In this document: one piece after another, positions 1 through 64,000 of the stretch
How positions within the stretch are numbered: position 1 is the first letter of the stretch
Layout of the letters: every line of letters starts with the position of its first letter
DNA from: an uncultured bacterium
GTDB lineage: Bacteria > Patescibacteriota > Minisyncoccia > Phycocordibacterales > GWA1-40-21
Reading direction: 5' to 3'
Length of the DNA: 64,000 nt
Assembly (NCBI GenBank): GCA_963840885.1
Contig: CAWJAN010000006.1
Coordinates: 46,601-110,600 of the forward strand
The notes under the pieces: generated by a model
Database searches by the model: none
Told to the model about the DNA's origin: nothing
Seen by the model: only the letters and a program-made list of their open reading frames with translations
Position numbers and translations under genes: made by a program

Positions 1-184
1 ATTTTTCCATTTCAGGAGCGGTTATTAGAAGCTCCCGGTATTCCCTCCTCTTTTCTTCCGTAGGCTCGACTCCTACTTTTTCGAAACGGCTATTGCATGT
101 GTGGGTGCTTTCATCTATCGCAAGAATGCCTTTAGGCGACATAGTCAGGCGTTTTACGGTTTGAATTAAAATATCCTTGTCCAT
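1..184 (-). CDS. fba: Class I fructose-bisphosphate aldolase, N-terminal part. The gene runs off the window start.
   Basis: The reverse-complement translation from the ATG at 184 reads MDKDILIQTVKRLTMSPKGILAIDESTHTCNSRFEKVGVEPTEEKRREYRELLITAPEMEK. The GILAxDES...ENTEENRRxYRxLL pattern is diagnostic of class I aldolases. Confidence 0.75.
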   Translation of the reverse strand, partial: MDKDILIQTVKRLTMSPKGILAIDESTHTCNSRFEKVGVEPTEEKRREYRELLITAPEMEK

Positions 185-249
185 ACAGAGATTTTACCAA
201 GTAGCGGTGGAAATGTCTAAAGATATTTTACTTTTATGATTTAATCGGC

Positions 250-1941
250 CTACGCGTCAATATCCCAATTGACTACGCCGTTTTTTACATCCATTACCGG
301 AGAAGAAAATACTTCCGTATACGATTCATCATCGTTTTTCTTGTCTATCTTTATGTGATACCTGCCTTTAGGGACAAGGATGTAATAGCGTCCGAATTTG
401 TCGGCGACTTTCTTTGCTATCGGAGATTCTTGTCCTTCCATGAATATGTTTATCAGCGCAAATGACAAAGGAAGTCCGTTTGATTTTTCCAGCAGAGTTC
501 CTGCTTTCTTTGTCTTGAATACGACAAAATTAAGTAGATACACCGTGACATATGTTCCGGCAATTATTAAATTATAAGGGGCGGGGACAAAGATAAGGCC
601 TATAAGAGCGACGAAAGCGCCTATGACAAAAAGCGTATCGGAAATCTTGGCCCAAAGAACAGTACCCGCTCTTGTAAATGAAGTCATATTGGCGCGGTTT
701 TTGGCAAATTCATTCCAGTCGAATTTAAGCGGATCCATAGGAATATTTTTTGTTATGATTTCTCCTTCCGCAGTTACGGTTATTTCATCCCCAAAATATA
801 GATCATTGTATACGGCATCGTATAAAGAACCCTTCATCTTCATGGACGGGAAACTGTAATTGGTTTTCTGACCAAGAATCTTATATTTTCCCGGCTTTAC
901 CAAAAATCCGTATCTGCCATCGAGATCTGTGATTGCCGTAGAAACTGTTTTGCCCGTTGCCGCATCGGTCAAGGAAACATAAGCCGGATCAAGAGGCCGT
1001 TTCGTAATTGCATCATAAACCGTTCCCCAGGGCCGCGCCTTCTTCTTGAGGCCGAATAATTCAACCATCAGATCGAAAATCCTGAACAGAATCATCCATA
1101 TATCGGAAAGGGCGGCTTGGCTTGTAAGGATTATTGTCAAGATTGAAGCTGTAACTCCTGCAATAATGCCTATTGTAGAAATTGTCTTGGTGACAATAGA
1201 GCCTATTTTTGTATTTACTATATTTTTAATCTGTCCGATTAATTGGCTTATGCCAGAAATCGAATTGGAAGTTCCTTGTGAAGGTTGAGACGGCGAAGAA
1301 GGCGGCGCTTGGGTTTGTGTGGATTGCGCCGGAGGCGCTGCCTGCTGATTCTGCCCGGATGCGGGCGACGAGGACTGGGATGTATTATTCGATCCGGAAG
1401 AAGATGGCTGCGTCACTACCGGCTGGGCTGGCGGCTGAACAGGACTTCCTACTCCGCCTCCGCCTGATGCCGGCGGAGTTGAAGTTGATGAAGTTGAAAC
1501 TGTCGGGCGCCAATCAGTTTCCACATCGCAATTGCTGCAATCGAATGTAAGTATTCCTATCAAAGTTCCGGTTGCCTGTCCGCTGAATTTTCCCGTCGAA
1601 GTATTTATAGAAACTCCGGAAAAGCTTATCCAGCCTATATTGTCTCCCCAAGCTGTTCCGGAAAGATTCCCTTCTCCGTCGTTAATTACTCCGCCATTTG
1701 CTGGCGCAAAATTAATCCAGCCGTAATTTTCCGACCAAGCCGAGCCTGTGACGGCTGAATCAGTAATGGATAATCCGCCATTTGACGGAGCGAAATTCAC
1801 CCATCCTATTTCATTGCTCCATGCGGCACCTTTTCCTGAAAGAATCGTTCCTGTCGACGCGCTAACGGCCATCGGCATTGCAAAAACGGCAAATAAGAAA
1901 AGTGATATATATGTCTTATAAAAAATTGTAAAACGATTCAT
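250..1941 (-). CDS. Secreted surface protein of 563 aa. It has an N-terminal signal peptide, tandem ~20-aa 'GxAWSxxxGWINFAP' repeats and a P/S/Q-rich linker. Its conserved C-terminal multi-TM anchor module is paralogous to the C-terminus of the 10763..15079 product.
   Basis: ORF track. The signal peptide reads MNRF..AVSAS. The repeats are visible as AWSNEIGWVNFAP, AWSENYGWINFAP and AWGDNIGWISFSG. The last ~300 aa are about 75% identical to the C-terminus of the 1438-aa protein, including KKK(A/Q)R(P/K)WGTVYD, TDLDGRYGFLV, NIPMDPLKFDWNEFAKNRANM and GRYYIL. Confidence 0.8.
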   Translation of the reverse strand: MNRFTIFYKTYISLFLFAVFAMPMAVSASTGTILSGKGAAWSNEIGWVNFAPSNGGLSITDSAVTGSAWSENYGWINFAPANGGVINDGEGNLSGTAWGDNIGWISFSGVSINTSTGKFSGQATGTLIGILTFDCSNCDVETDWRPTVSTSSTSTPPASGGGGVGSPVQPPAQPVVTQPSSSGSNNTSQSSSPASGQNQQAAPPAQSTQTQAPPSSPSQPSQGTSNSISGISQLIGQIKNIVNTKIGSIVTKTISTIGIIAGVTASILTIILTSQAALSDIWMILFRIFDLMVELFGLKKKARPWGTVYDAITKRPLDPAYVSLTDAATGKTVSTAITDLDGRYGFLVKPGKYKILGQKTNYSFPSMKMKGSLYDAVYNDLYFGDEITVTAEGEIITKNIPMDPLKFDWNEFAKNRANMTSFTRAGTVLWAKISDTLFVIGAFVALIGLIFVPAPYNLIIAGTYVTVYLLNFVVFKTKKAGTLLEKSNGLPLSFALINIFMEGQESPIAKKVADKFGRYYILVPKGRYHIKIDKKNDDESYTEVFSSPVMDVKNGVVNWDIDA

Positions 1942-1944
1942 ATT

Positions 1945-4900
1945 TTAATTTCCAGAATCCGTGCTTGATGCTGTCGTATCTGTCGATGTTGCATCCGATG
2001 ATGAGTCTGCCGTATCGGTTGATGTCGCATCCGACGATGTCGCCGTATCATCGGTAGATGTCGCAAGTGATGCATCATTTGAAGACGTATCCGAAGTCGA
2101 GGTTGATACGATCGAATCATCCGTACTTGTCGAAGCATCGTCTGAAGAAGTAGTTGAAGTTGAAGTGGATGTCGCTATAGTATCGCTGCTTGATGTGCTT
2201 GTGGTTGTTGTACTTGCATCGTCGGTGCTTGATGCATCAGACGACTGAATTTCCGTAGTATCGCTTGCTACTGAATCGGATGATGAAATTTGGATCGAAC
2301 TGGTTGATTGCAATTGGCAGGCGCCGACCACATTCGTAAGTATGCCATTGCTTATTATGATGCAATACGGCTGGCCAGTAATCTGATCATACATGGTAAT
2401 TCCTTCCGGACTCTGGCTCGTGCCAATCGCGATTCCGGTAAGATGCGCTAAGCCGTCTCCCACCGAAGATATAAACGATCCGATTTCCTTGACTGCATTG
2501 ACGAGTGCAGCAATGATTGGTCTGTCAGCAAGAGTGAGATATCCTCTGGAATCAGTTGCCACTGCTTCGGGTATTACTGATTGAACATTTTGTGCAGAAA
2601 AGCCGGTGTATTGATTTGTCATATCAAGGCCGCTTATGGCATTCCAATGATAGTTGATAGGAGTAAGTCCCTTAACCGCATCTAAGCCAAGAGTGAAATC
2701 ACCATCAATATTTTTCAATCGTTCATCGGAAGAAACTGTAACATTACCTAAAGAATCGGTTATGAGCGTTGCTCCGGCACTGCCTAAGGAAGAAAATTGC
2801 AAAGTTCCGGAAACTGTAAGTAAAGCCGACGGAGTTGAAGTGCCTAGGCCGACATTGCCATAAGTAATCAGTCCTGTATCTAAACTGAATACTCCATTAT
2901 CCAAAGTAATGCTTTTTGTTATGGAAGATGTGGCGGCTGGCGGAGTAAACATCCCGCTTGACGTAAACGTATGAACTGTATAAGCGCCATCATGAGTAAT
3001 GGTTCCTCCGGTTCCGTCTCCGCTCACTGGAGTCAAATATCTGATGATTACGACGCCAGAGCCTCCGGCTCCGCCGGTTCCATTCGCAGCCGCTCCTCCT
3101 CCGCCTCCGCCTCCTGTATTTGTGGTTGCATCGCTTCCGCTTGAAGCTCCTACATAACCTCCGGCTCCGCCTCCGCCATTTCCGCCGTCGCCTGCAGGGC
3201 TTGGACCGCCGTCATATCCGCCTCCTCCTCCGCCGCCGCCATAATATGTAGGGGTTCCTGAAATTGAACTTGATGTTCCGACTCCTCCTGCGGGATCATT
3301 TGAACCGGTGCTATCAGTTCCGGCTGCTCCGGCTCCTCCTCCTCCCGATCCTTGGGGATTGCCTCCTGGATTATCTCCTCCTTTATTTCCCTGGCCAGCG
3401 GTTCCCGCAGAACCTGTTCCTCCGGAACCGGCTTCACCTCCTCCAGAACCTCCGGTATTTCCTGAACCTCCATAACTGCCTCCGGCTCCTCCGCCAATTG
3501 CTGTAATGCTTAGAATTGAAGAATCATCTCCATTGTTTCCTGGACTGCCTCCATCACCGACGGTAATGGTCTGAGAGCCGACTATGTCAGTTGTCGTAGA
3601 GACGACTCCTCCCGCTCCTCCTCCGCCTCCGCCGTTTGATCCTCCACCTCCGCCTCCGGCAACCGCGAGAATATCAAATGATGAAATGAGTGATGAACTT
3701 GCAATTCCCGACAATCCTAAAGAAGAATTTGAAACGATATCGCCTGATGCATAAACATTTCCAGCAACATCAAGAGCTTCGGAAGGAGTTGAGGTTCCAA
3801 TTCCTACATTTCCAAGATCATAATAGATATCTGAGCTTGTTGAAGTCCACTGTGATGATCCGCCGCTTGACGTTGTCGCTACTACATTTCCGTTTGAATC
3901 GACAGCGAGCAAGGTGTTTGAGAGCCCTGAAATATTTAAAGATGGAGTTACTATTCCAGAATCAAAATTAAATAAACTACTAGATGATGTTAATGAAATA
4001 TACTTAGTATTAACAGCAGAACCTGCAGGCGCCACAAAAGTCCCGCTTGACGTAAACGTATGAACTGTATAAGCGCCATCATGAGTAATGGTTCCTCCGG
4101 TTCCGTCTCCGCTCACTGGAGTCAAATATCTGATGATTACGACGCCAGAGCCTCCGGCTCCGCCGGTTCCATTCGCAGCCGCTCCTCCTCCGCCTCCGCC
4201 TCCTGTATTTGTGGTTGCATCGCTTCCGCTTGAAGCTCCTACATAACCTCCGGCTCCGCCTCCGCCATTTCCGCCGTCGCCTGCAGGGCTTGGACCGCCG
4301 TCATATCCGCCTCCTCCTCCGCCGCCGCCATAATATGTAGGGGTTCCTGAAATTGAACTTGATGTTCCGACTCCTCCTGCGGGATCATTTGAACCGGTGC
4401 TATCAGTTCCGGCTGCTCCGGCTCCTCCTCCTCCCGATCCTTGGGGATTGCCTCCTGGATTATCTCCTCCTTTATTTCCCTGGCCAGCGGTTCCCGCAGA
4501 ACCTGTTCCTCCGGAACCGGCTTCACCTCCTCCAGAACCTCCGGTATTTCCTGAACCTCCATAACTGCCTCCGGCTCCTCCGCCAATTGCTGTAATGCTT
4601 AGAATTGAAGAATCATCTCCATTGTTTCCTGGACTGCCTCCATCACCGACGGTAATGGTCTGAGAGCCGACTATGTCAGTTGTCGTAGAGACGACTCCTC
4701 CCGCTCCTCCTCCGCCTCCGCCGTTTGATCCTCCACCTCCGCCTCCGGCAACGACAAGCACATCCACTTGAACAGATGATTGGCTTAGTTTTAAAAATTG
4801 ATCGGAAAATACCGGCATTCCATTCTTATAAAAATCTGCTGCATTAACAATGCCGTTTACATCAAGAGGATATGCTGGAGTTGAAGTTCCTACACCCACT

Positions 4901-7900
4901 GAACCATCTGATGAAACATAGAGTACAGATTGGCTTGAGGAAGAAACGAAGTTGGCAATGGCTCCTCCGTCTATAGCGTCAATTTCAAATTGAGCGGTTG
5001 GTATAGTCGTTCCTAATCCAATGTGTCCGTCCCCTCCTATAAAAAATAATGACTGACTCGATGATGAAACAAAATTGGCAATGTTATTGCTATCCTTTCC
5101 ATCGATTTCAAACATGCCGATGGGATTCATAGTGCCTATGCCGAAATTTCCCAATAAATATGATGAGGAAGATGAAGTGACCGCAAGAGAACCGTTCGTA
5201 GTAAAACCAATCGAATTAAAGAAATCATTGCCGAGATCGATAACGGTAATATCATTACTACCAAAAGCGCCAACGTATGCGTGATTGCCGAATACTGCGA
5301 GACCCTGTGGAGCAGCTCCGGCTCCTACCGAGTCAAGGGTAATTGGATTTGTAGAAGATGATATATCAACTACAGACATGGTTCCTGATTCAGCATTAAC
5401 TAAATAAGCATAATTGCCTGAGACAGAGATATCCTGAGGATTAATATCAACAGTAGTTGTGGCTATCTGTATTGGATTGGAGGAAGATGAGATGTCAAAA
5501 ACTGCCATTTGGCCTAATGTGGAATGGCTATCAATATACTGATACGACGTGTACAAATACGAACCTGATACAACCATGCAGCTAGGATTGGAACCTGCGG
5601 GAGTTGTGGTTGTGGCAACGAGTACCGGATTACTAGAAGATGAAATATCAAATGTAGAAATAGAATCTGGAATAGTGCCGCTGCCCAAGTTTCCCCAGTT
5701 AGCTTCATATAAATAATTATTGTCAGCAGACATGGCAAGACCGAAAGCCTGATTTCCCCCGTCTGAAACTTTGGTTATGAATACGGGATTTGTGCCGGAT
5801 GTGATATCAAAAACTGAAACGCTGCTGACTGTGGAATCCGATTCTGGAGGATTCTCTTGATTCGAAATATACAAGTAGGAATGGTTATTCTCTTTCTTTA
5901 TGACCATTTTTTGAGAATATCCGCCCTGTGTGCTAAAAGTCGTAATTGATTTTGGAGATTTTGGAGAAGATATGTCAATAACACTTACGGTGGAATCTCC
6001 GCTGTTAAGTACATATAAATAATTATTGATGACTTGTATATCTTGGGGAAAACTTCCAACGGCGATAGCGGCGACCTCAACGGGAGATGCTGTATTTGAG
6101 TTATCAAAAATAGATACGCTGCCTCCTTCATTGTTTGTCGCATATAAATACTTACCGTAAACCGTTACATCAGTAGGACCGGCCCAATATTCATAAAGAA
6201 AATTCTCGATGCCTGGCGTATTGCCTTCATCGTATACTATCGAGGTGCTTGCGGTATAAACCGCATGATTGGAGAAATTAGGATCATCGACAACCACTCT
6301 ATAGCCGTCAACACCGGAAACTGCATTCCAGGATACGTCGATTGCATATGGACCGCTTGAAGTGCTGGTAAATGGTATATCAACATAATTTTGGGAAGGA
6401 ACTTTTATGCCATTGATGAGCTTATAGCCATAAACTTTGAAATCATAATCTCCAATATACGTTAAGGTTCCCGTAGCTTCATCATCGAGAGCGTCACCGA
6501 TTCCTGTTGGGCTTGGAACAATATATGCTGTGCCGCCTTGTGCAGTACCTATATCAGCTGGCGACAAAGATGAGTAGTTGATTCCGGTAATATAATTGGA
6601 TATAGATCCTGAAATGGTTAAGCTTGCATCGGGTGTGGAAGTACCGATTCCGACATTGCCGACAGAGTAATAAATATTTGAGCTTGTTGAAGTCCACTGG
6701 GAGGATCCGCTCGGGGCTGTTGTTGCTGTCACATTTCCATTTGCGTCCACCGCAAGAAAAGTATTGGAAAGATTTGAAATATTCAAACCTTGTGTGGTTG
6801 AGGTACCAACAACCGATAGTGCAGTTGCAGGAGTTGTTGTACCTATGCCTAAATTTCCTGCAAAATATGAAATTGTATTTGTTCCTGAAACGGATATTGC
6901 GCCGTTTGAAAGTATTCCTCCAGACCCGACTGAAAGAGTTGTTCCTACATTCAAGAAATCCTGGATATTAATTCCCCTGCTTACATTTACAGTTCCAGCC
7001 TCAATCGAACCGGCTTCAAGACCTTCTGCTGTAATGCCGCCGATGTCTACAACTGATATGGAACCTGCCGCAAAAGTATCTGAATTGAATTCGCTATTGG
7101 CAGAATATACATAATTTCCTGAAACGGCGACGCCTTGGCACCAAGTGCTGGTTTTTATGTTTCCAATAAGGTATGGGGACAGCGGATTGGAAATATTTAT
7201 GACTGATATGGAATTATCTTGCTGATTTGCAGTGTAGGCATAATCTCCGGAAACTGTGATATCTATAGGTGCAGCGCCGGAACCAACTGTCGTAGTGGCA
7301 ACAGGGAAAGGAGCATACGGATTTGAAATATCTACGACAGACATGGAATCGCCTTGGAAATTTGCCACGTATGCATAGCTGCCGGAAACAGAAATACTTG
7401 TCGGGACATATCCCACAGTCGTAGTGGCAATTTCCACCGGAGAATGAGGATTTGAAATATCCACTACTGAAATGGTGGTGCCGCGCACGCCGGTCAAATC
7501 GCCGCCGTTTGTAACATACGCATAGTTGCCGGAAATTGCTATGCCGGCAGGGCCGAATCCTACTGTCGTAGTAGCAATAATCGATGGAGCATAAGGATTT
7601 GAAATATCAAATACAGAAATAGTATTTCCATCGCCACTTAAGCCGCCGTCGGTCACGTATGCGTAGTGTCCGGAAATTGCTATGCCTGCCGGATATGTTC
7701 CGTATACCGATGATGTTGCAATAAGCTTTGGATCTGATGGATTGGCGACATCCATGACAGAGATATCGTGATCAAATTCACCATTATTTACTACATAAAC
7801 ATAGTGTCCTGATTTTGCGAGGCCTATAGATGAGGCGCCACCTACTGTCGTAGTAGCAATCTGCCGAGGAGCGGCAGGATTTGAAATGTCGACGACAGCG

Positions 7901-10686
7901 AATGGATTGGCTCCGGGTTCAAGTGGATTCGTACCTGGATCACCATTTGCGCGATTATCATAATTGCTCGAAACATAAGCATAATGACCGTCTATAATAA
8001 TATTTTGCGGATATAATCCGACAGATGTGGTTGCAATCTGAGAAATGTGATTAAAATCGCTATAGCTTGAGATTGCTCCGTTTACGGTCAGGACATTTTC
8101 CGGAGTCGTGGTGCCGATGCCGACATTTCCGCTTGAAGCTATGTACAAAGCGGAACGGCTGGAAGGCGATATAAAATTAGCAATATCGCTTGTCGATGAA
8201 CCGAAAACCTCCAAGCTAGCAGGCTGATTTATGGCGCTTGTATTTACAGACATGAAATTATTGTTCGGGCCAATGGCTGCAAAATAGTTTCCGCCGAAAG
8301 CTATGGCGTTCAACGGCGTAGATTCTGTAAAACTTTTTGTTGTCCAATCATTGCCATTTAAAGATTCACCGAATTCTTCGGGATTTCCGACTGCTATAAA
8401 CGTGCCGTTGCCATATGCAATGGAACTCCAAGAATCAATTGTAGGTGAATTGCCTAGAGACCAATTTATTCCGTCAGAAGAAGTGGCAAACCTGTTATGG
8501 CCTAAGGAATCGCTTCCTATAAGAATAAACATATTGTTGCCATAAACAATGGCCGTTCCACTGTTCATGGGTGATGGCACGTTTTCTGCAGTCCAGTTTA
8601 TTCCATCTGAAGACTCAATCGTATGCGAGTTATTGTTAGTTCCGACAAAAATTCCATTTGCATAAATGAAAGATGACCAGTTGGCTGCTGATGTTGGAAG
8701 ACTGCTTGTGGCCCAGTTAATACCGTCCGAAGAAGTGGCGAATTGATCGCCGCCCAGGGCGACAAACATGCCGTTGCCGTATGCAATTTGCCAAGCCCAA
8801 GTAAAATACGACGGATGCGGAGGCGGCATAGTTCCGCCAGTCCAGCTTATACCATCAGAAGAAACCGCTACATGATCACCGTTTGTACCAGCAGCTATAA
8901 ATTTACCATTCCCGTATATTAACGTTTCCCAATAATCTGATTCCGGCATGGTTCCTGATGTCCAATTTATTCCGTCGGAAGAGATTGCCAAATTGCTGCC
9001 ATTGCCGGTCGCTACAAATTTGCCATTTCCGTAGGCAATAGCGAGCCAATCGCTATTGGAGACAGGGAGAGTTCCCGTAGCAAGATTGCTTCCTTCAATA
9101 GGCTCGTGAGAATTGCCTGCTTTCACTCCGCCGGAATCATAATAAATATTCGAGCCTGAGGTCGTCCACTGTGAAAGAGACGAGCTTGCGGTAAAAACAT
9201 TCCCATTTGAATCCACACTAAGTAAGCCGCTTGAAATACCGGGAAGGGTTAATCCGAATAATGTGGTTGTTCCGGTAACGGATAGTGCTGACTCAGGTGT
9301 TGTAGTGCCGATACCTATGCGGCCGTCAGCGCCAATATAGAATACTGAAGCGGATGTCGATGAGAAAAAACTGGCGATTGTGCTTGTTCCTTGCCCGAAT
9401 ACCTGGAATGTATATGCGCCAGATGATGTTGTGGTGGATGTTGTGGTAGTGGAAATCCTTACAACAGAAATATCGCTGTCATCATCATTTGCGGTATAGG
9501 CATAATCGCCGGAAATAGCGATATCGAGCGGAAAACTGCCTACTGAAACTGTCGCACTCACTGATGGAGATGAAGGGCTGGAAATATCCAAGACTGAAAT
9601 CGTATCATCGCTACCATTCACAAGATAGGCATGCGTGCCGGAAATAGCAATGCCGCGGGGATGATTTCCAACGTTCACATCGGCAATATCGCTCGGCGAA
9701 AGCGGATTTGATATATTGATGACAGAAATCGCATCACTATTAACATCGGCTACATAGGCATAATTGCCGGAAATCGCTATGCCGTATGGGCTAGATCCCC
9801 CAGGAAGCACTGCTGTAGTGACCTCAACCGGAGCAAGCGGATTTGAAATATCTACAACGGAAACATCATCATCATCGGAGTTGGTCACATAGGCATAGTT
9901 GCCGGAAACAGCAACATCAAGAGGTGAACCGCCGACCGAAGTCGTAGCAACTTGAATTGGAGCAAGCGGATTTGAAATATCTATAACAGACATTATACTA
10001 TCGGACTCATCAGCAATATAAGCGTAATTACCGGATATTGCGATGCCTAGAGCCGTATCATAATTATTCGGATCATTACCAACAGTCGTCGTAGCGACTT
10101 GGACAGGAGCTGAAGGATTTGAAACATCAATGACAGAAAGATTGCTTGCGCCATTTGTAACATATGCATAGTTGCCGGAAACTGCGACATAGTATGAGTA
10201 ATCACCTGAATCACCTACGCTCGTCGTGGCTGTCTCGATTGGAGAGAGAGGATTTGAAACATCAAAAATGGAAAATACCGCATTGCAATTATCGGCAACA
10301 TAAACATGGTCACCTGAAGCCGCAATCCCCCATGGGCATGCATTGCCATTGTCTGTCTGAGCCGTGGTGTTTTCAACAGGAGACGCAATATAATCTACTG
10401 TCGTGGTAGAGCCGGTAGTAAAAAATGAATTCGTCGATGTGCCGACAGCAAAGTTTCCTACATTGAAAAGATTCTGATTATTTAAATCGATTGTAGATGT
10501 AGCTCCTGTAAAAGGTATAAATGTGGAAAAAAGGCTCACGCCGCAGTTCGATGTTCCCATCACGCAATCCGGATTCAGCGTTTCACCAGGAGTATAAACC
10601 GAAGCAGAAGCAAAAGTAAAAAATGCAAATATGAAATATATTGCAAATAATACAGAAGAAGTGAATTTTCTAAAGGAAATATTCAT
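1945..10686 (-). CDS. Giant secreted repeat protein of 2913 aa. It contains several blocks of LVIVD-type beta-propeller repeats, tail-fibre-like 'NVGIGTSTP' repeats and a duplicated Gly-rich module. A C-terminal intramolecular-chaperone/autoprocessing domain (peptidase S74-like) is followed by an S/T/D-rich tail.
   Basis: ORF track with an N-terminal signal peptide. Recurring LVIVD signature YAYV(A/T)...SVxDISNPxxPxxxATTxVG appears more than 20 times. 'LAVDxNGNVxATTxxSGSSQWTSTSSNIYYxxGNVGIGTSTP' appears at least three times. The C-terminal segment SDERLKNIDGDFTLGLD..INYHWN..TGFSAQNVQSVIPEAV..PIIAALVNAVKEI matches the endosialidase/tailspike chaperone-domain consensus (SDxRLKxNI...Y.W...GfiAQEV..V.PE.V...ALv.AiKEL). 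Confidence 0.9.
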   Translation of the reverse strand: MNISFRKFTSSVLFAIYFIFAFFTFASASVYTPGETLNPDCVMGTSNCGVSLFSTFIPFTGATSTIDLNNQNLFNVGNFAVGTSTNSFFTTGSTTTVDYIASPVENTTAQTDNGNACPWGIAASGDHVYVADNCNAVFSIFDVSNPLSPIETATTSVGDSGDYSYYVAVSGNYAYVTNGASNLSVIDVSNPSAPVQVATTTVGNDPNNYDTALGIAISGNYAYIADESDSIMSVIDISNPLAPIQVATTSVGGSPLDVAVSGNYAYVTNSDDDDVSVVDISNPLAPVEVTTAVLPGGSSPYGIAISGNYAYVADVNSDAISVINISNPLSPSDIADVNVGNHPRGIAISGTHAYLVNGSDDTISVLDISSPSSPSVSATVSVGSFPLDIAISGDYAYTANDDDSDISVVRISTTTTSTTTSSGAYTFQVFGQGTSTIASFFSSTSASVFYIGADGRIGIGTTTPESALSVTGTTTLFGLTLPGISSGLLSVDSNGNVFTASSSLSQWTTSGSNIYYDSGGVKAGNSHEPIEGSNLATGTLPVSNSDWLAIAYGNGKFVATGNGSNLAISSDGINWTSGTMPESDYWETLIYGNGKFIAAGTNGDHVAVSSDGISWTGGTMPPPHPSYFTWAWQIAYGNGMFVALGGDQFATSSDGINWATSSLPTSAANWSSFIYANGIFVGTNNNSHTIESSDGINWTAENVPSPMNSGTAIVYGNNMFILIGSDSLGHNRFATSSDGINWSLGNSPTIDSWSSIAYGNGTFIAVGNPEEFGESLNGNDWTTKSFTESTPLNAIAFGGNYFAAIGPNNNFMSVNTSAINQPASLEVFGSSTSDIANFISPSSRSALYIASSGNVGIGTTTPENVLTVNGAISSYSDFNHISQIATTSVGLYPQNIIIDGHYAYVSSNYDNRANGDPGTNPLEPGANPFAVVDISNPAAPRQIATTTVGGASSIGLAKSGHYVYVVNNGEFDHDISVMDVANPSDPKLIATSSVYGTYPAGIAISGHYAYVTDGGLSGDGNTISVFDISNPYAPSIIATTTVGFGPAGIAISGNYAYVTNGGDLTGVRGTTISVVDISNPHSPVEIATTTVGYVPTSISVSGSYAYVANFQGDSMSVVDISNPYAPFPVATTTVGSGAAPIDITVSGDYAYTANQQDNSISVINISNPLSPYLIGNIKTSTWCQGVAVSGNYVYSANSEFNSDTFAAGSISVVDIGGITAEGLEAGSIEAGTVNVSRGINIQDFLNVGTTLSVGSGGILSNGAISVSGTNTISYFAGNLGIGTTTPATALSVVGTSTTQGLNISNLSNTFLAVDANGNVTATTAPSGSSQWTSTSSNIYYSVGNVGIGTSTPDASLTISGSISNYITGINYSSLSPADIGTAQGGTAYIVPSPTGIGDALDDEATGTLTYIGDYDFKVYGYKLINGIKVPSQNYVDIPFTSTSSGPYAIDVSWNAVSGVDGYRVVVDDPNFSNHAVYTASTSIVYDEGNTPGIENFLYEYWAGPTDVTVYGKYLYATNNEGGSVSIFDNSNTASPVEVAAIAVGSFPQDIQVINNYLYVLNSGDSTVSVIDISSPKSPKSITTFSTQGGYSQKMVIKKENNHSYLYISNQENPPESDSTVSSVSVFDITSGTNPVFITKVSDGGNQAFGLAMSADNNYLYEANWGNLGSGTIPDSISTFDISSSSNPVLVATTTTPAGSNPSCMVVSGSYLYTSYQYIDSHSTLGQMAVFDISSSSNPIQIATTTVDINPQDISVSGNYAYLVNAESGTMSVVDISSSTNPITLDSVGAGAAPQGLAVFGNHAYVGAFGSNDITVIDLGNDFFNSIGFTTNGSLAVTSSSSSYLLGNFGIGTMNPIGMFEIDGKDSNNIANFVSSSSQSLFFIGGDGHIGLGTTIPTAQFEIDAIDGGAIANFVSSSSQSVLYVSSDGSVGVGTSTPAYPLDVNGIVNAADFYKNGMPVFSDQFLKLSQSSVQVDVLVVAGGGGGGSNGGGGGGAGGVVSTTTDIVGSQTITVGDGGSPGNNGDDSSILSITAIGGGAGGSYGGSGNTGGSGGGEAGSGGTGSAGTAGQGNKGGDNPGGNPQGSGGGGAGAAGTDSTGSNDPAGGVGTSSSISGTPTYYGGGGGGGGYDGGPSPAGDGGNGGGGAGGYVGASSGSDATTNTGGGGGGGAAANGTGGAGGSGVVIIRYLTPVSGDGTGGTITHDGAYTVHTFTSSGTFVAPAGSAVNTKYISLTSSSSLFNFDSGIVTPSLNISGLSNTLLAVDSNGNVVATTSSGGSSQWTSTSSDIYYDLGNVGIGTSTPSEALDVAGNVYASGDIVSNSSLGLSGIASSSLISSFDILAVAGGGGGGSNGGGGGGAGGVVSTTTDIVGSQTITVGDGGSPGNNGDDSSILSITAIGGGAGGSYGGSGNTGGSGGGEAGSGGTGSAGTAGQGNKGGDNPGGNPQGSGGGGAGAAGTDSTGSNDPAGGVGTSSSISGTPTYYGGGGGGGGYDGGPSPAGDGGNGGGGAGGYVGASSGSDATTNTGGGGGGGAAANGTGGAGGSGVVIIRYLTPVSGDGTGGTITHDGAYTVHTFTSSGMFTPPAATSSITKSITLDNGVFSLDTGLITYGNVGLGTSTPSALLTVSGTLQFSSLGSAGATLITDSLGNVTVSSDERLKNIDGDFTLGLDAVKGLTPINYHWNAISGLDMTNQYTGFSAQNVQSVIPEAVATDSRGYLTLADRPIIAALVNAVKEIGSFISSVGDGLAHLTGIAIGTSQSPEGITMYDQITGQPYCIIISNGILTNVVGACQLQSTSSIQISSSDSVASDTTEIQSSDASSTDDASTTTTSTSSSDTIATSTSTSTTSSDDASTSTDDSIVSTSTSDTSSNDASLATSTDDTATSSDATSTDTADSSSDATSTDTTASSTDSGN
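2941..4763. repeat. Tandem direct duplication inside the giant gene. The period is 1089 bp, and about 734 bp are nucleotide-identical (2941..3674 and 4030..4763).
   Basis: Identical sequence blocks are visible, for example ggttcctccggttccgtctccgctcactggagtcaaatatctgatgattacgacgcc at 2999 and 4088. Two byte-identical spurious plus-strand ORFs sit at 3150..3497 and 4239..4586, offset by 1089 bp. The encoded identical segment is about 245 aa, running from AGGGGGGSNGG to GVVIIRYLTPVSGDGTGGTITHDGAYTVHTFTSSG. Confidence 0.9.
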
Positions 10687-10703
10687 GACGTATTTATTGG
10701 ATA

Positions 10704-10709
10704 TATTAT
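10704..10709 (-). promoter_or_regulatory. Candidate -10 element (TATAAT) about 20 nt upstream of the giant gene ATG.
   Basis: The minus-strand sequence upstream of the ATG at 10686 reads ...ttattgcTATAATatatccaataaatacgtcATG. No convincing -35 box or Shine-Dalgarno sequence is present. Confidence 0.25.
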
Positions 10710-10762
10710 AGCAATAAATAAAAAATTTTCACTAACCAATGAATGGAGAAATTATTTATTCC

Positions 10763-13700
10763 TTACACCACCAAATTCTCATTCACAATCCCTCCTTTCA
10801 GGTCTACAACGGGAGATTTGAAGGCTTCCGTGTAAGATTCATCATCGTTCTTCCTATCGATCTTCAGATAGTATCTTCCTTGGGGGAGAAGGATGTAATA
10901 TCTGCCGTATTTGTCTGCGATTTTCTTGGCGATAGGAGAATCATCCTGGCCTTCCCTGTAGATCTTGATTACTGCAAATGAGAGCGGCAGGCCTGTTTTG
11001 GAATCCTTGATCGTTCCAGCTTTCTTCGTCCTGAAGACGACATAGTTCAGGAGATACGCGATGACATAGAGGCCGGCAACGATGAGGTTGTAAGGCGCTG
11101 GAGCGAAGATGAGGGCGATGAGCGCGACGAAAGCGCCGATGACGAAGAGCAGATCATATATCCTTGACCAGATTACTGTGGAACCTTTGGTGAAAGTATT
11201 CATGTTTGCCCTGTTCTTGGCGAACTCGTTCCAGTCGAATTTCAAAGGATCCATCGGGATATTCTTGGTGATGATTTCTCCGAGAGATCCGATGACGAGC
11301 TCTTCTCCGTGATAGAGGTCGTTGTAAACGTCGTCGAATGTGCCGAGAATCTTCTTTGACGGGAAAGAATAGTTGGTCTTCTGGGCCATGATCCTGTACT
11401 TGCCGGGCATTACGAGGAATCCGTATCTGCCGTCGAGGTCCGTGATTGCGGTGGCTGCGGTTTTGTTGGTCGCGATATCGATGAGCGTCACGTAAGCCGG
11501 ATCGAGAGGACGCTTCGTTACGGAATCATATACTGTTCCCCATTTTCTCTGCTTTTTCTTCAGGCCTAAGGATTCGGATAGCAAGCCGAAGAATCTTGCC
11601 GGTATGGTCCAGGTTTCAGACCAGGTCAGGGGGTTAACGAAAAGAAGCGCGGCTGAATATGCGATGCCTCCGATGACAAGGCCGACGGTCGAGATTACTT
11701 TGACCACTATGGAACCGACAGGATCGTTTACGGTAGAGCTTGCCATTCTGATTATTGGATTTAATGTATCCGATATTCCCTTGATGGCATTGTTGAAAGA
11801 TTGAGAATTCGATACTGGTGCCGTTGGTGCGGGAGTTGGAGTCGGAGTTGGCGCAGGTGCTGGAGTTGGCAAAGGTGTTGGCACAGGAGTTGGCAAAGGT
11901 GTTGGCGTAGGGGTTGGTGTCGGAGGTTCAGGAGGAACGACTGGAAGAGGTTCGGTCTGGCATCCGAGGATGTCATTGGCTTTCTTCCTTGAATAGTATC
12001 CGAAGTTTCCTGTTCCGCTTGAAAGTCCGTATGGAGAGAGGATGTCGCTTGCATATGCGTTCTGGAAATTGGTGACTGAATCTGCAGTTACTGTTCCGTA
12101 ATATTCCATCTCGGAACCTAGTGTTTCCGGACCGCTTGTGGCCTGATCGAATCCGTTGGTGTTCAGGAATATCTGGAGATCCTTAACGTCAGGATCAGAT
12201 GTTCCCGGCATGAGGTTCTTGGTGAAGCAGAATCCTTTAGGCAATGTCGGAGGGATGATTACTGGAGGGGTTGAGGTTGCAGGCGTGGTTGTTGCGGGGG
12301 TGGTGGTTGGAACGATAGGAGGTTCGGTTGAACCGCCGGATGGGCCTGTATATGGAGGCAAAACCGGTGTAGGCAGAGTCGTGGTTGCTCTTCTTCCGTG
12401 TGGACGATGGGGAAACAGCCAGTTGACGTCTGAGCCTCCGTCTACACAGCCGTTAGTGCAGTCGAAGGCGTCAGCGGAAAGATTGGTTGAGCCTGAGACA
12501 TCTAAAAATGAAAATGAAGATGTGCCTGAACCGGTTTGCAGTATATTGAAAGGAACTATAGCTGGTGGAGAAAACTTTTGAACATCGCCGCCATTATGCC
12601 CGTAGTCGGCAACATATATATTGTTATTCGAATCAACCGTTAATTGCGTAGGATTGGAAAATTGTCCATCGCTAGTCGTGCCGAATGTGCCGAATTGGCT
12701 AATCAATGAAAGATCCGAATCAAGCTTAACGACATTATGATTGCCTGAATCGGATACATATAAATATCCGTTTGAATCTACGGCTACGCCGTATGGTGAG
12801 CTGACATCTGTATATGAAGAAACGTAAGAAAGGTCGGATACATTAAATTTTACGATTCGATTATGCCCAGTATCGGCAAGATAAATAAAAGTTCCCGCCG
12901 GATCAACGGCGAGCGAACCGCTAGTCGAATTAAAGCTGAAACCTTGGCTGTTGGCGGAAGTGGTTGATGCAATAAGGTTAAAATTTGAATCCAATTTCAA
13001 TATTCCGCCGGTTGGGCCGTAATTGCTGGTGACATATATATTGCCGGATGAATCAACGGCAATGCCTCCGGAAATACCGGTGCTCTGAACTGATGGAATC
13101 GTAGTGATATCCGGGGAAGATATCAAAAAATTACCGCTGGGATCAAATTCCATAATTTTATTACTCGATCCGTTCGCTACGTACAAATTATCCGAAATAT
13201 CAGTGGATAATTGCACCGGATCAGAAAGCGAACTTGTCGCAATGGTGTTTATCAAATTGCCGGAACTGTCGAATTCTTTTATATAATTTCCAAAATAATC
13301 CGAAACATAGATATTATCTGCCGAATCATGGGCTACTCCAAAGGTTAAGCTAAGCGATGATAACAATTCGCTATTAAATTGAGGAATGGAAGCCCCTCCA
13401 GTATTTATTGAAAGAAGATTGCCAGAGCTTCCGGACAGAGAAATGCTGCCGGATATGGTTGTCGTGGCAGTCTGATCGAATAAAAGCGATGAGCCCGATG
13501 ATGAAAACTTGGTCAAATTAGGAAATGTGTTTGAACCGGAAATGGTTTGGGAGGATGTTCCTGTAAAATTAACCGTGCCTGAAGAGCTTGCGCTCGTATC
13601 TTCAAGTATTCCGCCTGTATTCGACCAATTGCCATAAACATTCAGTATATATCCGTTTAAATCAAGAGTTCCTCCGTCTACTAAAACAAGACTGCGAATA

Positions 13701-15079
13701 TTTTCATCCTGATAAAGTGTGACTGTTCCGGTGCTTATCGTCGCATCACTCGTCTCATCTGTCGATGTCGATATAAAATTTATTGCTCCCCCACCTGTTA
13801 TAAGCGTTCCGCCGGTGTTTATAAAATTCCACCAATGGCCGCTAAAATTTAATGTGTAAGATGACAGGTCTAGCGTTCCTCCGGATGCCAAAATAAGGCT
13901 ATTAACATTTTGATCTTGGGTCAGGTCGATAGTCCCAGTATTTATAGTTGCGCTGTCGGAAGATCCAGGAAAATCAATGCCTTCAACGGGAACATACCCT
14001 GATGGAAGCACGAGTCCGTTATAGGTGGTCGAAGCGGTGCCGTCCGGATTAACGACGGTTATATTATTGTTATGAGCATCGGTAACATAAATATATCCTG
14101 ATGTCGTGAGAGCCATACCAAAAGGCTGAGAAAATCCGAATGAAGAATAAGTTGTCGAAGCGGTGCCGTCCGGATTGTAGACCACGATACGATGCGATCC
14201 ATTGGATTCCAATGCGTATATATCTCCCGATGAGGAGAGTGCCACGTTTTCAGGGACGAAAAGTCCGCTGCCGTTATAGCTTGTCGAAGCGGTGCCGTCC
14301 GGATTTAAGATATCAATGCGGTTATTCGAAGCATCGGCAACATATATTTCTCCTGAAGGCGAAAAAGTTATGCCGAAAGGATATATCGGAGCCAGGCTTC
14401 CTCCGTCATAGCTTGTGGATGCTGTGCCGTCCGGATTTAAGATGACAATTCTGTTATTGCCTTCATCGGATACATAAATATCTCCGGATGGGGAAACTAT
14501 TACGTATCTAATATTGCTAAAAGGGGCCAGGCTTCCGCCGTTATAGCTTGTCGAAGCGGTGCCGTCCGGATTTAGGACAACGATTCTATTATTTGAAGCG
14601 TCTACTATGTACATTTCTCCTGACGGTGAGAGATTTATTCCTACGGGACCGATTGGAGCCAAGCTTCCGCCGTTATAGCTTGTGGATGCTGTGCCGTCCT
14701 GGTTCAGGACTACTATTCTATTATGTCCGTTATCAGCTATGTATATTTCTCCAGAGGTAGATGAAATCGCCAAATTATAAGGAGCGCTAAAACCAATTAA
14801 TCCTCCGTTTGTTCCCCAGGTAGTGGTGCTATTCCAGTCACCGCCTGAGCTTGTGTTGAAGGCGGTTGAAAAATTATTGCTGGAATTTGAAACGAATATC
14901 TTTTTAAAATTTTCGTTAGAAAATAAAAAAACTGCTGAAATTATTAAAATTATGAGTAGGAATATTGAAATAAATCCTGCTGGTTTCGCCTTTATTTCTG
15001 TAAATTTCATTTGGTGGATTAGGATTATTATTGCTACGGTGTTTATTATAATAGATTTTATAATAAAGACACTAATCAC
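10763..15079 (-). CDS. Large secreted surface protein of 1438 aa. It has two blocks of NHL-type beta-propeller repeats, a PT-rich linker and a putative peptidoglycan-binding-like segment. The conserved C-terminal multi-TM anchor module is shared with the 250..1941 product.
   Basis: NHL repeat signature SPSGE(I/M)Y(I/V)(A/S)DxxNNRIV(V/I)LNPDGTASTSY appears at least six times, and a second block reads IYVSDYFGNYIKEFDSSGN / LYVADTGHNRIVKF / LYVSDSGNHNVVKL. The linker is PTPTPTPTPLPTPVPTPLPTPAPAPTPTPTP. 'DVKDLQIFLNTNGF...YYGTVTADSVTNFQNAYASDIL' resembles a PG_binding_1 domain. The C-terminal module aligns with the 563-aa protein. Confidence 0.9.
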   Translation of the reverse strand: MISVFIIKSIIINTVAIIILIHQMKFTEIKAKPAGFISIFLLIILIISAVFLFSNENFKKIFVSNSSNNFSTAFNTSSGGDWNSTTTWGTNGGLIGFSAPYNLAISSTSGEIYIADNGHNRIVVLNQDGTASTSYNGGSLAPIGPVGINLSPSGEMYIVDASNNRIVVLNPDGTASTSYNGGSLAPFSNIRYVIVSPSGDIYVSDEGNNRIVILNPDGTASTSYDGGSLAPIYPFGITFSPSGEIYVADASNNRIDILNPDGTASTSYNGSGLFVPENVALSSSGDIYALESNGSHRIVVYNPDGTASTTYSSFGFSQPFGMALTTSGYIYVTDAHNNNITVVNPDGTASTTYNGLVLPSGYVPVEGIDFPGSSDSATINTGTIDLTQDQNVNSLILASGGTLDLSSYTLNFSGHWWNFINTGGTLITGGGAINFISTSTDETSDATISTGTVTLYQDENIRSLVLVDGGTLDLNGYILNVYGNWSNTGGILEDTSASSSGTVNFTGTSSQTISGSNTFPNLTKFSSSGSSLLFDQTATTTISGSISLSGSSGNLLSINTGGASIPQFNSELLSSLSLTFGVAHDSADNIYVSDYFGNYIKEFDSSGNLINTIATSSLSDPVQLSTDISDNLYVANGSSNKIMEFDPSGNFLISSPDITTIPSVQSTGISGGIAVDSSGNIYVTSNYGPTGGILKLDSNFNLIASTTSANSQGFSFNSTSGSLAVDPAGTFIYLADTGHNRIVKFNVSDLSYVSSYTDVSSPYGVAVDSNGYLYVSDSGNHNVVKLDSDLSLISQFGTFGTTSDGQFSNPTQLTVDSNNNIYVADYGHNGGDVQKFSPPAIVPFNILQTGSGTSSFSFLDVSGSTNLSADAFDCTNGCVDGGSDVNWLFPHRPHGRRATTTLPTPVLPPYTGPSGGSTEPPIVPTTTPATTTPATSTPPVIIPPTLPKGFCFTKNLMPGTSDPDVKDLQIFLNTNGFDQATSGPETLGSEMEYYGTVTADSVTNFQNAYASDILSPYGLSSGTGNFGYYSRKKANDILGCQTEPLPVVPPEPPTPTPTPTPLPTPVPTPLPTPAPAPTPTPTPAPTAPVSNSQSFNNAIKGISDTLNPIIRMASSTVNDPVGSIVVKVISTVGLVIGGIAYSAALLFVNPLTWSETWTIPARFFGLLSESLGLKKKQRKWGTVYDSVTKRPLDPAYVTLIDIATNKTAATAITDLDGRYGFLVMPGKYRIMAQKTNYSFPSKKILGTFDDVYNDLYHGEELVIGSLGEIITKNIPMDPLKFDWNEFAKNRANMNTFTKGSTVIWSRIYDLLFVIGAFVALIALIFAPAPYNLIVAGLYVIAYLLNYVVFRTKKAGTIKDSKTGLPLSFAVIKIYREGQDDSPIAKKIADKYGRYYILLPQGRYYLKIDRKNDDESYTEAFKSPVVDLKGGIVNENLVV

Positions 15080-15181
15080 TTGCGAATATTAGGCCGCTGA
15101 AACTGTATAGGAAAGATTAAATCATATCCCGGCATTTATATTACTGCGTTTCATGATGCCATGATATAATTTAAACTTATT

Positions 15182-15541
15182 ATGGAAACGCAAGCCACAG
15201 GCATTTGTCCCGTTTGCCACGAGCCGGTAAGGCCGGAATATTATTTTTGCCCGAATTGCGGGACAAAATTAAAACGAGCTCCGCTTCCAGTATCGATGGC
15301 GGAACAAATCAAAATATATGCTCACAGCATAATCCTTCCCTGGATTCTTTTTATTACCGTATCGAAATGGAAAGGGGTAGAATATATGAAATCAAAAGAT
15401 ATCAAAGAAAAGCAAATCGGCATCATTGCCTGCGTTCTATTAGCTCTCTCTACGATTATTACGATTTGGATGGCTTACGTTTTTACGCAGCAAATGATTC
15501 AATCCTCGATAGATAGTATCAACGCTGATCTGAATTTTTAA
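15182..15541 (+). CDS. Zinc-ribbon membrane protein, hypothetical.
   Basis: CPVCHEPVRPEYYFCPNCGTKL four-Cys ribbon followed by two hydrophobic helices. An AT-rich upstream region is present. Confidence 0.5.
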   Translation: METQATGICPVCHEPVRPEYYFCPNCGTKLKRAPLPVSMAEQIKIYAHSIILPWILFITVSKWKGVEYMKSKDIKEKQIGIIACVLLALSTIITIWMAYVFTQQMIQSSIDSINADLNF

Positions 15542-15669
15542 ATATTCAAACTCACCCATGTATCGAAAAACCCGGAGCAGTCCGGGTTTTTCTATCATTA
15601 GTAACGTCGCAGATGATGTTAGAGCTATTTTTTAAAGAAAAAATGACGCTACAATTTACATTCCTATTT

Positions 15670-16116
15670 TTACTTCACAACTTGTAATACCCAAATAAGT
15701 AAAATAAGAGCGTAGAGATTTATGAGTAAAGTTCGCAGCCAGTGTGTCCTCAAAATCTTTGCAAGATATGGACTTTGGGAGCCGAGAATATCTTTGCTCA
15801 ATTTAGCTTGCCATTGTCCCCAAAATAATATCGTAAAAAAAATGGATAATGCTTGCGCAAGAAAAGTTCCCCATATTGCCCAAAGAGGCGAACCGGCAGG
15901 ATGATACCAAAAAAGTATAATGGAACCAATAAGAGCTAGAGCTACCGGAGTGAAAATCCAATATGGAAGTTTTCTCCAATGCACTTCTTGAACTTTTTGA
16001 AAATCAACACCGACTAACTTCCACGAACGGAAAATATCAACTTCCATTGCCCAAATAGTTCCAACGTTGTAAAAACCAAGTGCAAGATTTATGATAAGAA
16101 ATGTCAACGGATTCAT
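15670..16116 (-). CDS. Integral membrane protein, hypothetical.
   Basis: ORF with about four hydrophobic helices. Confidence 0.45.
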   Translation of the reverse strand: MNPLTFLIINLALGFYNVGTIWAMEVDIFRSWKLVGVDFQKVQEVHWRKLPYWIFTPVALALIGSIILFWYHPAGSPLWAIWGTFLAQALSIFFTILFWGQWQAKLSKDILGSQSPYLAKILRTHWLRTLLINLYALILLIWVLQVVK

Positions 16117-16187
16117 AAATTAAATTTTATCAGGGTGGAACCGAAAAATCAAAGCCGGATATAGCTTAATTTCCAAAAAACATCGCT

Positions 16188-16260
16188 GGGTGCCTAACCG
16201 GATTCGGACCGGTGATAACGGATCCACAGACCGTTGTGTTACCACTACACCATAGGCACC
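16188..16260 (-). tRNA. tRNA-His (anticodon GTG) with an extra G-1. CCA is not encoded.
   Basis: The reverse complement is G-GTGCCTA..TGGTGTAGTGGTAACACA..ACGGT CTGTGGA TCCGT..CCGGTCCGAATCCGG..TAGGCACC-C. G-1 pairing with C73 is characteristic of tRNA-His. Confidence 0.85.
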
Positions 16261-16325
16261 ATATCGTTAAATCATAGATTTAACAGGATTGAATATAACA
16301 GATTTCTTCTTTTAATCAAAATAAT

Positions 16326-16868
16326 TTAATATGTCGGTGGTTTTTCTTTATTCCCTGATTTTGCGGCAGAAAATCTTGCGAGCGCATAAAGCAAGCTTGA
16401 TAAGCGGTTCAAAAAAGTAAGTGTATGCGGATCTATTTTTGCCAGCCCTTCTTCGCTTACTCCGACGACTCTTCTCTCTGCCCGCCTTGCGAGAGTCCTG
16501 GCAAAATCAAAATGCGCGGATATTTCGCTCGCTCCGGAAATGAAAAAAGTCTTTATTGCTGGCAATTCTTTTTCTATGCCGTCTACGATCTCCTCCATAT
16601 ATTTTATTTCACTCTCAGGAATTTTCTTGTCGGCTCCGGCAACCTGAGCCTGGACTATGAAAAGATCGTTCTGCATCCTCTCCGCAATATCCGAGATTTT
16701 TTCTTCCCCGAATTTCAAATCTCCCGATTTTGATTTTGCTACTCCGATATACGAATTGGTCTCATCCAGCGTTCCGAGCGCTTCCGCTACGGCCGAACTT
16801 TTTGAAATCCGCTGGTCACAGCCGAAAGTTTTCGTTGTTCCGCTGTCTCCCTTTCTAGTGTAAAGCAT
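16326..16868 (-). CDS. ATP:cob(I)alamin adenosyltransferase, PduO type.
   Basis: N-terminal MLYTRKGDSGTTKTFGCDQRISK plus the ALGTLDE..NS and ARRAERR motifs typical of the PduO/MMAB family. Confidence 0.8.
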   Translation of the reverse strand: MLYTRKGDSGTTKTFGCDQRISKSSAVAEALGTLDETNSYIGVAKSKSGDLKFGEEKISDIAERMQNDLFIVQAQVAGADKKIPESEIKYMEEIVDGIEKELPAIKTFFISGASEISAHFDFARTLARRAERRVVGVSEEGLAKIDPHTLTFLNRLSSLLYALARFSAAKSGNKEKPPTY

Positions 16869-16909
16869 GATGGGATTTTACCATAAAAAAGGAGCTGAAA
16901 AAATTACGC

Positions 16910-17107
16910 TTACAGCTCCTTTCCATACCACCTCGAATACTTGTGGCATTTTCCCTTTTTATGGCTTTTGCAGATATTTTTGCTGTTATATATGCTGAGG
17001 ACCGCTCCGCAAATATTACATCTGCGGCCGGCTTTGAAAACGCGCGGTTTCTTTTCGTATACATAATACGTTTCTTCGCTTACGTATTCCTTGCGCCGTC
17101 TTCCCAT
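16910..17107 (-). CDS. Small basic Cys-containing protein, hypothetical.
   Basis: 65 aa, K/R-rich. It carries a CNICG...CKSHKKGKCH zinc-binding-like pattern. Confidence 0.35.
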   Translation of the reverse strand: MGRRRKEYVSEETYYVYEKKPRVFKAGRRCNICGAVLSIYNSKNICKSHKKGKCHKYSRWYGKEL

Positions 17108-17216
17108 CTTTTTTCACCGCCTTTCGTTGGTAGCATCTTTACAGATTTTACAATTTTATTTTTTCATGCGAAAGGGGCGGCGGGCCAGATTGCCCGCCGC
17201 CCCTTATCTGTAAAAA

Positions 17217-17615
17217 TTATTTCTTCTCCTCAAGATCCATGCAAACGGAGTTTATGCAATATCTTTTTCCTGTCTTTGTTGGGCCGTCGTCGAAAACATG
17301 GCCTAAATGGGAACCGCATTTGGCGCATAATACTTCAGTCCTGTTCATTCCCAGGCTTTCGTCTTTTTCCAGTTTTACTGCTCCAGGCAAAGCTTCATCG
17401 AATGAAGGCCAGCCTGTCCCTGAATCGAACTTTTTATCGGAAGAAAAAATGGGGTTGCCGCAGGCAGAGCAGACATACATTCCCTCTTTGTTTTCATGCA
17501 CGTACTTTCCAGAAAAAGGAGCTTCTGTTCCCTTTTCTCGAAGCACTTTGTATTGCTCCGGCGTCAGCTTATTTTTCCAATCCGCTTCTTTCATTTGTTT
17601 TTCGTCTTTGTTCAT
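17217..17615 (-). CDS. msrB: Peptide-methionine (R)-S-oxide reductase MsrB.
   Basis: GTEAPFSGKY, CxxC...GWPSF and CAKCGSHLGHVFDDGP (SelR domain with a zinc CxxC pair). Confidence 0.9.
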   Translation of the reverse strand: MNKDEKQMKEADWKNKLTPEQYKVLREKGTEAPFSGKYVHENKEGMYVCSACGNPIFSSDKKFDSGTGWPSFDEALPGAVKLEKDESLGMNRTEVLCAKCGSHLGHVFDDGPTKTGKRYCINSVCMDLEEKK

Positions 17616-17619
17616 TTTT

Positions 17620-18174
17620 TTATTTATTAATAGTTTTTAAAAGATTCGCAAACTTTTTCTGGACCTTTTCTAATTTAGGATTTATGACGAGCTCGCAGTA
17701 CGGATTGCCAGGATGATTGGAAAAATAATCATGATGGTAATTCTCTGCTTCATAAAATTTTTTTAGCGGTGTTACTTCGGTTACAACCTGATCGCCTCCC
17801 GTATTGGAAGCATCTATTTCTTTTATAATGGCGAGGGCCTCTTTTTTCTGTTCGGGAGTCGTATAGAAAACTGCGGATCTGTACTGAGTTCCCACATCAT
17901 TCCCCTGGCGGTTCAAGGTCGTCGGATCATGAGAACCGAAAAAAACAGTCAGAAGATCGCGGTAAGAAACCTGCGATGGATCGTATTCCACTCTTGTCAC
18001 TTCCGCATGGCCTGTTTTTCCCGAACATACTTCTTCATATGTGGGATTTTCAGTCGTCCCTCCGGAATATCCTGGCAATACCGATGAAACCCCCTTCATC
18101 ATTTTGAATACCGCTTCAGTGCACCAGAAACATCCTCCGCCGAATACTGCTATTTCCTTTTGTTTTTCTGACAT
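17620..18174 (-). CDS. msrA: Peptide-methionine (S)-S-oxide reductase MsrA.
   Basis: AVFGGGCFWCTEAVF active-site motif and GYSGG. Confidence 0.9.
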   Translation of the reverse strand: MSEKQKEIAVFGGGCFWCTEAVFKMMKGVSSVLPGYSGGTTENPTYEEVCSGKTGHAEVTRVEYDPSQVSYRDLLTVFFGSHDPTTLNRQGNDVGTQYRSAVFYTTPEQKKEALAIIKEIDASNTGGDQVVTEVTPLKKFYEAENYHHDYFSNHPGNPYCELVINPKLEKVQKKFANLLKTINK

Positions 18175-18225
18175 ATGATAATTATAGCAGATAAAAAATA
18201 GGATTCATTATCCTGTTTAAATTTG

Positions 18226-18309
18226 TGCACGGGAGAGGACTCGAACCTCCAAAGGATTGCGCCCGCTACCACCTCAAGGTAGTGCGTCTACCAATTTCGC
18301 CACCCGTGC
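18226..18309 (-). tRNA. tRNA-Leu (anticodon GAG) with a long variable arm.
   Basis: The reverse complement is GCACGGGTGGCGAAATTGGTAGACGCACTACC TTGAGGT GGTAG + long arm CGGGCGCAATCCTTTGGAGG + GTTCGAGTCC..CCCGTGC A. Confidence 0.85.
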
Positions 18310-18376
18310 ATTAGGCTACATATTATAATAAAACTTTCTTTTTGCAATGAAAAACGCGGGCCTTGCCCGCGTTTTT

Positions 18377-18820
18377 TTATTCTTCTTTTTTCTCCGGCTT
18401 GGCTTCTTCTTTCTTTTTCGTATCGGTATTGCTTGTTCTTCTTGCCTCTAGAAGTTCTCCACCCAAATGCTTCCTGAGCTCTTTTGTGGCTTTGTTTCTT
18501 ACGTAGTAAAGCTTTGATCTCCTTACGTTTGAACGCTTCAGGACTTCTATTGAATCTATCATCGGAGAATAAAGCGGGAATATCCTTTCAACGCCTACTC
18601 CGTCGACGACTTTTCTTACTGTAAATGTAGCGCCGGCTTCTTTTCCGTGTTTTCTGGCAAGAACCATGCCTTCAAAAGCCTGGAGCCTGGTCTTGTCACC
18701 TTCCTTGATTTTTTGCCATACGATTACCGTATCTCCGGATTTCATATCGAGATCCTTCCTCTCATTCATGTCTACTGGTGAAATATTCATATATTTAAAT
18801 TGCGCTCTAAAATTTAGCAC
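18377..18820 (-). CDS. rplS: Ribosomal protein L19. The start is probably the internal Met at about 18790, and there is a K/E-rich C-terminal extension.
   Basis: [80 protein letters not shown] matches the L19 core. Confidence 0.85.
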
Positions 18821-18822
18821 AT

Positions 18823-19563
18823 TTATTTGGCTTTAGCAATTCCTATTTTCTTCATTGCGACCTCGAAATCCACCGGATAAGGAGCTTTTATGTTCAGGGT
18901 TTTTCCCGACGGTATCTTGATTTCAAGCTCTCTTGCATGAAGCGCCATCCTTTTGAAGCCCATTTGCTTCCTGCTCTTCAATAAAAAATCTCCGGCATAA
19001 AGCTGGTCCATGACAACGGGATGATTTACCGATTTGAAATGGACTCGTATCTGATGCGTCCTTCCTGTTTTCGGGATAGCCTCAAGAAATGTGAATCCGT
19101 CCGCTCTCTTAAGCACCCTGAAATATGTCACGGCCTCTCTCATTTCTCCTCTTGCGCCGCGCTGCGCGGTAAATTTCCTGAAATCGGTGGAACTTTTTCC
19201 TATCGGCCTGTCTATCATTCCCCTGTCTTCTTTTACGTCGCCGTAAACGAAAACATTATAAACTTTGTGAACTTCCCTGTTCTGGAACTGATCTTTCAAA
19301 AATTCATACGCCGGCTGGTTCTTCGCGATGATAAGCGCGCCGGTGGTATCTTTGTCTATCCTGTGCACTATTCCCGGGCGGAAAACTGTCGTGCCGTCGC
19401 CAAGCACGAGCGGCTCGCCTACTTTTTTTACTTTAGGGTATTTTTTCAAAATCCAATCGACCAAAGTTTTTGCTTTGGTCTTGCCATCCGGATGGACTAT
19501 TATTCCTGCCGGCTTGTTTATGACAATGACATCTTTGTCTTCGTATAGAATCGGGATTTTCAT
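18823..19563 (-). CDS. RluA-family pseudouridine synthase.
   Basis: [16 protein letters not shown] catalytic-Asp motif, and [18 protein letters not shown]. Confidence 0.85.
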
Positions 19564-19611
19564 GTGATTTGTCTTGATAATCTAGCACGAATGAGTTATT
19601 GTACAAAGCGC

Positions 19612-19684
19612 GGGCGATTAGCTCAGTTGGTAGAGCGCTTCATTTACACTGAAGATGTCGCAGGTTCAAGTCCTGCATCGCCCA
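19612..19684 (+). tRNA. tRNA-Val (anticodon TAC).
   Basis: GGGCGAT TA GCTCAGTTGGTAGAGC G CTTCA TTTACAC TGAAG ATGTC GCAGGTTCAAGTCCTGC ATCGCCC A. The 7-bp acceptor stem pairs cleanly. Confidence 0.85.
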
Positions 19685-19959
19685 CAGAAAAAAGAATCTC
19701 TTTTTTGATGCAGGACTTGAAAGCCGGAGCGCGGCGGCGCGAGGCGGGGTCGCGAGATTTTTCAGCAGAAAAATACTCGTGACCAAGTCCTGCATCGCCC
19801 ACAAATTTACAGCGTTTTTTCTTATGACAAACTTGCTCGGTAGGAACTCGACCCTTACAAGGTCAGTACCCGGATTGGACTTTTCCGTTCATTATCATTC
19901 CGGAAAAATACACAATCGGGCTTCGATTCCTACACGGAAGCGCCCCGCGCTTCCTCTCA

Positions 19960-20004
19960 GGCACATTTTAAAAAACCGCGATAAGCGGTTTTTTAAAATG
20001 TGCC
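19960..20004. terminator. Perfect 20-bp-stem palindrome (ggcacattttaaaaaaccgc / gcggttttttaaaatgtgcc) abutting the 3' end of tRNA-Arg(TCT). Likely a bidirectional terminator or repeated palindromic element.
   Basis: Read directly from the sequence. A related element with the same CACATTTTAAAAA core occurs at 51486..51543. Confidence 0.5.
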
Positions 20005-20072
20005 TCCGGTAGGAATCGAACCTACATCAAAGCCTTAGAAGAGCTCTGTTCTATCCATTGAACTACGAAGGC
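20001..20072 (-). tRNA. tRNA-Arg (anticodon TCT).
   Basis: The reverse complement is GCCTTCG TA GTTCAATGGATAGAAC A GAGCT CTTCTAA GGCTT TGATG TAGGTTCGATTCCTAC CGGAGGC A. Confidence 0.85.
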
Positions 20073-20104
20073 AAGTGCCAATAACAAAAAGAAATATAAC
20101 AGGT

Positions 20105-20437
20105 TTATAGGGACGGGTCAACCAAATTTTTTGGAGACATTTTGGAAATTTCAGTTTTTCTAGATTCGTAATCGTTTATTATAGATTGTATCTCATCGGT
20201 TTTCAGCATCTCGACTTTTATGGAAGAGGATGGAACGCTTATGTACATCTCGCCGCTAGTTATTCTGCTGTACATTATGCCGTCAAAAACAAGATCAAAA
20301 GCTACGAAAACTGAAAATATTATTATTATCGAAATCCAATCCCGGACAGGATTTATGATTTTTCTGGATGACAAGATTTTATTCAGGAATCCGTACTTCT
20401 CGCCAGTATTATTTTTTGTATTGTTTTTTTCGCTCAT
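20105..20437 (-). CDS. Small single-TM protein, hypothetical.
   Basis: ORF with one hydrophobic helix (WISIIIIFSVFVAFDLVF). It lies downstream of the pilMNO-like genes. Confidence 0.35.
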   Translation of the reverse strand: MSEKNNTKNNTGEKYGFLNKILSSRKIINPVRDWISIIIIFSVFVAFDLVFDGIMYSRITSGEMYISVPSSSIKVEMLKTDEIQSIINDYESRKTEISKMSPKNLVDPSL

Positions 20438-20545
20438 CCAAATTAGAAAATTTTAATTTTAAACTTATTTTCGACTTTGTTATCTAAAATATAATTTGTT
20501 GTTTTTTTCATTTTATTTATTTCATTGAATTTCTAACGGGACAAG

Positions 20546-21091
20546 TTATTTGAATTTTATTACCGTGAAATCCAGGCTTCCTGACCATTGCGGCGTCTTC
20601 GTGCCTGATGAAGCCGGTATGACATCCAGAGAAACGTCGTCAATATCTATCTTTAACGGATATTCTTCAAGAGTATCTATGAAAAAATGAATGTTTTTCC
20701 AGCTTCCCGTCATGCTCATGCTTATCTTTACGTATTCCATTCCAAGCGCCGAAAGCGCGTCAGAAGAATCGTAGCTTATCTGGCTTATGCTTTCCTTAAG
20801 ATTGCTCGATACGGCCGCATTTTCAACTGTTTTTATAAGATCAGAGACATTATCCTTTCCTACCACGTAGCTGTCCAGGTTGTTTTCATAATCATTCCCG
20901 TATTTTATGTCATTTTTCATCAGAAATGCGGTATCGCTTTTTATTATTTCTGATCTTATTTCGTTTCCGCTGCTGATGGTATCGGCAATCTGGTTTTTTG
21001 TAAAAGAAAACATGACAATCCAAAAAGCGAGAAGAGCCGTATCAAAGATGAGTATTATCACGACCAGTGCTTTTGTTTCTTTTCTTGGCAT
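20546..21091 (-). CDS. PilO-like type IV pilus assembly protein (putative).
   Basis: 181 aa with a short N-terminal cytoplasmic segment, one TM helix and a periplasmic domain. Its position immediately after PilM/PilN-like genes supports the call. Confidence 0.4.
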   Translation of the reverse strand: MPRKETKALVVIILIFDTALLAFWIVMFSFTKNQIADTISSGNEIRSEIIKSDTAFLMKNDIKYGNDYENNLDSYVVGKDNVSDLIKTVENAAVSSNLKESISQISYDSSDALSALGMEYVKISMSMTGSWKNIHFFIDTLEEYPLKIDIDDVSLDVIPASSGTKTPQWSGSLDFTVIKFK

Positions 21092-21105
21092 ATTTTTAAT
21101 GGATC

Positions 21106-21645
21106 TTATTTCTTATCGTAAACAAGCGTTATGGAAAAATTGGCATTAGTATTATTTATAAGATACGATACCGGCAGATCGACGTTCGTGAAAGTTCCAT
21201 CATCCACTAGAGCTTTATTGAAAGACGTGAGATCGTCTCTTGTGGACGCTATTCCTGATATTGTTATTTTCTGCGAATTTCCCGCGGCAGCTGATATGGA
21301 GAAAGAAGATATGGATATATTATTATTTTTTAAAGAAATTATTTTATCTATAATGCCGCTATCGGAAATATTTGCCGTATCTCTCTCCAGAATATCCGCC
21401 ATACTATTCAGCTTTTTGACCAGCGCAACGACATCGTTATTGCTTTTGGAGGCCAGCGACTCGGTTATATCAAGCTGGTTTGCCACCGTCTTGCTTTCAT
21501 ATTTAGAAAAGATAGCAGAAGGTATGAAAAGAAGTATGAGGAGGAACAGGCCGAGAAAAACCGCCACGAGAAGAAATATGAGGCCTCTTAATATATATTC
21601 GAGCGTTACCTGTCTCTTATTTTTTTGTGGCAGAAAATCAAGCAT
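21106..21645 (-). CDS. PilN-like type IV pilus assembly protein (putative).
   Basis: N-terminal MLDFLPQKNKRQ (INLLP-like motif) followed by a single TM helix and a periplasmic domain. It overlaps the pilM-like gene by 8 bp, indicating an operon. Confidence 0.5.
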   Translation of the reverse strand: MLDFLPQKNKRQVTLEYILRGLIFLLVAVFLGLFLLILLFIPSAIFSKYESKTVANQLDITESLASKSNNDVVALVKKLNSMADILERDTANISDSGIIDKIISLKNNNISISSFSISAAAGNSQKITISGIASTRDDLTSFNKALVDDGTFTNVDLPVSYLINNTNANFSITLVYDKK

Positions 21646-22690
21646 TTTTGTTGATATTTTTTAATTTCATGTAAGGCATGGCCAGGCCTACGGCAGTTGC
21701 AAAATTAAGCGATTCTTTGAAATCTATGGGGGGAAGATAATTGTTTATGTCAAAAGTGTTGGACCATACATTTGCCGGTACTATTTCCATATCTATATTC
21801 TGCCCTACGTGGTTCAAAAAACCGGGAAGATCGGCCGAATCGCCGCACGCTATAATCTTGCGTATCGCGTCATCTCCTCCTATTGATTTTGACTTCACAT
21901 AATCTATGAATTTTTCAAGTTCATCCTTTATTATTGAGTATATATTAAGCGAGGATGCCATTGAATTTTTATTCTGATTGGAAGGCGAGACTCCAGCTTT
22001 TTCCAGGCTTTCATCTATGTAGCTTTTTCCTATATTCAGTACCGATGTAAAACGCACGGTATTTCCGTCAACAAAGGAAAAAATAGTCGAACTATATTTG
22101 ACATTCAATATTACATAGCTTTTCTTGTCGTCTTTCGGTATTACCGATCTTGCCGTCATCCTAGATTCTATTTCAAAATTCACCGGAAAAAATCCTGAAG
22201 CTACTATGGCATCTGAATAACTTTCTATCGTGGTTTTAGGTATGACCGATACGCTTGCGAATATGCCGCCGTCCTGCTTGTCTTCTCCTATTATTTCATA
22301 TTCGAAAAGAACCTCGCCGGCTTTGAACGGAACGTTTTCTTCAAGATGGAACTCAAGGGCCTGCCTGATTTCGCCCTTGTTCATTTTCGGCAATCTTATT
22401 TCAAAAATATAGGTCTTCTGTTCCGGAACGGAAACGTTCAGGGATTCTACTGAAATCTTGTTTTTCAGCTCAGAAAAAACTTTTGTGAACGCATCCTTGT
22501 TCAGTATGTCTCCGTCTTTCATGGTATTTTCCGGAAAGACTATTTCTCCGAAGTTTTTTACCGATAATCTTCCGTGTTCATTGAAAAATTCCAAAAATCT
22601 CACCGAGTGGTTTGAAATTTCAACTCCTGCCACCCTTATGGAAAGATAATCTAGTGGATAGGCAATCTTTTTAAAAAAATCAAGCTTCAT
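21638..22690 (-). CDS. PilM-like type IV pilus assembly ATPase-fold (actin-like) protein (putative).
   Basis: 350 aa. The N-terminus (LDYLSIRVAGVEISNHSVRF) resembles the PilM/FtsA-like fold, and the gene sits upstream of the PilN/O-like genes. Confidence 0.5.
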   Translation of the reverse strand: MKLDFFKKIAYPLDYLSIRVAGVEISNHSVRFLEFFNEHGRLSVKNFGEIVFPENTMKDGDILNKDAFTKVFSELKNKISVESLNVSVPEQKTYIFEIRLPKMNKGEIRQALEFHLEENVPFKAGEVLFEYEIIGEDKQDGGIFASVSVIPKTTIESYSDAIVASGFFPVNFEIESRMTARSVIPKDDKKSYVILNVKYSSTIFSFVDGNTVRFTSVLNIGKSYIDESLEKAGVSPSNQNKNSMASSLNIYSIIKDELEKFIDYVKSKSIGGDDAIRKIIACGDSADLPGFLNHVGQNIDMEIVPANVWSNTFDINNYLPPIDFKESLNFATAVGLAMPYMKLKNINKNA

Positions 22691-22741
22691 AAAGCTTGAT
22701 ATATTATAACAGAAAAATATATAGGCTGTAACAGAAGATTC

Positions 22742-23341
22742 CTATTTTCTCCTGAATATTTGGAATGCCACCGGAAGCACGGATAATATTATTATCGCCA
22801 CTATTACCGGCAATATGTATTTGTCTATATCCGGAATAGCCTGTCCAAGAAAGTACCCCGTGAAAACCAGGCCGAATGACCACGCAAATCCTCCGAGCAT
22901 ATTGAAAAATGTGAAATCCGTGTATTTCATATTGCCGACTCCGGCAACTATGGGAGCAAAAGTTCTTACGATCGGCGTAAATCTGGCCATGACTATGGTC
23001 TTTTTGCCATATTTTTCATAAAACTTTTCCGCGCTTTCCAAATGTCTCTTATGGAAGAAAAAAGAATCCTCCTTAGTAAAAATCTTCGGCCCGACTTTTT
23101 TGCCGAACCAATATCCGGTATTGTCGCCAAGCACCGCGCATACAAAAGAGCCTACGGCAAGAAGACCTACGTCAAGATAATTCTGCGAAGCAAGGAATCC
23201 GGCAGTAAAAAGAAGCGAATCACCGGGAAAAAAGAAGCCGAAAAACAAGCCGGACTCCGCATAAACCACGAAAAATAGGCCTATGAGGCCGAGAGTCTTT
23301 ATGATAAGTATGGGATCCAAAAGGTTTGAAATATTAGGCAT
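22742..23341 (-). CDS. DedA-family (SNARE-associated) membrane protein.
   Basis: GLFFGFFFPGDSLLFTAGFLAS and VMARFTPIVRTFAPIVAGVGNMKY motifs. Confidence 0.8.
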   Translation of the reverse strand: MPNISNLLDPILIIKTLGLIGLFFVVYAESGLFFGFFFPGDSLLFTAGFLASQNYLDVGLLAVGSFVCAVLGDNTGYWFGKKVGPKIFTKEDSFFFHKRHLESAEKFYEKYGKKTIVMARFTPIVRTFAPIVAGVGNMKYTDFTFFNMLGGFAWSFGLVFTGYFLGQAIPDIDKYILPVIVAIIILSVLPVAFQIFRRK

Positions 23342-23347
23342 TTGTTT

Positions 23348-24103
23348 TTATTTGAATTTTGTTCCTTCCGGAATATATTCCGGCACTTCCATAAGAGCGA
23401 ATTTTTCTCCGCTTGATACAGCAAGTATCATGCCGTTTGAATCGAGACCCATCATTTTTCTTGGTTCAAGATTGGTGACGAAAGCGACTTTTTTCCCTAC
23501 AACGGAATCTGCGGAAGGAAAATATTTGGCTATTCCGGAAAGAATCTGCCTGGGTTCGCCTTCGGCAAAATCAACTGATAGCTTGAGCAGCTTGTCCGAG
23601 CCTTCTATCGGCTCCGCAGAAAGTATTTTCCCTACTTTCATCTCTATCTTGGAAAAATCGTCGATGCTGATTTTTTTATTTTTCCCGGCCTCGGCTTCAG
23701 CCTGATTTTTCTTTTCATTCCTTGCTTTTTCCTTGTCCAAAAAAGTCTGGAGTATTATGGAAGCGGCGGAAGCATCCAGCATATCCGTCTTGCCGAAAGT
23801 TTTTTCCACCTGCATGGAAGACATAAATTCCGGCTCCAGGAAAACCGGGAGCTTTGCGGCATTTCCCAGTTCGCGCTTGAAAGATATTATTTCCGGATTT
23901 ATCTTATTGTCTTCTCCCTTATAATCTTTTGATTCTCCTATAACCAGAGCCTCTGCGGCATTTTCAGCGCAGAAATCGGCTATATTTTTTATCAGGCTGC
24001 CATTGTTTTCCATTACTATCTTAGGGAAAGCCACCTTTCCTTCGCTGTCGGAAACGGCTATTCCAACCCTCTTTTCTCCGTAATCTATTCCGAGATATTT
24101 CAT
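23348..24103 (-). CDS. ruvX: Fusion protein. An N-terminal Holliday-junction resolvase-like RuvX/YqgF domain is joined to a C-terminal tRNA-binding (Myf/CsaA/EMAP-type OB-fold) domain. The start used here is the internal Met; the ORF track begins 37 codons upstream at 24214.
   Basis: The YqgF domain reads MKYLGIDYGEKRVGIAVSD...AEALVIGESKDYKGEDN...DASAASIILQTFL. The C-terminus KVGKILSAEPIEGSDKLLKLSVDFAEGEPRQILSGIAKYF...KKVAFVTNLEPRKMMGLDSNGMILA matches the tRNA-binding domain found at the MetRS C-terminus and in CsaA. Confidence 0.7.
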   Translation of the reverse strand: MKYLGIDYGEKRVGIAVSDSEGKVAFPKIVMENNGSLIKNIADFCAENAAEALVIGESKDYKGEDNKINPEIISFKRELGNAAKLPVFLEPEFMSSMQVEKTFGKTDMLDASAASIILQTFLDKEKARNEKKNQAEAEAGKNKKISIDDFSKIEMKVGKILSAEPIEGSDKLLKLSVDFAEGEPRQILSGIAKYFPSADSVVGKKVAFVTNLEPRKMMGLDSNGMILAVSSGEKFALMEVPEYIPEGTKFK

Positions 24104-24185
24104 ATTTTTATATAGCACATCATACATCAATAAGGTCATAATAAAAAGTTTTGCCAGCTGGAAAAATTTTGCTACAATAAGCGGC

Positions 24186-24443
24186 ATGAGCACAGATATA
24201 TTAAGCCAGTCCATGGCAACTTATATTTCATCCAATCCTTGGATAATATTGGTAATCATTTGGTCTGCGGTTTGGAAACTGATAGCCCTTTGGAAAGCCG
24301 CAAGGCATGGCCAGATGACTATATTTATAGTCCTTGCCTTATTGAACACCATAGGCATTCTTGAAATCATTTACATAATCTATCTTCATTACAAAGACAA
24401 GAAAGATTCGATGAATTCTCCGAAATCTCCTATGCAAAGTTAA
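24186..24443 (+). CDS. Small two-TM membrane protein, hypothetical.
   Basis: ORF with two hydrophobic helices, followed by a rho-independent terminator. Confidence 0.4.
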   Translation: MSTDILSQSMATYISSNPWIILVIIWSAVWKLIALWKAARHGQMTIFIVLALLNTIGILEIIYIIYLHYKDKKDSMNSPKSPMQS

Positions 24444-24454
24444 AACCAAAACAA

Positions 24455-24488
24455 AGAGCCGCGCCTGAAAGGCGCGGCTCTTTGTTTT
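24455..24488. terminator. Rho-independent terminator, bidirectional.
   Basis: agagccgcgcc-tgaaa-ggcgcggctct followed by TTGTTTT. It lies between convergent genes. Confidence 0.6.
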
Positions 24489-24508
24489 GGGCGAATAATA
24501 TTATCAGA

Positions 24509-25318
24509 TTAGAAACCGAAGAGATGCATGAAGAATCCTCCGATATTTCCTAAAAATCCTTTTATTCCTCCTGCTTTTGACGAAGCCACTGGTTTAGCCG
24601 ACTGGTCAATGACGAGTGAAGCTGTTACTGAATTTCCGTTTACCGTTCCCTGCACGAGAATATTATCTCCAATGGCGATACCAGAAACAGAACTTGTTGA
24701 ATTTCCTTTCGTTACCGTTGCGTTAGTAACATCGATTGTAAATTCCGTATTGCTGTTATTTTTTAAGGTTACCGTGTTTCCACTGATTGCAGAAACCGTT
24801 CCTGCCACAACAGGATTACCGTCTCCTGAAATCATAGATTCGGTCGATGTCGATCTGGATCCTTTTTGAAAACCTGAAGCGCCATTTCCCATTGTTGGCA
24901 TTTTTCCGTCACGGATTGTTTTTGCCACAACATTTGTTCCACTAACTGTTCCCTGTATCATTACGGTATCTCCTGAAGCGATAGATGAAACCGAGCTTGT
25001 GGCATTGTCTTTATAAACTGTCGCTGAACTTGCATCAACCGTATAAGTTGTTGCCGCTACTGCCGCAGTTGAGGTTCCGAAACCTTTTCTTGCCGGAGAA
25101 TTAACTGTAAGTGTGTTTCCGCTGACGGATGCTACCGTTCCGAATACTCCCTGGCCCATTCTCATTCCTCCCTGTATTGATCCTGGAGCTCCTCTGAAGC
25201 CCTGATGATTTGCATAAGGTGCGCTTGCGGGCGTATCGGCAAAAGCCATGCCTGCAAAACCTATCCCTGCAATCATAACTGATGCTGCTAATGTTCCTAA
25301 ATATTTTTTATTATTCAT
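24509..25318 (-). CDS. Secreted Gly/Thr/Ser-rich protein with an internal duplication, hypothetical.
   Basis: Signal peptide MNNKKYLGTLAASVMIAGIGFAGMAFA. The repeats SGDTVMIQGTVSGTNVVAKTI and IGDNILVQGTVNGNSVTASLVI are visible. Confidence 0.6.
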   Translation of the reverse strand: MNNKKYLGTLAASVMIAGIGFAGMAFADTPASAPYANHQGFRGAPGSIQGGMRMGQGVFGTVASVSGNTLTVNSPARKGFGTSTAAVAATTYTVDASSATVYKDNATSSVSSIASGDTVMIQGTVSGTNVVAKTIRDGKMPTMGNGASGFQKGSRSTSTESMISGDGNPVVAGTVSAISGNTVTLKNNSNTEFTIDVTNATVTKGNSTSSVSGIAIGDNILVQGTVNGNSVTASLVIDQSAKPVASSKAGGIKGFLGNIGGFFMHLFGF

Positions 25319-25430
25319 GTGTTTTGATTATCTGCTTATAAATCTAACCGTTCGTAAGCATTAATACGGCCTGCACTGAAAGCAGGGTGCAATAAAAATG
25401 CGGCTTTTATTGGCCGCATTTTTAAATTTT

Positions 25431-27548
25431 TTATAGCCTGTTTAGGAGCGCTCTCGTACCAGGACCGACTTGGCCTAGCTGGTCGAGGCCATATGCTTTT
25501 TGCAAAGCCTTAACCGCAGCAACGGTTACGCTTCCGAAGTAGCCCGTATCGGTAGGATATGTAAAGTATCCGAGTTGTCTCAGTTTGGCTTGCAGCTGAG
25601 TTACTGCCGTTCCTGAATATCCGAGCTGCAAATGTTCCGTGAACGCAAATGATGAAGCAGAACTTGAAGTCGTTGTCGTAGTCGTTACGCCAAGAATTGA
25701 AACTGAAATTGAAGAACAAACATTGGACGATGAGCAGACAGAAAGCACTGCGGATCCGGCTTGATTGCCTGTAATATTCAATGCGCTTCCGCTTACATAA
25801 ACCCCGACAGCGTTAGGATTAGAATTGTATGAAATATAATATCCCACTCCGGAGCCGCCATATATATTTACATTCTTATTTCCGCCAACATATAAGCTGA
25901 CAGAATTCTGGTCAAATGTTATAGGAGCAGCGCTTACATTACTCACTGCATTTCCGACCGATACGTACAAAGAATTGCACTGGCCTCCGGTCTGGCATAC
26001 GAGCAGATTCGCAGAACCGGCGGCAATGCCCGTAAGCACTATACTGGAACCGCTTATAGAGCCGGAAACAATTCCGGGATTCGAATTATTTGAGATGAAA
26101 TATCCTCCATTGCCTACGAGATATACCGCAGCTGTCTGGCTCGGACCAAGAACCACATTGTTCTGACTGAAAGTCGGCTGGACAGTTGAAACTGTTGTGC
26201 CGTTTCCGTTTACATTAACATTAAGCGTTATACATCCTCCGGCATTTGAACAAACGCTTGCCGACGATGCGCCTTGGCTTATACCAGTAATGGTGACGAT
26301 TTGCCCATTTAAGCTATAGCTTGCTTTTCCGTCATTATTCTGAATAACAGCGTAAGGCATCGTTCCGCCCGTAACAGAAATGCTTATGACTTGTCCCGCA
26401 GTAAGAGACAGATTATTCTGGCTTAAATTTATTGCTCCTCCTGATGCACCGCTCACCGTAACGGAAACTGTTCCGCAATTTCCGGAAACTGAACATACCG
26501 TTATAGAAGAATTTCCCGGAGTATTTCCGTAAATTACCAGGCTGCTCGTGGAAATATATGTCTGCGCGGAATTGGTATTTGAATTTGAAGAAACGTAATA
26601 ATTTCCTGAGCCGCCATAAACAGTGATGTTTTGCGTCTGGCCTGTGATAACGATTGCGTTGTTATTGCTGAAAGTGAGGCCTGTTGAAGAATATGTTCCT
26701 ATTGATGCCGTTATCACTCCGCATGCGGAAGAATCCGTCGAACAAACAGTAATAGTTGATGAACCCGTAGTGCCGATAGCAGACAGCGTAAGAGTCGGTC
26801 CGTTAAAGCTCGTGCCTATGATGCTTGGAGCGGAATTATATTGGGCCGTATAAAATCCGTTTCCTCCTGAAATGGAAATCTGGACGCTCTGACCGCTCAC
26901 TACGCTTACATTATTCCGGCTGAAATTCAGGGTATTAGATGAGGATTGCACTATCACATAGATGCTGGCGCAATTGGAATTCGATGAAGAGTTTATAAGG
27001 CAGACATTTGCCGTCGTCTGTCCCGCAGAAAGTCCGGTTACAGTTATTTGGTTTCCGCTGAAAGAGACATTGGCGACCTGCGGATTCGTATTGCTCGAAA
27101 GATAAAGCAATTGCGAGCCTGTATTTTGCGCAGTGAGGGTGGAAGATTGCCCGGCATTAAGGACGACGCTTGACTGGCTCAGGCTGAAATTAGACGATAC
27201 GGCATTTCCATATGACCACGATATGGGAGACGATGTCTGATTGTTTACGGAAACGCTTACATTGCTGTTTTCCACTATGTCATAGTCGGAAACGCCGAAT
27301 GATGTGGAAAAATTACCGGTTGAATTCGTTGTTCCGATGTATTTCCCCTGCAGCCCAGATGCATTGGACGAATAGTAATACATTATTACGCCGGAATTTG
27401 CATCGCCTACTACGTTCATATCTATAGTATTGGAATTGCTGCTGTCTACGGACATGTAAAGGGACGGGGTCATCGCATAAGCGGTGCCGGCCGAAAGAGC
27501 CGAGATAATGATGAGTAATGCCGTCAAATTTCTGAATAGTGCTTTCAT
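25431..27548 (-). CDS. Secreted surface protein. It has about seven tandem ~100-aa Ig-like (Big-type) repeats and a C-terminal peptidoglycan-binding domain (PG_binding_1).
   Basis: Signal peptide. The repeat pattern FSQNNVSL..GQSxxI.ISGG.G.Y.....NSNP....ISGS.LxLTGxxAGSxxITVCSxxGxC...V.V recurs about seven times. The C-terminus AVTQLQAKLRQLGYFTYPTDTGYFGSVTVAAVKALQKAYGLDQLGQVGPGTRALL fits the PG_binding_1 consensus. Confidence 0.8.
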   Translation of the reverse strand: MKALFRNLTALLIIISALSAGTAYAMTPSLYMSVDSSNSNTIDMNVVGDANSGVIMYYYSSNASGLQGKYIGTTNSTGNFSTSFGVSDYDIVENSNVSVSVNNQTSSPISWSYGNAVSSNFSLSQSSVVLNAGQSSTLTAQNTGSQLLYLSSNTNPQVANVSFSGNQITVTGLSAGQTTANVCLINSSSNSNCASIYVIVQSSSNTLNFSRNNVSVVSGQSVQISISGGNGFYTAQYNSAPSIIGTSFNGPTLTLSAIGTTGSSTITVCSTDSSACGVITASIGTYSSTGLTFSNNNAIVITGQTQNITVYGGSGNYYVSSNSNTNSAQTYISTSSLVIYGNTPGNSSITVCSVSGNCGTVSVTVSGASGGAINLSQNNLSLTAGQVISISVTGGTMPYAVIQNNDGKASYSLNGQIVTITGISQGASSASVCSNAGGCITLNVNVNGNGTTVSTVQPTFSQNNVVLGPSQTAAVYLVGNGGYFISNNSNPGIVSGSISGSSIVLTGIAAGSANLLVCQTGGQCNSLYVSVGNAVSNVSAAPITFDQNSVSLYVGGNKNVNIYGGSGVGYYISYNSNPNAVGVYVSGSALNITGNQAGSAVLSVCSSSNVCSSISVSILGVTTTTTTSSSASSFAFTEHLQLGYSGTAVTQLQAKLRQLGYFTYPTDTGYFGSVTVAAVKALQKAYGLDQLGQVGPGTRALLNRL

Positions 27549-27646
27549 GGTTTTATATTTATACGTCTGATAATCTCTTGTGGTGCATATTATAGCAAAA
27601 GAAAACCGCGGCTTAAACCCGCGGAAAGTTCATAATCTTTTTTCTT

Positions 27647-27808
27647 TTATCCTTTGAATGCAAAAGCCATAAGCACTATGGTCAAAGCATTCAAGATCAC
27701 CAATGCTATCGCCATCTGTGGTTTAGTTGGAAGCGGATGAATCAAAATATAAACCGTGTAGATTATTGCAACGATTGCCGCACCTATAAAATTCCCTCTT
27801 ATTATCAT
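27647..27808 (-). CDS. Possible 53-aa two-TM micro-protein. It is below the ORF-track cutoff.
   Basis: Manual translation gives MIIRGNFIGAAIVAIIYTVYILIHPLPTKPQMAIALVILNALTIVLMAFAFKG. Confidence 0.25.
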   Translation of the reverse strand: MIIRGNFIGAAIVAIIYTVYILIHPLPTKPQMAIALVILNALTIVLMAFAFKG

Positions 27809-27891
27809 AATTTAGTTTTGTGTTAATTAAATGTCCCGGCCTTTGGATAATCATATCATTTTTTATTCAGGCAGGTATCTTGTTATAATAT

Positions 27892-28125
27892 ATGAATCTT
27901 ATTTATCAGCTCATTAATTCACTTACAGATATGAAATCAATTGAACCTGTTTTGCCGCTCTGGGGATATGTCATCATGGTTATCATTGTATGGGCAATCG
28001 TCCTATTCGTCGTATCGCAACTTATTCCAGCAAAATTCATAGTAGCTGTCGGCATCTGCGCCGGTTTTTTTATAAGTATGAGATATATGTATCTTCGCAT
28101 GCGCGTATCGCATCTCGAAAAGTAA
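27892..28125 (+). CDS. Small two-TM membrane protein, hypothetical.
   Basis: ORF with hydrophobic helices. Confidence 0.35.
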   Translation: MNLIYQLINSLTDMKSIEPVLPLWGYVIMVIIVWAIVLFVVSQLIPAKFIVAVGICAGFFISMRYMYLRMRVSHLEK

Positions 28126-28129
28126 ACTG

Positions 28130-28216
28130 CGGAGAGGGCGAGATTCGAACTCGCGAGACCGTTTCCGGCCCTCTAGTTTTCAAGACTAGTGCTTTCAACC
28201 ACTCAGCCACCTCTCC
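28130..28216 (-). tRNA. tRNA-Ser (anticodon TGA) with a long variable arm.
   Basis: The reverse complement is GGAGAGGTGGCTGAGTGGTTGAAAGCACTAGT CTTGAAA ACTAG + long arm AGGGCCGGAAACGGTCTC + GCGAGTTCGAATCTCGC CCTCTCC G. Confidence 0.85.
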
Positions 28217-28316
28217 AATAGCAAACAATTTAACCTAAAACCGCAATATTATCAAGAATAAATTAACTTTGGTATAATCACATAAATTAACAGCAAGTAA
28301 AAAATTATTAAAACTT

Positions 28317-28619
28317 ATGAAAGGATTCATGGATTTCATCAGAGGACAAGGCGTCGTAGGGCTTGCTTCCGGATTTATTCTGGGAGGAGCGGTTTCAAAA
28401 GTCGTCGCAGCCATAGTGACTGATTTGGTAAATCCTATTTTAGGATTGGCGCTCGGCCAGATCAAAGGACTGGAAACGGCATCGCTAGATATCGCCTCTG
28501 CTCATATAATGTATGGCGACCTCATCAGCGTTCTGATAGATTTTTTTGCCGTGGCATTCGTCGTCTACTTCGGCGTCAAGGCTATACATTTGGATAAGCT
28601 GGATAAGCCGAAAGTCTAG
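28317..28619 (+). CDS. mscL: Large-conductance mechanosensitive channel MscL.
   Basis: MKGFMDFIRGQGVVGLASGFILGGAVSKVV...DLVNPILG is the canonical MscL N-terminus and TM1. Confidence 0.85.
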   Translation: MKGFMDFIRGQGVVGLASGFILGGAVSKVVAAIVTDLVNPILGLALGQIKGLETASLDIASAHIMYGDLISVLIDFFAVAFVVYFGVKAIHLDKLDKPKV

Positions 28620-28620
28620 A

Positions 28621-30348
28621 TTAAAATATATCCGCTATCCTGAGCCTTACTTCCGGCCTGCCGCGGAAAAAAGATTTTTCAATATTTGCGAGCAGATTGA
28701 TTTTTTCTCCTTTCTCAATCTTTACGGAATAATTTTCCGGCTTAGTGAAAAAACCTATTGCCGATACGGAATAGCCTCTTGAATTTTTGAAATCAATCTT
28801 CAGATGGTCGCCTTTCTTGCCGAATAGTTTTGCATCATGCACCTCCGCGTTCTGAAACGCAAAAACCGGCTTCGGATTGTCCATGCCAAACGGCGCAAGC
28901 TTGCCAAGCTCGTTGGCAAGCCTCATGTTCACATCATCAATGGAAAGTTTCGCATCTGCTATCATTTCTTTTGAGATTTCTTTATTTTCTATTGATAATT
29001 TTTTATATGATAGCTCGAGCGCATCGGCAAGCACATCTATTTTTTCAAAATTTACCGTGAAACCGCCTGATGCCGCATGTCCGCCGTACTCGTCAAATAT
29101 ATCTCCTGCTTCGCGCATGGTGTCGACGACGCTGACGCAACCGTCTCCGCGGCACGAGCCTTTCAGATTTTTCCCCTCTTCTCTGCCCCAGAGGTAAACC
29201 GGCCCGGAGTGATCATCCATCAGTGAGCTAGCAACAAGGCCTAGAAGCGACGGCTTCCAATCGGGATTGCCCGCCACGAGGACTTTTCTTTTTTTCTCCG
29301 GATCGAATTTCTTCCAGTGGCTTTTTATCTCCTTGACCATTGCGGCGACAATTACCTTTCTGTCGTCGTTTATGGAATTCAGATGCCTGGCGTATTTTTC
29401 GGCTTCTTCATCATTGTCCGCAACAAGCATGCGGAAAGCGTCTTCCGGTATTCCCATGCGAGATGCCGCGTTTATTCTCGGAGAAATCATGAAGCCGATA
29501 TCGTCTTCGGTTAGATTTTTCTGATCGATTTTCAAGATCGACAAAAGTTTTTGGAGCCCTAAGCGCGGAGTTTTGCGCAAAACTTTCAGGCCATAGTATG
29601 CAAAAATCCTGTTCTCGCCGATAAGAGGAACCATGTCGGAGACAGTGGCGATGGCGACCATATCTAGAAGCCACTTTTCCCAGCCTTCTTTAATATCCCA
29701 ATCTTTTCCGTGCTTTTTCAAAAGCGCTTGGACCAGCTTGAAAGATATTCCGGATGCGCAGAGTATTTTTTCCGGATAGCGGCAGCTCGATTGCTTATGA
29801 TTGAGAAGAGCGACCGCTTCAGGCAATTTTTCTTTTCCGTTTACGATTGTAGGAAGATGGTGGTCTATGATAATAAGGTCTATTCCGTGCTTTTTTATCC
29901 TGTCCGCTTCTTTTATATTCGCGGTTCCGCAATCTATTGTTATGATGAGCTTGAATTTTTTCTCGGCAAAAACATCTATAGCATCGTCATTGAGGCCGAA
30001 TCCCTCAAGAACCCGATGCGGGATATAATTCTCGAAATTCCCGTATCCGATTTTTTTGAAAAAATCATGAAGCACCACCGCGCCAGGAATGCCGTCGGCA
30101 TCATAGTCGCTGTAAATAAGGATCTTTTCGTTATTTTTTACGGCGTCATATATCCTTTTGACAGCTTTGTCCATATCATGCATCAAAAATGGATCGTGAT
30201 TCTCCTCAAAAACAGGATTCATAAAATCCCTGGCTTTCTCGGATGTCTTTATTCCGCGGTAAAAAAGGAGTTTCCGTAAAAGTTCAGGATATGCTTTCAA
30301 TTCCTCGCTTGCGCTTTCCGGAATATCTTCTCGAATGGAATACGGCAT
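28621..30348 (-). CDS. recJ: Single-stranded-DNA-specific exonuclease RecJ.
   Basis: DHH motifs (IYSDYDADGIPG, DLIIIDHH) and a DHHA1 region (GGHAASGG). Confidence 0.9.
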   Translation of the reverse strand: MPYSIREDIPESASEELKAYPELLRKLLFYRGIKTSEKARDFMNPVFEENHDPFLMHDMDKAVKRIYDAVKNNEKILIYSDYDADGIPGAVVLHDFFKKIGYGNFENYIPHRVLEGFGLNDDAIDVFAEKKFKLIITIDCGTANIKEADRIKKHGIDLIIIDHHLPTIVNGKEKLPEAVALLNHKQSSCRYPEKILCASGISFKLVQALLKKHGKDWDIKEGWEKWLLDMVAIATVSDMVPLIGENRIFAYYGLKVLRKTPRLGLQKLLSILKIDQKNLTEDDIGFMISPRINAASRMGIPEDAFRMLVADNDEEAEKYARHLNSINDDRKVIVAAMVKEIKSHWKKFDPEKKRKVLVAGNPDWKPSLLGLVASSLMDDHSGPVYLWGREEGKNLKGSCRGDGCVSVVDTMREAGDIFDEYGGHAASGGFTVNFEKIDVLADALELSYKKLSIENKEISKEMIADAKLSIDDVNMRLANELGKLAPFGMDNPKPVFAFQNAEVHDAKLFGKKGDHLKIDFKNSRGYSVSAIGFFTKPENYSVKIEKGEKINLLANIEKSFFRGRPEVRLRIADIF

Positions 30349-30352
30349 ATCT

Positions 30353-31123
30353 TTATGCTGCTTCGCGGATGAGCTCGGAAAAATCCCCGGTATTCAAACT
30401 GTCTCTTCCGATAAGAAGGCCGCTGACATCTCCCTTCTCCACGAGTTCTTTTGCATTTGCTTTTGTCACGGAACCGCCGTATAGAACAGGAATTTTTTCA
30501 GGGTCGCTTATTTTCAATGTATCGTTCAAAACTCTTCTTATGAAAATCGCCATTTCGTGGAGTTCAGCAGGCTTCATAGCTTGTTTTTCCGACTTTCCTA
30601 TAGCCCATACTGGTTCATATGCGACAATGAGATTTTTTATGAATTTTTTCGGCAATTTTTCTATGGCATTTTTCAGCTGCTTATCCAGCTCGACAAAATA
30701 TTGTCCGTGCTCATTCCTCTCTTTTTCGCCGATGCAAAGTATGGTCTTGAATCCGGCCTTAAGAGATCCGAAAAGCTTATTCCTGACTATTTCATCAGTA
30801 TCTCCTGAAGCGCGTTTTTCGGAATGTCCGACTATCACGTACTTTACTCCGGCGCTTCGGAGCATTTCCGGGCCTATCTCTCCGGTATGGGAAACTCCTT
30901 CGCCCAAAAAAACGTCTTGAGCTCCGAGTGCGGCTATTTTTGATTTATTCAATATATCCGAAACTTCATTTATATACACGAAAGGCGGGCAAATGACCAT
31001 TTTTACCGATTTTATGCCTTTTGTCTTACGCAAAGTCTCTGAAGCTATCCTTTTTGCTTCAGCGGCTGACTTCGGATTCATCTTCCAATTGGCCACTATG
31101 AATTTTGATTTGCTTTTCATCAT
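30353..31123 (-). CDS. tpiA: Triosephosphate isomerase.
   Basis: IVANWKMN, VAYEPVWAIG and VLYGGSV motifs. Confidence 0.9.
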   Translation of the reverse strand: MMKSKSKFIVANWKMNPKSAAEAKRIASETLRKTKGIKSVKMVICPPFVYINEVSDILNKSKIAALGAQDVFLGEGVSHTGEIGPEMLRSAGVKYVIVGHSEKRASGDTDEIVRNKLFGSLKAGFKTILCIGEKERNEHGQYFVELDKQLKNAIEKLPKKFIKNLIVAYEPVWAIGKSEKQAMKPAELHEMAIFIRRVLNDTLKISDPEKIPVLYGGSVTKANAKELVEKGDVSGLLIGRDSLNTGDFSELIREAA

Positions 31124-31247
31124 GTTTACCCTGTTAAATAAGATTTGTTTAATCTTAGCTTAATTTTACTATGATATGTTAAAACAATACAGTACTTATG
31201 GAGTTTGGACCTATTTAACAGGGTGAATTATATCATTTTGAAAATAT

Positions 31248-31724
31248 TTGATATACTGTTCCCATATGAACAAGCTTTCTTGGCAAATACTCGAGTACAA
31301 GAAAAGAGAAAAAACTGTCGACTGGTATTGGGCGGTCGGAGTTATAGCCGTTTCTCTGGCTATAATAGCGGTGATAATGGGCGACGGGCTATTTTCAATT
31401 TTTATAATCATAGCAACCGCCATACTTCTGACTTTTTCTTCCAGAGAGCCTAGAACTTTCGAAGTATCGGTAGACAAAAGAGGAATAATCGTGGGAGCAG
31501 AATCCTACCCTTTCGCAACGCTAGAAGATTTCTGGGTGGACATAAGCGAGCACAATAATCCGAAAATACTCCTGAAATCAAAAAAATTGATAATGCCTCT
31601 TATAGTGATACCCATAGAAGATTACGACCATATGGATATAAGGGATTTTCTTCTCGAATATCTTCCGGAAAAAGAAATGCATGAGCCTTTGTCGCAGAAA
31701 ATCATGGAAGGGCTAGGCTTCTAG
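31248..31724 (+). CDS. Membrane protein, hypothetical.
   Basis: ORF with two N-terminal TM helices and a soluble C-terminal domain. The start may be the second Met, giving MNKLSWQIL. Confidence 0.45.
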   Translation: MIYCSHMNKLSWQILEYKKREKTVDWYWAVGVIAVSLAIIAVIMGDGLFSIFIIIATAILLTFSSREPRTFEVSVDKRGIIVGAESYPFATLEDFWVDISEHNNPKILLKSKKLIMPLIVIPIEDYDHMDIRDFLLEYLPEKEMHEPLSQKIMEGLGF

Positions 31725-31793
31725 CTGTGGCTTTTTGCCTTTTGAAATGATAAATTAGGGCCGGCGAAACTTTCAGTTTCGCCGGCTGATATC

Positions 31794-31865
31794 GCTCCCA
31801 TCGTTCAATGGATAGGATAAATCCTTGCGAAGGATTTGATGTAGGTTCGATTCCTACTGGGAGCA
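31794..31865 (+). tRNA. tRNA-Arg (anticodon GCG).
   Basis: GCTCCCA TC GTTCAATGGATAGGAT AA ATCC TTGCGAA GGAT TTGATG TAGGTTCGATTCCTAC TGGGAGC A. Its body is paralogous to the TCT tRNA-Arg at 20001..20072. Confidence 0.7.
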
Positions 31866-31954
31866 CATGCATGCCTGCAGAACTATGGCCGAAAAAGGAG
31901 ATTGTGCGACTTCAAAAGCGCCCAGTTGGGCGCTTTTAAATTTAATAACAAAAA

Positions 31955-32167
31955 CTATTTTAAACCAATTTTTATGCCTTTTTTAACATCTTTTCCAAAT
32001 TGAACGGATTTATCAACGATTGATTTTCTTTTTGACGCACTATTGTTCCATTTTTTCTTTAAATCTTTTGCAATCTTTTCCCCTTTGTTTTTTAAAACCG
32101 AATACTCTTTTGCACTATTGGAAACAATTTTACTTACCGCTTTTACTACTTTTTTGTTTTCTTTCAT
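31955..32167 (-). CDS. Small lysine-rich protein, hypothetical.
   Basis: 70-aa ORF only. Low complexity. Confidence 0.25.
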   Translation of the reverse strand: MKENKKVVKAVSKIVSNSAKEYSVLKNKGEKIAKDLKKKWNNSASKRKSIVDKSVQFGKDVKKGIKIGLK

Positions 32168-32199
32168 TTTTGTTTATATTAACTATTAAATTATATGAT

Positions 32200-32837
32200 T
32201 TAATTTTCTCTATCAGCATACACAACGAGTCTATTGGAATAACTTTTCTTTGCTGCATTCCAGATCCCCTCACAAGTGATAAGATTTAGATGCGACTTAC
32301 CATCTTTCGAATCAAACACATTTGTAGAATTTCCATTCTCAGTGTATGTCCCAAGCTCTCCTACCACAAAGGTAGTTGTAGCTCCTTTATCATCCACCAC
32401 ATAAATTTTATCCCTTATATGCAGCTTGTATAAATTATCAAACACTGCAGGTATATTATTTTTCCAGCCATAGTGCCCAGCGACTACCGCACTGCCAATA
32501 TCTCCTGGACGTGGTCCCAAATCAAACCAAGCCACGTCATTTGGGCCTTTTGGTACAGCCATGGCTCCATCTGATGTTAAACCAACATATTCGAATGTTG
32601 CATCAACATTAATGTGTGGACGGACAAGCGAATCGGAAGTCGAGGCTGACGGCTTGTAGATGTACCGCTTTTTGATCTTACATTAATCAAATCTTGCAAG
32701 GCTTGGCTTATTGTCGGTGGAATCGGTATAGGTGCAGTGTAAGAATCCTGAGTGATAATATTTGTATTTAGAAGATATATGTAGGTTGCAGACAATATAA
32801 CTATAATACTGACTGTAATATATAGTGATAATTTCAA
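32200..32837 (-). pseudogene. Sortase (transpeptidase) gene interrupted by a frameshift near 32563..32601. The N-terminal TM/linker part is at 32577..32837 and the catalytic domain at 32200..32562.
   Basis: The catalytic-domain ORF carries the sortase His (AVVAGHYGW), Cys (HLNLITCEG = TLxTC motif) and Arg (NRLVVYADR) signatures, but lacks its own N-terminal anchor. The upstream ORF (MKLSLYITVSIIVILSATYIYLL...) supplies a TM anchor and linker but is in a different frame. Stops are at 32577 in one frame and 32602 in the other. Combined length of about 226 aa fits a class E/F sortase. Confidence 0.45.
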
Positions 32838-32957
32838 TGATATTTTTTCCTTGCATATTTTTCAATACTATCGGAAAAGTAAAGTCCTCTAAGGCAGAGA
32901 TTTTACTTCCTCTAGCTTAAACAAATTTATTTTAACAATAAATTCTATACTAGATTT

Positions 32958-34598
32958 TTATTCTTCTTTGGAAAACTCACAAACTAAAGAAACAACCAGT
33001 ACGAGTATGATAGCTGAAAGCAATACTGTAAGCCATGAGACAGTTACTCCTTCTGGTGTAATCCCTGTATTAGGGAGATTCGGTGTGTTAACAAGAACGT
33101 TAGCAAAAGCAAAGGCTACCGCCGATAAACCATTTGCATCTCCTTTGACCGTAGCAATATTATCTGTTGAAACATTAATGTTTGTTTTACAGGTATATGT
33201 CCATATTTCATTTGAATCAAGTAATTTATTTCCATTGTTATCACCGGAAATAAATGTTATTGCTGCACATTTATTATCAGTAAGTGAAACATTGTGAATT
33301 GGAACTGTTCCTGAATTAATTACTGTATATTTATAAGTAACATCACCACCTCCAAAAGTAAACGGTGTTAACTGATTAGGAACTACTACGAGATTAATGA
33401 GTGGTGGCTGTATTGAACTTCCAACTACTACAGTGGCTATCGCAGTAGCAATCGCTGTATGATAATAAGCATCATCGCTATGACCAGTTGCTATGGCAGT
33501 ATTTGTAGTAGTGCTAGTAAGTGTTGTTGAACAAGTATATTTCCAATTTTCTCCGGGATCAAGCTTCTTATCACCGTTCAAATCACCAGAAGAATAAACG
33601 ACGGGAATACATTTATCATCAACAACCGTAACATCAACTAATGCCTGCTGTCCACCAACATTCCAAACATTGTAATTATATGTGACTTTTCCAGATCCAG
33701 CTGATAAAGCTAAAGGACTAGGAACTTTTGTAATTCCAATTAATGGAATTATTGATACTACACCCGGTCTATGTCCTTTAGCAGTAACAACAACCGGTGC
33801 ATTAGATAGTGAAATTGTGTTGCTAATAAGTGTAACTGCGGTTTGTGCCAATGCTCTTCCATTTAATGTCGCACCTGCTCGCATCGCAATATCCGTTTGA
33901 GCTAAAATGATACCTTGCATTTGTGAACCGGCTAAAAGATTTACTGTTCCTGCAACCTGCCAGAAAACATTCTTGGCTTGAGCGCCTCCGCTTAATATGA
34001 TTTTTTTACCGACTGCAAGATCAAGTGTCCCTGATATTTGGAAAACCCAAACATCATTTGCTCCACCTGAAAGTGTGACGTCATTTGTTATTGTTACATT
34101 ACTGCCCCAGGTATAAACACCGGGAGCAAGTGTCATAGTTCCTACTGTTCCGGCACCAATATTTAAATTTGGACCAACTCCAGCTGGTGTTGCTGGTGCT
34201 GAAGCATTGGTATATGCGATTCCCATATCTGAAACAGCATTATCAACTAAAGTTTTGTTTGCTCCAGGTCCAGGCATTACACAAGTATTATCAAAACTTC
34301 CTCCGGGACCACCTGCAAATGTAGCTAATGCATCAACTGTATAAATTGAACCAGTAATTTCTCCGCAAGTAACGCCAATTTGCGCACCACTACCAGCACT
34401 ATTACCAATATTTCCGGTAATAATCGAAGTCGGTACATCAGTAATTCCTGTTTCACCAAGAATTACAAAATTATTCGTATCTATTGATCCCAAATTTATT
34501 GGTGCTGGACCAGCAGCAAATGCAGCAACAGGACCAATAAAACCAATGACTAGAGAAACAATTATCGTTGATATTGAACTCTGACTAAATTTTTTCAT
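32958..34598 (-). CDS. LPXTG-anchored surface protein. It has an N-terminal ice-binding-like beta-helix domain (DUF3494), two DUF11-like Ig-fold repeats and a C-terminal LPNTG sorting signal.
   Basis: After the signal peptide, AAGPAPINLGSIDTNNFVILGETGITDVPTSIITGNIGNSAG and ...NDVWVFQISGTLDLAVGKKIILSGGAQAKNVFWQVAGTVNLLAGSQMQGIILAQT...GRALAQTAVTL match DUF3494. Two repeats read GxVTYxYxVxNxG...VxDxKC...SGDxNGxxxLDxxExWxYTC. The C-terminus LPNTG is followed by a hydrophobic helix and a short charged tail. Confidence 0.85.
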   Translation of the reverse strand: MKKFSQSSISTIIVSLVIGFIGPVAAFAAGPAPINLGSIDTNNFVILGETGITDVPTSIITGNIGNSAGSGAQIGVTCGEITGSIYTVDALATFAGGPGGSFDNTCVMPGPGANKTLVDNAVSDMGIAYTNASAPATPAGVGPNLNIGAGTVGTMTLAPGVYTWGSNVTITNDVTLSGGANDVWVFQISGTLDLAVGKKIILSGGAQAKNVFWQVAGTVNLLAGSQMQGIILAQTDIAMRAGATLNGRALAQTAVTLISNTISLSNAPVVVTAKGHRPGVVSIIPLIGITKVPSPLALSAGSGKVTYNYNVWNVGGQQALVDVTVVDDKCIPVVYSSGDLNGDKKLDPGENWKYTCSTTLTSTTTNTAIATGHSDDAYYHTAIATAIATVVVGSSIQPPLINLVVVPNQLTPFTFGGGDVTYKYTVINSGTVPIHNVSLTDNKCAAITFISGDNNGNKLLDSNEIWTYTCKTNINVSTDNIATVKGDANGLSAVAFAFANVLVNTPNLPNTGITPEGVTVSWLTVLLSAIILVLVVSLVCEFSKEE

Positions 34599-34840
34599 AT
34601 TTTATTTATTGTTAATTTATAATTATTATTAATTTATTTTCAAACTTACTTAATATATTCTAGTTGAAATTTGACGATTATTTTTATATTTATGTATTTT
34701 ATTCGACCAAAAGTAGATATTTAGATGCTTTTTGAATAGAATCGCGATTGATTCATCAGCAATACCTGCACATAGTGTATCAATAATATGAATTTACTAC
34801 TAATATAGATATGTTTACAAGATATTATTTATATTTAAAA

Positions 34841-35298
34841 GTCGCACAATCTCCTTTTTCGGCCATAGTTCTGCAGGGATGACATTGATAGTCTCTGGGA
34901 AGAAAGACAAGAGCAAATAGAAATTGAAGAACTTGATGCAAATGGAGAGAATCTTGAAGTTGATGAGGGACTAGAGGTGTGTCTTTGTGATATAGATAAA
35001 GATGCTTGCCCATTACATAATATGGAAGAAAATGAAGAATAAATCACAAAAACAATGCGATGATTTACTCACTCCCATAATAAAGAAGTTGTTTCCTAAA
35101 TGTTTGCTTTGTGGTGGTGAAACGCAGGTGGCACACCATCACTGCCATAAAAGTAAAAGTTTAGTTCTTCGGTATGATTTAAAAAATTTAATTCCGCTTT
35201 GTAATAGTTGTCATTTCAAACTTCATTTTAATGAAAGTTTCTGGGCATCAAAGATAGTTCAGTCGCACAATCTCCTTTTTCGGCCATAGTTCTGCAGG
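34841..35298. mobile_element. Small cassette bounded by perfect 37-bp direct repeats (gtcgcacaatctcctttttcggccatagttctgcagg at 34841..34877 and 35262..35298). It carries an HNH nuclease ORF.
   Basis: Both copies were read directly from the sequence, with 421-bp spacing. The flanking sequence differs. The cassette sits in an intergenic island between the LPXTG protein gene and ppa. Confidence 0.4.
35032..35289 (+). CDS. Small freestanding HNH endonuclease. The start used here is the second Met; the ORF track begins at 35002.
   Basis: MKNKSQKQCDDLLTPIIKKLFPKCLLCGGETQVAHHHCHKSKSLVLRYDLKNLIPLCNSCHFKLH. The CxxC...HH...N...CxxCH pattern is an HNH/zinc-finger nuclease motif. The last nine codons read into the right-hand direct repeat. 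Confidence 0.6.
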   Translation: MKNKSQKQCDDLLTPIIKKLFPKCLLCGGETQVAHHHCHKSKSLVLRYDLKNLIPLCNSCHFKLHFNESFWASKIVQSHNLLFRP

Positions 35299-35354
35299 TT
35301 AATGAGAACAAAAAACCTGTGACCGATTCATTTAATTCCGACCAGTAAAAATTT

Positions 35355-35909
35355 TTATATTTCCTCCTGAAATCTCTTTTCCCCTTCCTCTATGATTTTA
35401 AATGCTTCCTTTTTGCCGAACCATTTTTTGAAACTGACCTTCTTATTCTCAAGTATCTTGTATTCCTCAAAAAAGTGCTGGACTTCTTTCTTGAAATGCT
35501 CTCCGAGGTCTGACAACTCTTCCACCTCTTTCAATCGCGGATCATTTTCGGCAACTGCGATAATCTTCCAGTCCTGGCCGTTTTCGTCTTCCATATCGGC
35601 AATTCCTATAGGGCGAGCAGGAACGACGCATCCGGAAAAAAGCTCTGTGGAAATAATCACGAGTATATCTAGATGATCTCCGTCCTGTCCTCTTGTCTGA
35701 GGAATGAATCCGTAATCGAACGGATATCTCATTGACGAATGCAGTACGCGGTCCAGGCGTATTTCATCTGTGCTTTCTTCGTATTCATATTTATTGCCGG
35801 ATCCCTTTGGTATTTCGATGACGGCGTTTATTGTTTTTCCCTGCTTAAACCAGGTTTTTATTTTGTGAAAACTCATTGGTCTTAAACGATAAAAGCATTT
35901 GTCTTGCAA
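35355..35909 (-). CDS. ppa: Inorganic pyrophosphatase, family I.
   Basis: IEIPKGSGNKYEYE and DGDHLDILVI (the DGDPLD signature) are present. Confidence 0.9.
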   Translation of the reverse strand: MQDKCFYRLRPMSFHKIKTWFKQGKTINAVIEIPKGSGNKYEYEESTDEIRLDRVLHSSMRYPFDYGFIPQTRGQDGDHLDILVIISTELFSGCVVPARPIGIADMEDENGQDWKIIAVAENDPRLKEVEELSDLGEHFKKEVQHFFEEYKILENKKVSFKKWFGKKEAFKIIEEGEKRFQEEI

Positions 35910-35933
35910 ATGCTTTTATCGAAAAAATTATAT

Positions 35934-36206
35934 TTACTTCTTTCCTTTTGCTTTGTTTATCAAGACGGTGATTCTGGATTTCAATCTTGCTGCCGTGTTT
36001 TTCTTCAGGAACTTTGTCTTGACGGCTTTGTCTATTGCTTTGTAAGCCGATGACAGCTTGGCCTCGGCTTCTTTGGCTTTTCCGCCCTTTACGAGCTTTT
36101 TTATTTCACGCACGGAATTTTCTATGGCTTTTGCCCTGCGGGAATTGAAGACTTCTTTTCTCTCCGCCACGCGCAACGCTTTTTTTGCTGATGATGTTAT
36201 AGGCAT
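35934..36206 (-). CDS. rpsT: Ribosomal protein S20.
   Basis: MPITSSAKKALRVAERKEVFNSRRAKAIENSVRE... fits the S20 family pattern. Confidence 0.85.
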   Translation of the reverse strand: MPITSSAKKALRVAERKEVFNSRRAKAIENSVREIKKLVKGGKAKEAEAKLSSAYKAIDKAVKTKFLKKNTAARLKSRITVLINKAKGKK

Positions 36207-36409
36207 GATATTTGTATTTGGATAAGGAATAAATTAGCATACTTATGCTTTAGAAGCAAATGAATTTCATTAATATAATTTATCCGATATAATCTTTTAG
36301 AATATATTCAAATTAAATTATTGCATGATACTTGACATAGTTTATAATGTATGACATCATGCTAACAGAAAGCAAATGACTTAAAATTGAACTTTGAAAG
36401 GATTGATCA

Positions 36410-36841
36410 ATGAAAAAGAGCTCCGTTACATACGAAAAACCACTTCCGTCGATTTTTAAAATGGTGGGTGAACTTTTTATCTCAAAGGGATTTGATTTAG
36501 CTTGGCCAAGTGGAATAGCAATCGACATGAAAGAAGAACCTAATTGGTTCGATTCATATACATATGGATTAGGTATGCTGAAAAAAGATCCGAAAATGAA
36601 GCCGGAGAAATATTTTTTCGGTCTTTTCGAAAAAAAGGTAAGGCGAAATTTTCTTGGAGCTTTTACTTTTGAGGAGGACGAGAAAAAATTCATTTTTTTA
36701 GTTTATGGTCGAGATAATATTAAGTTAGCCAAGCAATTGGCCGACAAGATAGCATCGATGTACAAGATCAAGATTGTCATTCGTCTTGATTCTGTGAAAA
36801 CTGGAATTGAATATTTTCATTCAGATCATTCAGGAACTTGA
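36410..36841 (+). CDS. Hypothetical protein.
   Basis: 143-aa ORF with a GGA-type RBS and a downstream terminator. This ORF is chosen over the overlapping antisense ORF at 36313..36693. Confidence 0.5.
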   Translation: MKKSSVTYEKPLPSIFKMVGELFISKGFDLAWPSGIAIDMKEEPNWFDSYTYGLGMLKKDPKMKPEKYFFGLFEKKVRRNFLGAFTFEEDEKKFIFLVYGRDNIKLAKQLADKIASMYKIKIVIRLDSVKTGIEYFHSDHSGT

Positions 36842-36852
36842 GTAAGTTGGGT

Positions 36853-36890
36853 GAGCTCCCGCAGTTAATTCTGCCGGGAGCTCTTTTTTA
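36853..36890 (+). terminator. Rho-independent terminator.
   Basis: gagctcccgcag..ctgccgggagctc followed by TTTTTTA. Confidence 0.6.
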
Positions 36891-37017
36891 TTTCTTATTT
36901 TTGTTTTATTCTACAAACGCTATGAGCAAATATAAATCTATGGATTATGTTATAATCCTAGTAATGATAATTGGTCAAATGTAAGTAATTTTTATTGGCA
37001 AAAATTTTATCAAGTAA

Positions 37018-37581
37018 ATGATTTCCAAAATAATCGGCACTGTCTGGGATACGAACGGTAAATTTATGACAGTAGGAGTCGGCGGTGTCGGCTTCAAGAT
37101 TTTTACTACCGCCGAAACAAAAGAAACGGCGATAAAAGGTTCGGAAATTTCTTTGCATACCTACCTTGCGGTACGCGAAGACGCGCTAGACCTTTACGGA
37201 TTTCTATCAGAAGAGGAGCTCGGTTTTTTTGAAATGCTAATTTCTATTTCGGGAATAGGGCCGAAAACTGCTCTGAACATTTTAAGCATCAGCTCGGTGA
37301 CTGCGCTCAAAAGAGCGGTTTCCACTTCCGACGTATCTCACCTCGTAAAAGTTTCCGGCATCGGCAAAAAAATCGCCGATAAAATTGTTCTTGAACTTAA
37401 AGATAAAATTGGTGGCAGCGATGAAGGCGGACCGACACTCCGTGAAGAAGTAGATGCGATAGAAGCGCTCAAAGCTCTTGGCTATTCTCAAAAAGAAGCC
37501 CGCGACGCGCTGAAGCAGGTGGAAGTGAAAACCGGCACAAGCGACAGGATAAAAGAAGCGCTGAAAATACTCGGGAAATAA
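37018..37581 (+). CDS. ruvA: Holliday junction DNA helicase RuvA.
   Basis: MISKIIGTV...GVGFKIF, a HhH pair (ISGIGPKTALNILS, VSGIGKKIADKI) and the C-terminal ALKALGYSQKEARDAL. Confidence 0.9.
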   Translation: MISKIIGTVWDTNGKFMTVGVGGVGFKIFTTAETKETAIKGSEISLHTYLAVREDALDLYGFLSEEELGFFEMLISISGIGPKTALNILSISSVTALKRAVSTSDVSHLVKVSGIGKKIADKIVLELKDKIGGSDEGGPTLREEVDAIEALKALGYSQKEARDALKQVEVKTGTSDRIKEALKILGK

Positions 37582-37590
37582 TTTCAAATT

Positions 37591-37632
37591 AAAAAGCGGA
37601 TTTTTCGCAAAGCGAAAAATCCGCTTTTTTAA
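37591..37632. terminator. Bidirectional rho-independent terminator.
   Basis: aaaaagcggatttttcgc-aaa-gcgaaaaatccgctttttt, lying between the convergent ruvA and mutM genes. Confidence 0.6.
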
Positions 37633-37636
37633 ATAT

Positions 37637-38539
37637 CTATTTCTGATGGCAATCGCAGAAGCTGGCGCTTCGTCCGCCGACTTTTATTTTTTTTATTATT
37701 CCAGTGCATCCTTTCATGCTGCATTTTTCTCCTTCACGCCCGTAAACCTGCTGGATCCTGTGATATCCTCCTTCTTCGCCTAAAGGATTCCTGTAATCGG
37801 ACATAGAATCTCCCCCGACTTTTATGGATTTTTTCAGCACCGCAATGATTGAATGGTAAAGTTTTTTAAGTTTTTCTTCATTTATTTTTCCTACAAGAGT
37901 AAGTGGGTGTATTTCCGCCATCCAAAGCGCTTCATCGGAATAAATATTACCTATTCCCGCGATAAGTTCCTGGTCCATAAGGACAGTTTTTATTTTTCCT
38001 TTCGGTTTTTTGTATAGCCTTTCTTTGAAAGCCTTGTAAGTGAAATTATTTGAAAGCGGTTCGGGCCCTAGCTTTTTCAGGTCCGGCAAATCATTCATCT
38101 TGTCCGTATCAAAAACGAAAACTTTGGCGAATTTTCTCGTATCCGACAAAACCAGATCTTTTCCATCCGAAAGACTGAATACGAGATGTATGAAACGGTT
38201 ATAAGGATCGGCAAGCGGGCCAGATATCGGGGGAAGCCACTTCTTGTTTTTAAACAGGTATTTTCCATATAAAAGATGTCCCGTCATCTTCATGTGCACG
38301 AGTATTGTCTTGTCTCCGGACAGATTGATGAGTACATTCTTTGCTCTGCGTGAAACACTTATGACTTTCCTGTTAATGACCGATTTTCTGAAAACCGGAA
38401 AATATTTCTTGTTCTTCACATCGTCTTTTCCGGCGTAAAAAGAAGAATCATAATCGGTCCAGACATCCAGGATTTTAAGCCCTTTTATTTTCCTGTCTAA
38501 GATGCTGGCTGTAGTTTGTACTTCGGGTAATTCCGGCAT
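37637..38539 (-). CDS. mutM: Formamidopyrimidine-DNA glycosylase (Fpg/MutM).
   Basis: MPELPEVQT N-terminus (catalytic Pro2, Glu3) and the C-terminal CxxC...C..C zinc finger. Confidence 0.9.
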   Translation of the reverse strand: MPELPEVQTTASILDRKIKGLKILDVWTDYDSSFYAGKDDVKNKKYFPVFRKSVINRKVISVSRRAKNVLINLSGDKTILVHMKMTGHLLYGKYLFKNKKWLPPISGPLADPYNRFIHLVFSLSDGKDLVLSDTRKFAKVFVFDTDKMNDLPDLKKLGPEPLSNNFTYKAFKERLYKKPKGKIKTVLMDQELIAGIGNIYSDEALWMAEIHPLTLVGKINEEKLKKLYHSIIAVLKKSIKVGGDSMSDYRNPLGEEGGYHRIQQVYGREGEKCSMKGCTGIIKKIKVGGRSASFCDCHQK

Positions 38540-38543
38540 AAGA

Positions 38544-39809
38544 TTAAAATCGTTTTTTTAATTCCTCCCTGGAAACTTCCGCATCGCTCCATTTTTCCTT
38601 GTGGCCGTTTGCGCGCATTATGTAAGGATCAGTTCCCTTTCCGGTGATTATAACTATTTTCTCGCTGTCGGCATAGCTTATGGCTTTTGCGATGGCTTGC
38701 CTCCTGTCCAGGATTATTTCCTGCTTCTTGTTCTTGAAAAATCTCGCCATGTCTTCCAAAATTTCTTTCGGATCATCATCATAAGGATCTTCGTCAGTAA
38801 GTATCACGGTATCGCACATTTTTTCCGCCACCTCCGCCATGGCTTTTCTTTTCCATTTGTCGCGTCCGCCTCCGCAGCTTCCAAGAACCCCGATTATTTT
38901 TTTGCCAGGGAAAGCTTCATAAATTGCGGTAAGAGATTCCGGAGTATGGGCATAATCCACTATCAGCTTGAAATTCTGATTTTCAGAAACTTTTATGCTT
39001 TCAGCCCTGCCTTTTATCTGCCTCAATTTTTCCACGGCTGATTTTATAATTTTCATATCTATCCCTTCGGATTCTGCATATTTTATGGCGCCTAAGATAT
39101 TGTAGATGTTGAATTTTCCGGAAAGCGGAGATTTTATTTCATTTCCTTTGTAAAAGAAGCTTATCTCATCATTGGCCAGGGAAATCTTTTCCGCATCCTT
39201 TATGGAAAAAGTTATTTTTTCGGCATTTTTAGTTTCAAAAAATCTCCATGCTTCCGCATCATCTGCATTCACCACGACAGCCTTGTTCTTTTTCGGCGAC
39301 TTCTCTAGACCTTTAGCGATAGAAACTTTTGCCGCAACGTATTTTTCATAGCTGCCGTGGGATTCTATATGCTCAGCGGCAAGATTTGTGAAAATAAGCG
39401 CATTCATATAGACGAATTTATTCCTATACTGCTTTGCGGCTTCCGAAGAAATTTCGATTATTGCGTATTCGCATTTCTGATTAACTGCCTGCCTTAAAAA
39501 CTTCTGTATGAAAAATCTTCCCGGCATCGTCATCTTGTGAAGATTCGGCTTTGAATTTTCTCCTATCTTGAAGCGCAAGGTTCCTGCAAGCGCAGTTTTC
39601 TTTCCGGCTTCTTCCAGAATCGCATTTACGAGCTCCACTGTGGAAGTCTTTCCTTTCGTGCCGGTTACCGCAACCACTTTTATCTTCCTTGAAGGAAATC
39701 TGTATATCAAGACCCCTATAAGCGCAAGCTTGTAATGGTAAATCGGCTGAGCAAGATTAAAAATCTTTTTCGGTATAAATTTTTTTGCTGTGCGTAAAAT
39801 CTTATCCAT
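38544..39809 (-). CDS. murE: Mur ligase family protein, most like UDP-MurNAc-tripeptide synthetase MurE. The family call is firm; the specific paralogue is less certain.
   Basis: VAVTGTKGKTST P-loop, and DYAHTPESL...GSCGGGRDKWKR...ILTDEDPYDD in the C-terminal domain. Confidence 0.7.
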   Translation of the reverse strand: MDKILRTAKKFIPKKIFNLAQPIYHYKLALIGVLIYRFPSRKIKVVAVTGTKGKTSTVELVNAILEEAGKKTALAGTLRFKIGENSKPNLHKMTMPGRFFIQKFLRQAVNQKCEYAIIEISSEAAKQYRNKFVYMNALIFTNLAAEHIESHGSYEKYVAAKVSIAKGLEKSPKKNKAVVVNADDAEAWRFFETKNAEKITFSIKDAEKISLANDEISFFYKGNEIKSPLSGKFNIYNILGAIKYAESEGIDMKIIKSAVEKLRQIKGRAESIKVSENQNFKLIVDYAHTPESLTAIYEAFPGKKIIGVLGSCGGGRDKWKRKAMAEVAEKMCDTVILTDEDPYDDDPKEILEDMARFFKNKKQEIILDRRQAIAKAISYADSEKIVIITGKGTDPYIMRANGHKEKWSDAEVSREELKKRF

Positions 39810-40305
39810 TTCTTTTGAAAATAATATATGCGCTTATTCCGAATGACACGCTGACATTGAGCGATTCCTTCTTTCCGAGCATAGGTATTTCGGCAATAAT
39901 ATCACAAAGTCCGAGTATTTCCTCGCTTATTCCTCCGACCTCGTTGCCAAGTACCAGAGCGGTATTTTTTTCCATTTTTATATTTTCAATATCAACTGAT
40001 TTTTTGTCCTGCTCAACAGCGATTATCCTAAAGCCGTTTTTTTTCAGTTTTTTCAAAGCTTCCGCCGTATCCTTGCAATATTCCCATTCTACATAATCCT
40101 CCGCCCCGAGAGCCACTTTCGCTAAATCTTTTCTTTTTCTTCCGAATCTGTCTGTGGGAGCCGGAGTCGTTCCGCAAAGATAAAGTTTGCCGACGCCAAG
40201 CGCGTCAGCGGTCCTGAAGATTGAGCCGACATTATATACGCTCCTTATATTGTCGAGCACCACGGCTTTTTCGTATTCCTGATTCATTTGTCCAGATATT
40301 ATCAA
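39802..40305 (-). CDS. TrmH/SpoU-family RNA 2'-O-methyltransferase.
   Basis: VVLDNIRSVYNVGSIFRTADALGV and LVLGNEVGGISEE motifs. Confidence 0.8.
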   Translation of the reverse strand: MIISGQMNQEYEKAVVLDNIRSVYNVGSIFRTADALGVGKLYLCGTTPAPTDRFGRKRKDLAKVALGAEDYVEWEYCKDTAEALKKLKKNGFRIIAVEQDKKSVDIENIKMEKNTALVLGNEVGGISEEILGLCDIIAEIPMLGKKESLNVSVSFGISAYIIFKRNG

Positions 40306-40392
40306 AAAGCCCGAAAATTAAAAGTTGCGTTGACATAAGCGCTTAAAATACTATACTTCGGCTAAGAGTTCTATAAAAAACGGAGGTATTAA

Positions 40393-40641
40393 ATGCCAGA
40401 AACACTGGGTGTTGAAGACAGGATAAAAAAAGTGGTCGCCAAGCATTTCGGCGTGGAAACAGCCGAATTGAATCACGATACCACTTTCGTGAACGATCTC
40501 GGGGCGGATTCTCTCGATATTGGGGAGCTCGAGATGGCTCTCGACGATGAGTTTCCCGGAATCGAAACCGAAGTTAGAATCGAGGAGGTTAAAAACGTCG
40601 GCCAGCTGGTTGATTACATGATCAAGCTCAACCCCGCATGA
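40393..40641 (+). CDS. acpP: Acyl carrier protein.
   Basis: LGADSLDIGELEMALDDEF, carrying the DSLD phosphopantetheine-attachment site. Confidence 0.85.
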   Translation: MPETLGVEDRIKKVVAKHFGVETAELNHDTTFVNDLGADSLDIGELEMALDDEFPGIETEVRIEEVKNVGQLVDYMIKLNPA

Positions 40642-40711
40642 TTTCGTGCCGATTGAAACCCCTGCCTATACAGCAGGGGTTTAAAATTGGAAACTTTTAT
40701 CTTTTAGCTTT

Positions 40712-41137
40712 ATGTCATATAATACTGGCATGATATTAAATACATTCCCGGATTTGCTGACATTTTCAATATTGTCCCCGCTCATACTGAGAGTCGCTCT
40801 CGGACTTATAGCGGTAAATCTCGGCAGGCTGAAGCTTGCATCGGAGAAAACGGCGTGGCGGGAACTTTTCGAAACGATACATTTCCAGCCAGCCGAATAT
40901 TATGTAAAGGGAATGGCTTTCGTAGAGATAATCGGCGGACTTTTTATACTTGTCGGAGCATACACACAGATAGCGGCTATAGTATTTTCAGTAGTTTTCT
41001 TCTGCGAGATGGTTCTTGAATTCAGGGAAGAAGCTCTTGAAAAGAGGAATCTTTCCTTTTACATGCTGATGTTCGCCATTTCACTCTCTCTTGTCTTTTT
41101 AGGCGCCGGGGCATTCGCTTTCGACAGCATGCTATAA
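40712..41137 (+). CDS. DoxX-like membrane protein (putative).
   Basis: Four hydrophobic helices with a DoxX-like arrangement. The assignment is weak. Confidence 0.4.
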   Translation: MSYNTGMILNTFPDLLTFSILSPLILRVALGLIAVNLGRLKLASEKTAWRELFETIHFQPAEYYVKGMAFVEIIGGLFILVGAYTQIAAIVFSVVFFCEMVLEFREEALEKRNLSFYMLMFAISLSLVFLGAGAFAFDSML

Positions 41138-41385
41138 AAAAAGCGGACGGGAGCTGACCCCATTCCGCTTTGGATTTTTCAGGAGATTATTGGCCTTCGG
41201 AACGCAATCACAGTTAACGGCATCGTACCCTCAAGCAGCAATCAGCGTCCAAAGATTAAATTTTTTTACGGCGTTTTTCCAGCCTTACCTCCTTCATATG
41301 AACTAATGGATAAATTTATCAGAATATTTTTTAAATGCAATAAAAGCGGCGGGCCGAAGGCCCGCCGCTTTTATCTTATTGAAAT

Positions 41386-41598
41386 TTATTTAAGCATGCA
41401 GTGAGAGCAGCATTTGCACATTTTCATAAAGCCGAGAACGATTACTATTATCGGCCAAACGATATTTACAGTGTATGCACTCAAGTAGCCAAATGTCCCT
41501 AGCAAAAAAACAAGGCCGAAAAGAACTATGAGCCAGGAAACCAGCTTGTGGTGTCCGCAGCCGCATACTTTTGCACCTCCATTATTTTGATCCATCAT
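41386..41598 (-). CDS. Small Cys-rich two-TM protein, hypothetical.
   Basis: 70 aa with VCGCGHH at the N-terminus and KMCKCCSHC at the C-terminus. It is flanked by a strong GC-rich hairpin at 41343..41375. Confidence 0.4.
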   Translation of the reverse strand: MMDQNNGGAKVCGCGHHKLVSWLIVLFGLVFLLGTFGYLSAYTVNIVWPIIVIVLGFMKMCKCCSHCMLK

Positions 41599-42361
41599 AA
41601 ATAGTTTATTTTTGATTAAGCTTAATCATTTGTTTCGACCATACATATTATACCAGTTTGCAAAACAAATAAAAAAACCGCATGTGTGCAAATGACCATG
41701 CGGTTTTTCAGCAAACCATCGCTATGTCTTTGTTTCGCATGCCGTCTCCTTCTTCGCCTTGATCAAATGGAAGACCAAAATTATCCCTTCTGCAGATTTC
41801 TGCAGGAAAACATTCCTGCATCGGTCGCAAAATAATTTTTCAATTCCCGGCGAATGAACATGGTACCGCGGCGGGATTTGAGGCGGAAGTTTGACCAATC
41901 GTTCAAACTTCATGCTAAGCATATCGGTTTACCTCCTTTCTCTATTTAAAGAAAATTCACATCTTGTACTCCTGCATACAGTATACCCCAACCAAATGTT
42001 TTTAAAAAATAGCCCGGGGTTTAAACCCCGGGCTTGATCATTATCCTTTCTCTATATTTAAGCTTCCTTTCAAGAAGCTTCCCTTTGCTCGCGCACGGCA
42101 GCGCTGTAGGCTTTCGGAGTAACCTCCTTCCAATCCTTCCCATCATAAATTCGTTTCGATTCGTTCGCCTTTTGACTCCTTTGAATTTGATCGAATGCGA
42201 TATTATGTTTGGGAGGAACAATATAACCACCCACTTTGCTTCCCTTCAACCTATCACTATTTTGAGACATGCGACCCTTTCTTACATCTCAAAATTAACT
42301 TCCTTGTAAATTTTACCGCCGGCAAATATGGGTGTCAATGAAAATACTGTGGAGAAAACCA

Positions 42362-43570
42362 TTAATTTTCTTTTTCGTCGTAAATTGCGTTCAATAAGCT
42401 GAATGTTTTTTGGCCAAAAGTATTTTCTCCGGTAATGCCGTATTTTTTCTGAAAAGCTTTTACCGAAAGATTCGTGCATGTTCCTATGGCTCCGCTGTGA
42501 GGGCATTCGTTTCTCGTCATGCCGGCTGGCGGATAATCCCCGTCCATTATAAGCGCGGTCTGCATGGCATAAATATCTTCAGCATTCGAGCTTGCACTCG
42601 TCACCGGCTCGGTCCAATCATATATATTCTTGCTCGGCTCATATGAAGAAGTGGCCGTAACATTGTCATTTCCGGTGTAGTAGTCTTGCAAACCAAGATA
42701 TGTCTGGTATGCAAGATCTTTGAGAGCGATGCTGCGCGTCAGCGGATTTACGAATTGCGGTTCATATATGTAATCGTATTCTATAAGTATAGCTGCCGGC
42801 TTTGCGGTATTATAAGCGCCGATTCCGATAAGCTGAGGATCGGCAACGAGGCCTGGCTCTTGCACAGGAAGATCGCTTGTCGGATTATACAGACTCAATC
42901 TTTTAAAAACCGCTTCGGCAACAGGTTTTGTGGTGGAACCGTTATCGTAAATATCAGGCGGCATATATTCCACAAAACCGGTGTATTTGCCGACAGCATT
43001 GTATGAATTGCCGCGATAATTATTTACGCAGATATTTATCATGAAGTTTATATCGTTTTCATTCGCCCACTTGGTGGCTCCGTAGATTCTTATGGCATCG
43101 TCTGTCGGCGCTGTATTATGGACTTCGCCGTCGTTGAAAATAGCAGCAATCGCGGGATTTTGAAGAGAGGATTGTTTTGACGCTTGTTCCCAACTTACAA
43201 TATCGTTCCAGTTATTCTGAAAATATTCGGTGAAAGTAGGACTCCATGATTTCGTGTCTCTGGTCGTTGTAGCATTATAGTTTCCGTCAGCTTGCAGAAA
43301 AGCCTGCAGATCCTGGCCGATTTCCACGGCCAAATCGCGCTCATATATTTCGCCGGACGGTGTTGCCATTTCAGTTCCTCCTTCGTCCGGTTCATGCGCG
43401 GGCACGATAAGGACATTTATTTTTTTTGAACTGCTTGCCGATGTATCTGAGGCTGGAACATTCGCCGTCATTGTCGGCGCGAACTTGAAAATATAATGAT
43501 TAGCGGCATATAAAACGCCTGCTATCGCAACGATTCCCAAAAATAATTTAAAAATCAGTTCTTTTTTCAT
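42362..43570 (-). CDS. Secreted cell-wall hydrolase-like protein (possibly amidase-like) with a C-terminal peptidoglycan-binding domain.
   Basis: N-terminal TM/signal. VLIVPAHEPDEGG...ERDLAVEIGQDLQAFLQADGNYNATTTRD loosely resembles the MurNAc-LAA (Amidase_3) N-terminal pattern. The C-terminus IYAMQTALIMDGDY...TCTNLSVKAFQKKYGITGENTFGQKTFSLL fits PG_binding_1. Confidence 0.55.
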   Translation of the reverse strand: MKKELIFKLFLGIVAIAGVLYAANHYIFKFAPTMTANVPASDTSASSSKKINVLIVPAHEPDEGGTEMATPSGEIYERDLAVEIGQDLQAFLQADGNYNATTTRDTKSWSPTFTEYFQNNWNDIVSWEQASKQSSLQNPAIAAIFNDGEVHNTAPTDDAIRIYGATKWANENDINFMINICVNNYRGNSYNAVGKYTGFVEYMPPDIYDNGSTTKPVAEAVFKRLSLYNPTSDLPVQEPGLVADPQLIGIGAYNTAKPAAILIEYDYIYEPQFVNPLTRSIALKDLAYQTYLGLQDYYTGNDNVTATSSYEPSKNIYDWTEPVTSASSNAEDIYAMQTALIMDGDYPPAGMTRNECPHSGAIGTCTNLSVKAFQKKYGITGENTFGQKTFSLLNAIYDEKEN

Positions 43571-43590
43571 TATTTAAATTCTTTTTACTG

Positions 43591-43663
43591 TGCGCCCAGT
43601 AGGAATCGAACCTACGACCGTCTCCTTAAAAGGGAGCTGCTCTACCGACTGAGCTATGGGCGC
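43591..43663 (-). tRNA. tRNA-Lys (anticodon TTT).
   Basis: The reverse complement is GCGCCCA TA GCTCAGTCGGTAGAGC A GCTCC CTTTTAA GGAGA CGGTC GTAGGTTCGATTCCTAC TGGGCGC A. Confidence 0.85.
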
Positions 43664-43896
43664 GTTAGCTTTTAGCAATCAAACTGCTTTGATTGCTCAA
43701 AGACTTACGCGAGCCGGAGCTATGCTTTCTCAGCAAAGAAAGTAAGCGGGGGCAGGGTCGTGGAAGTTTTCTTGCGGCGGCAAGAAAACTATTCCTAACC
43801 ATGATTGCGTCGAAAAAATATAACAATTTTTTAGTCAAAAGTCCAATTTGGCAATGAAAAAACCGCTCTTCATTTCTGAAGAGCGGCGAATATTTC

Positions 43897-44328
43897 TTAC
43901 TCATTGAAGCAATCAGAAGCGCCGAAGCCGTCTCGTATCGCTTGTCCGATTTCTGTCCAATCAGTTTCCGGCCCGGCAGTTATGAGCTCGTGCCCGACCA
44001 TTTCCCTCACCGCTTTAACGGGAGAGATCTTGGCGACAAGATTCATCACATGCCGATACTTTATATAATTAAGATGCGCTTTGACCTGACGCATCATGAC
44101 AAGCACATGACCGGGCTTTGAAATATCGTATACTCCGATAGGCCCGATCCACGGATTATCTGTATACAGAAGCTGATGATGATCATGTTCGCCGACTGAA
44201 AACCTCCATGACGGGTCATTTTTGAAAAACCAGTCCTTCTTGCCGGGAAAAAATTGTATTTCCTTGGGCTGTTCTTCGGTAATGATGACATCGTTTTCCG
44301 TACGCACTACGTATGCAAGCTTTGCCAT
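43897..44328 (-). CDS. Hypothetical protein.
   Basis: 143-aa ORF with a downstream hairpin plus T-run terminator on the minus strand at about 43860..43890. Confidence 0.45.
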   Translation of the reverse strand: MAKLAYVVRTENDVIITEEQPKEIQFFPGKKDWFFKNDPSWRFSVGEHDHHQLLYTDNPWIGPIGVYDISKPGHVLVMMRQVKAHLNYIKYRHVMNLVAKISPVKAVREMVGHELITAGPETDWTEIGQAIRDGFGASDCFNE

Positions 44329-44462
44329 TCAATCCTCCTTGATGTGCCTCTGAAAACGATATTAGCCGAGTAGATGAAAAAGTCAAACTCTGAGTTAAAT
44401 AAAAAAGCCCTGCATTCATAAGAATACAGGGCTTAACTTTTTACAACTTCACACGCAATTAA

Positions 44463-44834
44463 TCATGGCGTAGTAGTCGGTGTTTCCGTCGGCGTTTCAG
44501 TCGGAGTCTCCGTTGGTGTTTCCGTAAATGTCTCCGTCGGAGTGACTGTAAACGTATCGGTAACTGTCGGCGTCTCTGTAACCGTATCCGTCGGTGTTTG
44601 CGTCGGCGTATTAGTAACAGTAGAAGTCGGTGTTTGCGTCAGTGTCGGCGTACTTGTCGGCAACGGCGTGTTCGTAATCGTCGGCGTCGGCGTTTTAGTC
44701 GGCGTGTTTGTCGGCGTATTCGTCGGCGGCGGATATGTCGGCTTTTCCGGGCTCGATTTGGACGAGCAGGAAACTTGCGCGAGCATTCCTGAAACGATTA
44801 TCATGCTGGCAAAAAACAGCGGCAAGATTTTCAT
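44463..44834 (-). CDS. Secreted TP-dipeptide-repeat protein, possibly a lipoprotein.
   Basis: A signal peptide ends LAQVSCSS (lipobox-like). It is followed by about 45 'TP' dipeptide repeats (PTNTPTNTPTKTPTPTITNTP...TETPTETPTETPTETPTTTP). Confidence 0.55.
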   Translation of the reverse strand: MKILPLFFASMIIVSGMLAQVSCSSKSSPEKPTYPPPTNTPTNTPTKTPTPTITNTPLPTSTPTLTQTPTSTVTNTPTQTPTDTVTETPTVTDTFTVTPTETFTETPTETPTETPTETPTTTP

Positions 44835-44855
44835 ACGTTCCTCCTTTCAAAGAAT

Positions 44856-45491
44856 TTATGGGCGCATGGAAAGGCCGATAAGAGCCTCTCCTCTCCATGA
44901 GACTGCCGAGTCGCCAATATTCCAATGAACCCTGATATTCGGCGGATTAGCGTCGAACTCAATATTCCATGGTATCCGGTACTCAGCTGAAACGGCGAAT
45001 GTATCGTCAAAAGGAATATCGATGCCTGGACTCCACATAAAGCTCCACCTGCTCTTGCCGTTATCCAGATAATCTCCGGAAATATCGGTATAAGCGAGAG
45101 CGAGGTCTAAGCTAAAAATAATCCCTGACTCTCCAAGCGGCGAGCATAGCCTGAGCATTGCACCCGCTTGATAATTGATCTTCGCCAAAGGAACAGAACC
45201 CTCAGTCGTTTCTATCTCGATAGTGGGCGTGCCGAAATCGGCAAACAATCCCAGACCAAACCTTTTGTCCGGAAAATACAAGATGGAAACATCAGGGCCC
45301 GCGTCCCACTTGGAAGCTATCACCGTGCCTGGCCGTATAATCGGATATTCAATCTCGTTCCAAACGATTCCCTCGACGGAAATCTGGACCGGCTTGTCGG
45401 CATACGATTGCTTCGGTACGAATGAATCAGCACGCGTTTCTGCCGAGAGCAAAGAAACAAAAAGCGTTAAAAGCAAAACGAGCTTTTTCAT
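44856..45491 (-). CDS. Secreted beta-rich protein, hypothetical.
   Basis: Signal peptide MKKLVLLLTLFVSLLSAETRA and a C-terminal aromatic residue pattern. Confidence 0.5.
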   Translation of the reverse strand: MKKLVLLLTLFVSLLSAETRADSFVPKQSYADKPVQISVEGIVWNEIEYPIIRPGTVIASKWDAGPDVSILYFPDKRFGLGLFADFGTPTIEIETTEGSVPLAKINYQAGAMLRLCSPLGESGIIFSLDLALAYTDISGDYLDNGKSRWSFMWSPGIDIPFDDTFAVSAEYRIPWNIEFDANPPNIRVHWNIGDSAVSWRGEALIGLSMRP

Positions 45492-45658
45492 CTTATCCTC
45501 CTATTAGCAAACTTAGAACGTCCTTCTGCTTAAGATGTTAGGCGCAATAAAGCATTATGTCAATCAGAATTTCAGGATGAAATCTTTAAGCATTAAAATA
45601 TGGAAATATATTTTGAATATGCTATTGTGCCTATAGAAACAGCTGATTCCGATTTTAC

Positions 45659-45853
45659 TTGGAGGAATACATGGGATTGCCAAAATCATTAGCTTCTCTT
45701 ATAAAAAATAAGGTCATTCATCTTGCCGTCACCGTCTATTCAAGTACAGGCTACAATGAATGCCGTATCAATAAGGGTTTTTGGACAACAGATATAAAAC
45801 TTGTGACATGCAAGAAATGCCTTGCTCGATGCAAAAGAAAACCCCGGCAATAG
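45659..45853 (+). CDS. Small Cys-containing protein, hypothetical.
   Basis: 64-aa ORF followed by the terminator aaaaccccggcaatagtcggggtttt. Confidence 0.35.
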   Translation: MEEYMGLPKSLASLIKNKVIHLAVTVYSSTGYNECRINKGFWTTDIKLVTCKKCLARCKRKPRQ

Positions 45854-45861
45854 TCGGGGTT

Positions 45862-46596
45862 TTATAATTCCAAAATGAGTTTCTCCAGACCTGCAAGAAA
45901 ATCGGCATTCCCCCGGTGCGCTTCGTGATACATGGATACGAGCTTCAAAGAAACTCTTTCGAGCTCGCCATCTTTAAAATTTTTCAGGTATCCCTTCGCT
46001 TTCTGATAAGGAAACGGGCTCATTCCGGCTTCTGCGGCGGATTTTGAAGATTTGGCCAGAAGCAGATTTTTCATTTCCCAAAAAAGCATGCTGTGTATCT
46101 CCTCTGCGGCCATGTCTTCCGCGAGCGCATCCTGGAACATCACCCACAAATTTTTCTTGTCTTTCCTGCCGAAAGCGTCGGCGAATTCGAAAAAGCTTAT
46201 TTTTCCTTCAGCTGCCGTCTTTCTTTCCTTAGATTTTTCCGGTTTTGAAAATTCCTCCGCTTTCTCGGCATATTTTTCTATTTTAGAAAGTGAAGCTTTG
46301 TCCATTTTTCCTTCCGCGAAAATAAAAATATTTTCGGAAGCGCCTATTTCCTTTACATACTTCATTATGATCTCCTTGTTTCCCTTGTTTTCAAAAGTCC
46401 TGTAAAAATAAATTATGAATTTGCTTAAAAAAAGCGCCTGGCCTTTGGAAAGCTCTTCCAGCTTGGCGCTGGAAATTTCTTCATCTCCTATTTTGACGAA
46501 TGCGGCATCCGGTTTTTTCGCCAAAAGAGAATCAGCAGTGGCTCTGGCCTTTTTCCTGGCCGATTCCGCATCGGTTCCGTAATAAAAATAAATCAT
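45862..46596 (-). CDS. holA: DNA polymerase III delta subunit-like protein (short HolA, putative).
   Basis: N-terminal MIYFYYGTDAESARKK (the IYLLYGED-type start), then an AAA-lid-like middle region and C-terminal LAGLEKLILEL. At 244 aa it is shorter than canonical HolA. Confidence 0.45.
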   Translation of the reverse strand: MIYFYYGTDAESARKKARATADSLLAKKPDAAFVKIGDEEISSAKLEELSKGQALFLSKFIIYFYRTFENKGNKEIIMKYVKEIGASENIFIFAEGKMDKASLSKIEKYAEKAEEFSKPEKSKERKTAAEGKISFFEFADAFGRKDKKNLWVMFQDALAEDMAAEEIHSMLFWEMKNLLLAKSSKSAAEAGMSPFPYQKAKGYLKNFKDGELERVSLKLVSMYHEAHRGNADFLAGLEKLILEL

Positions 46597-46710
46597 TTGA
46601 TTTTAAGTATAGATTATGGGAGGAAAAATGAGTAATTGACTTTTTGATTATTTAATGATTTAATTGTAAACGGAGTTCATCTATCAAGATTCTAGGGTGG
46701 AGGTACTGAA

Positions 46711-47262
46711 ATGCTAACTTTCATGGGAATCCTTTTTTCAAGCCTGGTTCTGACGGCCATCTCGGCCTTCATTATTAAAGCTTCGGAAAGAGAAAAGCCG
46801 GCGAAGCTTCAGGCTGAAATGCCTGAAGAAGTAGTGATGCGTCCCGCTGAAAATACAGAGGAACATCTGCGGATGGAGGATATTATTTCTCCGGAAACGC
46901 ATATTCCCCTTTTTATAAAAGTAATAATTGGAGATGGATTCGTGTTCTATGAAGCTTTAGTTGCGCCTTTGGATGAAAATCTAGTAGACGCAATGATGGA
47001 AAACTTCTATAAGGAAACGGATGACATTTTTCCAAATTGGGGAGAAGAGCGGTATCCTGGCGTTTACTGCAAAGGATACGCGGCCATAGTCCTTGCGGAC
47101 AAAAGGCTCGCGCCAAAAGCCGCTATTCTGGATATCATAGGCCGATGTGAAGAGGTCTATGCGGAAAAAGTGGATATGGAGCTCGCCGAAAGGCAGATAG
47201 TTGAGGTAAACGGCTCGTATCTCGCCGTTATGAGATTCAGGCATATTTGCCCATGGCCGTGA
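46711..47262 (+). CDS. Hypothetical protein with an N-terminal TM anchor.
   Basis: ORF only. Confidence 0.45.
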   Translation: MLTFMGILFSSLVLTAISAFIIKASEREKPAKLQAEMPEEVVMRPAENTEEHLRMEDIISPETHIPLFIKVIIGDGFVFYEALVAPLDENLVDAMMENFYKETDDIFPNWGEERYPGVYCKGYAAIVLADKRLAPKAAILDIIGRCEEVYAEKVDMELAERQIVEVNGSYLAVMRFRHICPWP

Positions 47263-47313
47263 AGTTTGCGGCCAACAAAAATGCAAACGCGCATCCTAAA
47301 AAAGTGCGCGTTT

Positions 47314-48012
47314 TTATTTGAGCAAAAATAGTGCCGCTGCCGCTATGGCTGCCGTTTCGGCGCGCAGCACCTGCAGGCCGAGAGAAAATGATTTTATATT
47401 CTTATGCTCGAAAAAATCTCGCTCGTTTTCCGTCCATCCTCCCTCAGGGCCGATTAGAATTCCGATTTTACTTCCCTTCTTAAGTTTCAGTGATTTTATT
47501 TCTTTTCCATCAAAATCAAGCGCAAAAATCTGCCCGCCAAAGTTCTCAGCTGCCGATTCTAAACTTGCCGGCCCGTATATTTCCGGAATGAATGCTCTTC
47601 CGGATTGTTCAGCAGCCTCAATGGAGATTTTTTTAATCCTTTCAATATTTAAATCTTTCTTCTCGCTTCTTTCGGCAAGAATAGGATGAAACGCCGAAGC
47701 TCCTATCTCAGTGCATTTCTCCACAACTGTTTCGAAATTGTCTTTTTTAAGTATTGATTGGAATATGTGAAGCTCGTATGCCGGCTTATTTTTTATTTTT
47801 CTTTCTTTATCGATCACGAGAATAGCTTCGCCTCTGTTCAAGACCTTGAAATATCCTTCGAAATCCGAACCATTGCCGTTGAAAAGTACAACCCTGTCGC
47901 TTCCAGCGAGCCTAAAAACTTTTACCCATTGATAAATGAGTCCCTCATTTTCTATTCTGGCTTCCGTTCCTTTTTTCAGTTCCTGTTCAATATAAAATCT
48001 GTGCAAGCGCAT
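47314..48012 (-). CDS. rsmE: 16S rRNA (uracil1498-N3)-methyltransferase RsmE.
   Basis: MRLHRFYIEQ N-terminus (PUA-like) and GILIGPEGGWTENE SPOUT motif. Confidence 0.85.
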   Translation of the reverse strand: MRLHRFYIEQELKKGTEARIENEGLIYQWVKVFRLAGSDRVVLFNGNGSDFEGYFKVLNRGEAILVIDKERKIKNKPAYELHIFQSILKKDNFETVVEKCTEIGASAFHPILAERSEKKDLNIERIKKISIEAAEQSGRAFIPEIYGPASLESAAENFGGQIFALDFDGKEIKSLKLKKGSKIGILIGPEGGWTENERDFFEHKNIKSFSLGLQVLRAETAAIAAAALFLLK

Positions 48013-48056
48013 TGCGTTAGTATAAAGTAAACGGTTTTCTTGTCAAAAGGTTTGCA

Positions 48057-48647
48057 TTGTTATATATTTCGAGTATGAACTTGATACCTACGGTAATAGA
48101 AAAATCGCAATTTGGGGAAAGGGCCTATGATATTTATTCCAGGCTTCTTCGTGAAAACATAATATTTCTGGGCGGGCCTATAGACGATGAGACCGCAAAC
48201 ATTGTCATTGCCCAGCTTCTTTTCCTGCAATCTGAAGATTCGAAAAAAGATATAAAGCTATATATAAATTCTCCAGGCGGCTCGGTAACGGCAACTTTAG
48301 CTATTGTCGATACGATGAATCATATCAAAAACGACGTTTCCACTCTTTGTGTTGGAATTGCCGCATCCGGCGCAGCTATAATCCTTTCCGCCGGCAAAAA
48401 AGGCAAGAGACACATACTTGAGAATGCCGAAGTCATGATTCATCAGCCTATAGGAGGAGCCGAGGGGCAAGCGACCGACATAGCCATTTCTGCAAAGCAT
48501 ATTTTAAAAACCAGGGAAAATCTAAATAAGATGCTGTCAAAAAATACCGGCCAGCCTCTAGCTAAAATCGAGAAGGACGTGGAGCGCGATTTCTTCATGA
48601 CAGCCGAAGAAGCCAAGAAATACGGCATTGTTGATGCGATAATATAA
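48057..48647 (+). CDS. clpP: ATP-dependent Clp protease proteolytic subunit.
   Basis: [31 protein letters not shown] (active Ser) and MIHQP (His) motifs, followed by a terminator at 48662..48700. Confidence 0.9.
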
Positions 48648-48909
48648 GCTATTATCCATAAAAAGCCCGGTTTTACTTCGCAAAACCGGGCTTTTTTATT
48701 GTTTTTCTCTTCTAGACATTTGGCCCGAATGGGGTTAATATCTAATTGTTAGCAATTTAATTTTGAAAGATTCCGTTTTTTAGTAAAAATCCAAAGCAAA
48801 GTATGTTTTTTAGAAAAAATACAAATTACCTAAGAAAAACCAGTTCTACTGCGGGAAAAACACATAAGCTCGATAAAAAAGTCTAGAAGGCGAAATCTTT
48901 TCGCATAAA

Positions 48910-50439
48910 ATGTCGTTAAAAATAATAGCACTGATTGCAGCTGCCGTTGGCATCTTGGGCATTGCAATCGGATATTATCTTCGTCTGATAATTTCCCTCG
49001 GAAAAAAAGGTTCGATGGAACTTGAAATCAGGAGAATGATGATTGAGGCCGAAGAAAAGGCCAAGAAGACGGTTATTGAAGCGGAAACCAAATCCGTAGA
49101 AATAATCAAAGAAGCCAAAGAGGAAGCCAGGCAAAAAGAAGAAAAATTAAAATTCACTGAAGACCGGCTTATCAAAAAAGAAGGCTTGCTTGACCAAAGA
49201 CAAGTCGATATCGACGATGAAGTTGAAAATATCAAGCAAAAAATCTCCGAGATAAAGGAAATCAGGGAAAAAACCGAGAAAATAGAAGCCGACAAGAACG
49301 TCGAGTTGATGAATATTGCCAAAATGAGCGAAGAGGAAGCAAAGAATTCACTTCTTTCTTCCATAGAAAAGAAATATGGGGAAGACCTTATGGGCAGGAT
49401 GAAAAAACTCGAGGAAAGCGGGGAGGAAAAGCTTAAAAACGTAGCAAGGGAAATACTTATCACTTCAATTCAGAGAATGTCCGCCTCTGTTGCTCCGGAC
49501 GTAATGACAACCATACTTTCTTTGCCTTCGGATGATCTTAAAGGAAAGATCATCGGTAAGGAAGGAAAAAACATCAAAGCATTCGAAAGAGCGACGGGTG
49601 TGGAGGTCATCGTAGATGATACCCCGGGAATAATAACCATATCTTCATTCGATCCGATCAGAAGGCAGATTGCCAGGGTCGCTCTTGAAAATCTTCTTAT
49701 AGACGGAAGAATCCAGCCTGCAAAGATAGAAAAGACCGTGGAAAAAGCCCAGCAGGAAATAAACAAGATTATCAAAGAAAAAGGAGAGCAGGCCGCTTAT
49801 GAATGCGGAGTGTTCAATATGGATCCTAGAGTAATAGCGATTCTTGGAAGGCTTCATTTCAGGACAAGTTACGGACAGAATGTTTTGCAGCATTCCATAG
49901 AAATGGCCCATATTTCAAGAATGATTGCCGAGGAAACCGGGGCAAACGTTCCAGTAGCGGTTGCCGGTTCTTTGGTTCACGACATAGGAAAAGCCCTTAC
50001 GCATGAAGTCGCCGGAACTCACGTGGAAATCGGAAGAAGAATACTTCAGAAATTCGGCGTATCAGAAGACATCATCAAAGCCATGCAATCGCATCATGAG
50101 GAATATCCTTATGAAACTCTTGAATCCATCATTGTAAAAGTTGCCGACAATATCTCCGGTGGAAGGCCGGGGGCAAGATCCGACAGCGTTGAAAATTACA
50201 TAAAGAGGCTTGGAGACTTGGAGGCTTTGGCAAACTCCTTTGCCGGAGTCGAAAAATCCTATGCACTTGAAGCTGGAAGAGAAATAAGGGTATTCGTATC
50301 GCCTGAAAAAATATCCGACATAGAATCCCTTAAACTCGCCCGGGATATAGCGGAAAAAGTTGAATCGGAGCTTAAATATCCAGGTGAAATAAGAATCATG
50401 GTCATAAGAGAGAGCAGAATCATAGAATATGCAAGATAA
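48910..50439 (+). CDS. rny: Ribonuclease Y.
   Basis: N-terminal TM helix, a long coiled coil, a KH domain (GKEGKNIKAFERATGVEVIVDDTPG) and an HD domain (H..HSIEMAHISRMIAEE...VHDIGKA). A terminator follows at 50453..50483. Confidence 0.9.
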   Translation: MSLKIIALIAAAVGILGIAIGYYLRLIISLGKKGSMELEIRRMMIEAEEKAKKTVIEAETKSVEIIKEAKEEARQKEEKLKFTEDRLIKKEGLLDQRQVDIDDEVENIKQKISEIKEIREKTEKIEADKNVELMNIAKMSEEEAKNSLLSSIEKKYGEDLMGRMKKLEESGEEKLKNVAREILITSIQRMSASVAPDVMTTILSLPSDDLKGKIIGKEGKNIKAFERATGVEVIVDDTPGIITISSFDPIRRQIARVALENLLIDGRIQPAKIEKTVEKAQQEINKIIKEKGEQAAYECGVFNMDPRVIAILGRLHFRTSYGQNVLQHSIEMAHISRMIAEETGANVPVAVAGSLVHDIGKALTHEVAGTHVEIGRRILQKFGVSEDIIKAMQSHHEEYPYETLESIIVKVADNISGGRPGARSDSVENYIKRLGDLEALANSFAGVEKSYALEAGREIRVFVSPEKISDIESLKLARDIAEKVESELKYPGEIRIMVIRESRIIEYAR

Positions 50440-50532
50440 AAAATAAAATTCGAAAGGCCGATTTGCGAAGCAAATCGGCCTTTCGTTTAATTAAAAACCC
50501 CGTTATTTTTCTATAACGAGGTTTAGTTTTAT

Positions 50533-50853
50533 TCAACCTTTCTTTTTTTTCTGTTTCTCAATGTCTTCAATAGCTTTATCCATATGATACTGGGTCTTCA
50601 AATTATCCACGAGCCCGTAGCCAAGAATCTTTTTGGCTAACTTTTGGACAGCGGGCGCAGCCAAAAATTTCTGCCATCTTTTAGATTTGGACTGAAAGTC
50701 TAAACCGATAGAACGATCAGTGGAATATTTAATATAAATGGCCAGATCCAGAGGATATTTTAACTTTTTTAAAGACTTCTCCCAAAATTGAAGTTGTCTC
50801 TCGTCAACCATAAACTTGACCGGAACTAAAACTACCTTCTTTTGCTTTGCCAT
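50533..50853 (-). CDS. Hypothetical protein.
   Basis: 106-aa ORF. Confidence 0.45.
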   Translation of the reverse strand: MAKQKKVVLVPVKFMVDERQLQFWEKSLKKLKYPLDLAIYIKYSTDRSIGLDFQSKSKRWQKFLAAPAVQKLAKKILGYGLVDNLKTQYHMDKAIEDIEKQKKKKG

Positions 50854-51152
50854 TTAAACCACCAACCTTTCTTTTTACTTTATAAAATATGAAGAACCGC
50901 TTGTTTAGAATAGTCGCATTATCAAATATCAAAGTCAACTTTTTTACTGATAACAAAAATATCCTTATTTTAAGCCATTTTTTAAGGACAAAAATACCCT
51001 TATTCTTCAACATATTTTAACTTCATAGCTTTTAACTATAAACTTGTTCACCTCTATTGTGCTAAAAAACCTTTATATTATAATGATATTAAGGGTTATT
51101 TATAGAAATCTTGGTCGAGTTTAAAAGTTATTTTAACCATAATTGATAAACC

Positions 51153-51425
51153 ATGAACAAACAAGGTATTGTCGAAGCCGTACACAAAGTTCTCGGAGGA
51201 ACAAAAGTGCAGGCTGAACAAGTAGTTGATGCTGTCCTTGAATCAATAGTATCTTCTTTGAAGAAAGGAGACGAGGTTTCAATCGCAGGACTTGGAATCT
51301 TCTCAGTAAAAACAAGAGCTGCAAGACAGGCAAGAAACCCAAGAACCGGAGAAACGGTACAGGTCAAAGCAATGAAAGTTCCAAAATTCAGAGCAGCAAA
51401 AGCTTTGAAGGACGCAGTCAAATAA
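51153..51425 (+). CDS. hup: DNA-binding protein HU.
   Basis: MNKQGIVEAV...GDEVSIAGLGIFSVKTRAARQARNPRTGETVQV is the canonical HU fold sequence. Confidence 0.9.
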   Translation: MNKQGIVEAVHKVLGGTKVQAEQVVDAVLESIVSSLKKGDEVSIAGLGIFSVKTRAARQARNPRTGETVQVKAMKVPKFRAAKALKDAVK

Positions 51426-51485
51426 TTTCTTTAGCTAAGGAAAATCAAAAAACCGCCAGTGGCGGTTTTTTGATTTTAAGCACTT

Positions 51486-51543
51486 CCCTGCCCGCACATT
51501 TTAAAAACCCCTAAAAAGGGGTTTTTAAAATGTGCGGGCAGGG
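51486..51543. terminator. Long perfect palindrome (ccctgcccgcacattttaaaaacccc / ggggtttttaaaatgtgcgggcaggg). It overlaps the 3' acceptor strand of tRNA-Gly(GCC) and lies downstream of hup, so it is likely a bidirectional terminator.
   Basis: Read directly from the sequence. It shares the CACATTTTAAAAA core with the element at 19960..20004. Confidence 0.5.
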
Positions 51544-51603
51544 AGAATCGGACTCCCATCTAATCCTTGGCAAGGACTCATTCTACCACTAAACTATGCC
51601 CGC
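51533..51603 (-). tRNA. tRNA-Gly (anticodon GCC).
   Basis: The reverse complement is GCGGGCA TA GTTTAGTGGTAGAAT G AGTCC TTGCCAA GGATT AGAT GGGAGTCCGATTCTCCC TGCCCGC A. Confidence 0.85.
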
Positions 51604-51622
51604 ATTTGTAAAAAATATCCTA

Positions 51623-51931
51623 TCAGATATTCTGTTTTTTTGCTATATCCAAAGCCGCAGAAAAATTATCTTCATTGCCGAAAGTGTTTCTTTTTTCGCT
51701 TCCGCATTTCTCGCATTTATGCACAAGGATAAATTTTCCCTTTTCAAAGACAAGTTTGTCCGGGCACATCATTCCGCCGCATTTTTCCTCCCTGTCACCG
51801 GGATTTATATCAACATGCTTCGACCAAAGGCATTTCGGGCAATGATTGGTATAGCCGTTACCTTTGACTTCCTCGCCGCATTTTTCACAAATGAAATCTT
51901 CTGTTCTTTTTTGGAATTTTTTCGTTTTCAT
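51623..51931 (-). CDS. RNHCP-domain zinc-ribbon protein.
   Basis: FICEKCGEEV...GYTNHCPKCLWSKHVD matches the RNHCP motif, and a second CxxC pair (HKCEKCGSEK) follows. Confidence 0.55.
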   Translation of the reverse strand: MKTKKFQKRTEDFICEKCGEEVKGNGYTNHCPKCLWSKHVDINPGDREEKCGGMMCPDKLVFEKGKFILVHKCEKCGSEKRNTFGNEDNFSAALDIAKKQNI

Positions 51932-52612
51932 TTAAATTATCTTGATGATTTTGGCCATATCTTCCGACCTGTGTATATTTATTTCGTCTCCGTCACTGAG
52001 CCTTATATCTTCATCACTATTGTCGGAATAGGCAAAAGCTATTCCTCGTATTATTTTTACAAGTATTTTAGAATCTTCCTTTATAACCATGTGGTCAGAC
52101 TGTTCCGTGCTGTTATTGAAGGCTACTCCCATGCCGACTTCGAAGAAGCTGTCTGTTATAGACCTGTAATATCCAGTGGAGCCATAAGGCGTGGAAACGA
52201 CGACCCCATCGCCTATTATTTCCTTTCCTATCTGCTTGCCGTTTAGATAAATCTCATATCTTATGGCTCTTCTAGGATCTGAATTATGCACTATTATTTC
52301 ATTCATGCCCTCTATTTTCTTTCCGTTTGAAAACGCTTCTATCTTTATTTCTTCATTAACGCTGTATCTGCCTCTTGATATGTTCTTCAATATTTCTTCC
52401 GGGCTCATATCATGGCCCTTCTTTGATGTAACGCTTTTGTGAAGTATGAATTTAGGAATTCCCGGAAAATCTTTCTCGGCCCTCATAAAAGTTCCGTCGC
52501 CTCCGCACGATGCGATCATTTCCGGATCGTCCTTGACTATTTCAAAGCCTTCCTTTTTGGCAAGTTCTTCCATTTCCTCCCTGTCTTTATTTCCATAAAT
52601 TAAAAGCCTCAT
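51932..52612 (-). CDS. nadK: NAD kinase (short form).
   Basis: SCGGDGTFMRA (GGDGT) and VSTPYGSTGY (NAD kinase C-terminal motif). Confidence 0.85.
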   Translation of the reverse strand: MRLLIYGNKDREEMEELAKKEGFEIVKDDPEMIASCGGDGTFMRAEKDFPGIPKFILHKSVTSKKGHDMSPEEILKNISRGRYSVNEEIKIEAFSNGKKIEGMNEIIVHNSDPRRAIRYEIYLNGKQIGKEIIGDGVVVSTPYGSTGYYRSITDSFFEVGMGVAFNNSTEQSDHMVIKEDSKILVKIIRGIAFAYSDNSDEDIRLSDGDEINIHRSEDMAKIIKII

Positions 52613-52628
52613 CTTATTTCAAAATATA

Positions 52629-55167
<2,539 letters not shown>

Positions 55168-55168
55168 T

Positions 55169-56641
55169 TCAGCTGTTTATTACGAATTCCCCTTTAAAAT
55201 CTTCTACCATTTTCTTTACTTCCCCCTTTACCTCGTCGGTAAAACCGTCTTTTCTTATTTTTTCAATCATGCCGTCATACCTGTGGTTTACGAGTTCCAG
55301 AAGAAATTTTTCGAACGACACCCATTTGTCTTTGTCTATGTCGTCAAAAAGCCCTTGGCTTACCGAATAAAATAATATGGATTGCTCCGGCCATTCCACA
55401 TTCGTATGCTTGTCCTGCTTGAGAAGTTCAACCGTCAGGTCTCCGCGGTTTAATTTATTTTTGGTTTCTTCGCTCATAGTTGTTTCGAGCTGCAGAAGTT
55501 TCTGCAGCTCTTTATGCTGAGAAAGGGTTAGCCTGAGGCTGCCTACTACCTGCTCCAGGGCTTTTGGCTGAGCTTGAGATCCTACGCGCGAGACTGAAAG
55601 TCCTACATTTATCGCAGGCAAAAATCCTTTTTGGAAAAGACCGTTTTCCAGGTAAATCTGCCCGTCCGTTATTGAAATGAGATTTGTAGGTATGAAAGAA
55701 GCTATATCTCCTTCCTGGGTTTCCGCTATCGGAAGCGCAGTGAGCGATCCCCCGCCTTTTTCCTTGGAAATCTTTGCTGCTCTTTCCAAAAGCTTGGCAT
55801 GCAGGAAAAATATATCCCCCGGATAAGCTTCACGGCCGGGAGCCCGCTCAAGCAAAAGAGAAATATCCCTGTAGGCCTTTGCATGTTTGGTAAGATCGTC
55901 ATAAATTACAAGGGCATCTTTTCCTTCGTCCCTGAAATATTCTCCCACCGCACACCCTACAAACGGAGCAAGATATTGTTCGGCAAAAGATGAACCGGCC
56001 GGAGCGGCAACTATGGTCGTATATAAAAATGCATTTTCTTTTTCGAAAATCGCTATGAGTTCTTCGAGTGTCTGCTGTTTTTGTCCGCAGATAACATATA
56101 TGCAATTCACCGGCTTATCGGCATTTTTCTGGTTCAAAACCGTATCTATGGTAATGGTGCTTTTTCCTAGCTTTCTGTCGCCTATCACGAGTTCGCGCTG
56201 GCCTCTTCCAAGAGGAAGGTTTGAATCGATAATTTTTATACCGGTTGAAAGCGGTTCAACAACCGGCTCTCTTGCTATTATTGGCGGCGCTTCACGGAAC
56301 ACATTCATGATTTTGCCTTGGGTTCTTCCTAGTCCGTCCCAGGCTTCCCCTACTCCGTTTAAAACCCTGCCCACAAGATTATCTGAAACATTTATCGAAA
56401 ATGATTTTAATGTCCTGTATACAGGCTTGGATAAATCGAATTTTTCATCAAAAAATAAGGCTTCGATAAATTTTTCGTCAAAACCTATGACTATTGCCGA
56501 CTGAACTCCTTTTTCGTCCGCAAGAACTTCATTAAGGAACACACTGGTAAGGCCTTGGATCTTTGCAACCCCGGAAAAAAAAGAAACTATGGTGCCTGAT
56601 TCTGAATTATTTTTATTTTTTGTTGTTTTCGCCATTTTCAA
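55169..56641 (-). CDS. atpA: ATP synthase F1 alpha subunit.
   Basis: GDRKLGKSTITIDTVLNQK Walker A motif and a full-length alpha N-terminal beta-barrel. Confidence 0.95.
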   Translation of the reverse strand: MKMAKTTKNKNNSESGTIVSFFSGVAKIQGLTSVFLNEVLADEKGVQSAIVIGFDEKFIEALFFDEKFDLSKPVYRTLKSFSINVSDNLVGRVLNGVGEAWDGLGRTQGKIMNVFREAPPIIAREPVVEPLSTGIKIIDSNLPLGRGQRELVIGDRKLGKSTITIDTVLNQKNADKPVNCIYVICGQKQQTLEELIAIFEKENAFLYTTIVAAPAGSSFAEQYLAPFVGCAVGEYFRDEGKDALVIYDDLTKHAKAYRDISLLLERAPGREAYPGDIFFLHAKLLERAAKISKEKGGGSLTALPIAETQEGDIASFIPTNLISITDGQIYLENGLFQKGFLPAINVGLSVSRVGSQAQPKALEQVVGSLRLTLSQHKELQKLLQLETTMSEETKNKLNRGDLTVELLKQDKHTNVEWPEQSILFYSVSQGLFDDIDKDKWVSFEKFLLELVNHRYDGMIEKIRKDGFTDEVKGEVKKMVEDFKGEFVINS

Positions 56642-56996
56642 CTTCAGTTAAGCGATCTTTAATCTGCTTGATAACAGCTTCTTTTTCTTTTTCCGCCTCA
56701 GATCTTGACTGGCTTTTTATTTTTTCCGCTATGCTTTCCGCTTCTTCTATGATGTCTTTGGCTTTTTTGCCGGCGCTATTGCGTCCTTCTGTTTGTTCCG
56801 TATTGAAGATTTTCTTCTCTTTTTCCAGCTCATCTTTCAGAGTCTCTGCCTGTTTCAGTTCGGTTTCGTCCTTTTCCACCCTGTCTACTATGGGCTTGTA
56901 TAAGAATTTGCTGAGCAACCATAAAAGCAATGCGAAATTTACGATTTGCGCCATAAGAAGTTTTACATCGATGCCGAGATTGCCTAGAAAATTCAT
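56613..56996 (-). CDS. atpF: ATP synthase Fo subunit b (short, 127 aa).
   Basis: N-terminal TM helix followed by a charged coiled coil. It lies between atpE and atpA and overlaps atpA by 29 bp. Confidence 0.65.
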   Translation of the reverse strand: MNFLGNLGIDVKLLMAQIVNFALLLWLLSKFLYKPIVDRVEKDETELKQAETLKDELEKEKKIFNTEQTEGRNSAGKKAKDIIEEAESIAEKIKSQSRSEAEKEKEAVIKQIKDRLTEVENGENNKK

Positions 56997-57012
56997 ATTT
57001 ATATGTTATTTA

Positions 57013-57228
57013 TTACGCGACAAACTTAAGAATAAGTGCCACGACAAGGGCATAAATCGCTATAGCTTCAGCAAAAGCTATAGCTATAATCATAGCAATC
57101 TGGATTTTTTCTGAATTTTCCGGATTGCGCGCCATTCCTATGAGAGCTGCTGCTCCTATCATTCCTATGGCAAGAGCCGGACCGATTGTTCCGATTGCCA
57201 TTGTAAACGCTGATGGGTTCTGAATCAT
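57013..57228 (-). CDS. atpE: ATP synthase Fo subunit c.
   Basis: Two-helix hairpin with [13 protein letters not shown]...[18 protein letters not shown], carrying the conserved carboxylate (E). Confidence 0.85.
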
Positions 57229-57243
57229 ATTTTATTTGATAAA

Positions 57244-58005
57244 TTAATTTTCTGATAAATTATGCGCACCGGACTCAAGGTGGCGCATCGTACCTGTTTT
57301 TATAAATGTTAACGTAAGTACGGCAAATATAAAAGCCTGAATCACTCCGACAAATATCTCCAGTATCATGAAAGGAACCGGTATTATATATGGGACAAGG
57401 AATGCTACGACAAGCAAAAGGACTTCTCCGGCAAACATATTGCCGAATAACCTGAATGAAAAGGACAGGACTTTTACCGCTTCTGAAATCATGTCGAAAA
57501 ACCCAAGTATGAATTTTACGGGGCCGCTGAAATCAAGAAATCTTTTTATATATCCTCTTATTCCCAGAATCTTGAGTGAAAAAAACTGTATGGACAATAC
57601 GGAAACCACTGTCAGAGCCAATGTTGTCGTAAGATCGCTATTAGGAGATCTCAGAAGCGCTATGTTCCCGCCTGGAGTTGAAACGAAAAAAGAGCCGAGA
57701 AATCCTGGTAAAAGCGCTAGAAGATTTGCTGTAACTATGAAAAGGAAGAATGTGGCCATGATTGGCAGGATTTTCTTTGATAATTCCCTGTCCCCTGTAA
57801 CACCGTCAGTAAGTCTTAGTAATTCAAATATCAGGATTCTTAATGCATTTATAACTATATTGTTGCTCTTATCCCTGTGTATATAAAAAACTATCGCAAA
57901 GATTCCCAGTATTATTGTTACAAAAATTGATGTCAAAAATGTATTGGTTACCATGACGCCAAAAACCGACAAAATATATTCCGATTTTAAACCTACATTA
58001 ATCAT
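57244..58005 (-). CDS. atpB: ATP synthase Fo subunit a.
   Basis: RLFGNMFAGE motif (essential Arg) in the penultimate helix. Confidence 0.9.
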   Translation of the reverse strand: MINVGLKSEYILSVFGVMVTNTFLTSIFVTIILGIFAIVFYIHRDKSNNIVINALRILIFELLRLTDGVTGDRELSKKILPIMATFFLFIVTANLLALLPGFLGSFFVSTPGGNIALLRSPNSDLTTTLALTVVSVLSIQFFSLKILGIRGYIKRFLDFSGPVKFILGFFDMISEAVKVLSFSFRLFGNMFAGEVLLLVVAFLVPYIIPVPFMILEIFVGVIQAFIFAVLTLTFIKTGTMRHLESGAHNLSEN

Positions 58006-58267
58006 TATTTTTTTCTTTTAGCAAAATCATAAGCTGATGGTAGACCTCGTAAATCGTGACTGAAATCCCTGTTATAGCTCCGGAAATTATAAACAAAGGG
58101 GAAGTCCTGAAGAAATTATCTAGGAGATAGCCGAAAAAAAGGAAGAGGCATAAAGGAATCGCGATAAGGAAGCCCAATTGCCAGGCGAATGACAATAAAT
58201 AAAAAGTTTTGAAATTATTTTTCTCTTTCATAAACGAAAAATGAATCGGCAACTGTTTGCATCCCAT
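57998..58267 (-). CDS. AtpI/AtpZ-like small membrane protein (putative).
   Basis: Two-TM 89-aa ORF immediately upstream of atpB, overlapping it by 8 bp. Confidence 0.4.
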   Translation of the reverse strand: MGCKQLPIHFSFMKEKNNFKTFYLLSFAWQLGFLIAIPLCLFLFFGYLLDNFFRTSPLFIISGAITGISVTIYEVYHQLMILLKEKNND

Positions 58268-58378
58268 TTATCATTATACTCGCCTAGCGGACATTGGCAA
58301 AATTTTAAAGCAAAATATTCATTAAAATTCAAAAAATCTCGCATAATTGGCGATTTATAAGTATATATTTACTAATTG

Positions 58379-58449
58379 TCGGAGTGCCGGGATTTGAACC
58401 CGGATCGCATGCTCCCAAAGCATGAATGCTACCGTTACACTACACTCCG
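58379..58449 (-). tRNA. tRNA-Pro (anticodon TGG).
   Basis: The reverse complement is CGGAGTG TA GTGTAACGGTAGCAT T CATGC TTTGGGA GCATG CGAT CCGGGTTCAAATCCCGG CACTCCG A. The C1:G72 pair with A73 is typical of bacterial tRNA-Pro. Confidence 0.85.
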
Positions 58450-58512
58450 ATATCCGAAAAATACTAACACAAAAGGATTGATTAGGCGAGAAAAAACGTT
58501 AAAAAACCTTAA

Positions 58513-60042
58513 TTATTCGACTCTATGCGACTTTCTTATTTCTTTTACTTCTCCCTCATTTTCTTCCTCCTTTTTCTTTTTGCCTTCCTCGCCAAGAGCT
58601 TCCAGTTCTTTTTCCGGCAATTTAAACAATTCAAGCGATCTTTTTTCCAAATATTCGTCTGTGTTCAATTTCGGATCTTCAAGGACATCTTCCAAAAGAG
58701 CGTGCAAAACATATCCGAGCCTTGGGCCGGGATTTTCCCCGGAAATTTTAATGAGTTTCTTGCCGTCCATTTTAAGCATTCCTACGGATATAGGGTCGCG
58801 TAGAGCTTCTTCTATCATTGCGTGATATTTCCTGAGTCTGTAAGGATCGGCTTTAGGCCTTCCCATTCCCTTTCTGTCCGAAACGCGCAGATTCATCAGA
58901 TCCCATATGTTTTCTTTCCCTATTTTGGCTATGACTCTTCTTACGGCGGACAGAGTGATGGTTGAGGTATCGGAGAAAAACATATGCATTCTAACGAGTT
59001 TTTTGACCTTTTCAATAGTTTTTTGCGGATATCTAAGATCCTGAAGTATTTTTTCCGCCATTCTTGCTCCGACCACTTCGTGTCCATAAAAAGTCCATTC
59101 TTTTTGGCCTTCTTCTCCCTTCCTTCTGGCCTTAGGTTTTCCTATATCGTGAAAAAGCGAGGCCAATCTCAAATCCAAATCCCAATTTTCATCTGCTGAA
59201 TGCTGTACCGCGCGCAAAGTATGTTCCCAGACATCGTAAACATGCGCTCCTCCCTGGGCGACTCCGACCATCTTTTCCAATTCCGGAGAAATATAATTTA
59301 ATATTCCGAATTTTCTGCAGAGTTCAAGCCCGCGCATAGGGTGCGTAGACATTATTATTTTCGTAAACTCATCACGGATCCTTTCTTTGGAAATTTTTTC
59401 CAAAAGTTTTGATTCTTTTTTAATGGCTTCTTCCGTTTCCTTGTCTATTTTGAATCCTTCGTAATTGGCAAATCTTATGGCTCTCAAAATTCTGAGCCCG
59501 TCTTCACTGAATCTTTCTTCCGGATTACCAACTGTCTTTAATACCTTATTCTTCAAATCTTCTTGTCCTTTATATGGATCAACTATTTGTCCGTTATAAA
59601 AATCTTCTTTATTTACCTTGTCTTTTATATCAAGAGCAATAGCATTTATCGTAAAATCTCTTCTTTTCAAATCATCGTCCAGTTTTTTGCTGAAAATAAC
59701 CTTATCCGGCCTTCTTTGGTCGGAATATTCCGATTCAAGCCTGTATGGAGTAACTTCAATAACCTTAACCGTTTCATCTGCCTGCCCGGCCAGGGAAACG
59801 GAATCGTTCACCACGCCGACAGTTCCGTAAACATTTTCATAAAACGTTTCAGGAAATATCTTTATTATTTCTTCAGGTATGGCATTTGTAGTAAAATCCC
59901 AGTCTTTTGGCTTTATGCCGAGCAAAAGATCCCTGACGCATCCACCTATAAGATAGGCTTCAAATCCGGCGTTTTTCAGCTTATTTGAGGTGTCCCAGAC
60001 CTCTTTGGGTATGGGTCCGTACTCTTCTAGAGTTTTGTTCAT
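58513..60042 (-). CDS. cca: CCA-adding tRNA nucleotidyltransferase with a C-terminal HD domain.
   Basis: GGCVRDLLLG / DWDFTT head-domain motifs and a C-terminal HD (HDIGKP). Neighbouring tRNAs lack an encoded CCA. Confidence 0.85.
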   Translation of the reverse strand: MNKTLEEYGPIPKEVWDTSNKLKNAGFEAYLIGGCVRDLLLGIKPKDWDFTTNAIPEEIIKIFPETFYENVYGTVGVVNDSVSLAGQADETVKVIEVTPYRLESEYSDQRRPDKVIFSKKLDDDLKRRDFTINAIALDIKDKVNKEDFYNGQIVDPYKGQEDLKNKVLKTVGNPEERFSEDGLRILRAIRFANYEGFKIDKETEEAIKKESKLLEKISKERIRDEFTKIIMSTHPMRGLELCRKFGILNYISPELEKMVGVAQGGAHVYDVWEHTLRAVQHSADENWDLDLRLASLFHDIGKPKARRKGEEGQKEWTFYGHEVVGARMAEKILQDLRYPQKTIEKVKKLVRMHMFFSDTSTITLSAVRRVIAKIGKENIWDLMNLRVSDRKGMGRPKADPYRLRKYHAMIEEALRDPISVGMLKMDGKKLIKISGENPGPRLGYVLHALLEDVLEDPKLNTDEYLEKRSLELFKLPEKELEALGEEGKKKKEEENEGEVKEIRKSHRVE

Positions 60043-60062
60043 TTACTTATTGTTTTTATTTG

Positions 60063-60133
60063 TGCGGGCAGGGTGAATCGGACACCCGACCGAAGTTTGG
60101 AAAACTTCTGTTTTACCACTAAACTATGCCCGC
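60063..60133 (-). tRNA. tRNA-Gly (anticodon TCC).
   Basis: The reverse complement is GCGGGCA TA GTTTAGTGGTAAAAC A GAAGT TTTCCAA ACTTC GGTC GGGTGTCCGATTCACCC TGCCCGC A. Confidence 0.85.
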
Positions 60134-60289
60134 AAAACTGGGAACATTATACATAAAATACGGATTTTTTCAAAATAAAAAATGGCCACGCTCTAGATTG
60201 CGTGGCCCATTCCAATTTTCCGTTAGCTACTCGAAAAATAAGAACGCCGCTGTTATTTTTGCTTTCTCCATCCGCGAAACGCTGGAGAA

Positions 60290-60640
60290 ATCCTATCCTT
60301 CCCTGTTTTCTGGCTTGGGTAGGAAATAGTTGCCGATTCCGCATTGGTCTGCTGGGCACGGAACAACCCCTCATCTTTGTTTTTTGTACCGGTACAAGAG
60401 CGAAAACCTACCTCATTGTTTAAGGCACAAAGAGTTAAGCCTTTGAAACTTTTTCCTATTATTTTCGCCTCAGAGAAAGCTGGAAACGTCTCCAAAACCG
60501 CTAACGAGGCTAGCCCCTTTTAACTGCATTGGCACCAGTAAGTGACTCCTATTTTATTTCGCCTATAAGCTTAGAGCCTATACTACACGCTTAGTCGGCT
60601 AACCCATGTTATGGTGTTGGGTAGAACACTCGGAGATCGA
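60290..60640 (+). ncRNA. Candidate structured ncRNA in a ~700-bp ORF-free region. It may be a divergent RNase P-like RNA. This call is very tentative.
   Basis: No credible ORF lies between 60134 and 60835. Several RNase P-like islands are present. 'ggtAGGAAAtagttgccg' (60318) resembles the P4 5' strand, and 'tcggctaaccc' (60595) can pair with it (GUUGCCG / CGGCUAAC). 'GGCACGGAACAACCCCTC' (60354) and 'AGAGCGAAAACC' (60397) resemble the CGGUAAACCCC / GAGCAAG-AACC J11-12 region. The spacing is atypical. Confidence 0.2.
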
Positions 60641-60795
60641 TGAACACCTTCTTCCCTTAGTTATCAAATCTACTGATACTCGCTCTTGAGCTCCAAACAG
60701 AGCGACAAAAAGAAAAGAATTTTGTGGTGTTGCTTACATATTATCAAATACATATTTAAATCAAATTTATTTTTGTTTATAAAATGTTTACAGCT

Positions 60796-60823
60796 TTGAT
60801 TTATTGAATTTTTAGCGTATATT
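60796..60823 (+). promoter_or_regulatory. Candidate sigma70-like promoter (TTGATT-N16-TATATT) upstream of tRNA-Arg(TCG).
   Basis: Read from the sequence. The predicted TSS is a few nt before the tRNA 5' end. Confidence 0.35.
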
Positions 60824-60835
60824 ATCGCAGTATAA

Positions 60836-60907
60836 GCACCCGTAGTGAAATGGATATCACAACAGTCTTCGGAACTGTCGTTGGGGGTTCGAATCCTCCC
60901 GGGTGCA
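60836..60907 (+). tRNA. tRNA-Arg (anticodon TCG).
   Basis: GCACCCG TA GTGAAATGGATATCAC A ACAGT CTTCGGA ACTGT CGTTG GGGGGTTCGAATCCTCC CGGGTGC A. Confidence 0.8.
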
Positions 60908-61526
60908 CAAATTGCAAACAGTTGAAAAACCACTCCTATCCTAAGGCGGTTTTCTTTTGCAATTTGTGAGACGGACGAGCAGAGCGAGGAGTCGGGACCG
61001 ACGGCTTTTCTTTGAGTTCACGAGAAGAAAAAGCTGTTGGCCAAAACAAAAAATATTATTTTATATTTCTCTCCCCTATTTTTATTTTTTAATTCCAAAA
61101 ACTCAAAAATTTTTAACGGACATTAAAAAAATGTGCTAAAATGTTTTTTTAATCCCCAATTCTATTTTGGCCTTATTTTAAGAGCTTTTTTTGACCTAAA
61201 CTGTGGATAACTCTGTGTATATGTGAATTAAAGACAGCTTATCGGACTATTACAAAATTCTTATTTTTAGCGTCTTTTATTAAAAATATGGCTCTAAATA
61301 ATGGTATTATATGAAGTACGTCCTTTTGAAATAAAAAGTCCTATTAAAAACGTTTCTAAGAAACGTTTTTAACGTTTCATGTGAAAAGAATCAACTAAAA
61401 GATAAGATTTTATTGGTTTAAATATCATGATAATTATCTTCCGATATAATATATGTTTAATAACAAGGATATTATGACAATTTCTATATTAGACAAAAAA
61501 TTGTTACTATATAAGCCAATAAGACA

Positions 61527-61925
61527 ATGGATAATAAATATAATACTAAAATTACAGGTAATCTAGGAGAAGATCTTGCTTGTAGATACATTGAAACAAA
61601 GGGATTTAGCATTATAAAAAGAAACTATTGGAAAAAATGGGGAGAAATAGACATAATAGCTGAAAAGAATAGGGAAACACATTTTATAGAAGTTAAAAGT
61701 GTTTCATGTGAAAACATTGACGATATAACAGATAAAACTAACGATTACAGGCCTGAAGATAATATGCATCCCTGGAAACTTCAGAGACTGGCTAGAACAA
61801 TACAATCATATATTGCCGAAAACGATGTTTTAGGTGAAACATGGCATTTTGATCTAATAACAGTATATATGGATCGTAAAAAGCTTATTTCTAAGATAAA
61901 TATGCTTGAAAACATCGTTTTATAG
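61527..61925 (+). CDS. yraN: YraN-family (UPF0102) endonuclease.
   Basis: GNLGEDLACRYIETKGFSIIKRNYWKKWGEIDIIAEK...HFIEVKS matches the YraN signature GE..A..YL...G..IL.RN.R...GEIDLIA. Confidence 0.85.
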   Translation: MDNKYNTKITGNLGEDLACRYIETKGFSIIKRNYWKKWGEIDIIAEKNRETHFIEVKSVSCENIDDITDKTNDYRPEDNMHPWKLQRLARTIQSYIAENDVLGETWHFDLITVYMDRKKLISKINMLENIVL

Positions 61926-62397
61926 GGTGTTTCACACGAAACGTTATATAAAAAGCCTTATTTTACAACAAAAAACCGCCTGTAAGACGTTTTTGAGCAA
62001 AAGGTCTTGCAGACGGTGCGAAGGGGTAAGTTCCGCGATAATTTATTTCCAAACATCAAACCATTTTCAAATATAAAATTTAAGTGAGAATGATGTGTAA
62101 GCGAAGACGAAATAAGATATCACCGAGCTATCCTTTCATTTCGAAAGTTAGCTAAACTTTCTTAAAGATCAATATTGGATTTAAGACACTTGGAGTTTTA
62201 ATAGAACAATCCAGTTGCAAAGATTCTTCTATTCGTGTCCAACCAATTCCGATTACAAGTATATGTCCTTTATTAAGCAGTGTAAAGGACATAATTGTGG
62301 ATAACTTGACAAAAGGACATTATACTTAAAAGACATGCATTTTATGGCTCTAAATAATGATATCTTATTATATTGACTTGCCTAAAATAATGTAAAT

Positions 62398-62427
62398 TTG
62401 ACAGGAAATTGAGCGGAGGAGTATAAT
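62398..62427 (+). promoter_or_regulatory. Strong consensus sigma70-type promoter TTGACA-N18-TATAAT with no annotated gene downstream.
   Basis: ttgaca at 62398..62403 and tataat at 62422..62427. TSS predicted at about 62434. Confidence 0.5.
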
Positions 62428-62433
62428 ACTAAT

Positions 62434-62733
62434 GTAGATCTTCGGCAACGTTTGATCTGCAAGTCGGTTCGGCAGGATCGACAGTTCTCTCGGAAATATT
62501 TTCATTCTTTGAAATACTTTCCAGTGTTGGTGCGATTCGCAAATGCCTTCCGGCTACCACACTCTAATCATATCGCCACCGTTCTTTCAAATCGACATTC
62601 ATAATCAATATTTAATATTTTTTCCTTCCTCTTTTTTTTCTTCCATTCTCTTATTCCTTTCTACCTTTTCGTTCTTTCGTTCCTTTCATTGATTATCTTT
62701 GTCGTCCGGCACCAATAGGTGGCCGGTTTTTTT
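62434..62733 (+). ncRNA. Candidate ~300-nt transcript bounded by a consensus promoter and an intrinsic terminator. The 5' half is structured and the 3' half is CU-rich. It is either an ncRNA or a 49-aa hydrophobic micro-protein gene.
   Basis: No ORF of 60 aa or more on either strand between 61930 and 62760. The terminator ccggcacc-aata-ggtggccgg plus TTTTTTT lies at 62706..62733. A ~110-nt pyrimidine tract runs 62620..62700. The only ATG ORF (62528..62677) encodes MPSGYHTLIISPPFFQIDIHNQYLIFFPSSFFSSILLFLSTFSFFRSFH. Confidence 0.3.
62706..62733 (+). terminator. Rho-independent terminator.
   Basis: ccggcacc aata ggtggccgg followed by seven T residues. Confidence 0.6.
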
Positions 62734-62760
62734 ATGTAAAATAACCCTTAAAATAAGGTT

Positions 62761-63528
62761 TTATTTCAATTCAAGTAAAACTGGAGCATGATCTGAACCT
62801 AAAATATTATCAAAAATTTCAGCTTTCTTGATTCTGTCTTTCATATTTTTTGAAACGAAGAAATAATCTATCCTCCAGCCGACATTTCTGTCGCGCGCAA
62901 AAGATTTCATATCCCACCAGCTGTATATTCCAGATTTATCCGGATGAAAAAATCTAAACGTATCTATAAATCCTTCTTTTACTACTTCGTCCAACCATTT
63001 CCTCTCTTCCGGTAAAAATCCAGAAGTTTTCTGATTTTCCTTCGGCCGGGCAAGGTCGATTTCCATATGTGCCGTATTCACATCACCGCAAAACACTATA
63101 TTTTTAGCCATTTTTTCAAGCTTTTTCAAAAATTTTAGATATGCGCTGTAGAATTCAATCTTGAATGCCAAACGTTCAGGACCTTGGCCGCCGTTCGGAA
63201 AATAGGTATTTAAAAGAATAAAATCCTTGTAGTGGGCGACCAGAGTTCTGCCCTCCTGATCGAACTTTTTTATGCCGATTCCGTATTCTACTTTCTCTGG
63301 CTTTATTTTTGAAAAAATTGCCACGCCGCTATATCCTTTTTTAAGTTTTGAATGGTCAAAATAAGAAAAATATCCGGCAGGGTAGCGGACTTCGTCCGGA
63401 AGCTGGTCTTCATGGGCTTTTGTTTCCTGAAGACAGATGATATCCGGATCAAGCTCAAAAACAGAACCTAGAGCGCCTTTTTTATGAACCGCTCGCAAAC
63501 CGTTTACGTTCCAGGAAATGAGTTTCAT
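62761..63528 (-). CDS. xth: Exodeoxyribonuclease III.
   Basis: MKLISWNVNGLRA N-terminus, LQETK, and the C-terminal SDHAPV motif. Confidence 0.9.
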   Translation of the reverse strand: MKLISWNVNGLRAVHKKGALGSVFELDPDIICLQETKAHEDQLPDEVRYPAGYFSYFDHSKLKKGYSGVAIFSKIKPEKVEYGIGIKKFDQEGRTLVAHYKDFILLNTYFPNGGQGPERLAFKIEFYSAYLKFLKKLEKMAKNIVFCGDVNTAHMEIDLARPKENQKTSGFLPEERKWLDEVVKEGFIDTFRFFHPDKSGIYSWWDMKSFARDRNVGWRIDYFFVSKNMKDRIKKAEIFDNILGSDHAPVLLELK

Positions 63529-63558
63529 ACGGCAATTATATCATATTTAAGCCATATA

Positions 63559-63996
63559 TCAGGCCACTTTTTCCTTTTTTTTCTTGGTAGAAGCGGATTG
63601 CATATTTTCTATCTGATTCCTGATTTCCTTTATTCCGGCAAGGGCTTTTTCCTTGCTTCCTCCCATATCATCTACATCATCGCCTATCCATCCGCCGTTT
63701 TCTATAAGAGATTCGAATATTTCTTCTTTGCCGTGCTGTCCTGGGTCTCCAACTACAATCGGTATGAAATTTTTATGATGCAGGCATTCTCCGAGAAATT
63801 TTCTGGCATTGGTCCAGGAATTTTTTACCTGTATATCGGCAACTCCCGGCACATTTTCTATGACAATATCCTTGCCTTTGTCGCCGAATCCGCCTACGAT
63901 TTTTCCGCCCAAAAGCTCGGCATAAGATTTTTCAAGCTCCGTTCCGCGGAATTCTGCAGATTCAACCGTGAAAGATTCCAGTCCTTTTTTATTCAT
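63559..63996 (-). CDS. Hypothetical protein.
   Basis: 145-aa ORF with a K-rich C-terminal tail. Confidence 0.45.
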   Translation of the reverse strand: MNKKGLESFTVESAEFRGTELEKSYAELLGGKIVGGFGDKGKDIVIENVPGVADIQVKNSWTNARKFLGECLHHKNFIPIVVGDPGQHGKEEIFESLIENGGWIGDDVDDMGGSKEKALAGIKEIRNQIENMQSASTKKKKEKVA

Positions 63997-64000
63997 AAAA

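What the first reader, a model, noticed from the sequence alone, without database searches (positions are those of the whole stretch)
23348..24103. RuvX/YqgF Holliday-junction-resolvase-like nuclease fused to a tRNA-binding (CsaA/Myf-type) OB domain
The N-terminal ~140 aa are a YqgF/RuvX RNase H-fold nuclease. RuvX is implicated in pre-16S rRNA 5' processing. The C-terminal ~110 aa are the tRNA-binding domain found at the MetRS C-terminus and in CsaA/Trbp111.

I do not know this domain combination from model organisms. It points to an RNA-processing role for this RuvX, targeting structured RNA through the OB domain, rather than a DNA-junction role.
Basis: partly seen in the sequence, partly recalled or inferred. 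Interest (0 to 1): 0.5.

Follow-up and report, generated by a model that had tools for sequence, protein, structure and literature searches.

The report
RuvX nuclease fused to tRNA-end reader
This is a real gene in an uncultured, tiny-genome (Paceibacteria/CPR) bacterium that joins a RuvX/YqgF nuclease to a small domain known to grip the CCA tail of tRNAs. In most relatives the two parts are separate neighbouring genes, so the fusion is a new clue, not proof, that this much-debated nuclease works on RNA.

Summary
The complement of 23348-24103 is one stop-free 251-aa ORF. It holds a RuvX/YqgF domain (aa 1-123, Pfam 82 bits), a charged linker, and a Trbp111/MetRS-C-type tRNA_bind OB domain (aa 144-251, 92 bits). 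An AlphaFold model (pLDDT 90.7) matches DrYqgF/MtRuvX and Aquifex Trbp111.

The YqgF catalytic triad (D7/E92/D110) is invariant. So are the Trbp111 residues that hold a 3'-terminal CA (K171, R215, S222, M225).

The fusion is not unique. It occurs in hundreds of Paceibacterota protein clusters. In an unbiased sample, about 80% of related ruvX genes had this OB gene directly downstream, mostly as a separate gene. Fusion arose at least 3-4 times by loss of the ruvX stop codon.

The OB domain is not CsaA-type, and it reads the single-stranded 3' CA end, not structured RNA.

Best model: a dimeric RuvX ribonuclease recruited to CCA-ended RNAs (tRNA), with the substrate unknown. Rivals are a neutral read-through fusion of neighbours, or the OB acting as a dimeriser for DNA-junction cleavage.

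I found no paper describing the architecture. It is a new variant of known kinds, of moderate interest.

The parts
23348..24103 (-). Complete CDS (251 codons plus the TAA stop at 23348-23350) of the RuvX-Trbp111-type fusion protein
   Evidence: Single ORF. The start at 24103 is supported by alignment with 120 homologues. Both Pfam domains score above their gathering cut-offs.
23735..24103 (-). RuvX/YqgF RNase-H-fold nuclease domain (aa 1-123), of the CPR type with G-E-S and E-P-E-F motifs
   Evidence: PF03652 scores 82.4 bits. The AF2 secondary structure runs b1-b2-b3-a1-b4-a2-b5-a-a3. Foldseek matches 7w89, 7ess, 1vhx and 1nu0.
24083..24085 (-). Codon for Asp7 (strand b1), first catalytic carboxylate
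   Evidence: Invariant in 95/95 cluster representatives. It aligns with MtRuvX D28 and corresponds to DrYqgF D22 (PMC9601230).
23933..23935 (-). Codon for Glu57 (end of strand b4, 'G-E-S'), an extra carboxylate that canonical YqgF lacks
   Evidence: E or D in 83/95 representatives. It sits at the C-terminal end of strand 52-59 in the model. Canonical YqgF lacks the b4 Glu that RuvC has (PMC9601230).
23828..23830 (-). Codon for Glu92 (end of strand b5, 'E-P-E-F'), second catalytic carboxylate. The canonical Asp before it is Pro91 here.
   Evidence: E in 94/95 representatives. It aligns with the E of the canonical D-E-R-L motif in 7ess and 1vhx. The DrYqgF E106A mutant loses RNase activity.
23774..23776 (-). 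Codon for Asp110 (start of helix a3, 'D-A-S-A-A'), third catalytic carboxylate
   Evidence: D in 94/95 representatives. The DrYqgF D122A mutant loses RNase activity.
23675..23734 (-). Lys/Glu/Ala-rich linker (aa 124-143, DKEKARNEKKNQAEAEAGKN)
   Evidence: pLDDT falls to 67-79 around the junction, and helix 109-139 continues out of the RuvX domain. Linker length (8-50 aa) and sequence vary freely among fusions.
23351..23674 (-). Trbp111/MetRS-C-type OB domain (aa 144-251), including the N- and C-terminal segments that form the Trbp111 dimer interface
   Evidence: PF01588 scores 92.1 bits and TIGR00399 scores 122.3, above its cut-off. It aligns to Trbp111 residues 6-110 of 111. Foldseek matches 8vtz with TMt 0.89 and rmsd 1.3 A. 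The dimer interface is residues 1-15 and 90-111 of Trbp111.
23429..23461 (-). Codons for Arg215...Ser222...Met225 (L45 loop, 'PRKMMGLDSNGM'), the pocket for the 3'-terminal adenosine. Lys171 (23591-23593) completes it.
   Evidence: These are equivalent to Trbp111 R75, S82, M85 and K33, whose alanine mutants lose tRNA binding. In 33 fused and 104 split OB sequences they are conserved as follows: K/R171, R/K215 in all but two gapped rows, S222 and M225 in every ungapped row.
22742..23341 (-). Downstream DedA/VTT membrane-protein gene, 6 nt after the fusion's stop codon. It belongs to the same conserved block.
   Evidence: Pfam VTT_dom. The block ruvX-OB-(VTT)-pilM-pilN recurs in most related loci.
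21106..22690 (-). pilM (21638-22690) and pilN-like (21106-21645) genes further downstream in the block
   Evidence: Pfam PilM_2 and PilN. Synteny is shown.
24186..24443 (+). Divergently transcribed DUF5652 gene marking the upstream edge of the unit
   Evidence: Pfam DUF5652. The same neighbour appears in loci L001-L006 and in 15 of the 80 genome loci.

Best explanation
SHOWN:
- The gene encodes one polypeptide. It joins the organism's CPR-type RuvX/YqgF nuclease to a Trbp111/MetRS-C-type OB domain through a flexible charged linker.
- The nuclease keeps the catalytic D7/E92/D110 triad and has an extra Glu57.
- The OB domain keeps the 3'-terminal-CA pocket and the segments that make Trbp111 an obligate homodimer.
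- The gene arose by loss of the stop codon between two adjacent co-oriented genes, ruvX and the OB gene. These form a conserved pair in Paceibacteria. Such fusion happened in at least 3-4 lineages.

INFERRED:
- The OB domain dimerises the protein and captures single-stranded 3' ends terminating in CA, that is, mature tRNA CCA tails.
- This raises the local concentration of such RNAs for the tethered RuvX active sites. The same domain does this for MetRS, where it lowers the Km for tRNA.
- RuvX homologues are Mn2+-dependent 5'-3' exo/endoribonucleases, or 16S 5'-end maturases.
- The likely job is therefore RNA maturation or surveillance on CCA-ended RNAs. Because a tRNA's 5' end lies next to its CCA tail, this could be trimming or checking the 5' side of tRNA or tRNA-like transcripts.
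- The exact substrate is unknown.
For: - Domain identity and integrity.
- The catalytic triad is invariant across 95 cluster representatives at 50% identity and across 17 diverse fusions. The triad is defined experimentally for DrYqgF, whose activity is on RNA and not on DNA junctions (PMC9601230).
- The OB pocket residues K33/R75/S82/M85 of Trbp111 are conserved in 33 fused and 104 split homologues. Their role in binding the 3' CA is shown in PMC11286949.
- The fused domain covers the dimer-interface segments.
- In an unbiased RuvX-only scan, ruvX was followed directly by, or fused to, the OB gene in 56 of 71 informative metagenome loci, and in one more the OB gene lay 611 nt away. The pair was found in all 80 best GTDB loci.
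- The fused state sits in at least 4 separate clades. Their linkers are not homologous to one another, and some still carry the old spacer and start codon, such as 'KNMN'.
- The main fused clade is large and old, with more than 120 clusters at 68-80% identity. Fusions are found down to 38% identity.
- A stand-alone RuvX (P0139) occupies the same syntenic slot. The N half is therefore the genome's ordinary ruvX, not an extra paralogue.
- Precedent: fusing this OB fold to enzymes enhances tRNA loading.
Against: - No biochemical data exist for any member.
- The whole block ruvX-OB-(dedA)-pilM-pilN is syntenic. Adjacency could therefore reflect descent rather than selection for the pair.
- About 20% of related ruvX loci have no OB gene next to them.
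- RuvX-DedA read-through fusions exist, although one look-up found only a single contig. This shows that neighbours can fuse without functional logic.
- Trbp111 also binds DNA tails ending in CA.
- RNase P RNA is present in CPR genomes (PMC8172020), so a 5'-leader role would be redundant.
- I could not test whether these genomes' MetRS lacks its own C-terminal OB domain. If it does, the OB half would be a trans-acting MetRS cofactor.
Confidence: 0.5

Rival explanations
1. Neutral 'Rosetta-stone-by-accident' fusion. RuvX and the Trbp111-like protein act independently: RuvX in rRNA maturation or DNA repair, and the OB protein as a general tRNA 3'-end chaperone or a trans-acting MetRS cofactor. 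They are merely neighbours in a tightly packed operon. Loss of one stop codon is tolerated because both domains fold and work on their own across a floppy linker.
For: - Most relatives keep two separate genes (54 of 80; 50 of 71).
- Fourteen of 71 loci have ruvX alone, as do L001-L004.
- RuvX-DedA fusions occur at the same locus.
- Spacers are only 0-20 nt and a third of the pairs are in frame, so fusion is mutationally easy.
- The pTM of 0.54 alongside a high pLDDT suggests no fixed inter-domain contact.
- NCBI names some members 'methionine--tRNA ligase subunit beta'.
Against: - Fusion recurred in at least 4 clades and has persisted through deep divergence. The one RuvX-DedA fusion looked up was found on a single contig.
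- The ruvX-OB adjacency survives where downstream synteny is broken (L038, L039, L045, L051) and where the upstream genes vary.
- A fused obligate dimeriser necessarily changes the oligomeric state of RuvX, which is unlikely to be neutral for a nuclease.
Confidence: 0.3
2. DNA role. The Trbp111-type domain mainly serves as an ultra-stable dimerisation module. It turns monomeric RuvX into a two-active-site Holliday-junction or branched-DNA resolvase, possibly acting on incoming DNA. MtRuvX and HpDprB need dimerisation for junction resolution.
For: - The Trbp111 interface is an exceptionally robust homodimer and has been proposed as a fusion dimeriser.
- MtRuvX and HpDprB resolve junctions as dimers.
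- The CPR-type RuvX has a Glu at the b4 position, as RuvC does.
- The gene sits directly upstream of pilM/pilN (type IV pilus or competence-like genes), and ruvA lies 2-4 genes upstream in 29 loci.
- Trbp111 binds DNA 3' tails ending in CA as well as RNA tails.
Against: - The 3'-CA pocket residues are as strictly conserved in the fused proteins as in the free OB proteins. This would not be needed for a pure dimeriser.
- In most species the OB protein is a separate polypeptide and so cannot dimerise RuvX.
- The best-characterised close structural match, DrYqgF, cuts RNA and not structured DNA.
- The model lacks the extra helices RuvC uses for junction binding. Its topology is YqgF-like, and the RuvC matches are weak (TMt about 0.5).
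Confidence: 0.15
3. Artefact. The two halves are really separate genes, and a sequencing or assembly error removed the stop codon or shifted the frame in this window.
For: Separate genes are the commoner state in relatives, and A-rich junctions are error-prone.
Against: The identical protein was assembled independently in a Logan run. All 120 closest clusters, from NCBI, ENA, JGI and Logan, carry both domains in one protein with homologous K/E-rich linkers. Twenty-six GTDB genomes show stop-free ORFs.
Confidence: 0.02

Closest known systems
RuvX/YqgF family (E. coli YqgF 1nu0/1ovq, B. subtilis YrrK 1vhx, M. tuberculosis RuvX 7ess, D. radiodurans YqgF 7w89)
   Same: The RNase-H-like fold and strand order are the same. 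The catalytic Asp (b1), Glu (end of b5) and Asp (a3) are conserved, as are the G-x-D-x-G and D-A-S-A-A-x-I-L motifs. The size is the same, about 125 aa.
   Different: - Identity to solved members is only 17-26%, and the match is below the NCBIfam equivalog cut-off.
- The canonical D-E-R-L-T motif is E-P-E-F-M here, so the Asp is replaced by Pro.
- G-L-P is G-E-S, adding a carboxylate at the RuvC-like b4 position.
- It carries a C-terminal OB domain that no characterised member has.
Trbp111 (Aquifex aeolicus, 1pyb/8vtz) and the C-terminal domain of MetRS ('MetRS beta subunit', TIGR00399)
   Same: The match is 45% identical with rmsd 1.3 A. It covers the full domain, including the dimer-interface termini. 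The K33/R75/S82/M85 pocket for the 3'-terminal CA is conserved, and a Lys-rich linker precedes the domain as in MetRS.
   Different: The domain is attached to a nuclease rather than being free or attached to an aminoacyl-tRNA synthetase. Phe78, which stacks on C75, is Met here (Arg or Lys in most split relatives). Lys73 is Glu, although in Trbp111 that contact is made by the backbone.
Enzyme + Trbp/EMAPII OB fusions (MetRS-C, plant/human TyrRS-C, Arc1p/AIMP1 in multi-synthetase complexes)
   Same: The design logic is the same: a catalytic module tethered to a low-affinity reader of the tRNA 3' end that raises the local substrate concentration.
   Different: The partner here is a nuclease, not a synthetase or scaffold. 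Two of the three residues needed for the Ala-tRNA deacylase activity of MCP1/Arc1p have no equivalent in this protein: K326 corresponds to Glu213 and R331 to Met218.
Tex / Spt6 (YqgF-homology domain together with an S1 OB domain) - recalled from my own knowledge, not tested here
   Same: A YqgF-like RNase-H-fold domain and an RNA-binding OB fold sit in one polypeptide.
   Different: These are large multidomain transcription factors. Their YqgF-like domain lacks catalytic residues. Their OB fold is S1-type, which binds internal single-stranded RNA, not the Trbp type, which reads the 3' end.
CsaA export chaperone
   Same: The same OB fold and the same dimer architecture (Foldseek TMt 0.85-0.89).
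   Different: The sequence models for CsaA score far below their cut-offs (39.5 against 119.65; 40.2 against 171).

Membership tests
RuvX/YqgF (PF03652) | Match to the family HMM above the curated threshold | tested here: met
   PF03652 scores 82.4 bits against a cut-off of 29.2, covering profile positions 1-133 of 134.
RuvX/YqgF (PF03652) | Equivalog-level match (NCBIfam TIGR00250 / PRK00109) | tested here: not met
   TIGR00250 scores 37.7 against 43.25, and NF001026 scores 29.1 against 155. This is a divergent CPR-type subfamily. Ninety-five cluster representatives share its G-E-S and E-P-E-F motifs.
RuvX/YqgF (PF03652) | RNase-H-like fold with YqgF topology | tested here: met
   The AF2 model has pLDDT 90.7 with the strand/helix order b1-b2-b3-a1-b4-a2-b5-a-a3. 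Foldseek gives 7w89 TMt 0.86, 1nu0 0.80 and 7ess 0.74.
RuvX/YqgF (PF03652) | Three catalytic carboxylates: Asp on b1, Glu at the end of b5, Asp on a3 (DrYqgF D22/E106/D122) | tested here: met
   D7, E92 and D110 are present in 95/95, 94/95 and 94/95 representatives. They are invariant in 17 diverse fusions. Their roles are taken from PMC9601230.
RuvX/YqgF (PF03652) | Nuclease activity (RNA or branched DNA) | not testable with these tools
   This needs purified protein.
Trbp111 / MetRS C-terminal domain (PF01588, TIGR00399) | Match to the family HMMs above the curated thresholds | tested here: met
   PF01588 scores 92.1 against 27, covering profile positions 1-96 of 96. TIGR00399 scores 122.3 against 116.65.
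Trbp111 / MetRS C-terminal domain (PF01588, TIGR00399) | Trbp/EMAPII-type OB fold | tested here: met
   Foldseek gives 8vtz TMt 0.89 with rmsd 1.3 A, 2cwp 0.92 and 1mkh 0.93.
Trbp111 / MetRS C-terminal domain (PF01588, TIGR00399) | Pocket residues for the 3'-terminal C75-A76 (K33, R75, F78, S82, M85 of Trbp111) | tested here: met
   K171, R215, S222 and M225 are identical to Trbp111. F78 is Met218 here (Arg or Lys in most split relatives, as in Arc1p R274). All are conserved in 33 fused and 104 split sequences.
Trbp111 / MetRS C-terminal domain (PF01588, TIGR00399) | Homodimer through the N- and C-terminal flanking segments | tested here: inconclusive
   The flanking segments are present, and the alignment covers Trbp111 residues 6-110. 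No multimer prediction or experiment was possible.
Trbp111 / MetRS C-terminal domain (PF01588, TIGR00399) | Binding of tRNA or of a 3'-CA end | not testable with these tools
   This needs a binding assay.
CsaA chaperone (TIGR02222 / NF007496) | Match above the curated thresholds | tested here: not met
   The scores are 39.5 against 119.65 and 40.2 against 171.
Methionyl-tRNA synthetase | Class I catalytic domain and anticodon-binding domain | tested here: not met
   Only the last 145 or so positions of the MetRS models match (NF008900 positions 503-647; 134.9 bits against a cut-off of 598). The N half is RuvX.
MCP1/Arc1p-type OB-fold Ala-tRNA deacylase | Lys326, Arg331 and Ser335 of TbMCP1, all required for activity | tested here: not met
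   The equivalent residues in the window protein are Glu213, Met218 and Ser222. I mapped them through Trbp111 K73/F78/S82. Only the Ser is kept.
Anti-phage defence nucleases (PADLOC) | Match to any defence-system model | tested here: not met
   No PADLOC family matched at E <= 0.01.

The most novel reading that the evidence does not exclude
In Paceibacteria, RuvX/YqgF is a tRNA-end-guided ribonuclease. The partner OB domain, whether fused or encoded by the next gene, docks on the 3'-terminal CA of a tRNA and places the RuvX 5'-3' exo/endonuclease at the neighbouring acceptor-stem ends.

This would form a lineage-specific step of tRNA maturation or quality control. It may be tied to two oddities of these genomes. 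First, their tRNA genes mostly encode N73-C-A instead of CCA. Second, their RNase P RNAs often lack the CCA-binding UGG motif (PMC8172020).

If true, it would point to an RNA function for RuvX/YqgF, at least in this lineage.
Probability: 0.15. Interest if true: 0.75.

Novelty: new variant of a known kind. Interest (0 to 1): 0.45.

Why it matters
RuvX/YqgF is nearly universal in bacteria and essential in many. Its real job is still disputed: Holliday-junction resolvase, pre-16S rRNA nuclease, antitermination factor or RNA exonuclease (PMC9601230).

This work finds a conserved gene pair, repeatedly welded into one protein, that couples RuvX to a domain whose only known ligand is the 3' CCA tail of tRNA. 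That is independent, genome-derived evidence pointing toward RNA, specifically CCA-ended RNA.

It also suggests cheap, decisive experiments. One is to compare binding of oligonucleotides ending in 3'-CA with their deletions. Another is to compare nuclease assays with and without the OB domain.

The work further shows that CPR-type RuvX has a fourth active-site carboxylate that canonical YqgF lacks. That is relevant to the open question of how YqgF binds two metal ions.

On the cautionary side, in compact CPR operons a fusion by itself is weak evidence of functional coupling.

Tried and rejected
1. **Programmed stop-codon read-through.** All 54 split pairs in the genome scan were in frame. This proved to be selection bias from tblastn ranking. 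In an unbiased RuvX-only scan the in-frame share was 15 of 50 split pairs (15 of 48 if the two overlapping pairs are left out), as chance predicts. Every OB gene has its own ATG.

2. **Does MetRS in these genomes lack its C-terminal OB domain?**
   - There is no metG in the window.
   - There is none in 1.5 Mb of fetched Paceibacteria loci.
   - The MetRS-like representative I used as a query (P0235) turned out to be from Myxococcota, so that search was uninformative.
   - The question remains unresolved.

3. **First alignment for the genome scan.** It was too diverse to yield search patterns and was replaced by A2.

4. **Search of afdb50 for the two-domain architecture.** The library was unavailable.

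5. **A 16S rRNA 3' end ending in CA as an OB ligand.** No 16S gene is present in any fetched locus, so this went untested.

6. **CsaA identity.** Rejected on NCBIfam cut-offs.

7. **OB-fold deacylase activity.** Unlikely, because two of the three essential residues are absent.

8. **Anti-phage defence nuclease.** No PADLOC hit, and the context is a housekeeping syntenic block.

9. **RuvX-OB as a replacement for RNase P.** Unlikely, because CPR genomes do carry RNase P RNA, although diverged.

10. **P0143 as a 'stand-alone' OB protein.** It lies at a contig edge and is probably a truncated fusion.

11. **Literature searches for the architecture.** All returned nothing.
Full report
**1. What is in the sequence**

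The minus strand between 23348 and 24214 is one open reading frame without stops. This start is supported by 120 homologues, whose N-termini align at it. Their lengths are mostly 246-265 aa. The public annotation of this very protein (P0001, 288 aa) uses the upstream ATG at 24214, which would overlap the divergent DUF5652 gene at 24186-24443.

Domain matches:
- Pfam gives RuvX (PF03652) at aa 1-123 with 82.4 bits, against a cut-off of 29.2.
- Pfam gives tRNA_bind (PF01588) at aa 155-249 with 92.1 bits, against a cut-off of 27.
- NCBIfam places the C half in metG_C_term (TIGR00399), scoring 122.3 against a cut-off of 116.65.
- All CsaA models, and the RuvX equivalog model TIGR00250 (37.7 against 43.25), fall below their cut-offs.

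The best solved relatives by sequence are Aquifex Trbp111 (1pyb/8vtz; E = 8e-26) for the C half. For the N half the matches are weak: MtRuvX 7ess and B. subtilis 1vhx.

An AlphaFold2 model built on a 52-sequence alignment has mean pLDDT 90.7 and pTM 0.54. This indicates two well-folded domains without a fixed mutual orientation. Foldseek against the PDB matches:
- the C domain to Trbp111 8vtz (TMt 0.89, rmsd 1.3 A, 45% identity);
- the N domain to D. radiodurans YqgF 7w89 (TMt 0.86), E. coli YqgF 1nu0 (0.80) and MtRuvX 7ess (0.74).

No solved chain covers both domains.

**2. The nuclease half is an intact but unusual RuvX**

Alignment to 7ess and 1vhx, and to 95 cluster representatives at 50% identity, shows a distinct CPR-type subfamily.
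- The canonical G-L-P after strand b4 is G-E-S.
- The canonical D-E-R-L-T after strand b5 is E-P-E-F-M, so the Asp is replaced by Pro91.

The D. radiodurans study defines the YqgF catalytic residues as Asp on b1, Glu at the end of b5 and Asp on a3. The D22A mutant is impaired, and E106A and D122A abolish RNase activity. The same study notes that YqgF lacks the b4 Glu of RuvC, so it has only three carboxylates, too few for two metal ions (PMC9601230).

Here the three equivalents are D7 (95/95), E92 (94/95) and D110 (94/95). They are invariant in 17 diverse fusions. In addition, Glu57 sits at the end of strand 52-59 in the model, which is the RuvC-like b4 position. It is E or D in 83 of 95 representatives. 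The nuclease is thus very probably active and may have a more complete metal site than canonical YqgF. That last point is inference.

These motifs are shared by stand-alone RuvX proteins of 125-145 aa. They are therefore a property of the lineage and not of the fusion.

**3. The OB half keeps the 3'-CA pocket**

The 2.6 A Trbp111-tRNA co-crystal structure and its binding studies show otherwise. The Trbp/EMAPII OB fold binds exclusively a single-stranded 3'-terminal CA dinucleotide.
- It ignores the elbow and the rest of the tRNA body.
- It rejects 3' extensions and 3' phosphates.
- It also accepts a DNA tail.
- Binding depends on K33, R75, F78, S82 and M85 (PMC11286949).

Using the residue-by-residue alignment, these map to K171, R215, M218, S222 and M225. 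Across 33 fused and 104 unfused homologues, K171 is K or R in every sequence. R215 is R or K in all but two gapped rows. S222 and M225 are invariant in every ungapped row. Position 218 is Met in the main fused clade and Arg or Lys in most others, as in Arc1p R274.

The alignment covers Trbp111 residues 6-110. This includes the N- and C-terminal segments (1-15 and 90-111) that form its extremely stable homodimer interface. A fused protein should therefore be a dimer carrying two RuvX domains. This is inferred and was not tested.

The Ala-tRNA deacylase activity recently found in MCP1/Arc1p needs K326, R331 and S335 (PMC12021450). The equivalents here are E213, M218 and S222, so that activity is unlikely.

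**4. How widespread it is, and how it arose**

The word-indexed search found 772 relatives. The best 120 clusters (68-80% identity; NCBI, ENA, JGI and Logan assemblies) all carry both Pfam domains in one protein. Where named, they are called 'Holliday junction resolvase RuvX [Candidatus Paceibacterota]', 'methionine--tRNA ligase subunit beta [Patescibacteria]' or 'putative transcription antitermination factor YqgF'.

The exhaustive search of 1.84 billion cluster representatives gave about 20 full-length fusion clusters, down to 38% identity. It also gave many stand-alone CPR-type RuvX and stand-alone OB proteins.

A scan of GTDB species genomes returned 407 loci encoding a relative. The best 80 carry names such as Paceibacterota, Taylorbacteria, Lloydbacteria, Kaiserbacteria, Parcubacteria and Minisyncoccia, and all contain both halves. 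Only 26 of these are a single stop-free ORF. In the other 54, ruvX ends with a stop codon and the OB gene starts at its own ATG a few codons later.

All 54 were in frame, so I suspected read-through. An unbiased scan of metagenome contigs, using a RuvX-only query from a split clade, settled this. Of its 71 informative loci:

| State | Loci |
|---|---|
| Fused | 6 |
| Split, in frame | 15 |
| Split, out of frame | 33 |
| Split, overlapping | 2 |
| OB gene 611 nt away | 1 |
| ruvX only | 14 |

The in-frame share is the chance one third, so the earlier pattern was a ranking bias. The scan also shows that about 80% of CPR-type ruvX genes have this OB gene directly downstream or fused.

An independent example is L006/L007. 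There, ruvX ends in TAA, 5 nt follow, and then comes the ATG of a 110-aa OB gene, in two assemblies.

A neighbour-joining tree of the concatenated halves places fused genes in at least four separate clades. Their linkers are 8-50 aa, of low complexity, and not homologous between clades. Some still contain the old spacer and start codon. For example, L029 has '...KNMNP...' against its split neighbour L051 with '...KR * YKN M N...'. The L067 group has '...KFKNMN...' against L061 with '...KFKGNN * NN M T...'. Fusion by stop loss has thus happened repeatedly. The tree has no bootstrap support, so the count of events is approximate.

**5. Genomic context**

In the window the gene starts a unit that runs fusion gene, dedA/VTT (6 nt later), pilM, pilN and onward. 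A divergent DUF5652 gene and a strong bidirectional terminator hairpin lie upstream.

The same block, ruvX-OB-(VTT)-pilM-pilN-..., recurs in most related loci. The upstream genes vary: DUF5652, a 154-aa membrane protein, rpsT and ruvA.

A stand-alone RuvX (P0139, 58% identical to the N half) sits in exactly the same slot with no OB gene. The N half is therefore the organism's ordinary ruvX.

The context is not decisive for function. The whole block is syntenic, so adjacency could be inherited. The pil genes and the nearby ruvA could even hint at DNA transactions.

Three cluster representatives are RuvX-DedA fusions. The one I looked up is on a single contig. This shows that neighbouring genes at this locus can fuse without obvious logic.

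No metG lies in the window or in 1.5 Mb of fetched Paceibacteria DNA. I therefore could not test whether the OB half substitutes for a missing MetRS C-terminal domain. The one MetRS query I tried was myxococcal.

**6. Mechanism**

Shown:
- an intact RuvX active site;
- an intact 3'-CA pocket together with the dimer segments;
- a flexible linker;
- a conserved gene pair;
- recurrent and long-lived fusion.

Inferred: the OB dimer captures CCA-ended RNAs (tRNAs; Kd of about 3 uM for Trbp111) and presents them to the tethered nuclease. The same fold does this for MetRS by lowering the Km.

RuvX homologues behave as follows. EcYqgF processes pre-16S rRNA only within 70S ribosomes. DrYqgF is a Mn2+-dependent 5'-3' exo/endoribonuclease with no activity on structured DNA. 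MtRuvX and HpDprB cut junctions as dimers.

The 5' end of a tRNA lies beside its CCA tail, so one plausible geometry has RuvX acting on the 5' side of CCA-matured tRNA or tRNA-like RNAs. However, CPR genomes do carry RNase P RNA. It is diverged, and two-thirds lack the CCA-binding UGG motif (PMC8172020). The actual substrate is therefore open.

My probabilities are:
- about 0.5 for functional coupling in RNA metabolism;
- about 0.3 for a neutral fusion of independently acting neighbours;
- about 0.15 for a dimerisation-for-DNA role;
- about 0.02 for an artefact.

**7. Novelty and verdict**

Both domains are well known, and members are already in public databases under generic names. I found no paper describing the architecture or the gene pair. 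A 2025 survey of ribosome-biogenesis factors in CPR treats yqgF only as 'less conserved' (PMC12641178).

This is a new variant of known kinds, restricted, as far as I could see, to Paceibacteria/CPR. It is of moderate interest because it offers a concrete, testable lead on the disputed function of RuvX/YqgF.

Noticed in passing
window tRNA genes 16188-16259, 18225-18309, 19612-19685, 20000-20072, 28129-28216, 31794-31866, 43590-43663, 51532-51603, 58378-58449, 60062-60133, 60836-60908; also loci L001-L168: In all 11 tRNA genes of the window, the discriminator base is followed by C-A, not CCA. Over 407 tRNA genes in the window and related Paceibacteria loci, position 74 is C in 396. Positions 74-75 are CA in 245 (60%), CC in 108 (full CCA in only 76) and CT in 39. 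This is an unusual gene-encoded 'N73-C-A(A)' tail. It may relate to 3' processing or CCA addition, and it is notable because the OB domain reads a terminal CA. No link has been demonstrated.
   Followed up: partly
window 23933-23935 (Glu57) and 95 homologues (P0121-P0270): CPR-type RuvX proteins carry Glu or Asp at the end of strand b4 ('G-E-S', 83 of 95). This is the position of RuvC's catalytic Glu, which canonical YqgF lacks. They also replace the canonical Asp of 'D-E-R-L' with Pro ('E-P-E-F'). This suggests a rearranged active site with four carboxylates.
   Followed up: partly
P0156, P0201, P0217; L169 1935-2906: RuvX fused to the downstream DedA/VTT membrane protein (322-345 aa) appears in three cluster representatives. 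The one I looked up is on a single contig. It may be a rare real read-through fusion or an assembly error.
   Followed up: partly
P0232 (271 aa) and P0150 (292 aa), from the representatives search: The same Trbp-type OB domain has other partners. One is a NUDIX hydrolase-tRNA_bind fusion. Another is an unknown 165-aa N-terminal region joined to tRNA_bind.
   Followed up: no
window 24104-24214: The public annotation of this protein (P0001, 288 aa) starts at the ATG at 24214. That start overlaps the divergent DUF5652 gene and adds 37 residues that are absent from homologues. It is probably a mis-called start.
   Followed up: yes
window 24446-24490: A perfect 20-bp GC-rich hairpin with U/A tracts on both sides lies between the DUF5652 gene and the DUF5666 gene at 24509-25318. 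It looks like a bidirectional intrinsic terminator.
   Followed up: no
window 1945-10686 and 10763-15079 (minus strand): There are two giant ORFs of 2913 and 1438 aa. These could be large surface proteins of the kind reported in CPR bacteria (a guess from my own knowledge). I did not examine them.
   Followed up: no
window 32958-34598 (minus strand): A 546-aa protein with an ice-binding-like domain (PF11999, 187 bits) plus DUF7507.
   Followed up: no
window 48910-50439 (+), 58513-60042 (-), 28621-30348 (-): The same window encodes RNase Y, a CCA-adding enzyme/poly(A) polymerase-family protein with an HD domain, and RecJ. All three are relevant to RNA-end and DNA-end metabolism in this organism.
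   Followed up: no
loci L032, L043, L057, L059, L086 and others (gene cluster 8), 2-4 genes upstream of ruvX: In 29 of the 80 genome loci, a protein I judged RuvA-like from its sequence alone (no family search run), together with rpsT, lies a few genes upstream of the ruvX-OB pair on the opposite strand.
   Followed up: no

Follow-up and report, generated by a model that had tools for sequence, protein, structure and literature searches.

The minus strand of the 64-kb stretch of Patescibacteria DNA analysed here (the window) encodes an intact surface protein of 546 amino acids with a C-terminal LPNTG sorting signal and, immediately downstream of it, a sortase gene that is broken by two single-nucleotide indels. 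The same gene pair recurs in relatives with an undamaged sortase, and it is probable, though by no means certain, that the sortase gene of this genome has really and recently been inactivated, becoming a pseudogene within a conserved cassette.

Two indels in a class-F-like sortase gene

Open reading frames and an alignment of orthologues place the sortase gene, ancestrally of 218 codons, at 32200..32856 (-). An earlier note on this DNA had described a sortase split by a frameshift, and this description holds: an ORF for the catalytic part (32200..32562, (-)) and an ORF for the transmembrane (TM) helix and linker (32577..32837, (-)) lie in different frames. The catalytic fragment of 120 residues is without the TM anchor and without strand β1, and matches the Pfam family PF04203 (Sortase) with E = 3e-19 (69.4 bits against a cutoff of 26.6) over profile positions 23-124 of 125 only. 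It keeps the codons of the catalytic His (32473..32475, in AGHYGW), Cys (32272..32274, in LNLITCEG) and Arg (32230..32232, in NRLVV), all of which fall in invariant columns of an alignment with 12 intact homologues. The N-terminal fragment of 86 residues, identified from its ORF and the alignment, comprises the TM helix and the PIPIPPTISQALQDLI linker, leaves the frame after ...LPIRLSV and ends at a stop codon at 32577..32579. When the two fragments are joined, the repaired protein of 218 residues aligns end to end with intact sortases of about 200-220 residues at 57-64% identity and retains both the conserved linker PIPIPP(V/T)ISQALQ(N/D)LI and the strand LP(V/I)RLxIPxIxVDA. This full-length match to intact homologues identifies the upstream fragment, whose comparison with sortases had been proposed as a check, as the true sortase N-terminus.

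The inactivating indel (site 2) is a single base missing between positions 32619 and 32620 (-), located by codon comparison with eight orthologues and by the protein alignment; the sequence reads cgc ttg tcc gt-cca cac att aat gtt gat gca, corresponding to R L S V P H I N V D A. The earlier note had put the frameshift at 32560..32610, misplacing it by about 10-60 nt. The missing base splits strand β1, and no single ORF encodes the anchor together with a complete catalytic barrel. A shift of frame exists as claimed, but it is not the only one, and the other indel had been missed. At site 1 (32843..32848, (-)), the gene has a run of six A where the orthologues imply five, the extra A standing right behind the ancestral start codon (ATG CAA GGA AAA [A]AT ATC... 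against ATG CAA TCG AAA ATC TCA CTG AAG in an orthologue); the N-terminal sequence MQxKISLKLSL is kept in the related loci and proteins L005, L006, L080, P0009 and P0030. From the ancestral ATG (32854..32856), the frame shifted by indel 1 reaches a stop at 32683..32685. A TTG codon in the TM frame (32835..32837, (-)), which has AAGGA 10 nt upstream and lies 19 nt downstream of the ATG, could serve as a substitute start and so bypass indel 1 at a cost of six residues only.

The shifts at the two sites, +1 and then -1, cancel, and the frame of the ATG is also the catalytic frame. This would suit recoding or phase variation, in which ribosomal or transcriptional slippage or slipped-strand mutation restores the full-length sortase in a fraction of cases, and at the A6 run just behind the start tRNA-Lys could conceivably slip by +1 on AAA-A. 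However, this run is short, and site 2 (tcc gtc cac) has neither a slippery heptamer nor any possibility of re-pairing after a -1 shift. Restoration would also take two independent events, and the orthologues are encoded in a single frame, the two-frame layout not being conserved. We give such restoration very little credence, and programmed slippage, which the earlier note had listed as an alternative, was rejected on the sequence of site 2, the single-frame orthologues and the need for two separate events. Even harder to credit is a functional split enzyme, in which the fragments of 86 and 120 residues are both made and associate into an active sortase. Both frames are open and have possible starts (TTG at 32837, preceded by AAGGA, and ATG at 32562), but the catalytic fragment would be cytoplasmic for want of an export signal, the conserved first β-strand (LPxRLxIPxIxVDA) is missing from it because the codons for this strand lie out of frame, and no split sortase homologues were found among 79 related loci. 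Since neither fragment is able to work on the external side of the membrane, the sortase of the window genome is most likely inactive. A product identical to the 120-residue catalytic fragment has been entered in the public protein set as protein P0015, where it stands as a protein, which calls for caution in annotation.

By its profile scores, the window sortase is class-F-like. NF033748 (class F) is the best sortase class for the repaired protein (E = 1.4e-32, 112.5 bits, profile positions 7-153 of 155), although the curated cutoff of 166 bits is missed by the repaired protein and by the intact L005 orthologue (117.7 bits) alike. The class E score of 23.9 is far lower, and close homologues are labelled 'class F sortase' by NCBI. 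A single-sequence search of the PDB with the sortase gave no match, and a profile search gave weak matches only, the best of which was chain 4D70 of the sortase family (E = 9e-5). The window sortase shares with class F sortases, such as the actinobacterial SrtF acting on LPXTG proteins, one N-terminal TM anchor, the His/Cys/Arg triad, the TLxTC-like motif LITCEG and an LPXTG-type substrate. Unlike them, it scores under the curated cutoff and lacks a closely matching solved structure; it falls within a Patescibacteria clade, and its gene, broken here, adjoins that of one substrate. The label 'housekeeping sortase' that it had been given is not borne out; the window sortase has its place beside a single substrate, as a dedicated sortase does.

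The DUF3494 protein and its sorting signal

The gene of the 546-residue surface protein (32958..34598, (-)) is intact according to its ORF, its Pfam matches and the AF2 model of its product. The protein starts with a putative signal peptide (residues 1-28; 34515..34598, (-)), read from the sequence as a basic n-region, a hydrophobic core and an AFA-A site (MKKFSQSS...VAAFA/AG), within which AF2 places a helix at residues 6-20 with low pLDDT. Residues 46-262 (33813..34463, (-)) form the N-terminal DUF3494 β-helix recognized by the earlier note: PF11999 (Ice_binding/DUF3494) matches with E = 4.4e-55 (187 bits, cutoff 28.7) over profile positions 1-207 of 208, a PDB search with the protein retrieves ice-binding proteins (IBPs) at E of about 1e-49, and Foldseek superposition of the AF2 model (pLDDT 79) on solved IBPs gives TM-scores of 0.83-0.88. 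By profile and by fold, the protein is a member of the DUF3494/IBP-1 family; the NCBIfam equivalog IBP_CFB gives 209 bits, under its cutoff of 400. The head is 40-44% identical to the IBP of Ca. Cryosericum odellii (9LI0), ColAFP (3WP9) and FfIBP (4NU2), and it shares with them the whole right-handed β-helix including the flanking α-helix, which in the AF2 model (residues 115-133) packs against it. These three are free, secreted, single-domain proteins of cold-adapted organisms with measured ice activity, whereas the window protein is a predicted cell-anchored head on an Ig-like stalk and its ice binding is putative. To our knowledge, the ice-binding face of DUF3494 proteins is defined by no sequence motif.

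The head is followed by two tandem CLIPPER_2 domains (DUF7507, DUF11-like, CnaA-like Ig) at residues ~287-392 and ~401-501 (33096..33740, (-)), detected by Pfam and predicted by AF2 as two β-sandwiches with pLDDT >90. Two repeats had been announced as DUF11-type; their number stands, but the best family is PF24346 (DUF7507 = CLIPPER_2; two stretches, 36.9 bits against a cutoff of 27, 3.9e-09), and DUF11 PF01345 (17.1 bits) and TIGR01451 (22.1 bits) both stay under their own cutoffs. In repeat 1, Lys-291, Asp-327 and Asn-366 are conserved in 29, 35 and 34 of 35 homologues, respectively, and are a candidate triad for a Lys-Asn isopeptide bond with a catalytic Asp. In repeat 2, the Lys column is occupied by Lys in 31 of the 35 homologues and by Val-405 here, a replacement unique to the window protein among them, and the Asn column is variable.

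Combinations of DUF3494 with DUF11 and with PEP-CTERM have been catalogued (PMC9957290), and CLIPPER and CLIPPER_2 (DUF11/DUF7507) stalks have been described in fibrillar adhesins (bioRxiv 10.1101/2025.04.25.650565). The window protein resembles these adhesins in having a putative signal peptide, an N-terminal putative binding domain, a CnaA-like Ig stalk with the candidate triad in its first repeat, and a C-terminal sorting signal. It differs from them in being very short, with two stalk domains in 546 residues, and in the absence of the usual Lys from repeat 2. A set of 15 billion proteins contained no protein of >68% identity to it.

The C-terminus carries a cell-wall sorting signal (32961..33077, (-)), defined from the sequence and its homologues, in which LPNTG (residues 508-512; 33063..33077, (-)) is followed by a hydrophobic helix, predicted by AF2 at residues 522-544, and by the charged tail EFSKEE. 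This agrees with the LPNTG and hydrophobic helix reported previously, and it is the only LPXTG-type C-terminus within the 64 kb. Leu-508, Pro-509 and Thr-511 are invariant or almost so across 35 homologues, and among the 120 closest homologues LPNTG occurs in 64 and an LPxTG-type signal in at least 97. The tail EFSKEE has a single Lys, in place of which the C-termini of orthologues read KKGKNKTKV. Among its peptidoglycan genes, the window has those of a Mur ligase and an amidase as well as one for a PG_binding_1 protein.

A recurrent gene pair in Patescibacteria

Related sortase loci were scanned in GTDB representatives of Patescibacteria, among which the source genome is not included. An IBP-like match is found at 66 of the 79 loci and a DUF3494-domain match at 53, and at 39 loci the IBP-like gene lies directly upstream of the sortase on the same strand. 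The DUF3494 protein has >5000 homologues, many of them titled 'ice-binding family protein', and the lineage takes in MAGs from groundwater, bog and soil. The association of DUF3494 with a sortase pathway, which had been called notable for this lineage, is its norm. Nearly all of the 79 loci have a TM-bearing sortase ORF; the few that do not are probably explained in several cases by an over-strict TM pattern and by Gracilibacteria with an alternative code. In the closest syntenic relatives (L005, L006 and L080), an IBP of 552-558 residues with LPNTG is followed by an intact sortase of 206-207 residues and then by a small ORF. Since the gene pair is conserved in relatives and LPNTG is dominant in homologues, the adjoining LPNTG protein is likely to be the substrate of the sortase, as had been proposed. 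Neither a second sortase nor a second LPXTG protein was found within the window.

The small ORF of the window (70 residues, 31955..32167, (-)) is Lys-rich and lies directly downstream of the sortase, in the same position as in the three relatives; tblastn gives 43% identity, and the ORFs of relatives have 89 and 87 residues. It has no Pfam or NCBIfam match, and its conserved position suggests a possible third member of the cassette. The 101-nt spacer between the substrate gene and the sortase gene contains a stem-loop (32873..32910, (-)), detected by RNA folding of 32850-32965 (-) with a ΔG of -22.1 kcal/mol and a z-score of -2.35, and L005 has a different, perfect hairpin in the same spacer position. 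We infer that the stem-loop possibly acts as a partial terminator or attenuator. A promoter and terminator scan of 31850..35050 gave no more sites than shuffled sequence.

Dedicated pairs of sortase and substrate genes are known, such as SrtB-IsdC in Staphylococcus aureus, where a variant motif such as NPQTN is used. The window pair has in common with them a sortase gene directly beside the substrate gene on the same strand, with a short hairpin spacer, and differs in the canonical LPNTG motif, in its DUF3494/CLIPPER_2 substrate and in being a predicted enzyme-substrate pair. A literature search found no paper tying DUF3494 to a sortase or LPXTG, and nothing specific on ice binding in Parcubacteria or on sortases in Patescibacteria.

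Origin of the lesions and consequences for anchoring

The sequence of the locus comes from a single metagenome-derived contig. A cluster look-up places the 546- and 120-residue products each on one contig of 210,238 bp only, and exact look-ups of the two products and of P0015 yielded no independent assembly copy of the locus. Several related assemblies are long-read MAGs, for example those of MFD. The sortase gene may be intact and both indels may be consensus errors arising from long reads, low local coverage or mixed strains, an explanation that we take to be possible but clearly the weaker one. It is favoured by the involvement of homopolymers at both indel sites, by the repaired sortase being unremarkable for its family and having every invariant residue, and by the intact state of the substrate gene and the remaining cassette.

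Against this explanation, no frameshift occurs elsewhere in the window. The 42 intact window genes (45.9 kb) contain 382 A/T runs of at least 5, 146 of at least 6 and 458 G/C runs of at least 3 with no frameshift, each of the roughly 40 further genes of the window that match Pfam covers its full profile, and neither the Pfam matches of window genes nor inspection of 50.4-51.6 kb revealed another frameshift in the 64 kb. The small ORFs that overlap at 50533..51013 match no family, and an intact HU gene lies there on the opposite strand. Because the rest of the window is free of frameshifts, random sequencing error is unlikely. Two errors in one gene of 657 nt, here inside 230 nt, would be very improbable under a uniform error rate (<1% by estimate), and the CC/CCC run is an atypical error hotspot. 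A local artefact of low coverage or strain mixture, however, would leave no trace elsewhere in the window, which tells against real inactivation.

Real inactivation of the sortase gene accordingly remains the reading that we infer. Among 43 columns that are at least 95% conserved, the window sortase deviates at only 3, and its catalytic residues are retained, and for this reason the lesions are read as recent. Decay of the sortase was not significant in a leave-one-out test (3 of 43 columns at 95%, tied for the maximum; 5 of 72 against a median of 4 at 85%). The near absence of coding decay and the intact substrate gene fit a mis-sequenced intact gene as well as a very young pseudogene. Both indels lie in or beside short homopolymers (A6, and CC where CCC is possible), where consensus errors arise.

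Sortases are known to act by transpeptidation, and in the relatives the presumably Sec-exported protein, a DUF3494 β-helix head on two CLIPPER_2 Ig-like stalk domains with an LPNTG end, would be cut between Thr and Gly by the adjoining membrane-anchored class-F-like cysteine transpeptidase. The resulting thioacyl intermediate on the Cys would be transferred to a peptidoglycan precursor, fixing the protein to the thin cell wall. In the window genome, indel 1 could be bypassed through the TTG codon, but indel 2, before the first β-strand, parts the anchor from the catalytic domain, leaving a product of 120 residues with neither export signal nor β1. The intact substrate would then keep its C-terminal helix, and with it a tether in the membrane, unless the genome has another sortase that processes it; the earlier note had likewise allowed for membrane retention.

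A more far-reaching proposal, which we regard as doubtful, is that the DUF3494 head, CLIPPER_2 stalk and LPNTG signal form, together with a dedicated class-F-like sortase, an undescribed lineage-wide surface module of Patescibacteria, in which the β-helix is an adhesin, for example for a host-cell surface or a polysaccharide, rather than an antifreeze, and that loss of the sortase shows covalent anchoring to be dispensable. If this were true, it would be enough for the protein to be tethered in the membrane or to have, like some homologues, a PG_binding_1 domain. The frameshift alone has minor weight, as it concerns a single gene, inactivated or mis-assembled, of a genome derived from a metagenome. 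The LPNTG-anchored IBP-fold protein with its own sortase ranks among the surface cassettes that recur most often in Patescibacteria/CPR, whose surface biology, host attachment included, is poorly understood, and the cassette has been little studied. Should the lesion prove real, nature would have knocked out the sortase here while retaining the substrate, and the genome would bear on the need for covalent anchoring in ultra-small cells.

The sortase gene and its two lesions

The locus is a sortase–substrate pair with a broken sortase. The gene for the likely substrate, of 546 aa (32958..34598, minus strand), is followed by 101 nt of spacer, which fold into a stem-loop, and then by the sortase gene (32200..32856, minus strand), which is split by two 1-nt indels. 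A minus-strand ORF of 120 aa (32200..32562) encodes the catalytic domain and matches Pfam Sortase (E=3e-19) from profile position 23 only, and the TM helix and linker lie in another frame, in a minus-strand ORF of 86 aa (32577..32837). When the two fragments are joined between ...LPIRLSV and PHINVDA..., the product aligns end to end with intact 200–220-aa sortases at 57–64% identity, bearing out the suggestion of an earlier note that the upstream fragment is the sortase N-terminus. The His, Cys (LITCEG) and Arg residues of the repaired sortase are all in invariant columns. The repaired protein is class-F-like, its score of 112.5 bits being below the NCBI class F cutoff of 166, as is that of an intact orthologue. 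No close solved structure was found for the sortase.

Codon-level comparison with eight orthologues has shown that one base is absent between 32620 and 32619 (site 2; window, cgc ttg tcc gt-cca cac att aat gtt gat gca; orthologue, cgt ctc ttg att cct aaa atc aag gtt gat gct). The sortase is therefore split as the earlier note had claimed, but 10–60 nt upstream of where that note had placed the frameshift. The note had also assumed a single frameshift, missing a second lesion near the ATG. Homologue N-termini read MQxK(I/K)(S/I)LK(L/W)SL, and the genes at L005, L006 and L080, the closest syntenic loci in related genomes, start with ATG CAA TCG AAA ATC TCA CTG AAG. The window gene starts in the catalytic frame with ATG CAA GGA AAA at 32856 and then enters an A6 run (32843..32848), downstream of which ISLKLSLY... 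resumes in the TM frame, and so site 1 is one extra A. Translation from the ATG ends at 32683..32685. The first lesion could be avoided by starting at a TTG (32837) that has AAGGA 10 nt before it; there is no way round the second, which parts the catalytic barrel from both the anchor and strand beta1. In NCBI/ENA-derived collections the 120-aa catalytic fragment is entered as an ordinary protein (P0015), an annotation artefact of the frameshift.

The likely substrate and its family

PF11999 (Ice_binding/DUF3494) matches residues 46–262 of the substrate over the whole profile (Pfam, E=4.4e-55), and ice-binding proteins (IBPs) of solved structure match the head domain at E~1e-49. Two further stretches match PF24346 (DUF7507, renamed CLIPPER_2), and the repeats score slightly under the cutoffs of DUF11 and TIGR01451. 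The N-terminus (...VAAFA/AG) reads as a signal peptide, and at the C-terminus NLPNTG precedes a hydrophobic helix and EFSKEE. No other LPXTG-type C-terminus turned up in a six-frame scan of the 64 kb. An AlphaFold2 model from 35 homologues (mean pLDDT 79) has a beta-helix with a flanking helix (115–133), beta-sandwich domains at 287–392 and 401–501 (pLDDT >90) and a C-terminal helix (522–544). In Foldseek comparisons with the Ca. Cryosericum IBP, ColAFP and FfIBP, the head gives TM scores of 0.83–0.88 at 40–44% identity. Ice binding by the head is putative, and its ligand may be ice or something else.

CLIPPER and CLIPPER_2 domains have been described as isopeptide-stabilised stalks (bioRxiv 10.1101/2025.04.25.650565). 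Repeat 1 keeps the candidate isopeptide residues K291, D327 and N366. In repeat 2, codon 405 (33384..33386), in the VKVP strand, encodes Val in the window protein alone; this column is Lys, a candidate isopeptide residue, in 31 of 35 homologues, and their adjoining DDKC reads DNKC here. A head borne on a pair of CnaA-like stalk domains, with a sorting signal behind them, makes the substrate a fibrillar adhesin in miniature.

The family contains 5219 proteins at E<=1e-10, and NCBI calls several of them 'ice-binding family protein'. An LPxTG-type signal is present in at least 97 of the top 120 (LPNTG in 64). About nine of the 120 end in the peptidoglycan-binding domain PG_binding_1 instead, a separate sign that these proteins are bound for the cell wall. 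The DUF3494/CLIPPER_2 homologues with PG_binding_1 in place of LPXTG are P0148, P0156, P0161, P0163, P0167, P0180, P0200, P0228 and P0238, and some homologous sortases (P0037, P0076, P0092 and P0104) themselves bear PG_binding_1. This suggests that covalent and non-covalent wall attachment are interchangeable in the family.

The cassette and its genomic setting

A scan with the sortase alignment, taking one genome per species, gave 79 loci, nearly all of which bear the label Patescibacteria or just uncultured bacterium. The 546-aa protein has a match in 66 of these loci and its DUF3494 half in 53, and the substrate gene lies directly upstream of the sortase on the same strand in 39. L005, L006 and L080 share the order IBP (552–558 aa, LPNTG), intact 206–207-aa sortase and small Lys-rich ORF, and an intact sortase with an N-terminal TM segment is present at nearly all 79 loci. 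Because the DUF3494–sortase link is conserved across related loci and homologues, it is the rule in the lineage, where the earlier note had found it notable, and no peculiarity of this genome. The retention of the pair, together with the 64 LPNTG homologues, supports the view that the LPNTG protein is the likely sortase substrate. A catalogue from Arctic metagenomes (PMC9957290) includes DUF3494 proteins joined to DUF11 or to PEP-CTERM signals, and sortases are already known from CPR genomes (PMC7143001); our literature search found no paper joining DUF3494 to a sortase or LPXTG and no description of this cassette in CPR bacteria.

The small Lys-rich ORF (70–89 aa) follows the sortase in the window (31955..32167, minus strand) and in all the closest syntenic loci (L005, 6512..6781; L006, 6581..6850; L080, 5952..6212); it has no family match and may be a third, uncharacterised cassette member. 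The substrate–sortase spacer contains a strong hairpin in both the window (32873..32910, minus strand) and L005 (~5778..5812), with different sequences, which may be an intra-operon attenuator giving a high substrate-to-sortase ratio. The sortase ORFs of two Gracilibacteria loci (L071 and L072) look cut short when translated with table 11. The probable cause is not gene breakage but the alternative genetic code of Gracilibacteria, in which UGA is read as Gly.

PilM/PilN and an operon for an F-type ATP synthase are encoded in the window, which has 35–48% G+C, small genes and 11 tRNAs. All of its closest relatives are MAGs of Patescibacteria (CPR), most of them labelled Paceibacterota or Minisyncoccia. 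Two giant uninterrupted minus-strand ORFs of 2913 aa (1945..10686) and 1438 aa (10763..15079) lie beside a 563-aa protein that has a CarboxypepD_reg-like domain (250..1941, minus strand); the two giants are presumably large surface proteins and lack an LPXTG-type C-terminus. A 705-aa protein (25431..27548, minus strand) that ends in a PG_binding_1 domain and also has Big_2 and pilus-N-like matches is a candidate second, non-covalently wall-bound surface protein of the same genome. A 95-aa plus-strand ORF (35002..35289) adjoins the substrate gene on its upstream side, in the opposite orientation; its matches to HNH endonuclease and DUF968 are weak, falling under the Pfam cutoffs, and a search of the related loci turned up no counterpart.

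Origin and consequence of the lesions

Essentially every other sizeable window ORF was compared with Pfam. The matched genes show no sign of frameshift and essentially full profile coverage throughout, including TIM, RecJ, pyrophosphatase, S20, RuvA, Fpg, Mur ligase, ClpP, RNase Y, the ATP synthase subunits and the CCA-adding enzyme. The HU gene within the one suspicious patch (50.4–51.6 kb) is intact. An MscL homologue (28317..28619, plus strand) has just 100 aa, covering profile positions 2–97 of 123, and the Amidase_3 match of a 402-aa protein (42362..43570, minus strand) is limited to the first 52 positions; since both ORFs are uninterrupted, these are probably lineage-specific variants and not frameshifts.

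Because 42 intact genes (45.9 kb) contain 382 A/T runs of at least 5 and 458 G/C runs of at least 3 with zero frameshifts, two errors within one 657-nt gene are, by our own estimate, very unlikely indeed under a uniform error model. Real mutations are therefore favoured, the alternative being a strictly local assembly problem. Such a problem, possible but the lesser prospect, would agree with the almost complete lack of decay in the sortase, in which 3 of 43 columns of at least 95% conservation differ, one being G to R, and which is unremarkable at the 85% level. Recoding and a split enzyme, even taken jointly, are very improbable, since no slippery sequence is present at site 2 and relatives encode the sortase in a single frame. 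The species is represented by one contig only in the public protein set, and so there is no independent assembly to arbitrate. On balance, we lean towards a real, recent pseudogene, in which a first hit would have been followed by neutral drift. The observation of the earlier note thus holds once its coordinates are corrected and the other indel is added, and its interpretation is partly supported.

By analogy with the sortase family, the substrate would be exported by Sec and then held by its C-terminal helix, and the type-II-anchored sortase would cut LPNTG between Thr and Gly and move the protein onto a peptidoglycan precursor. If the lesions are real, the substrate of this genome would stay membrane-tethered or need another sortase encoded outside the window.

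Follow-up and report, generated by a model that had tools for sequence, protein, structure and literature searches.

A probable stand-alone small RNA gene with a clamped pyrimidine loop in Paceibacteria

Main

We report a locus in a Paceibacteria (Patescibacteria/CPR) genome that, judging from its sequence and from comparison with relatives, is very probably an independent gene encoding a structured non-coding RNA approximately 300 nt long. The locus lies in a 64-kb stretch of DNA (64,000 nucleotides in full, hereafter the window), for which a first-pass annotation had proposed an independently transcribed small RNA (sRNA). That proposal holds, as the promoter, four 5′ helices, a further helix that closes a large loop and the terminator are all conserved among homologues, with many compensatory changes. 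The unit has the general features of an sRNA gene, namely its own promoter, a Rho-independent terminator, no conserved open reading frame (ORF) and a covarying structure, and its product appears to be a genuine new structured RNA family, outside any curated family and of an architecture unusual for bacterial sRNA genes.

Patescibacteria/CPR comprise a large share of bacterial diversity and have tiny genomes, and to our knowledge almost no regulatory RNAs have been described in them; our literature search found nothing relevant on CPR small RNAs or replication origins. The locus yields one well-supported structured RNA family, or two together with a neighbouring RNA termed q2, that no database covers. 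Its G-depleted pyrimidine loop, clamped by a helix, is an unusual and easily recognised architecture, and an available covariance model, together with the defined ends and the recurring motifs, offers a concrete handle on post-transcriptional control in Patescibacteria/CPR. The narrow and patchy distribution of the sRNA family limits its general importance.

Results

A consensus promoter and an intrinsic terminator bound the unit

The unit opens with a sigma-70 promoter on the forward strand (62398..62427), composed of a −35 TTGACA (62398–62403), an 18-nt spacer and a −10 TATAAT (62422–62427). It had been singled out as the best sigma-70 match of the window, and a scan of both strands indeed identified it as the sole 12/12 match in the 64 kb, the runners-up scoring 11/12. 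Transcription would start at approximately 62432–62434, giving a transcript of about 300 nt (62434..62733, forward strand) whose extent is set by the promoter and terminator. The 300-nt transcript folds with a predicted energy of −63.5 kcal/mol (z = −3.97 against 200 dinucleotide shuffles), which, together with the covarying helices described below, bears out the structured 5′ half suggested on first reading. The consensus promoter by itself suggests that the RNA may be highly expressed.

The intrinsic terminator (62706..62733, forward strand) consists of the hairpin CCGGCACC-AAUA-GGUGGCCGG at 62706–62726, which contains one bulged G, followed by a T7 (U7) run at 62727–62733. A simple consensus terminator scan overlooked it because of the bulged G; the hairpin and T7 run had been recognised by the first-pass annotation approximately 300 nt downstream of the promoter, and the end at 62733 agrees with that. 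Both boundary signals recur in homologous loci, to which we refer by L numbers. Hexamers of the TTGACA/TATAAT type are retained in L162, L164, L163 and L170, and L088 carries an extended −10 element (TGcTATAAT) in place of the standard hexamers. The terminator is conserved in L161, L162, L163, L164, L081 and L088; in the last of these a C-G pair has become A-U, a compensatory change. The arrangement does not point to a cis-regulatory leader or riboswitch: only 28 nt separate the end of the terminator from the stop codon (62761) of the convergent xth gene, and in L163 the unit stands elsewhere, in tandem after q2.

Homologues occur beside xth in a subset of relatives

The convergent gene encodes exodeoxyribonuclease III (Xth; 62761–63528, reverse strand), and its best matches, 70–83% identical, come from Paceibacteria (Parcubacteria) of the Patescibacteria/CPR. 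The surroundings further include genes for a CCA-adding enzyme (58513–60042, reverse strand) and a UPF0102/YraN protein (61527–61925, forward strand), and the order xth, non-coding region, yraN, tRNAs and cca is kept across related Paceibacteria. An unannotated 145-aa protein is also encoded among the neighbours.

When the locus was first compared with 80 genomic xth loci, the 470 nt next to the sRNA (61926–62400) proved to be conserved, and nothing resembling the sRNA unit itself was seen. Homologues were found in metagenomic loci and in contigs reached via close Xth relatives. They lie beside xth and represent seven or eight further lineages of Paceibacteria, of which five have a full-length copy. 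Full copies are present in L162 (2390–2682, reverse strand; Xth 80% identical), L164 (3800–4089, reverse strand; Xth 77%) and L163 (2713–2978, forward strand; Xth 79%), the last inverted and on the opposite side of q2. A more divergent full copy occurs in L170 (3305–3581, reverse strand; Xth 75%) and is identical in L171 and L172, and the copy in L088 (3778–4010, reverse strand; Xth 71%) lacks the long pyrimidine tract. L161 and L081 (Xth 83% and 78%) hold partial copies cut by contig ends.

We searched 175 xth loci together with the window by blastn, by nhmmer and with R1, a covariance model built from the 5′ domain. No homologues beyond these lineages came to light, and because R1 finds no other copy in the 175 loci, the family is, on this sampling of sequences, narrow and patchy in distribution. 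It is absent from many equally close relatives: the Xth proteins of L002 and L088 are 89% identical, yet only L088 carries the sRNA, and in L001, L002 and L004 the q2 region abuts xth and leaves no room for the unit. The first-pass annotation was to be abandoned if the region were not conserved in related genomes; we find it conserved in a subset of them and cleanly absent from others.

As for known families, Rfam 15 (4227 covariance models) gave no match over 62398–62733 at the gathering score or at E ≤ 10, and Rfam searches of the whole window and of 18 related loci, five of them with sRNA homologues, recovered only tRNAs. With no Pfam match to its 49-aa ORF either, the absence of an annotated product noted earlier stands. 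A blastn comparison with phages and plasmids produced no match to the sRNA unit, and a scan of IMG/VR with the conserved pattern of helix 4 gave 0 matches. A 17-mer gave six exact matches in IMG/VR contigs, which the covariance model does not recognise as homologues and which are attributed to chance.

Four covarying helices form the 5′ domain

The 5′ part of the RNA is predicted to fold into four successive helices. Helix 1 (62434..62460) pairs GUAGAUC with GAUCUGC and ends in an inner CG-GCAA-CG hairpin, that is, a GNRA tetraloop. The UUCG loop reported initially does not form there: the letters CUUCGG exist at 62440–62445 but make no UUCG tetraloop, the conserved fold of this hairpin having GCAA closed by CG/CG. 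The sequence CGGCAACG of the hairpin is retained in four lineages, and the UUCG letters vary (CCUCGG, CAUCGG). Helix 2 (62463..62482) has the form GUCGGUUC-GGCA-GGAUCGAC, its equivalent in L170 being UAGGUUU/AAACCUA. Helix 3 (62492..62522) is built as GGAAA..UUUCA-loop-UGAAA..UUUCC and is replaced in L088 by GAGAU..GACU/AGUC..AUCUC. Helix 4 (62523..62563) is branched, with an outer stem AGUGU-GGU/ACC-ACACU around a GCC-UUCC-GGC hairpin; it is the most sequence-conserved part of the sRNA, with 94–100% of alignment cells paired.

Covariation was counted in the six full sequences (the window and five homologues), which represent a narrow clade. Changes on both sides were observed in 3/7 pairs of helix 1, 3/7 pairs of helix 2 and 8/11 pairs of helix 3, and at columns 114/151 of helix 4 three of the six sequences have G-C swapped for C-G. 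Over the whole 5′ domain the model comprises 39 pairs with 90% of cells paired, and 18 of these pairs show double changes, compared with 6.4 ± 1.8 in partner shuffles, none of 500 shuffles reaching 18; the alignment used for counting was fitted to the model and therefore leans in favour of the structure. When the partners were slid by 1–3 columns as a control, just 1–5 double-change pairs remained in the 5′ domain. RNAalifold applied to the window and L088 alone already recovers six compensatory pairs.

A helix clamps a G-depleted pyrimidine loop

Helix 4 is followed by a linker (62564..62592) that reads CUAAUCAUAUCG..GUUCUUUCAAAU (also ..UAAUCAUAUCG..GUUCUUUCAAAU), is near-invariant in the alignments and is predicted to be single-stranded, with unpaired probabilities of 0.71–0.95. 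The motif GUUCUUUC lies within it at 62581–62588, and an extra GUUCU is present at 62484–62488 between helices 2 and 3. Selection on the tail is indicated by the 24-mer UUUUCGUUCUUUCGUUCCUUUCA, which is kept within the closer clade although the Xth proteins there are only 77–83% identical to that of the window. Upstream of the promoter, the same alignment seems by eye far more diverged.

The linker leads into helix 5, whose 5′ arm (62593..62609) comprises an outer CGACA (62593–62597) and an inner AUAAUCAAU (62601–62609), and whose 3′ arm (62688..62704) comprises the inner AUUGAUUAU (62688–62696) and the outer UGUCG (62700–62704). The outer stem CGACA/UGUCG is invariant across lineages. The inner 5′ arm is different in each lineage (AUAAUCA, AUCAACAGAU, ACCAACA, UCUAAAAUAAU and AAUCAAUAA) and is always complementary to its partner, which amounts to complete covariation: AUAAUCAAU/AUUGAUUAU in the window corresponds to AUCAACAGAU/AUCUGUUGAU in L164, ACCAACA/UGUUGGU in L163, UCUAAAAUAAU/AUUAUUUUAGA in L170 and AAUCAAUAA/UUAUUGAUU in L161.

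What helix 5 encloses is a 78-nt loop (62610..62687) of C 27%, U 62%, A 9% and G 3%, 88% pyrimidine overall, with a predicted unpaired probability of 0.92–1.00. The C/U tract had been described as a tail of approximately 110 nt; it is a loop, and the length, although essentially right, was generous, the extreme part being these 78 nt. Around it, 62600–62699 is 82% pyrimidine and 3% G, and the richest 100-nt pyrimidine window of the 64 kb starts at 62608 (0.84, against a 99.9th percentile of 0.79). Conservation of the tract in relatives, a check that had been recommended, is confirmed for composition and not for sequence or length: the loops of the window and its homologues measure 41–78 nt (41–74 nt in the homologues alone), are 85–90% pyrimidine and contain 0–6% G, and across clades composition is kept and the letters vary. 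L088 lacks the long tract altogether, having a 4-nt loop on the equivalent stem and keeping the core.

Short repeats of one motif type run through the unpaired regions. GUUC[UC] is present in 2–5 copies per RNA in the loop-bearing lineages, compared with about 2 per kb in the window; the copies at approximately nt 51 and nt 150 are retained in five of five loop-bearing lineages, and L088 retains the second only. Near the 3′ end of the loop, GUUCUUUC-GUUCCUUUC occupies 62671–62687, and Tandem Repeats Finder (TRF) detects a period of 8 in 3.9 copies at 62654–62687. Short C/U motifs also recur by chance in a tract that is 88% pyrimidine.

The short ORF is not shared among homologues

As an alternative, the first-pass annotation had offered a very hydrophobic, F/S-rich micro-protein of 49 aa (62543–62692), which could for example be a membrane peptide resembling type I toxins. 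The window does contain the ATG-initiated ORF of 49 codons, and its hydrophobic reading follows from the C/U-rich codons, which give F, L, S and P. The ORF has no Shine–Dalgarno (SD) sequence, as had been pointed out, its ATG is buried in helix 4, and it has no Pfam match. None of the homologues keeps it: in L162 the frame opened by the same ATG closes after 7 codons, L164 is devoid of ORFs of ≥20 aa, the ORFs of L163, L170 and L088 lie in other frames with sequences unrelated to the 49-aa ORF, and the indels that separate the window from L162 in the tract (1, 2 and 8 nt) break the frame. In L088 the pyrimidine tract is missing. A peptide or type I toxin gene is thus refuted by comparison, and we regard this reading as having practically no chance of being right.

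The sRNA adjoins a second RNA and a DnaA-box region

On the other side of the sRNA lies q2, an unannotated RNA on the reverse strand (61965..62255) with a promoter at 62286..62258 and a terminator at 61989–61977. Of its 16 predicted pairs, 11 show double, compensatory changes. It has no match in Rfam and is more widespread than the sRNA unit, being present in at least 13 distinct lineages and occurring without the sRNA in most of them. Wherever flanks are visible the sRNA adjoins xth and q2; the two RNAs are divergent in the window, L162, L164, L170 and L088, and in tandem in L163. Profile searches in both directions gave only E > 0.09, and paralogy of the two RNAs was rejected. L001 has, where the sRNA promoter would be expected, a promoter that drives a gene about 80 codons long in place of the sRNA, which marks this flank of q2 as a variable slot.

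Between the divergent promoters lies a shared control region (62263..62336) with four ATGTCCTTTA-like boxes and a DnaA box. The latter, a perfect TTATCCACA at 62296–62304 in the q2 promoter, is conserved in relatives, as are the ATGTCCTTTA-like boxes. The 64 kb hold two perfect DnaA boxes only, at 61202–61210 and 62296–62304, and a conserved AT-rich block (61183–61393) lies nearby. The conserved non-coding region may mark a replication origin or a DnaA-controlled promoter. No dnaA gene is found in the window, nor does any ORF listed for the beginning of the complete chromosome OY970290.1 resemble dnaA, judged by size alone.

Discussion

Taken as a whole, the locus is in our tentative view best explained as an sRNA gene whose product acts as a pyrimidine platform. 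An abundant, trans-acting RNA with a single-stranded pyrimidine surface would, most plausibly and with still more reserve, titrate or scaffold a protein that binds single-stranded RNA. The working surface would be the invariant linker and the loop, which jointly carry 2–5 copies of GUUC(U/C)UU(C); the partner could be a cold-shock-domain protein, ribosomal protein S1 or a KH-domain protein, and the folded 5′ domain would supply specificity or stability. As L088 does without the loop, the core function cannot reside there, and the loop may rather be an accessory part that can expand to add binding sites; this would account for its varying composition and length, its poor sequence conservation between clades and its loss in one lineage. 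CspB of Bacillus subtilis, from another phylum, prefers GTCTTTG/T (PMC1904285), which resembles GUUCUUU and no more than that. No csp, S1 or KH-domain gene adjoins the sRNA, and no csp turned up when the window was scanned by motif. Binding of a protein is favoured because the tests of mRNA pairing gave little support and pairing with q2 fails in L170 and L088; our inferred ranking accordingly places the protein platform ahead of base-pairing with mRNAs, and the latter ahead of pairing with q2.

C/U- or C-rich loops of sRNAs pair with mRNAs in bacteria without Hfq, and the linker and loop might likewise bind purine-rich mRNA sites (AGGAGG-like SD sequences or the GAAAGAAC type), blocking translation or altering stability, a possibility that we take seriously and nevertheless consider rather unlikely. 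The single-stranded pyrimidine regions are predicted to be accessible, the invariant linker could be a seed, and CCUC/CCUCC-like strings occur in the loops, such as UCUUCCUCCUUCUC in L170. The best start-region duplex in the window (−27.2 kcal/mol) involves an ORF (44856–45491) with one of the strongest SD motifs, AUAGGAGGAUAAG; it is counted within the shuffled range, whose minimum is −26.8, and across 48 translation-start regions of the window the mean duplex energy is no better than for shuffled sequences (−14.9 versus −14.4 kcal/mol). SD-like motifs precede just 7 of 53 ORFs, many genes appearing leaderless, and their rarity weakens the idea of a sponge for SD sequences. Moreover, the complement GAAAGAAC(G) of the linker motif occurs nowhere else near a start codon in the window, the loop sequence is not maintained from clade to clade, and L088 dispenses with the loop. 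The neighbouring RNA offers another conceivable target: the linker GUUCUUUCAAAUCGA or the loop copy UCCUUUCAUU would pair with the conserved single-stranded UCGAAAUGAAAGG of q2, with GUUCUUUCA/UGAAAGGAU as the proposed contact sites, so that one RNA sponges or remodels the other. The sRNA directly adjoins q2 in each lineage with visible flanks, 10 nt of the loop (UCCUUUCAUU, 62681–62690) are perfectly complementary to AAUGAAAGGA of q2 (forward-strand positions 62131–62140), and the linker reaches the same q2 site in three genomes with −22.8, −21.1 and −28.9 kcal/mol (z = −2.9, −1.9 and −5.05 against shuffled linkers), although these genomes are close relatives and therefore not independent. 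In L170 and L088, by contrast, the cognate duplexes are weak (−9.6 and −5.0 kcal/mol) and not at the best site, and an energy matrix shows cognate pairs to be no better than non-cognate ones. In L162, two substitutions at the q2 pairing site are, by reading, not compensatory. Low-complexity purine and pyrimidine strings provide many chance registers, and q2 stands without the sRNA in most lineages; on this evidence we judge an sRNA–q2 partnership or antagonism improbable.

A different kind of explanation places the function in the DNA, where what matters would be the act of transcription (through supercoiling, or through opening of a nearby origin or promoter) or else an unusual structure of the DNA, with the RNA as a by-product. 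A strong promoter and a polypurine/polypyrimidine tract do stand beside a cluster of DnaA boxes and repeats, with both perfect DnaA boxes of the 64 kb nearby, four ATGTCCTTTA boxes between the promoters and the AT-rich block at 61183–61393. Compensatory changes in five helices and the strand-specific depletion of G, however, argue for selection on the RNA and not on the duplex; in L163 the sRNA lies inverted on the far side of q2, many relatives keep the DnaA-box region without the sRNA, and no dnaA is found in the window or, judged by size, among the ORFs listed for the start of OY970290.1. We therefore hold a DNA-level role to be very unlikely. More speculatively, the sRNA and q2 might together form a Paceibacteria-specific two-RNA module expressed from the shared DnaA-box and repeat control region, the near-G-free loop serving as a multivalent pad for a global protein that binds single-stranded RNA, or for q2. 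We consider this quite improbable; if true, it would be a new class of sponge RNA coupling replication or cell-cycle status, through DnaA, to post-transcriptional control, in a group for which very few regulators are known.

Among known systems, the sRNA has its nearest analogies, in logic, in sRNAs with C/U-rich loops of the RepG type and in motif-repeat protein sponges such as CsrB and CrcZ, from which it differs in loop size, G depletion and variability. 6S RNA is an abundant and widespread protein-binding regulator of 180–300 nt that forms a long rod with paired 5′ and 3′ ends and a central bubble. The RNA described here has four separate 5′ helices, a 3′ clamp and a terminator, with unpaired ends; it lacks the rod-like fold and has no match to the Rfam 6S models, and identity with 6S RNA was rejected. 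The divergently encoded, trans-pairing sRNA partners of the type I toxin–antitoxin loci tisB/istR-1 and shoB/ohsC resemble the present pair as two short back-to-back units with short imperfect complementarity outside any overlap, but neither the sRNA nor q2 (the latter by reading) has a conserved small ORF, and the complementarity is not present in all lineages.

Base-pairing sRNAs that act independently of Hfq and carry unpaired C/U- or C-rich loops include RsaE/RoxS of Firmicutes and 6C RNA of Actinobacteria. RepG of Helicobacter pylori is a further example (PMC8295292). Like the RNA described here, all three come from stand-alone genes that have a promoter and an intrinsic terminator of their own, and each is a folded RNA whose exposed pyrimidine-rich single strand can pair with G- or purine-rich stretches of mRNA. 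The loops of RepG, RsaE and 6C are approximately 4–15 nt long, conserved in sequence and have known targets, whereas those found here span 41–78 nt, vary and are dispensable in one lineage; there is no sequence or Rfam relationship to any of the three. A seed of the RepG or RsaE kind would be sought in the linker, which is conserved and unpaired, and no target for it stands out among the 48 start regions in the window.

CsrB and RsmZ present GGA motifs to CsrA/RsmA, and CrcZ presents CA-rich motifs to Hfq/Crc. The RNA described here shares with them a probable abundance and a repeated short unpaired motif whose copy number and length vary while its type is kept. The likeness to the Csr/Rsm sponges is one of logic only, as these need multiple GGA motifs in hairpin loops and the loop here, at 0–6% G, offers a pyrimidine-only motif (GUUCYUU, CUUUC) with almost no G. 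CsrB-type motifs, moreover, are spread over many small hairpin loops, whereas the sRNA of the window and its loop-bearing homologues present a single large one.

A second conserved RNA beside xth

A second conserved RNA is present at this locus, where q2, an unannotated RNA that matches no Rfam family, lies on the minus strand at 61965–62255 with a promoter at 62286..62258 and a terminator at 61989–61977, divergent from the small RNA gene. At least 13 distinct lineages of Paceibacteria carry q2 next to xth, the exodeoxyribonuclease III gene, a wider spread than that of the pyrimidine-loop small RNA. Compensatory changes were detected in 11 of the 16 predicted q2 pairs, and the RNA features a hairpin whose loop is GCAAC, blocks of UCCUCC-like and CUUUCCUUCC sequence, and a GUUCUUU that is invariant.

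Within q2, the hairpin GAAAGU-UUAGCUA-ACUUUC (62143–62161) has a loop that varies by lineage (UAGCUA, UGAUCA, GGCC). Because the loop remains self-complementary despite these changes, the whole element is a near-perfect palindrome, which suggests either RNA dimerisation through a kissing-loop or a symmetric DNA binding site. Directly upstream of the q2 promoter are four ATGTCCTTTA-like boxes clustered at 62263–62336 and a perfect DnaA box at 62296–62304. Allowing at most one mismatch, the ATGTCCTTTA-like box has 14 matches in the window versus 5.7 expected, these four included. Relatives retain both the boxes and the DnaA box, with five boxes in the related xth locus L001.

On the flanks of q2, some relatives carry a small protein gene of approximately 70–80 codons that replaces or accompanies the RNA. 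Such genes occupy 3048–3257 in L163 and 4641–4853 in L164, both of them related loci with small RNA homologues; in L001 the gene lies downstream of q2 (5170–5470) and is driven by a promoter corresponding to the small RNA promoter of the window.

Other non-coding stretches

The only other perfect DnaA box of the window (61202–61210) is located in an AT-rich non-coding block upstream of the UPF0102 gene yraN (61183–61393), which is kept in more than 20 related loci and contains a 13–14-bp palindrome at 61344–61372. The window has three GTTTCAYGTGAAA sites against a chance expectation of 0.3; one of them falls within this block, and the observation also takes in 61701–61713 and 61930–61942. The block may be an oriC or a regulatory hub; the 64-kb window contains no dnaA gene. 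Between tRNA-Gly (−) and tRNA-Arg (+), an intergenic stretch of approximately 700 nt (60134–60835) holds a good minus-strand terminator at 60207–60184. This stretch yielded no credible ORF, no Rfam match and no conservation in any relative retrieved for comparison.

Translation starts in the window

Only 7 of 53 large ORFs across the whole window are preceded by a Shine-Dalgarno-like motif. Several start codons, including those of xth (63528) and ORF 17620–18174, lie 6–10 nt downstream of a TATAAT box, which suggests that leaderless mRNAs are frequent in this genome window. The few strong Shine-Dalgarno motifs (AGGAGGA) precede ORFs 43897–44328 and 44856–45491, neither of which has a confident family assignment, the sole match of the latter being a sub-threshold one to a beta-barrel outer-membrane protein. 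Two very large minus-strand ORFs, 1945–10686 (2913 aa) and 10763–15079 (1438 aa), occupy the left end of the window.
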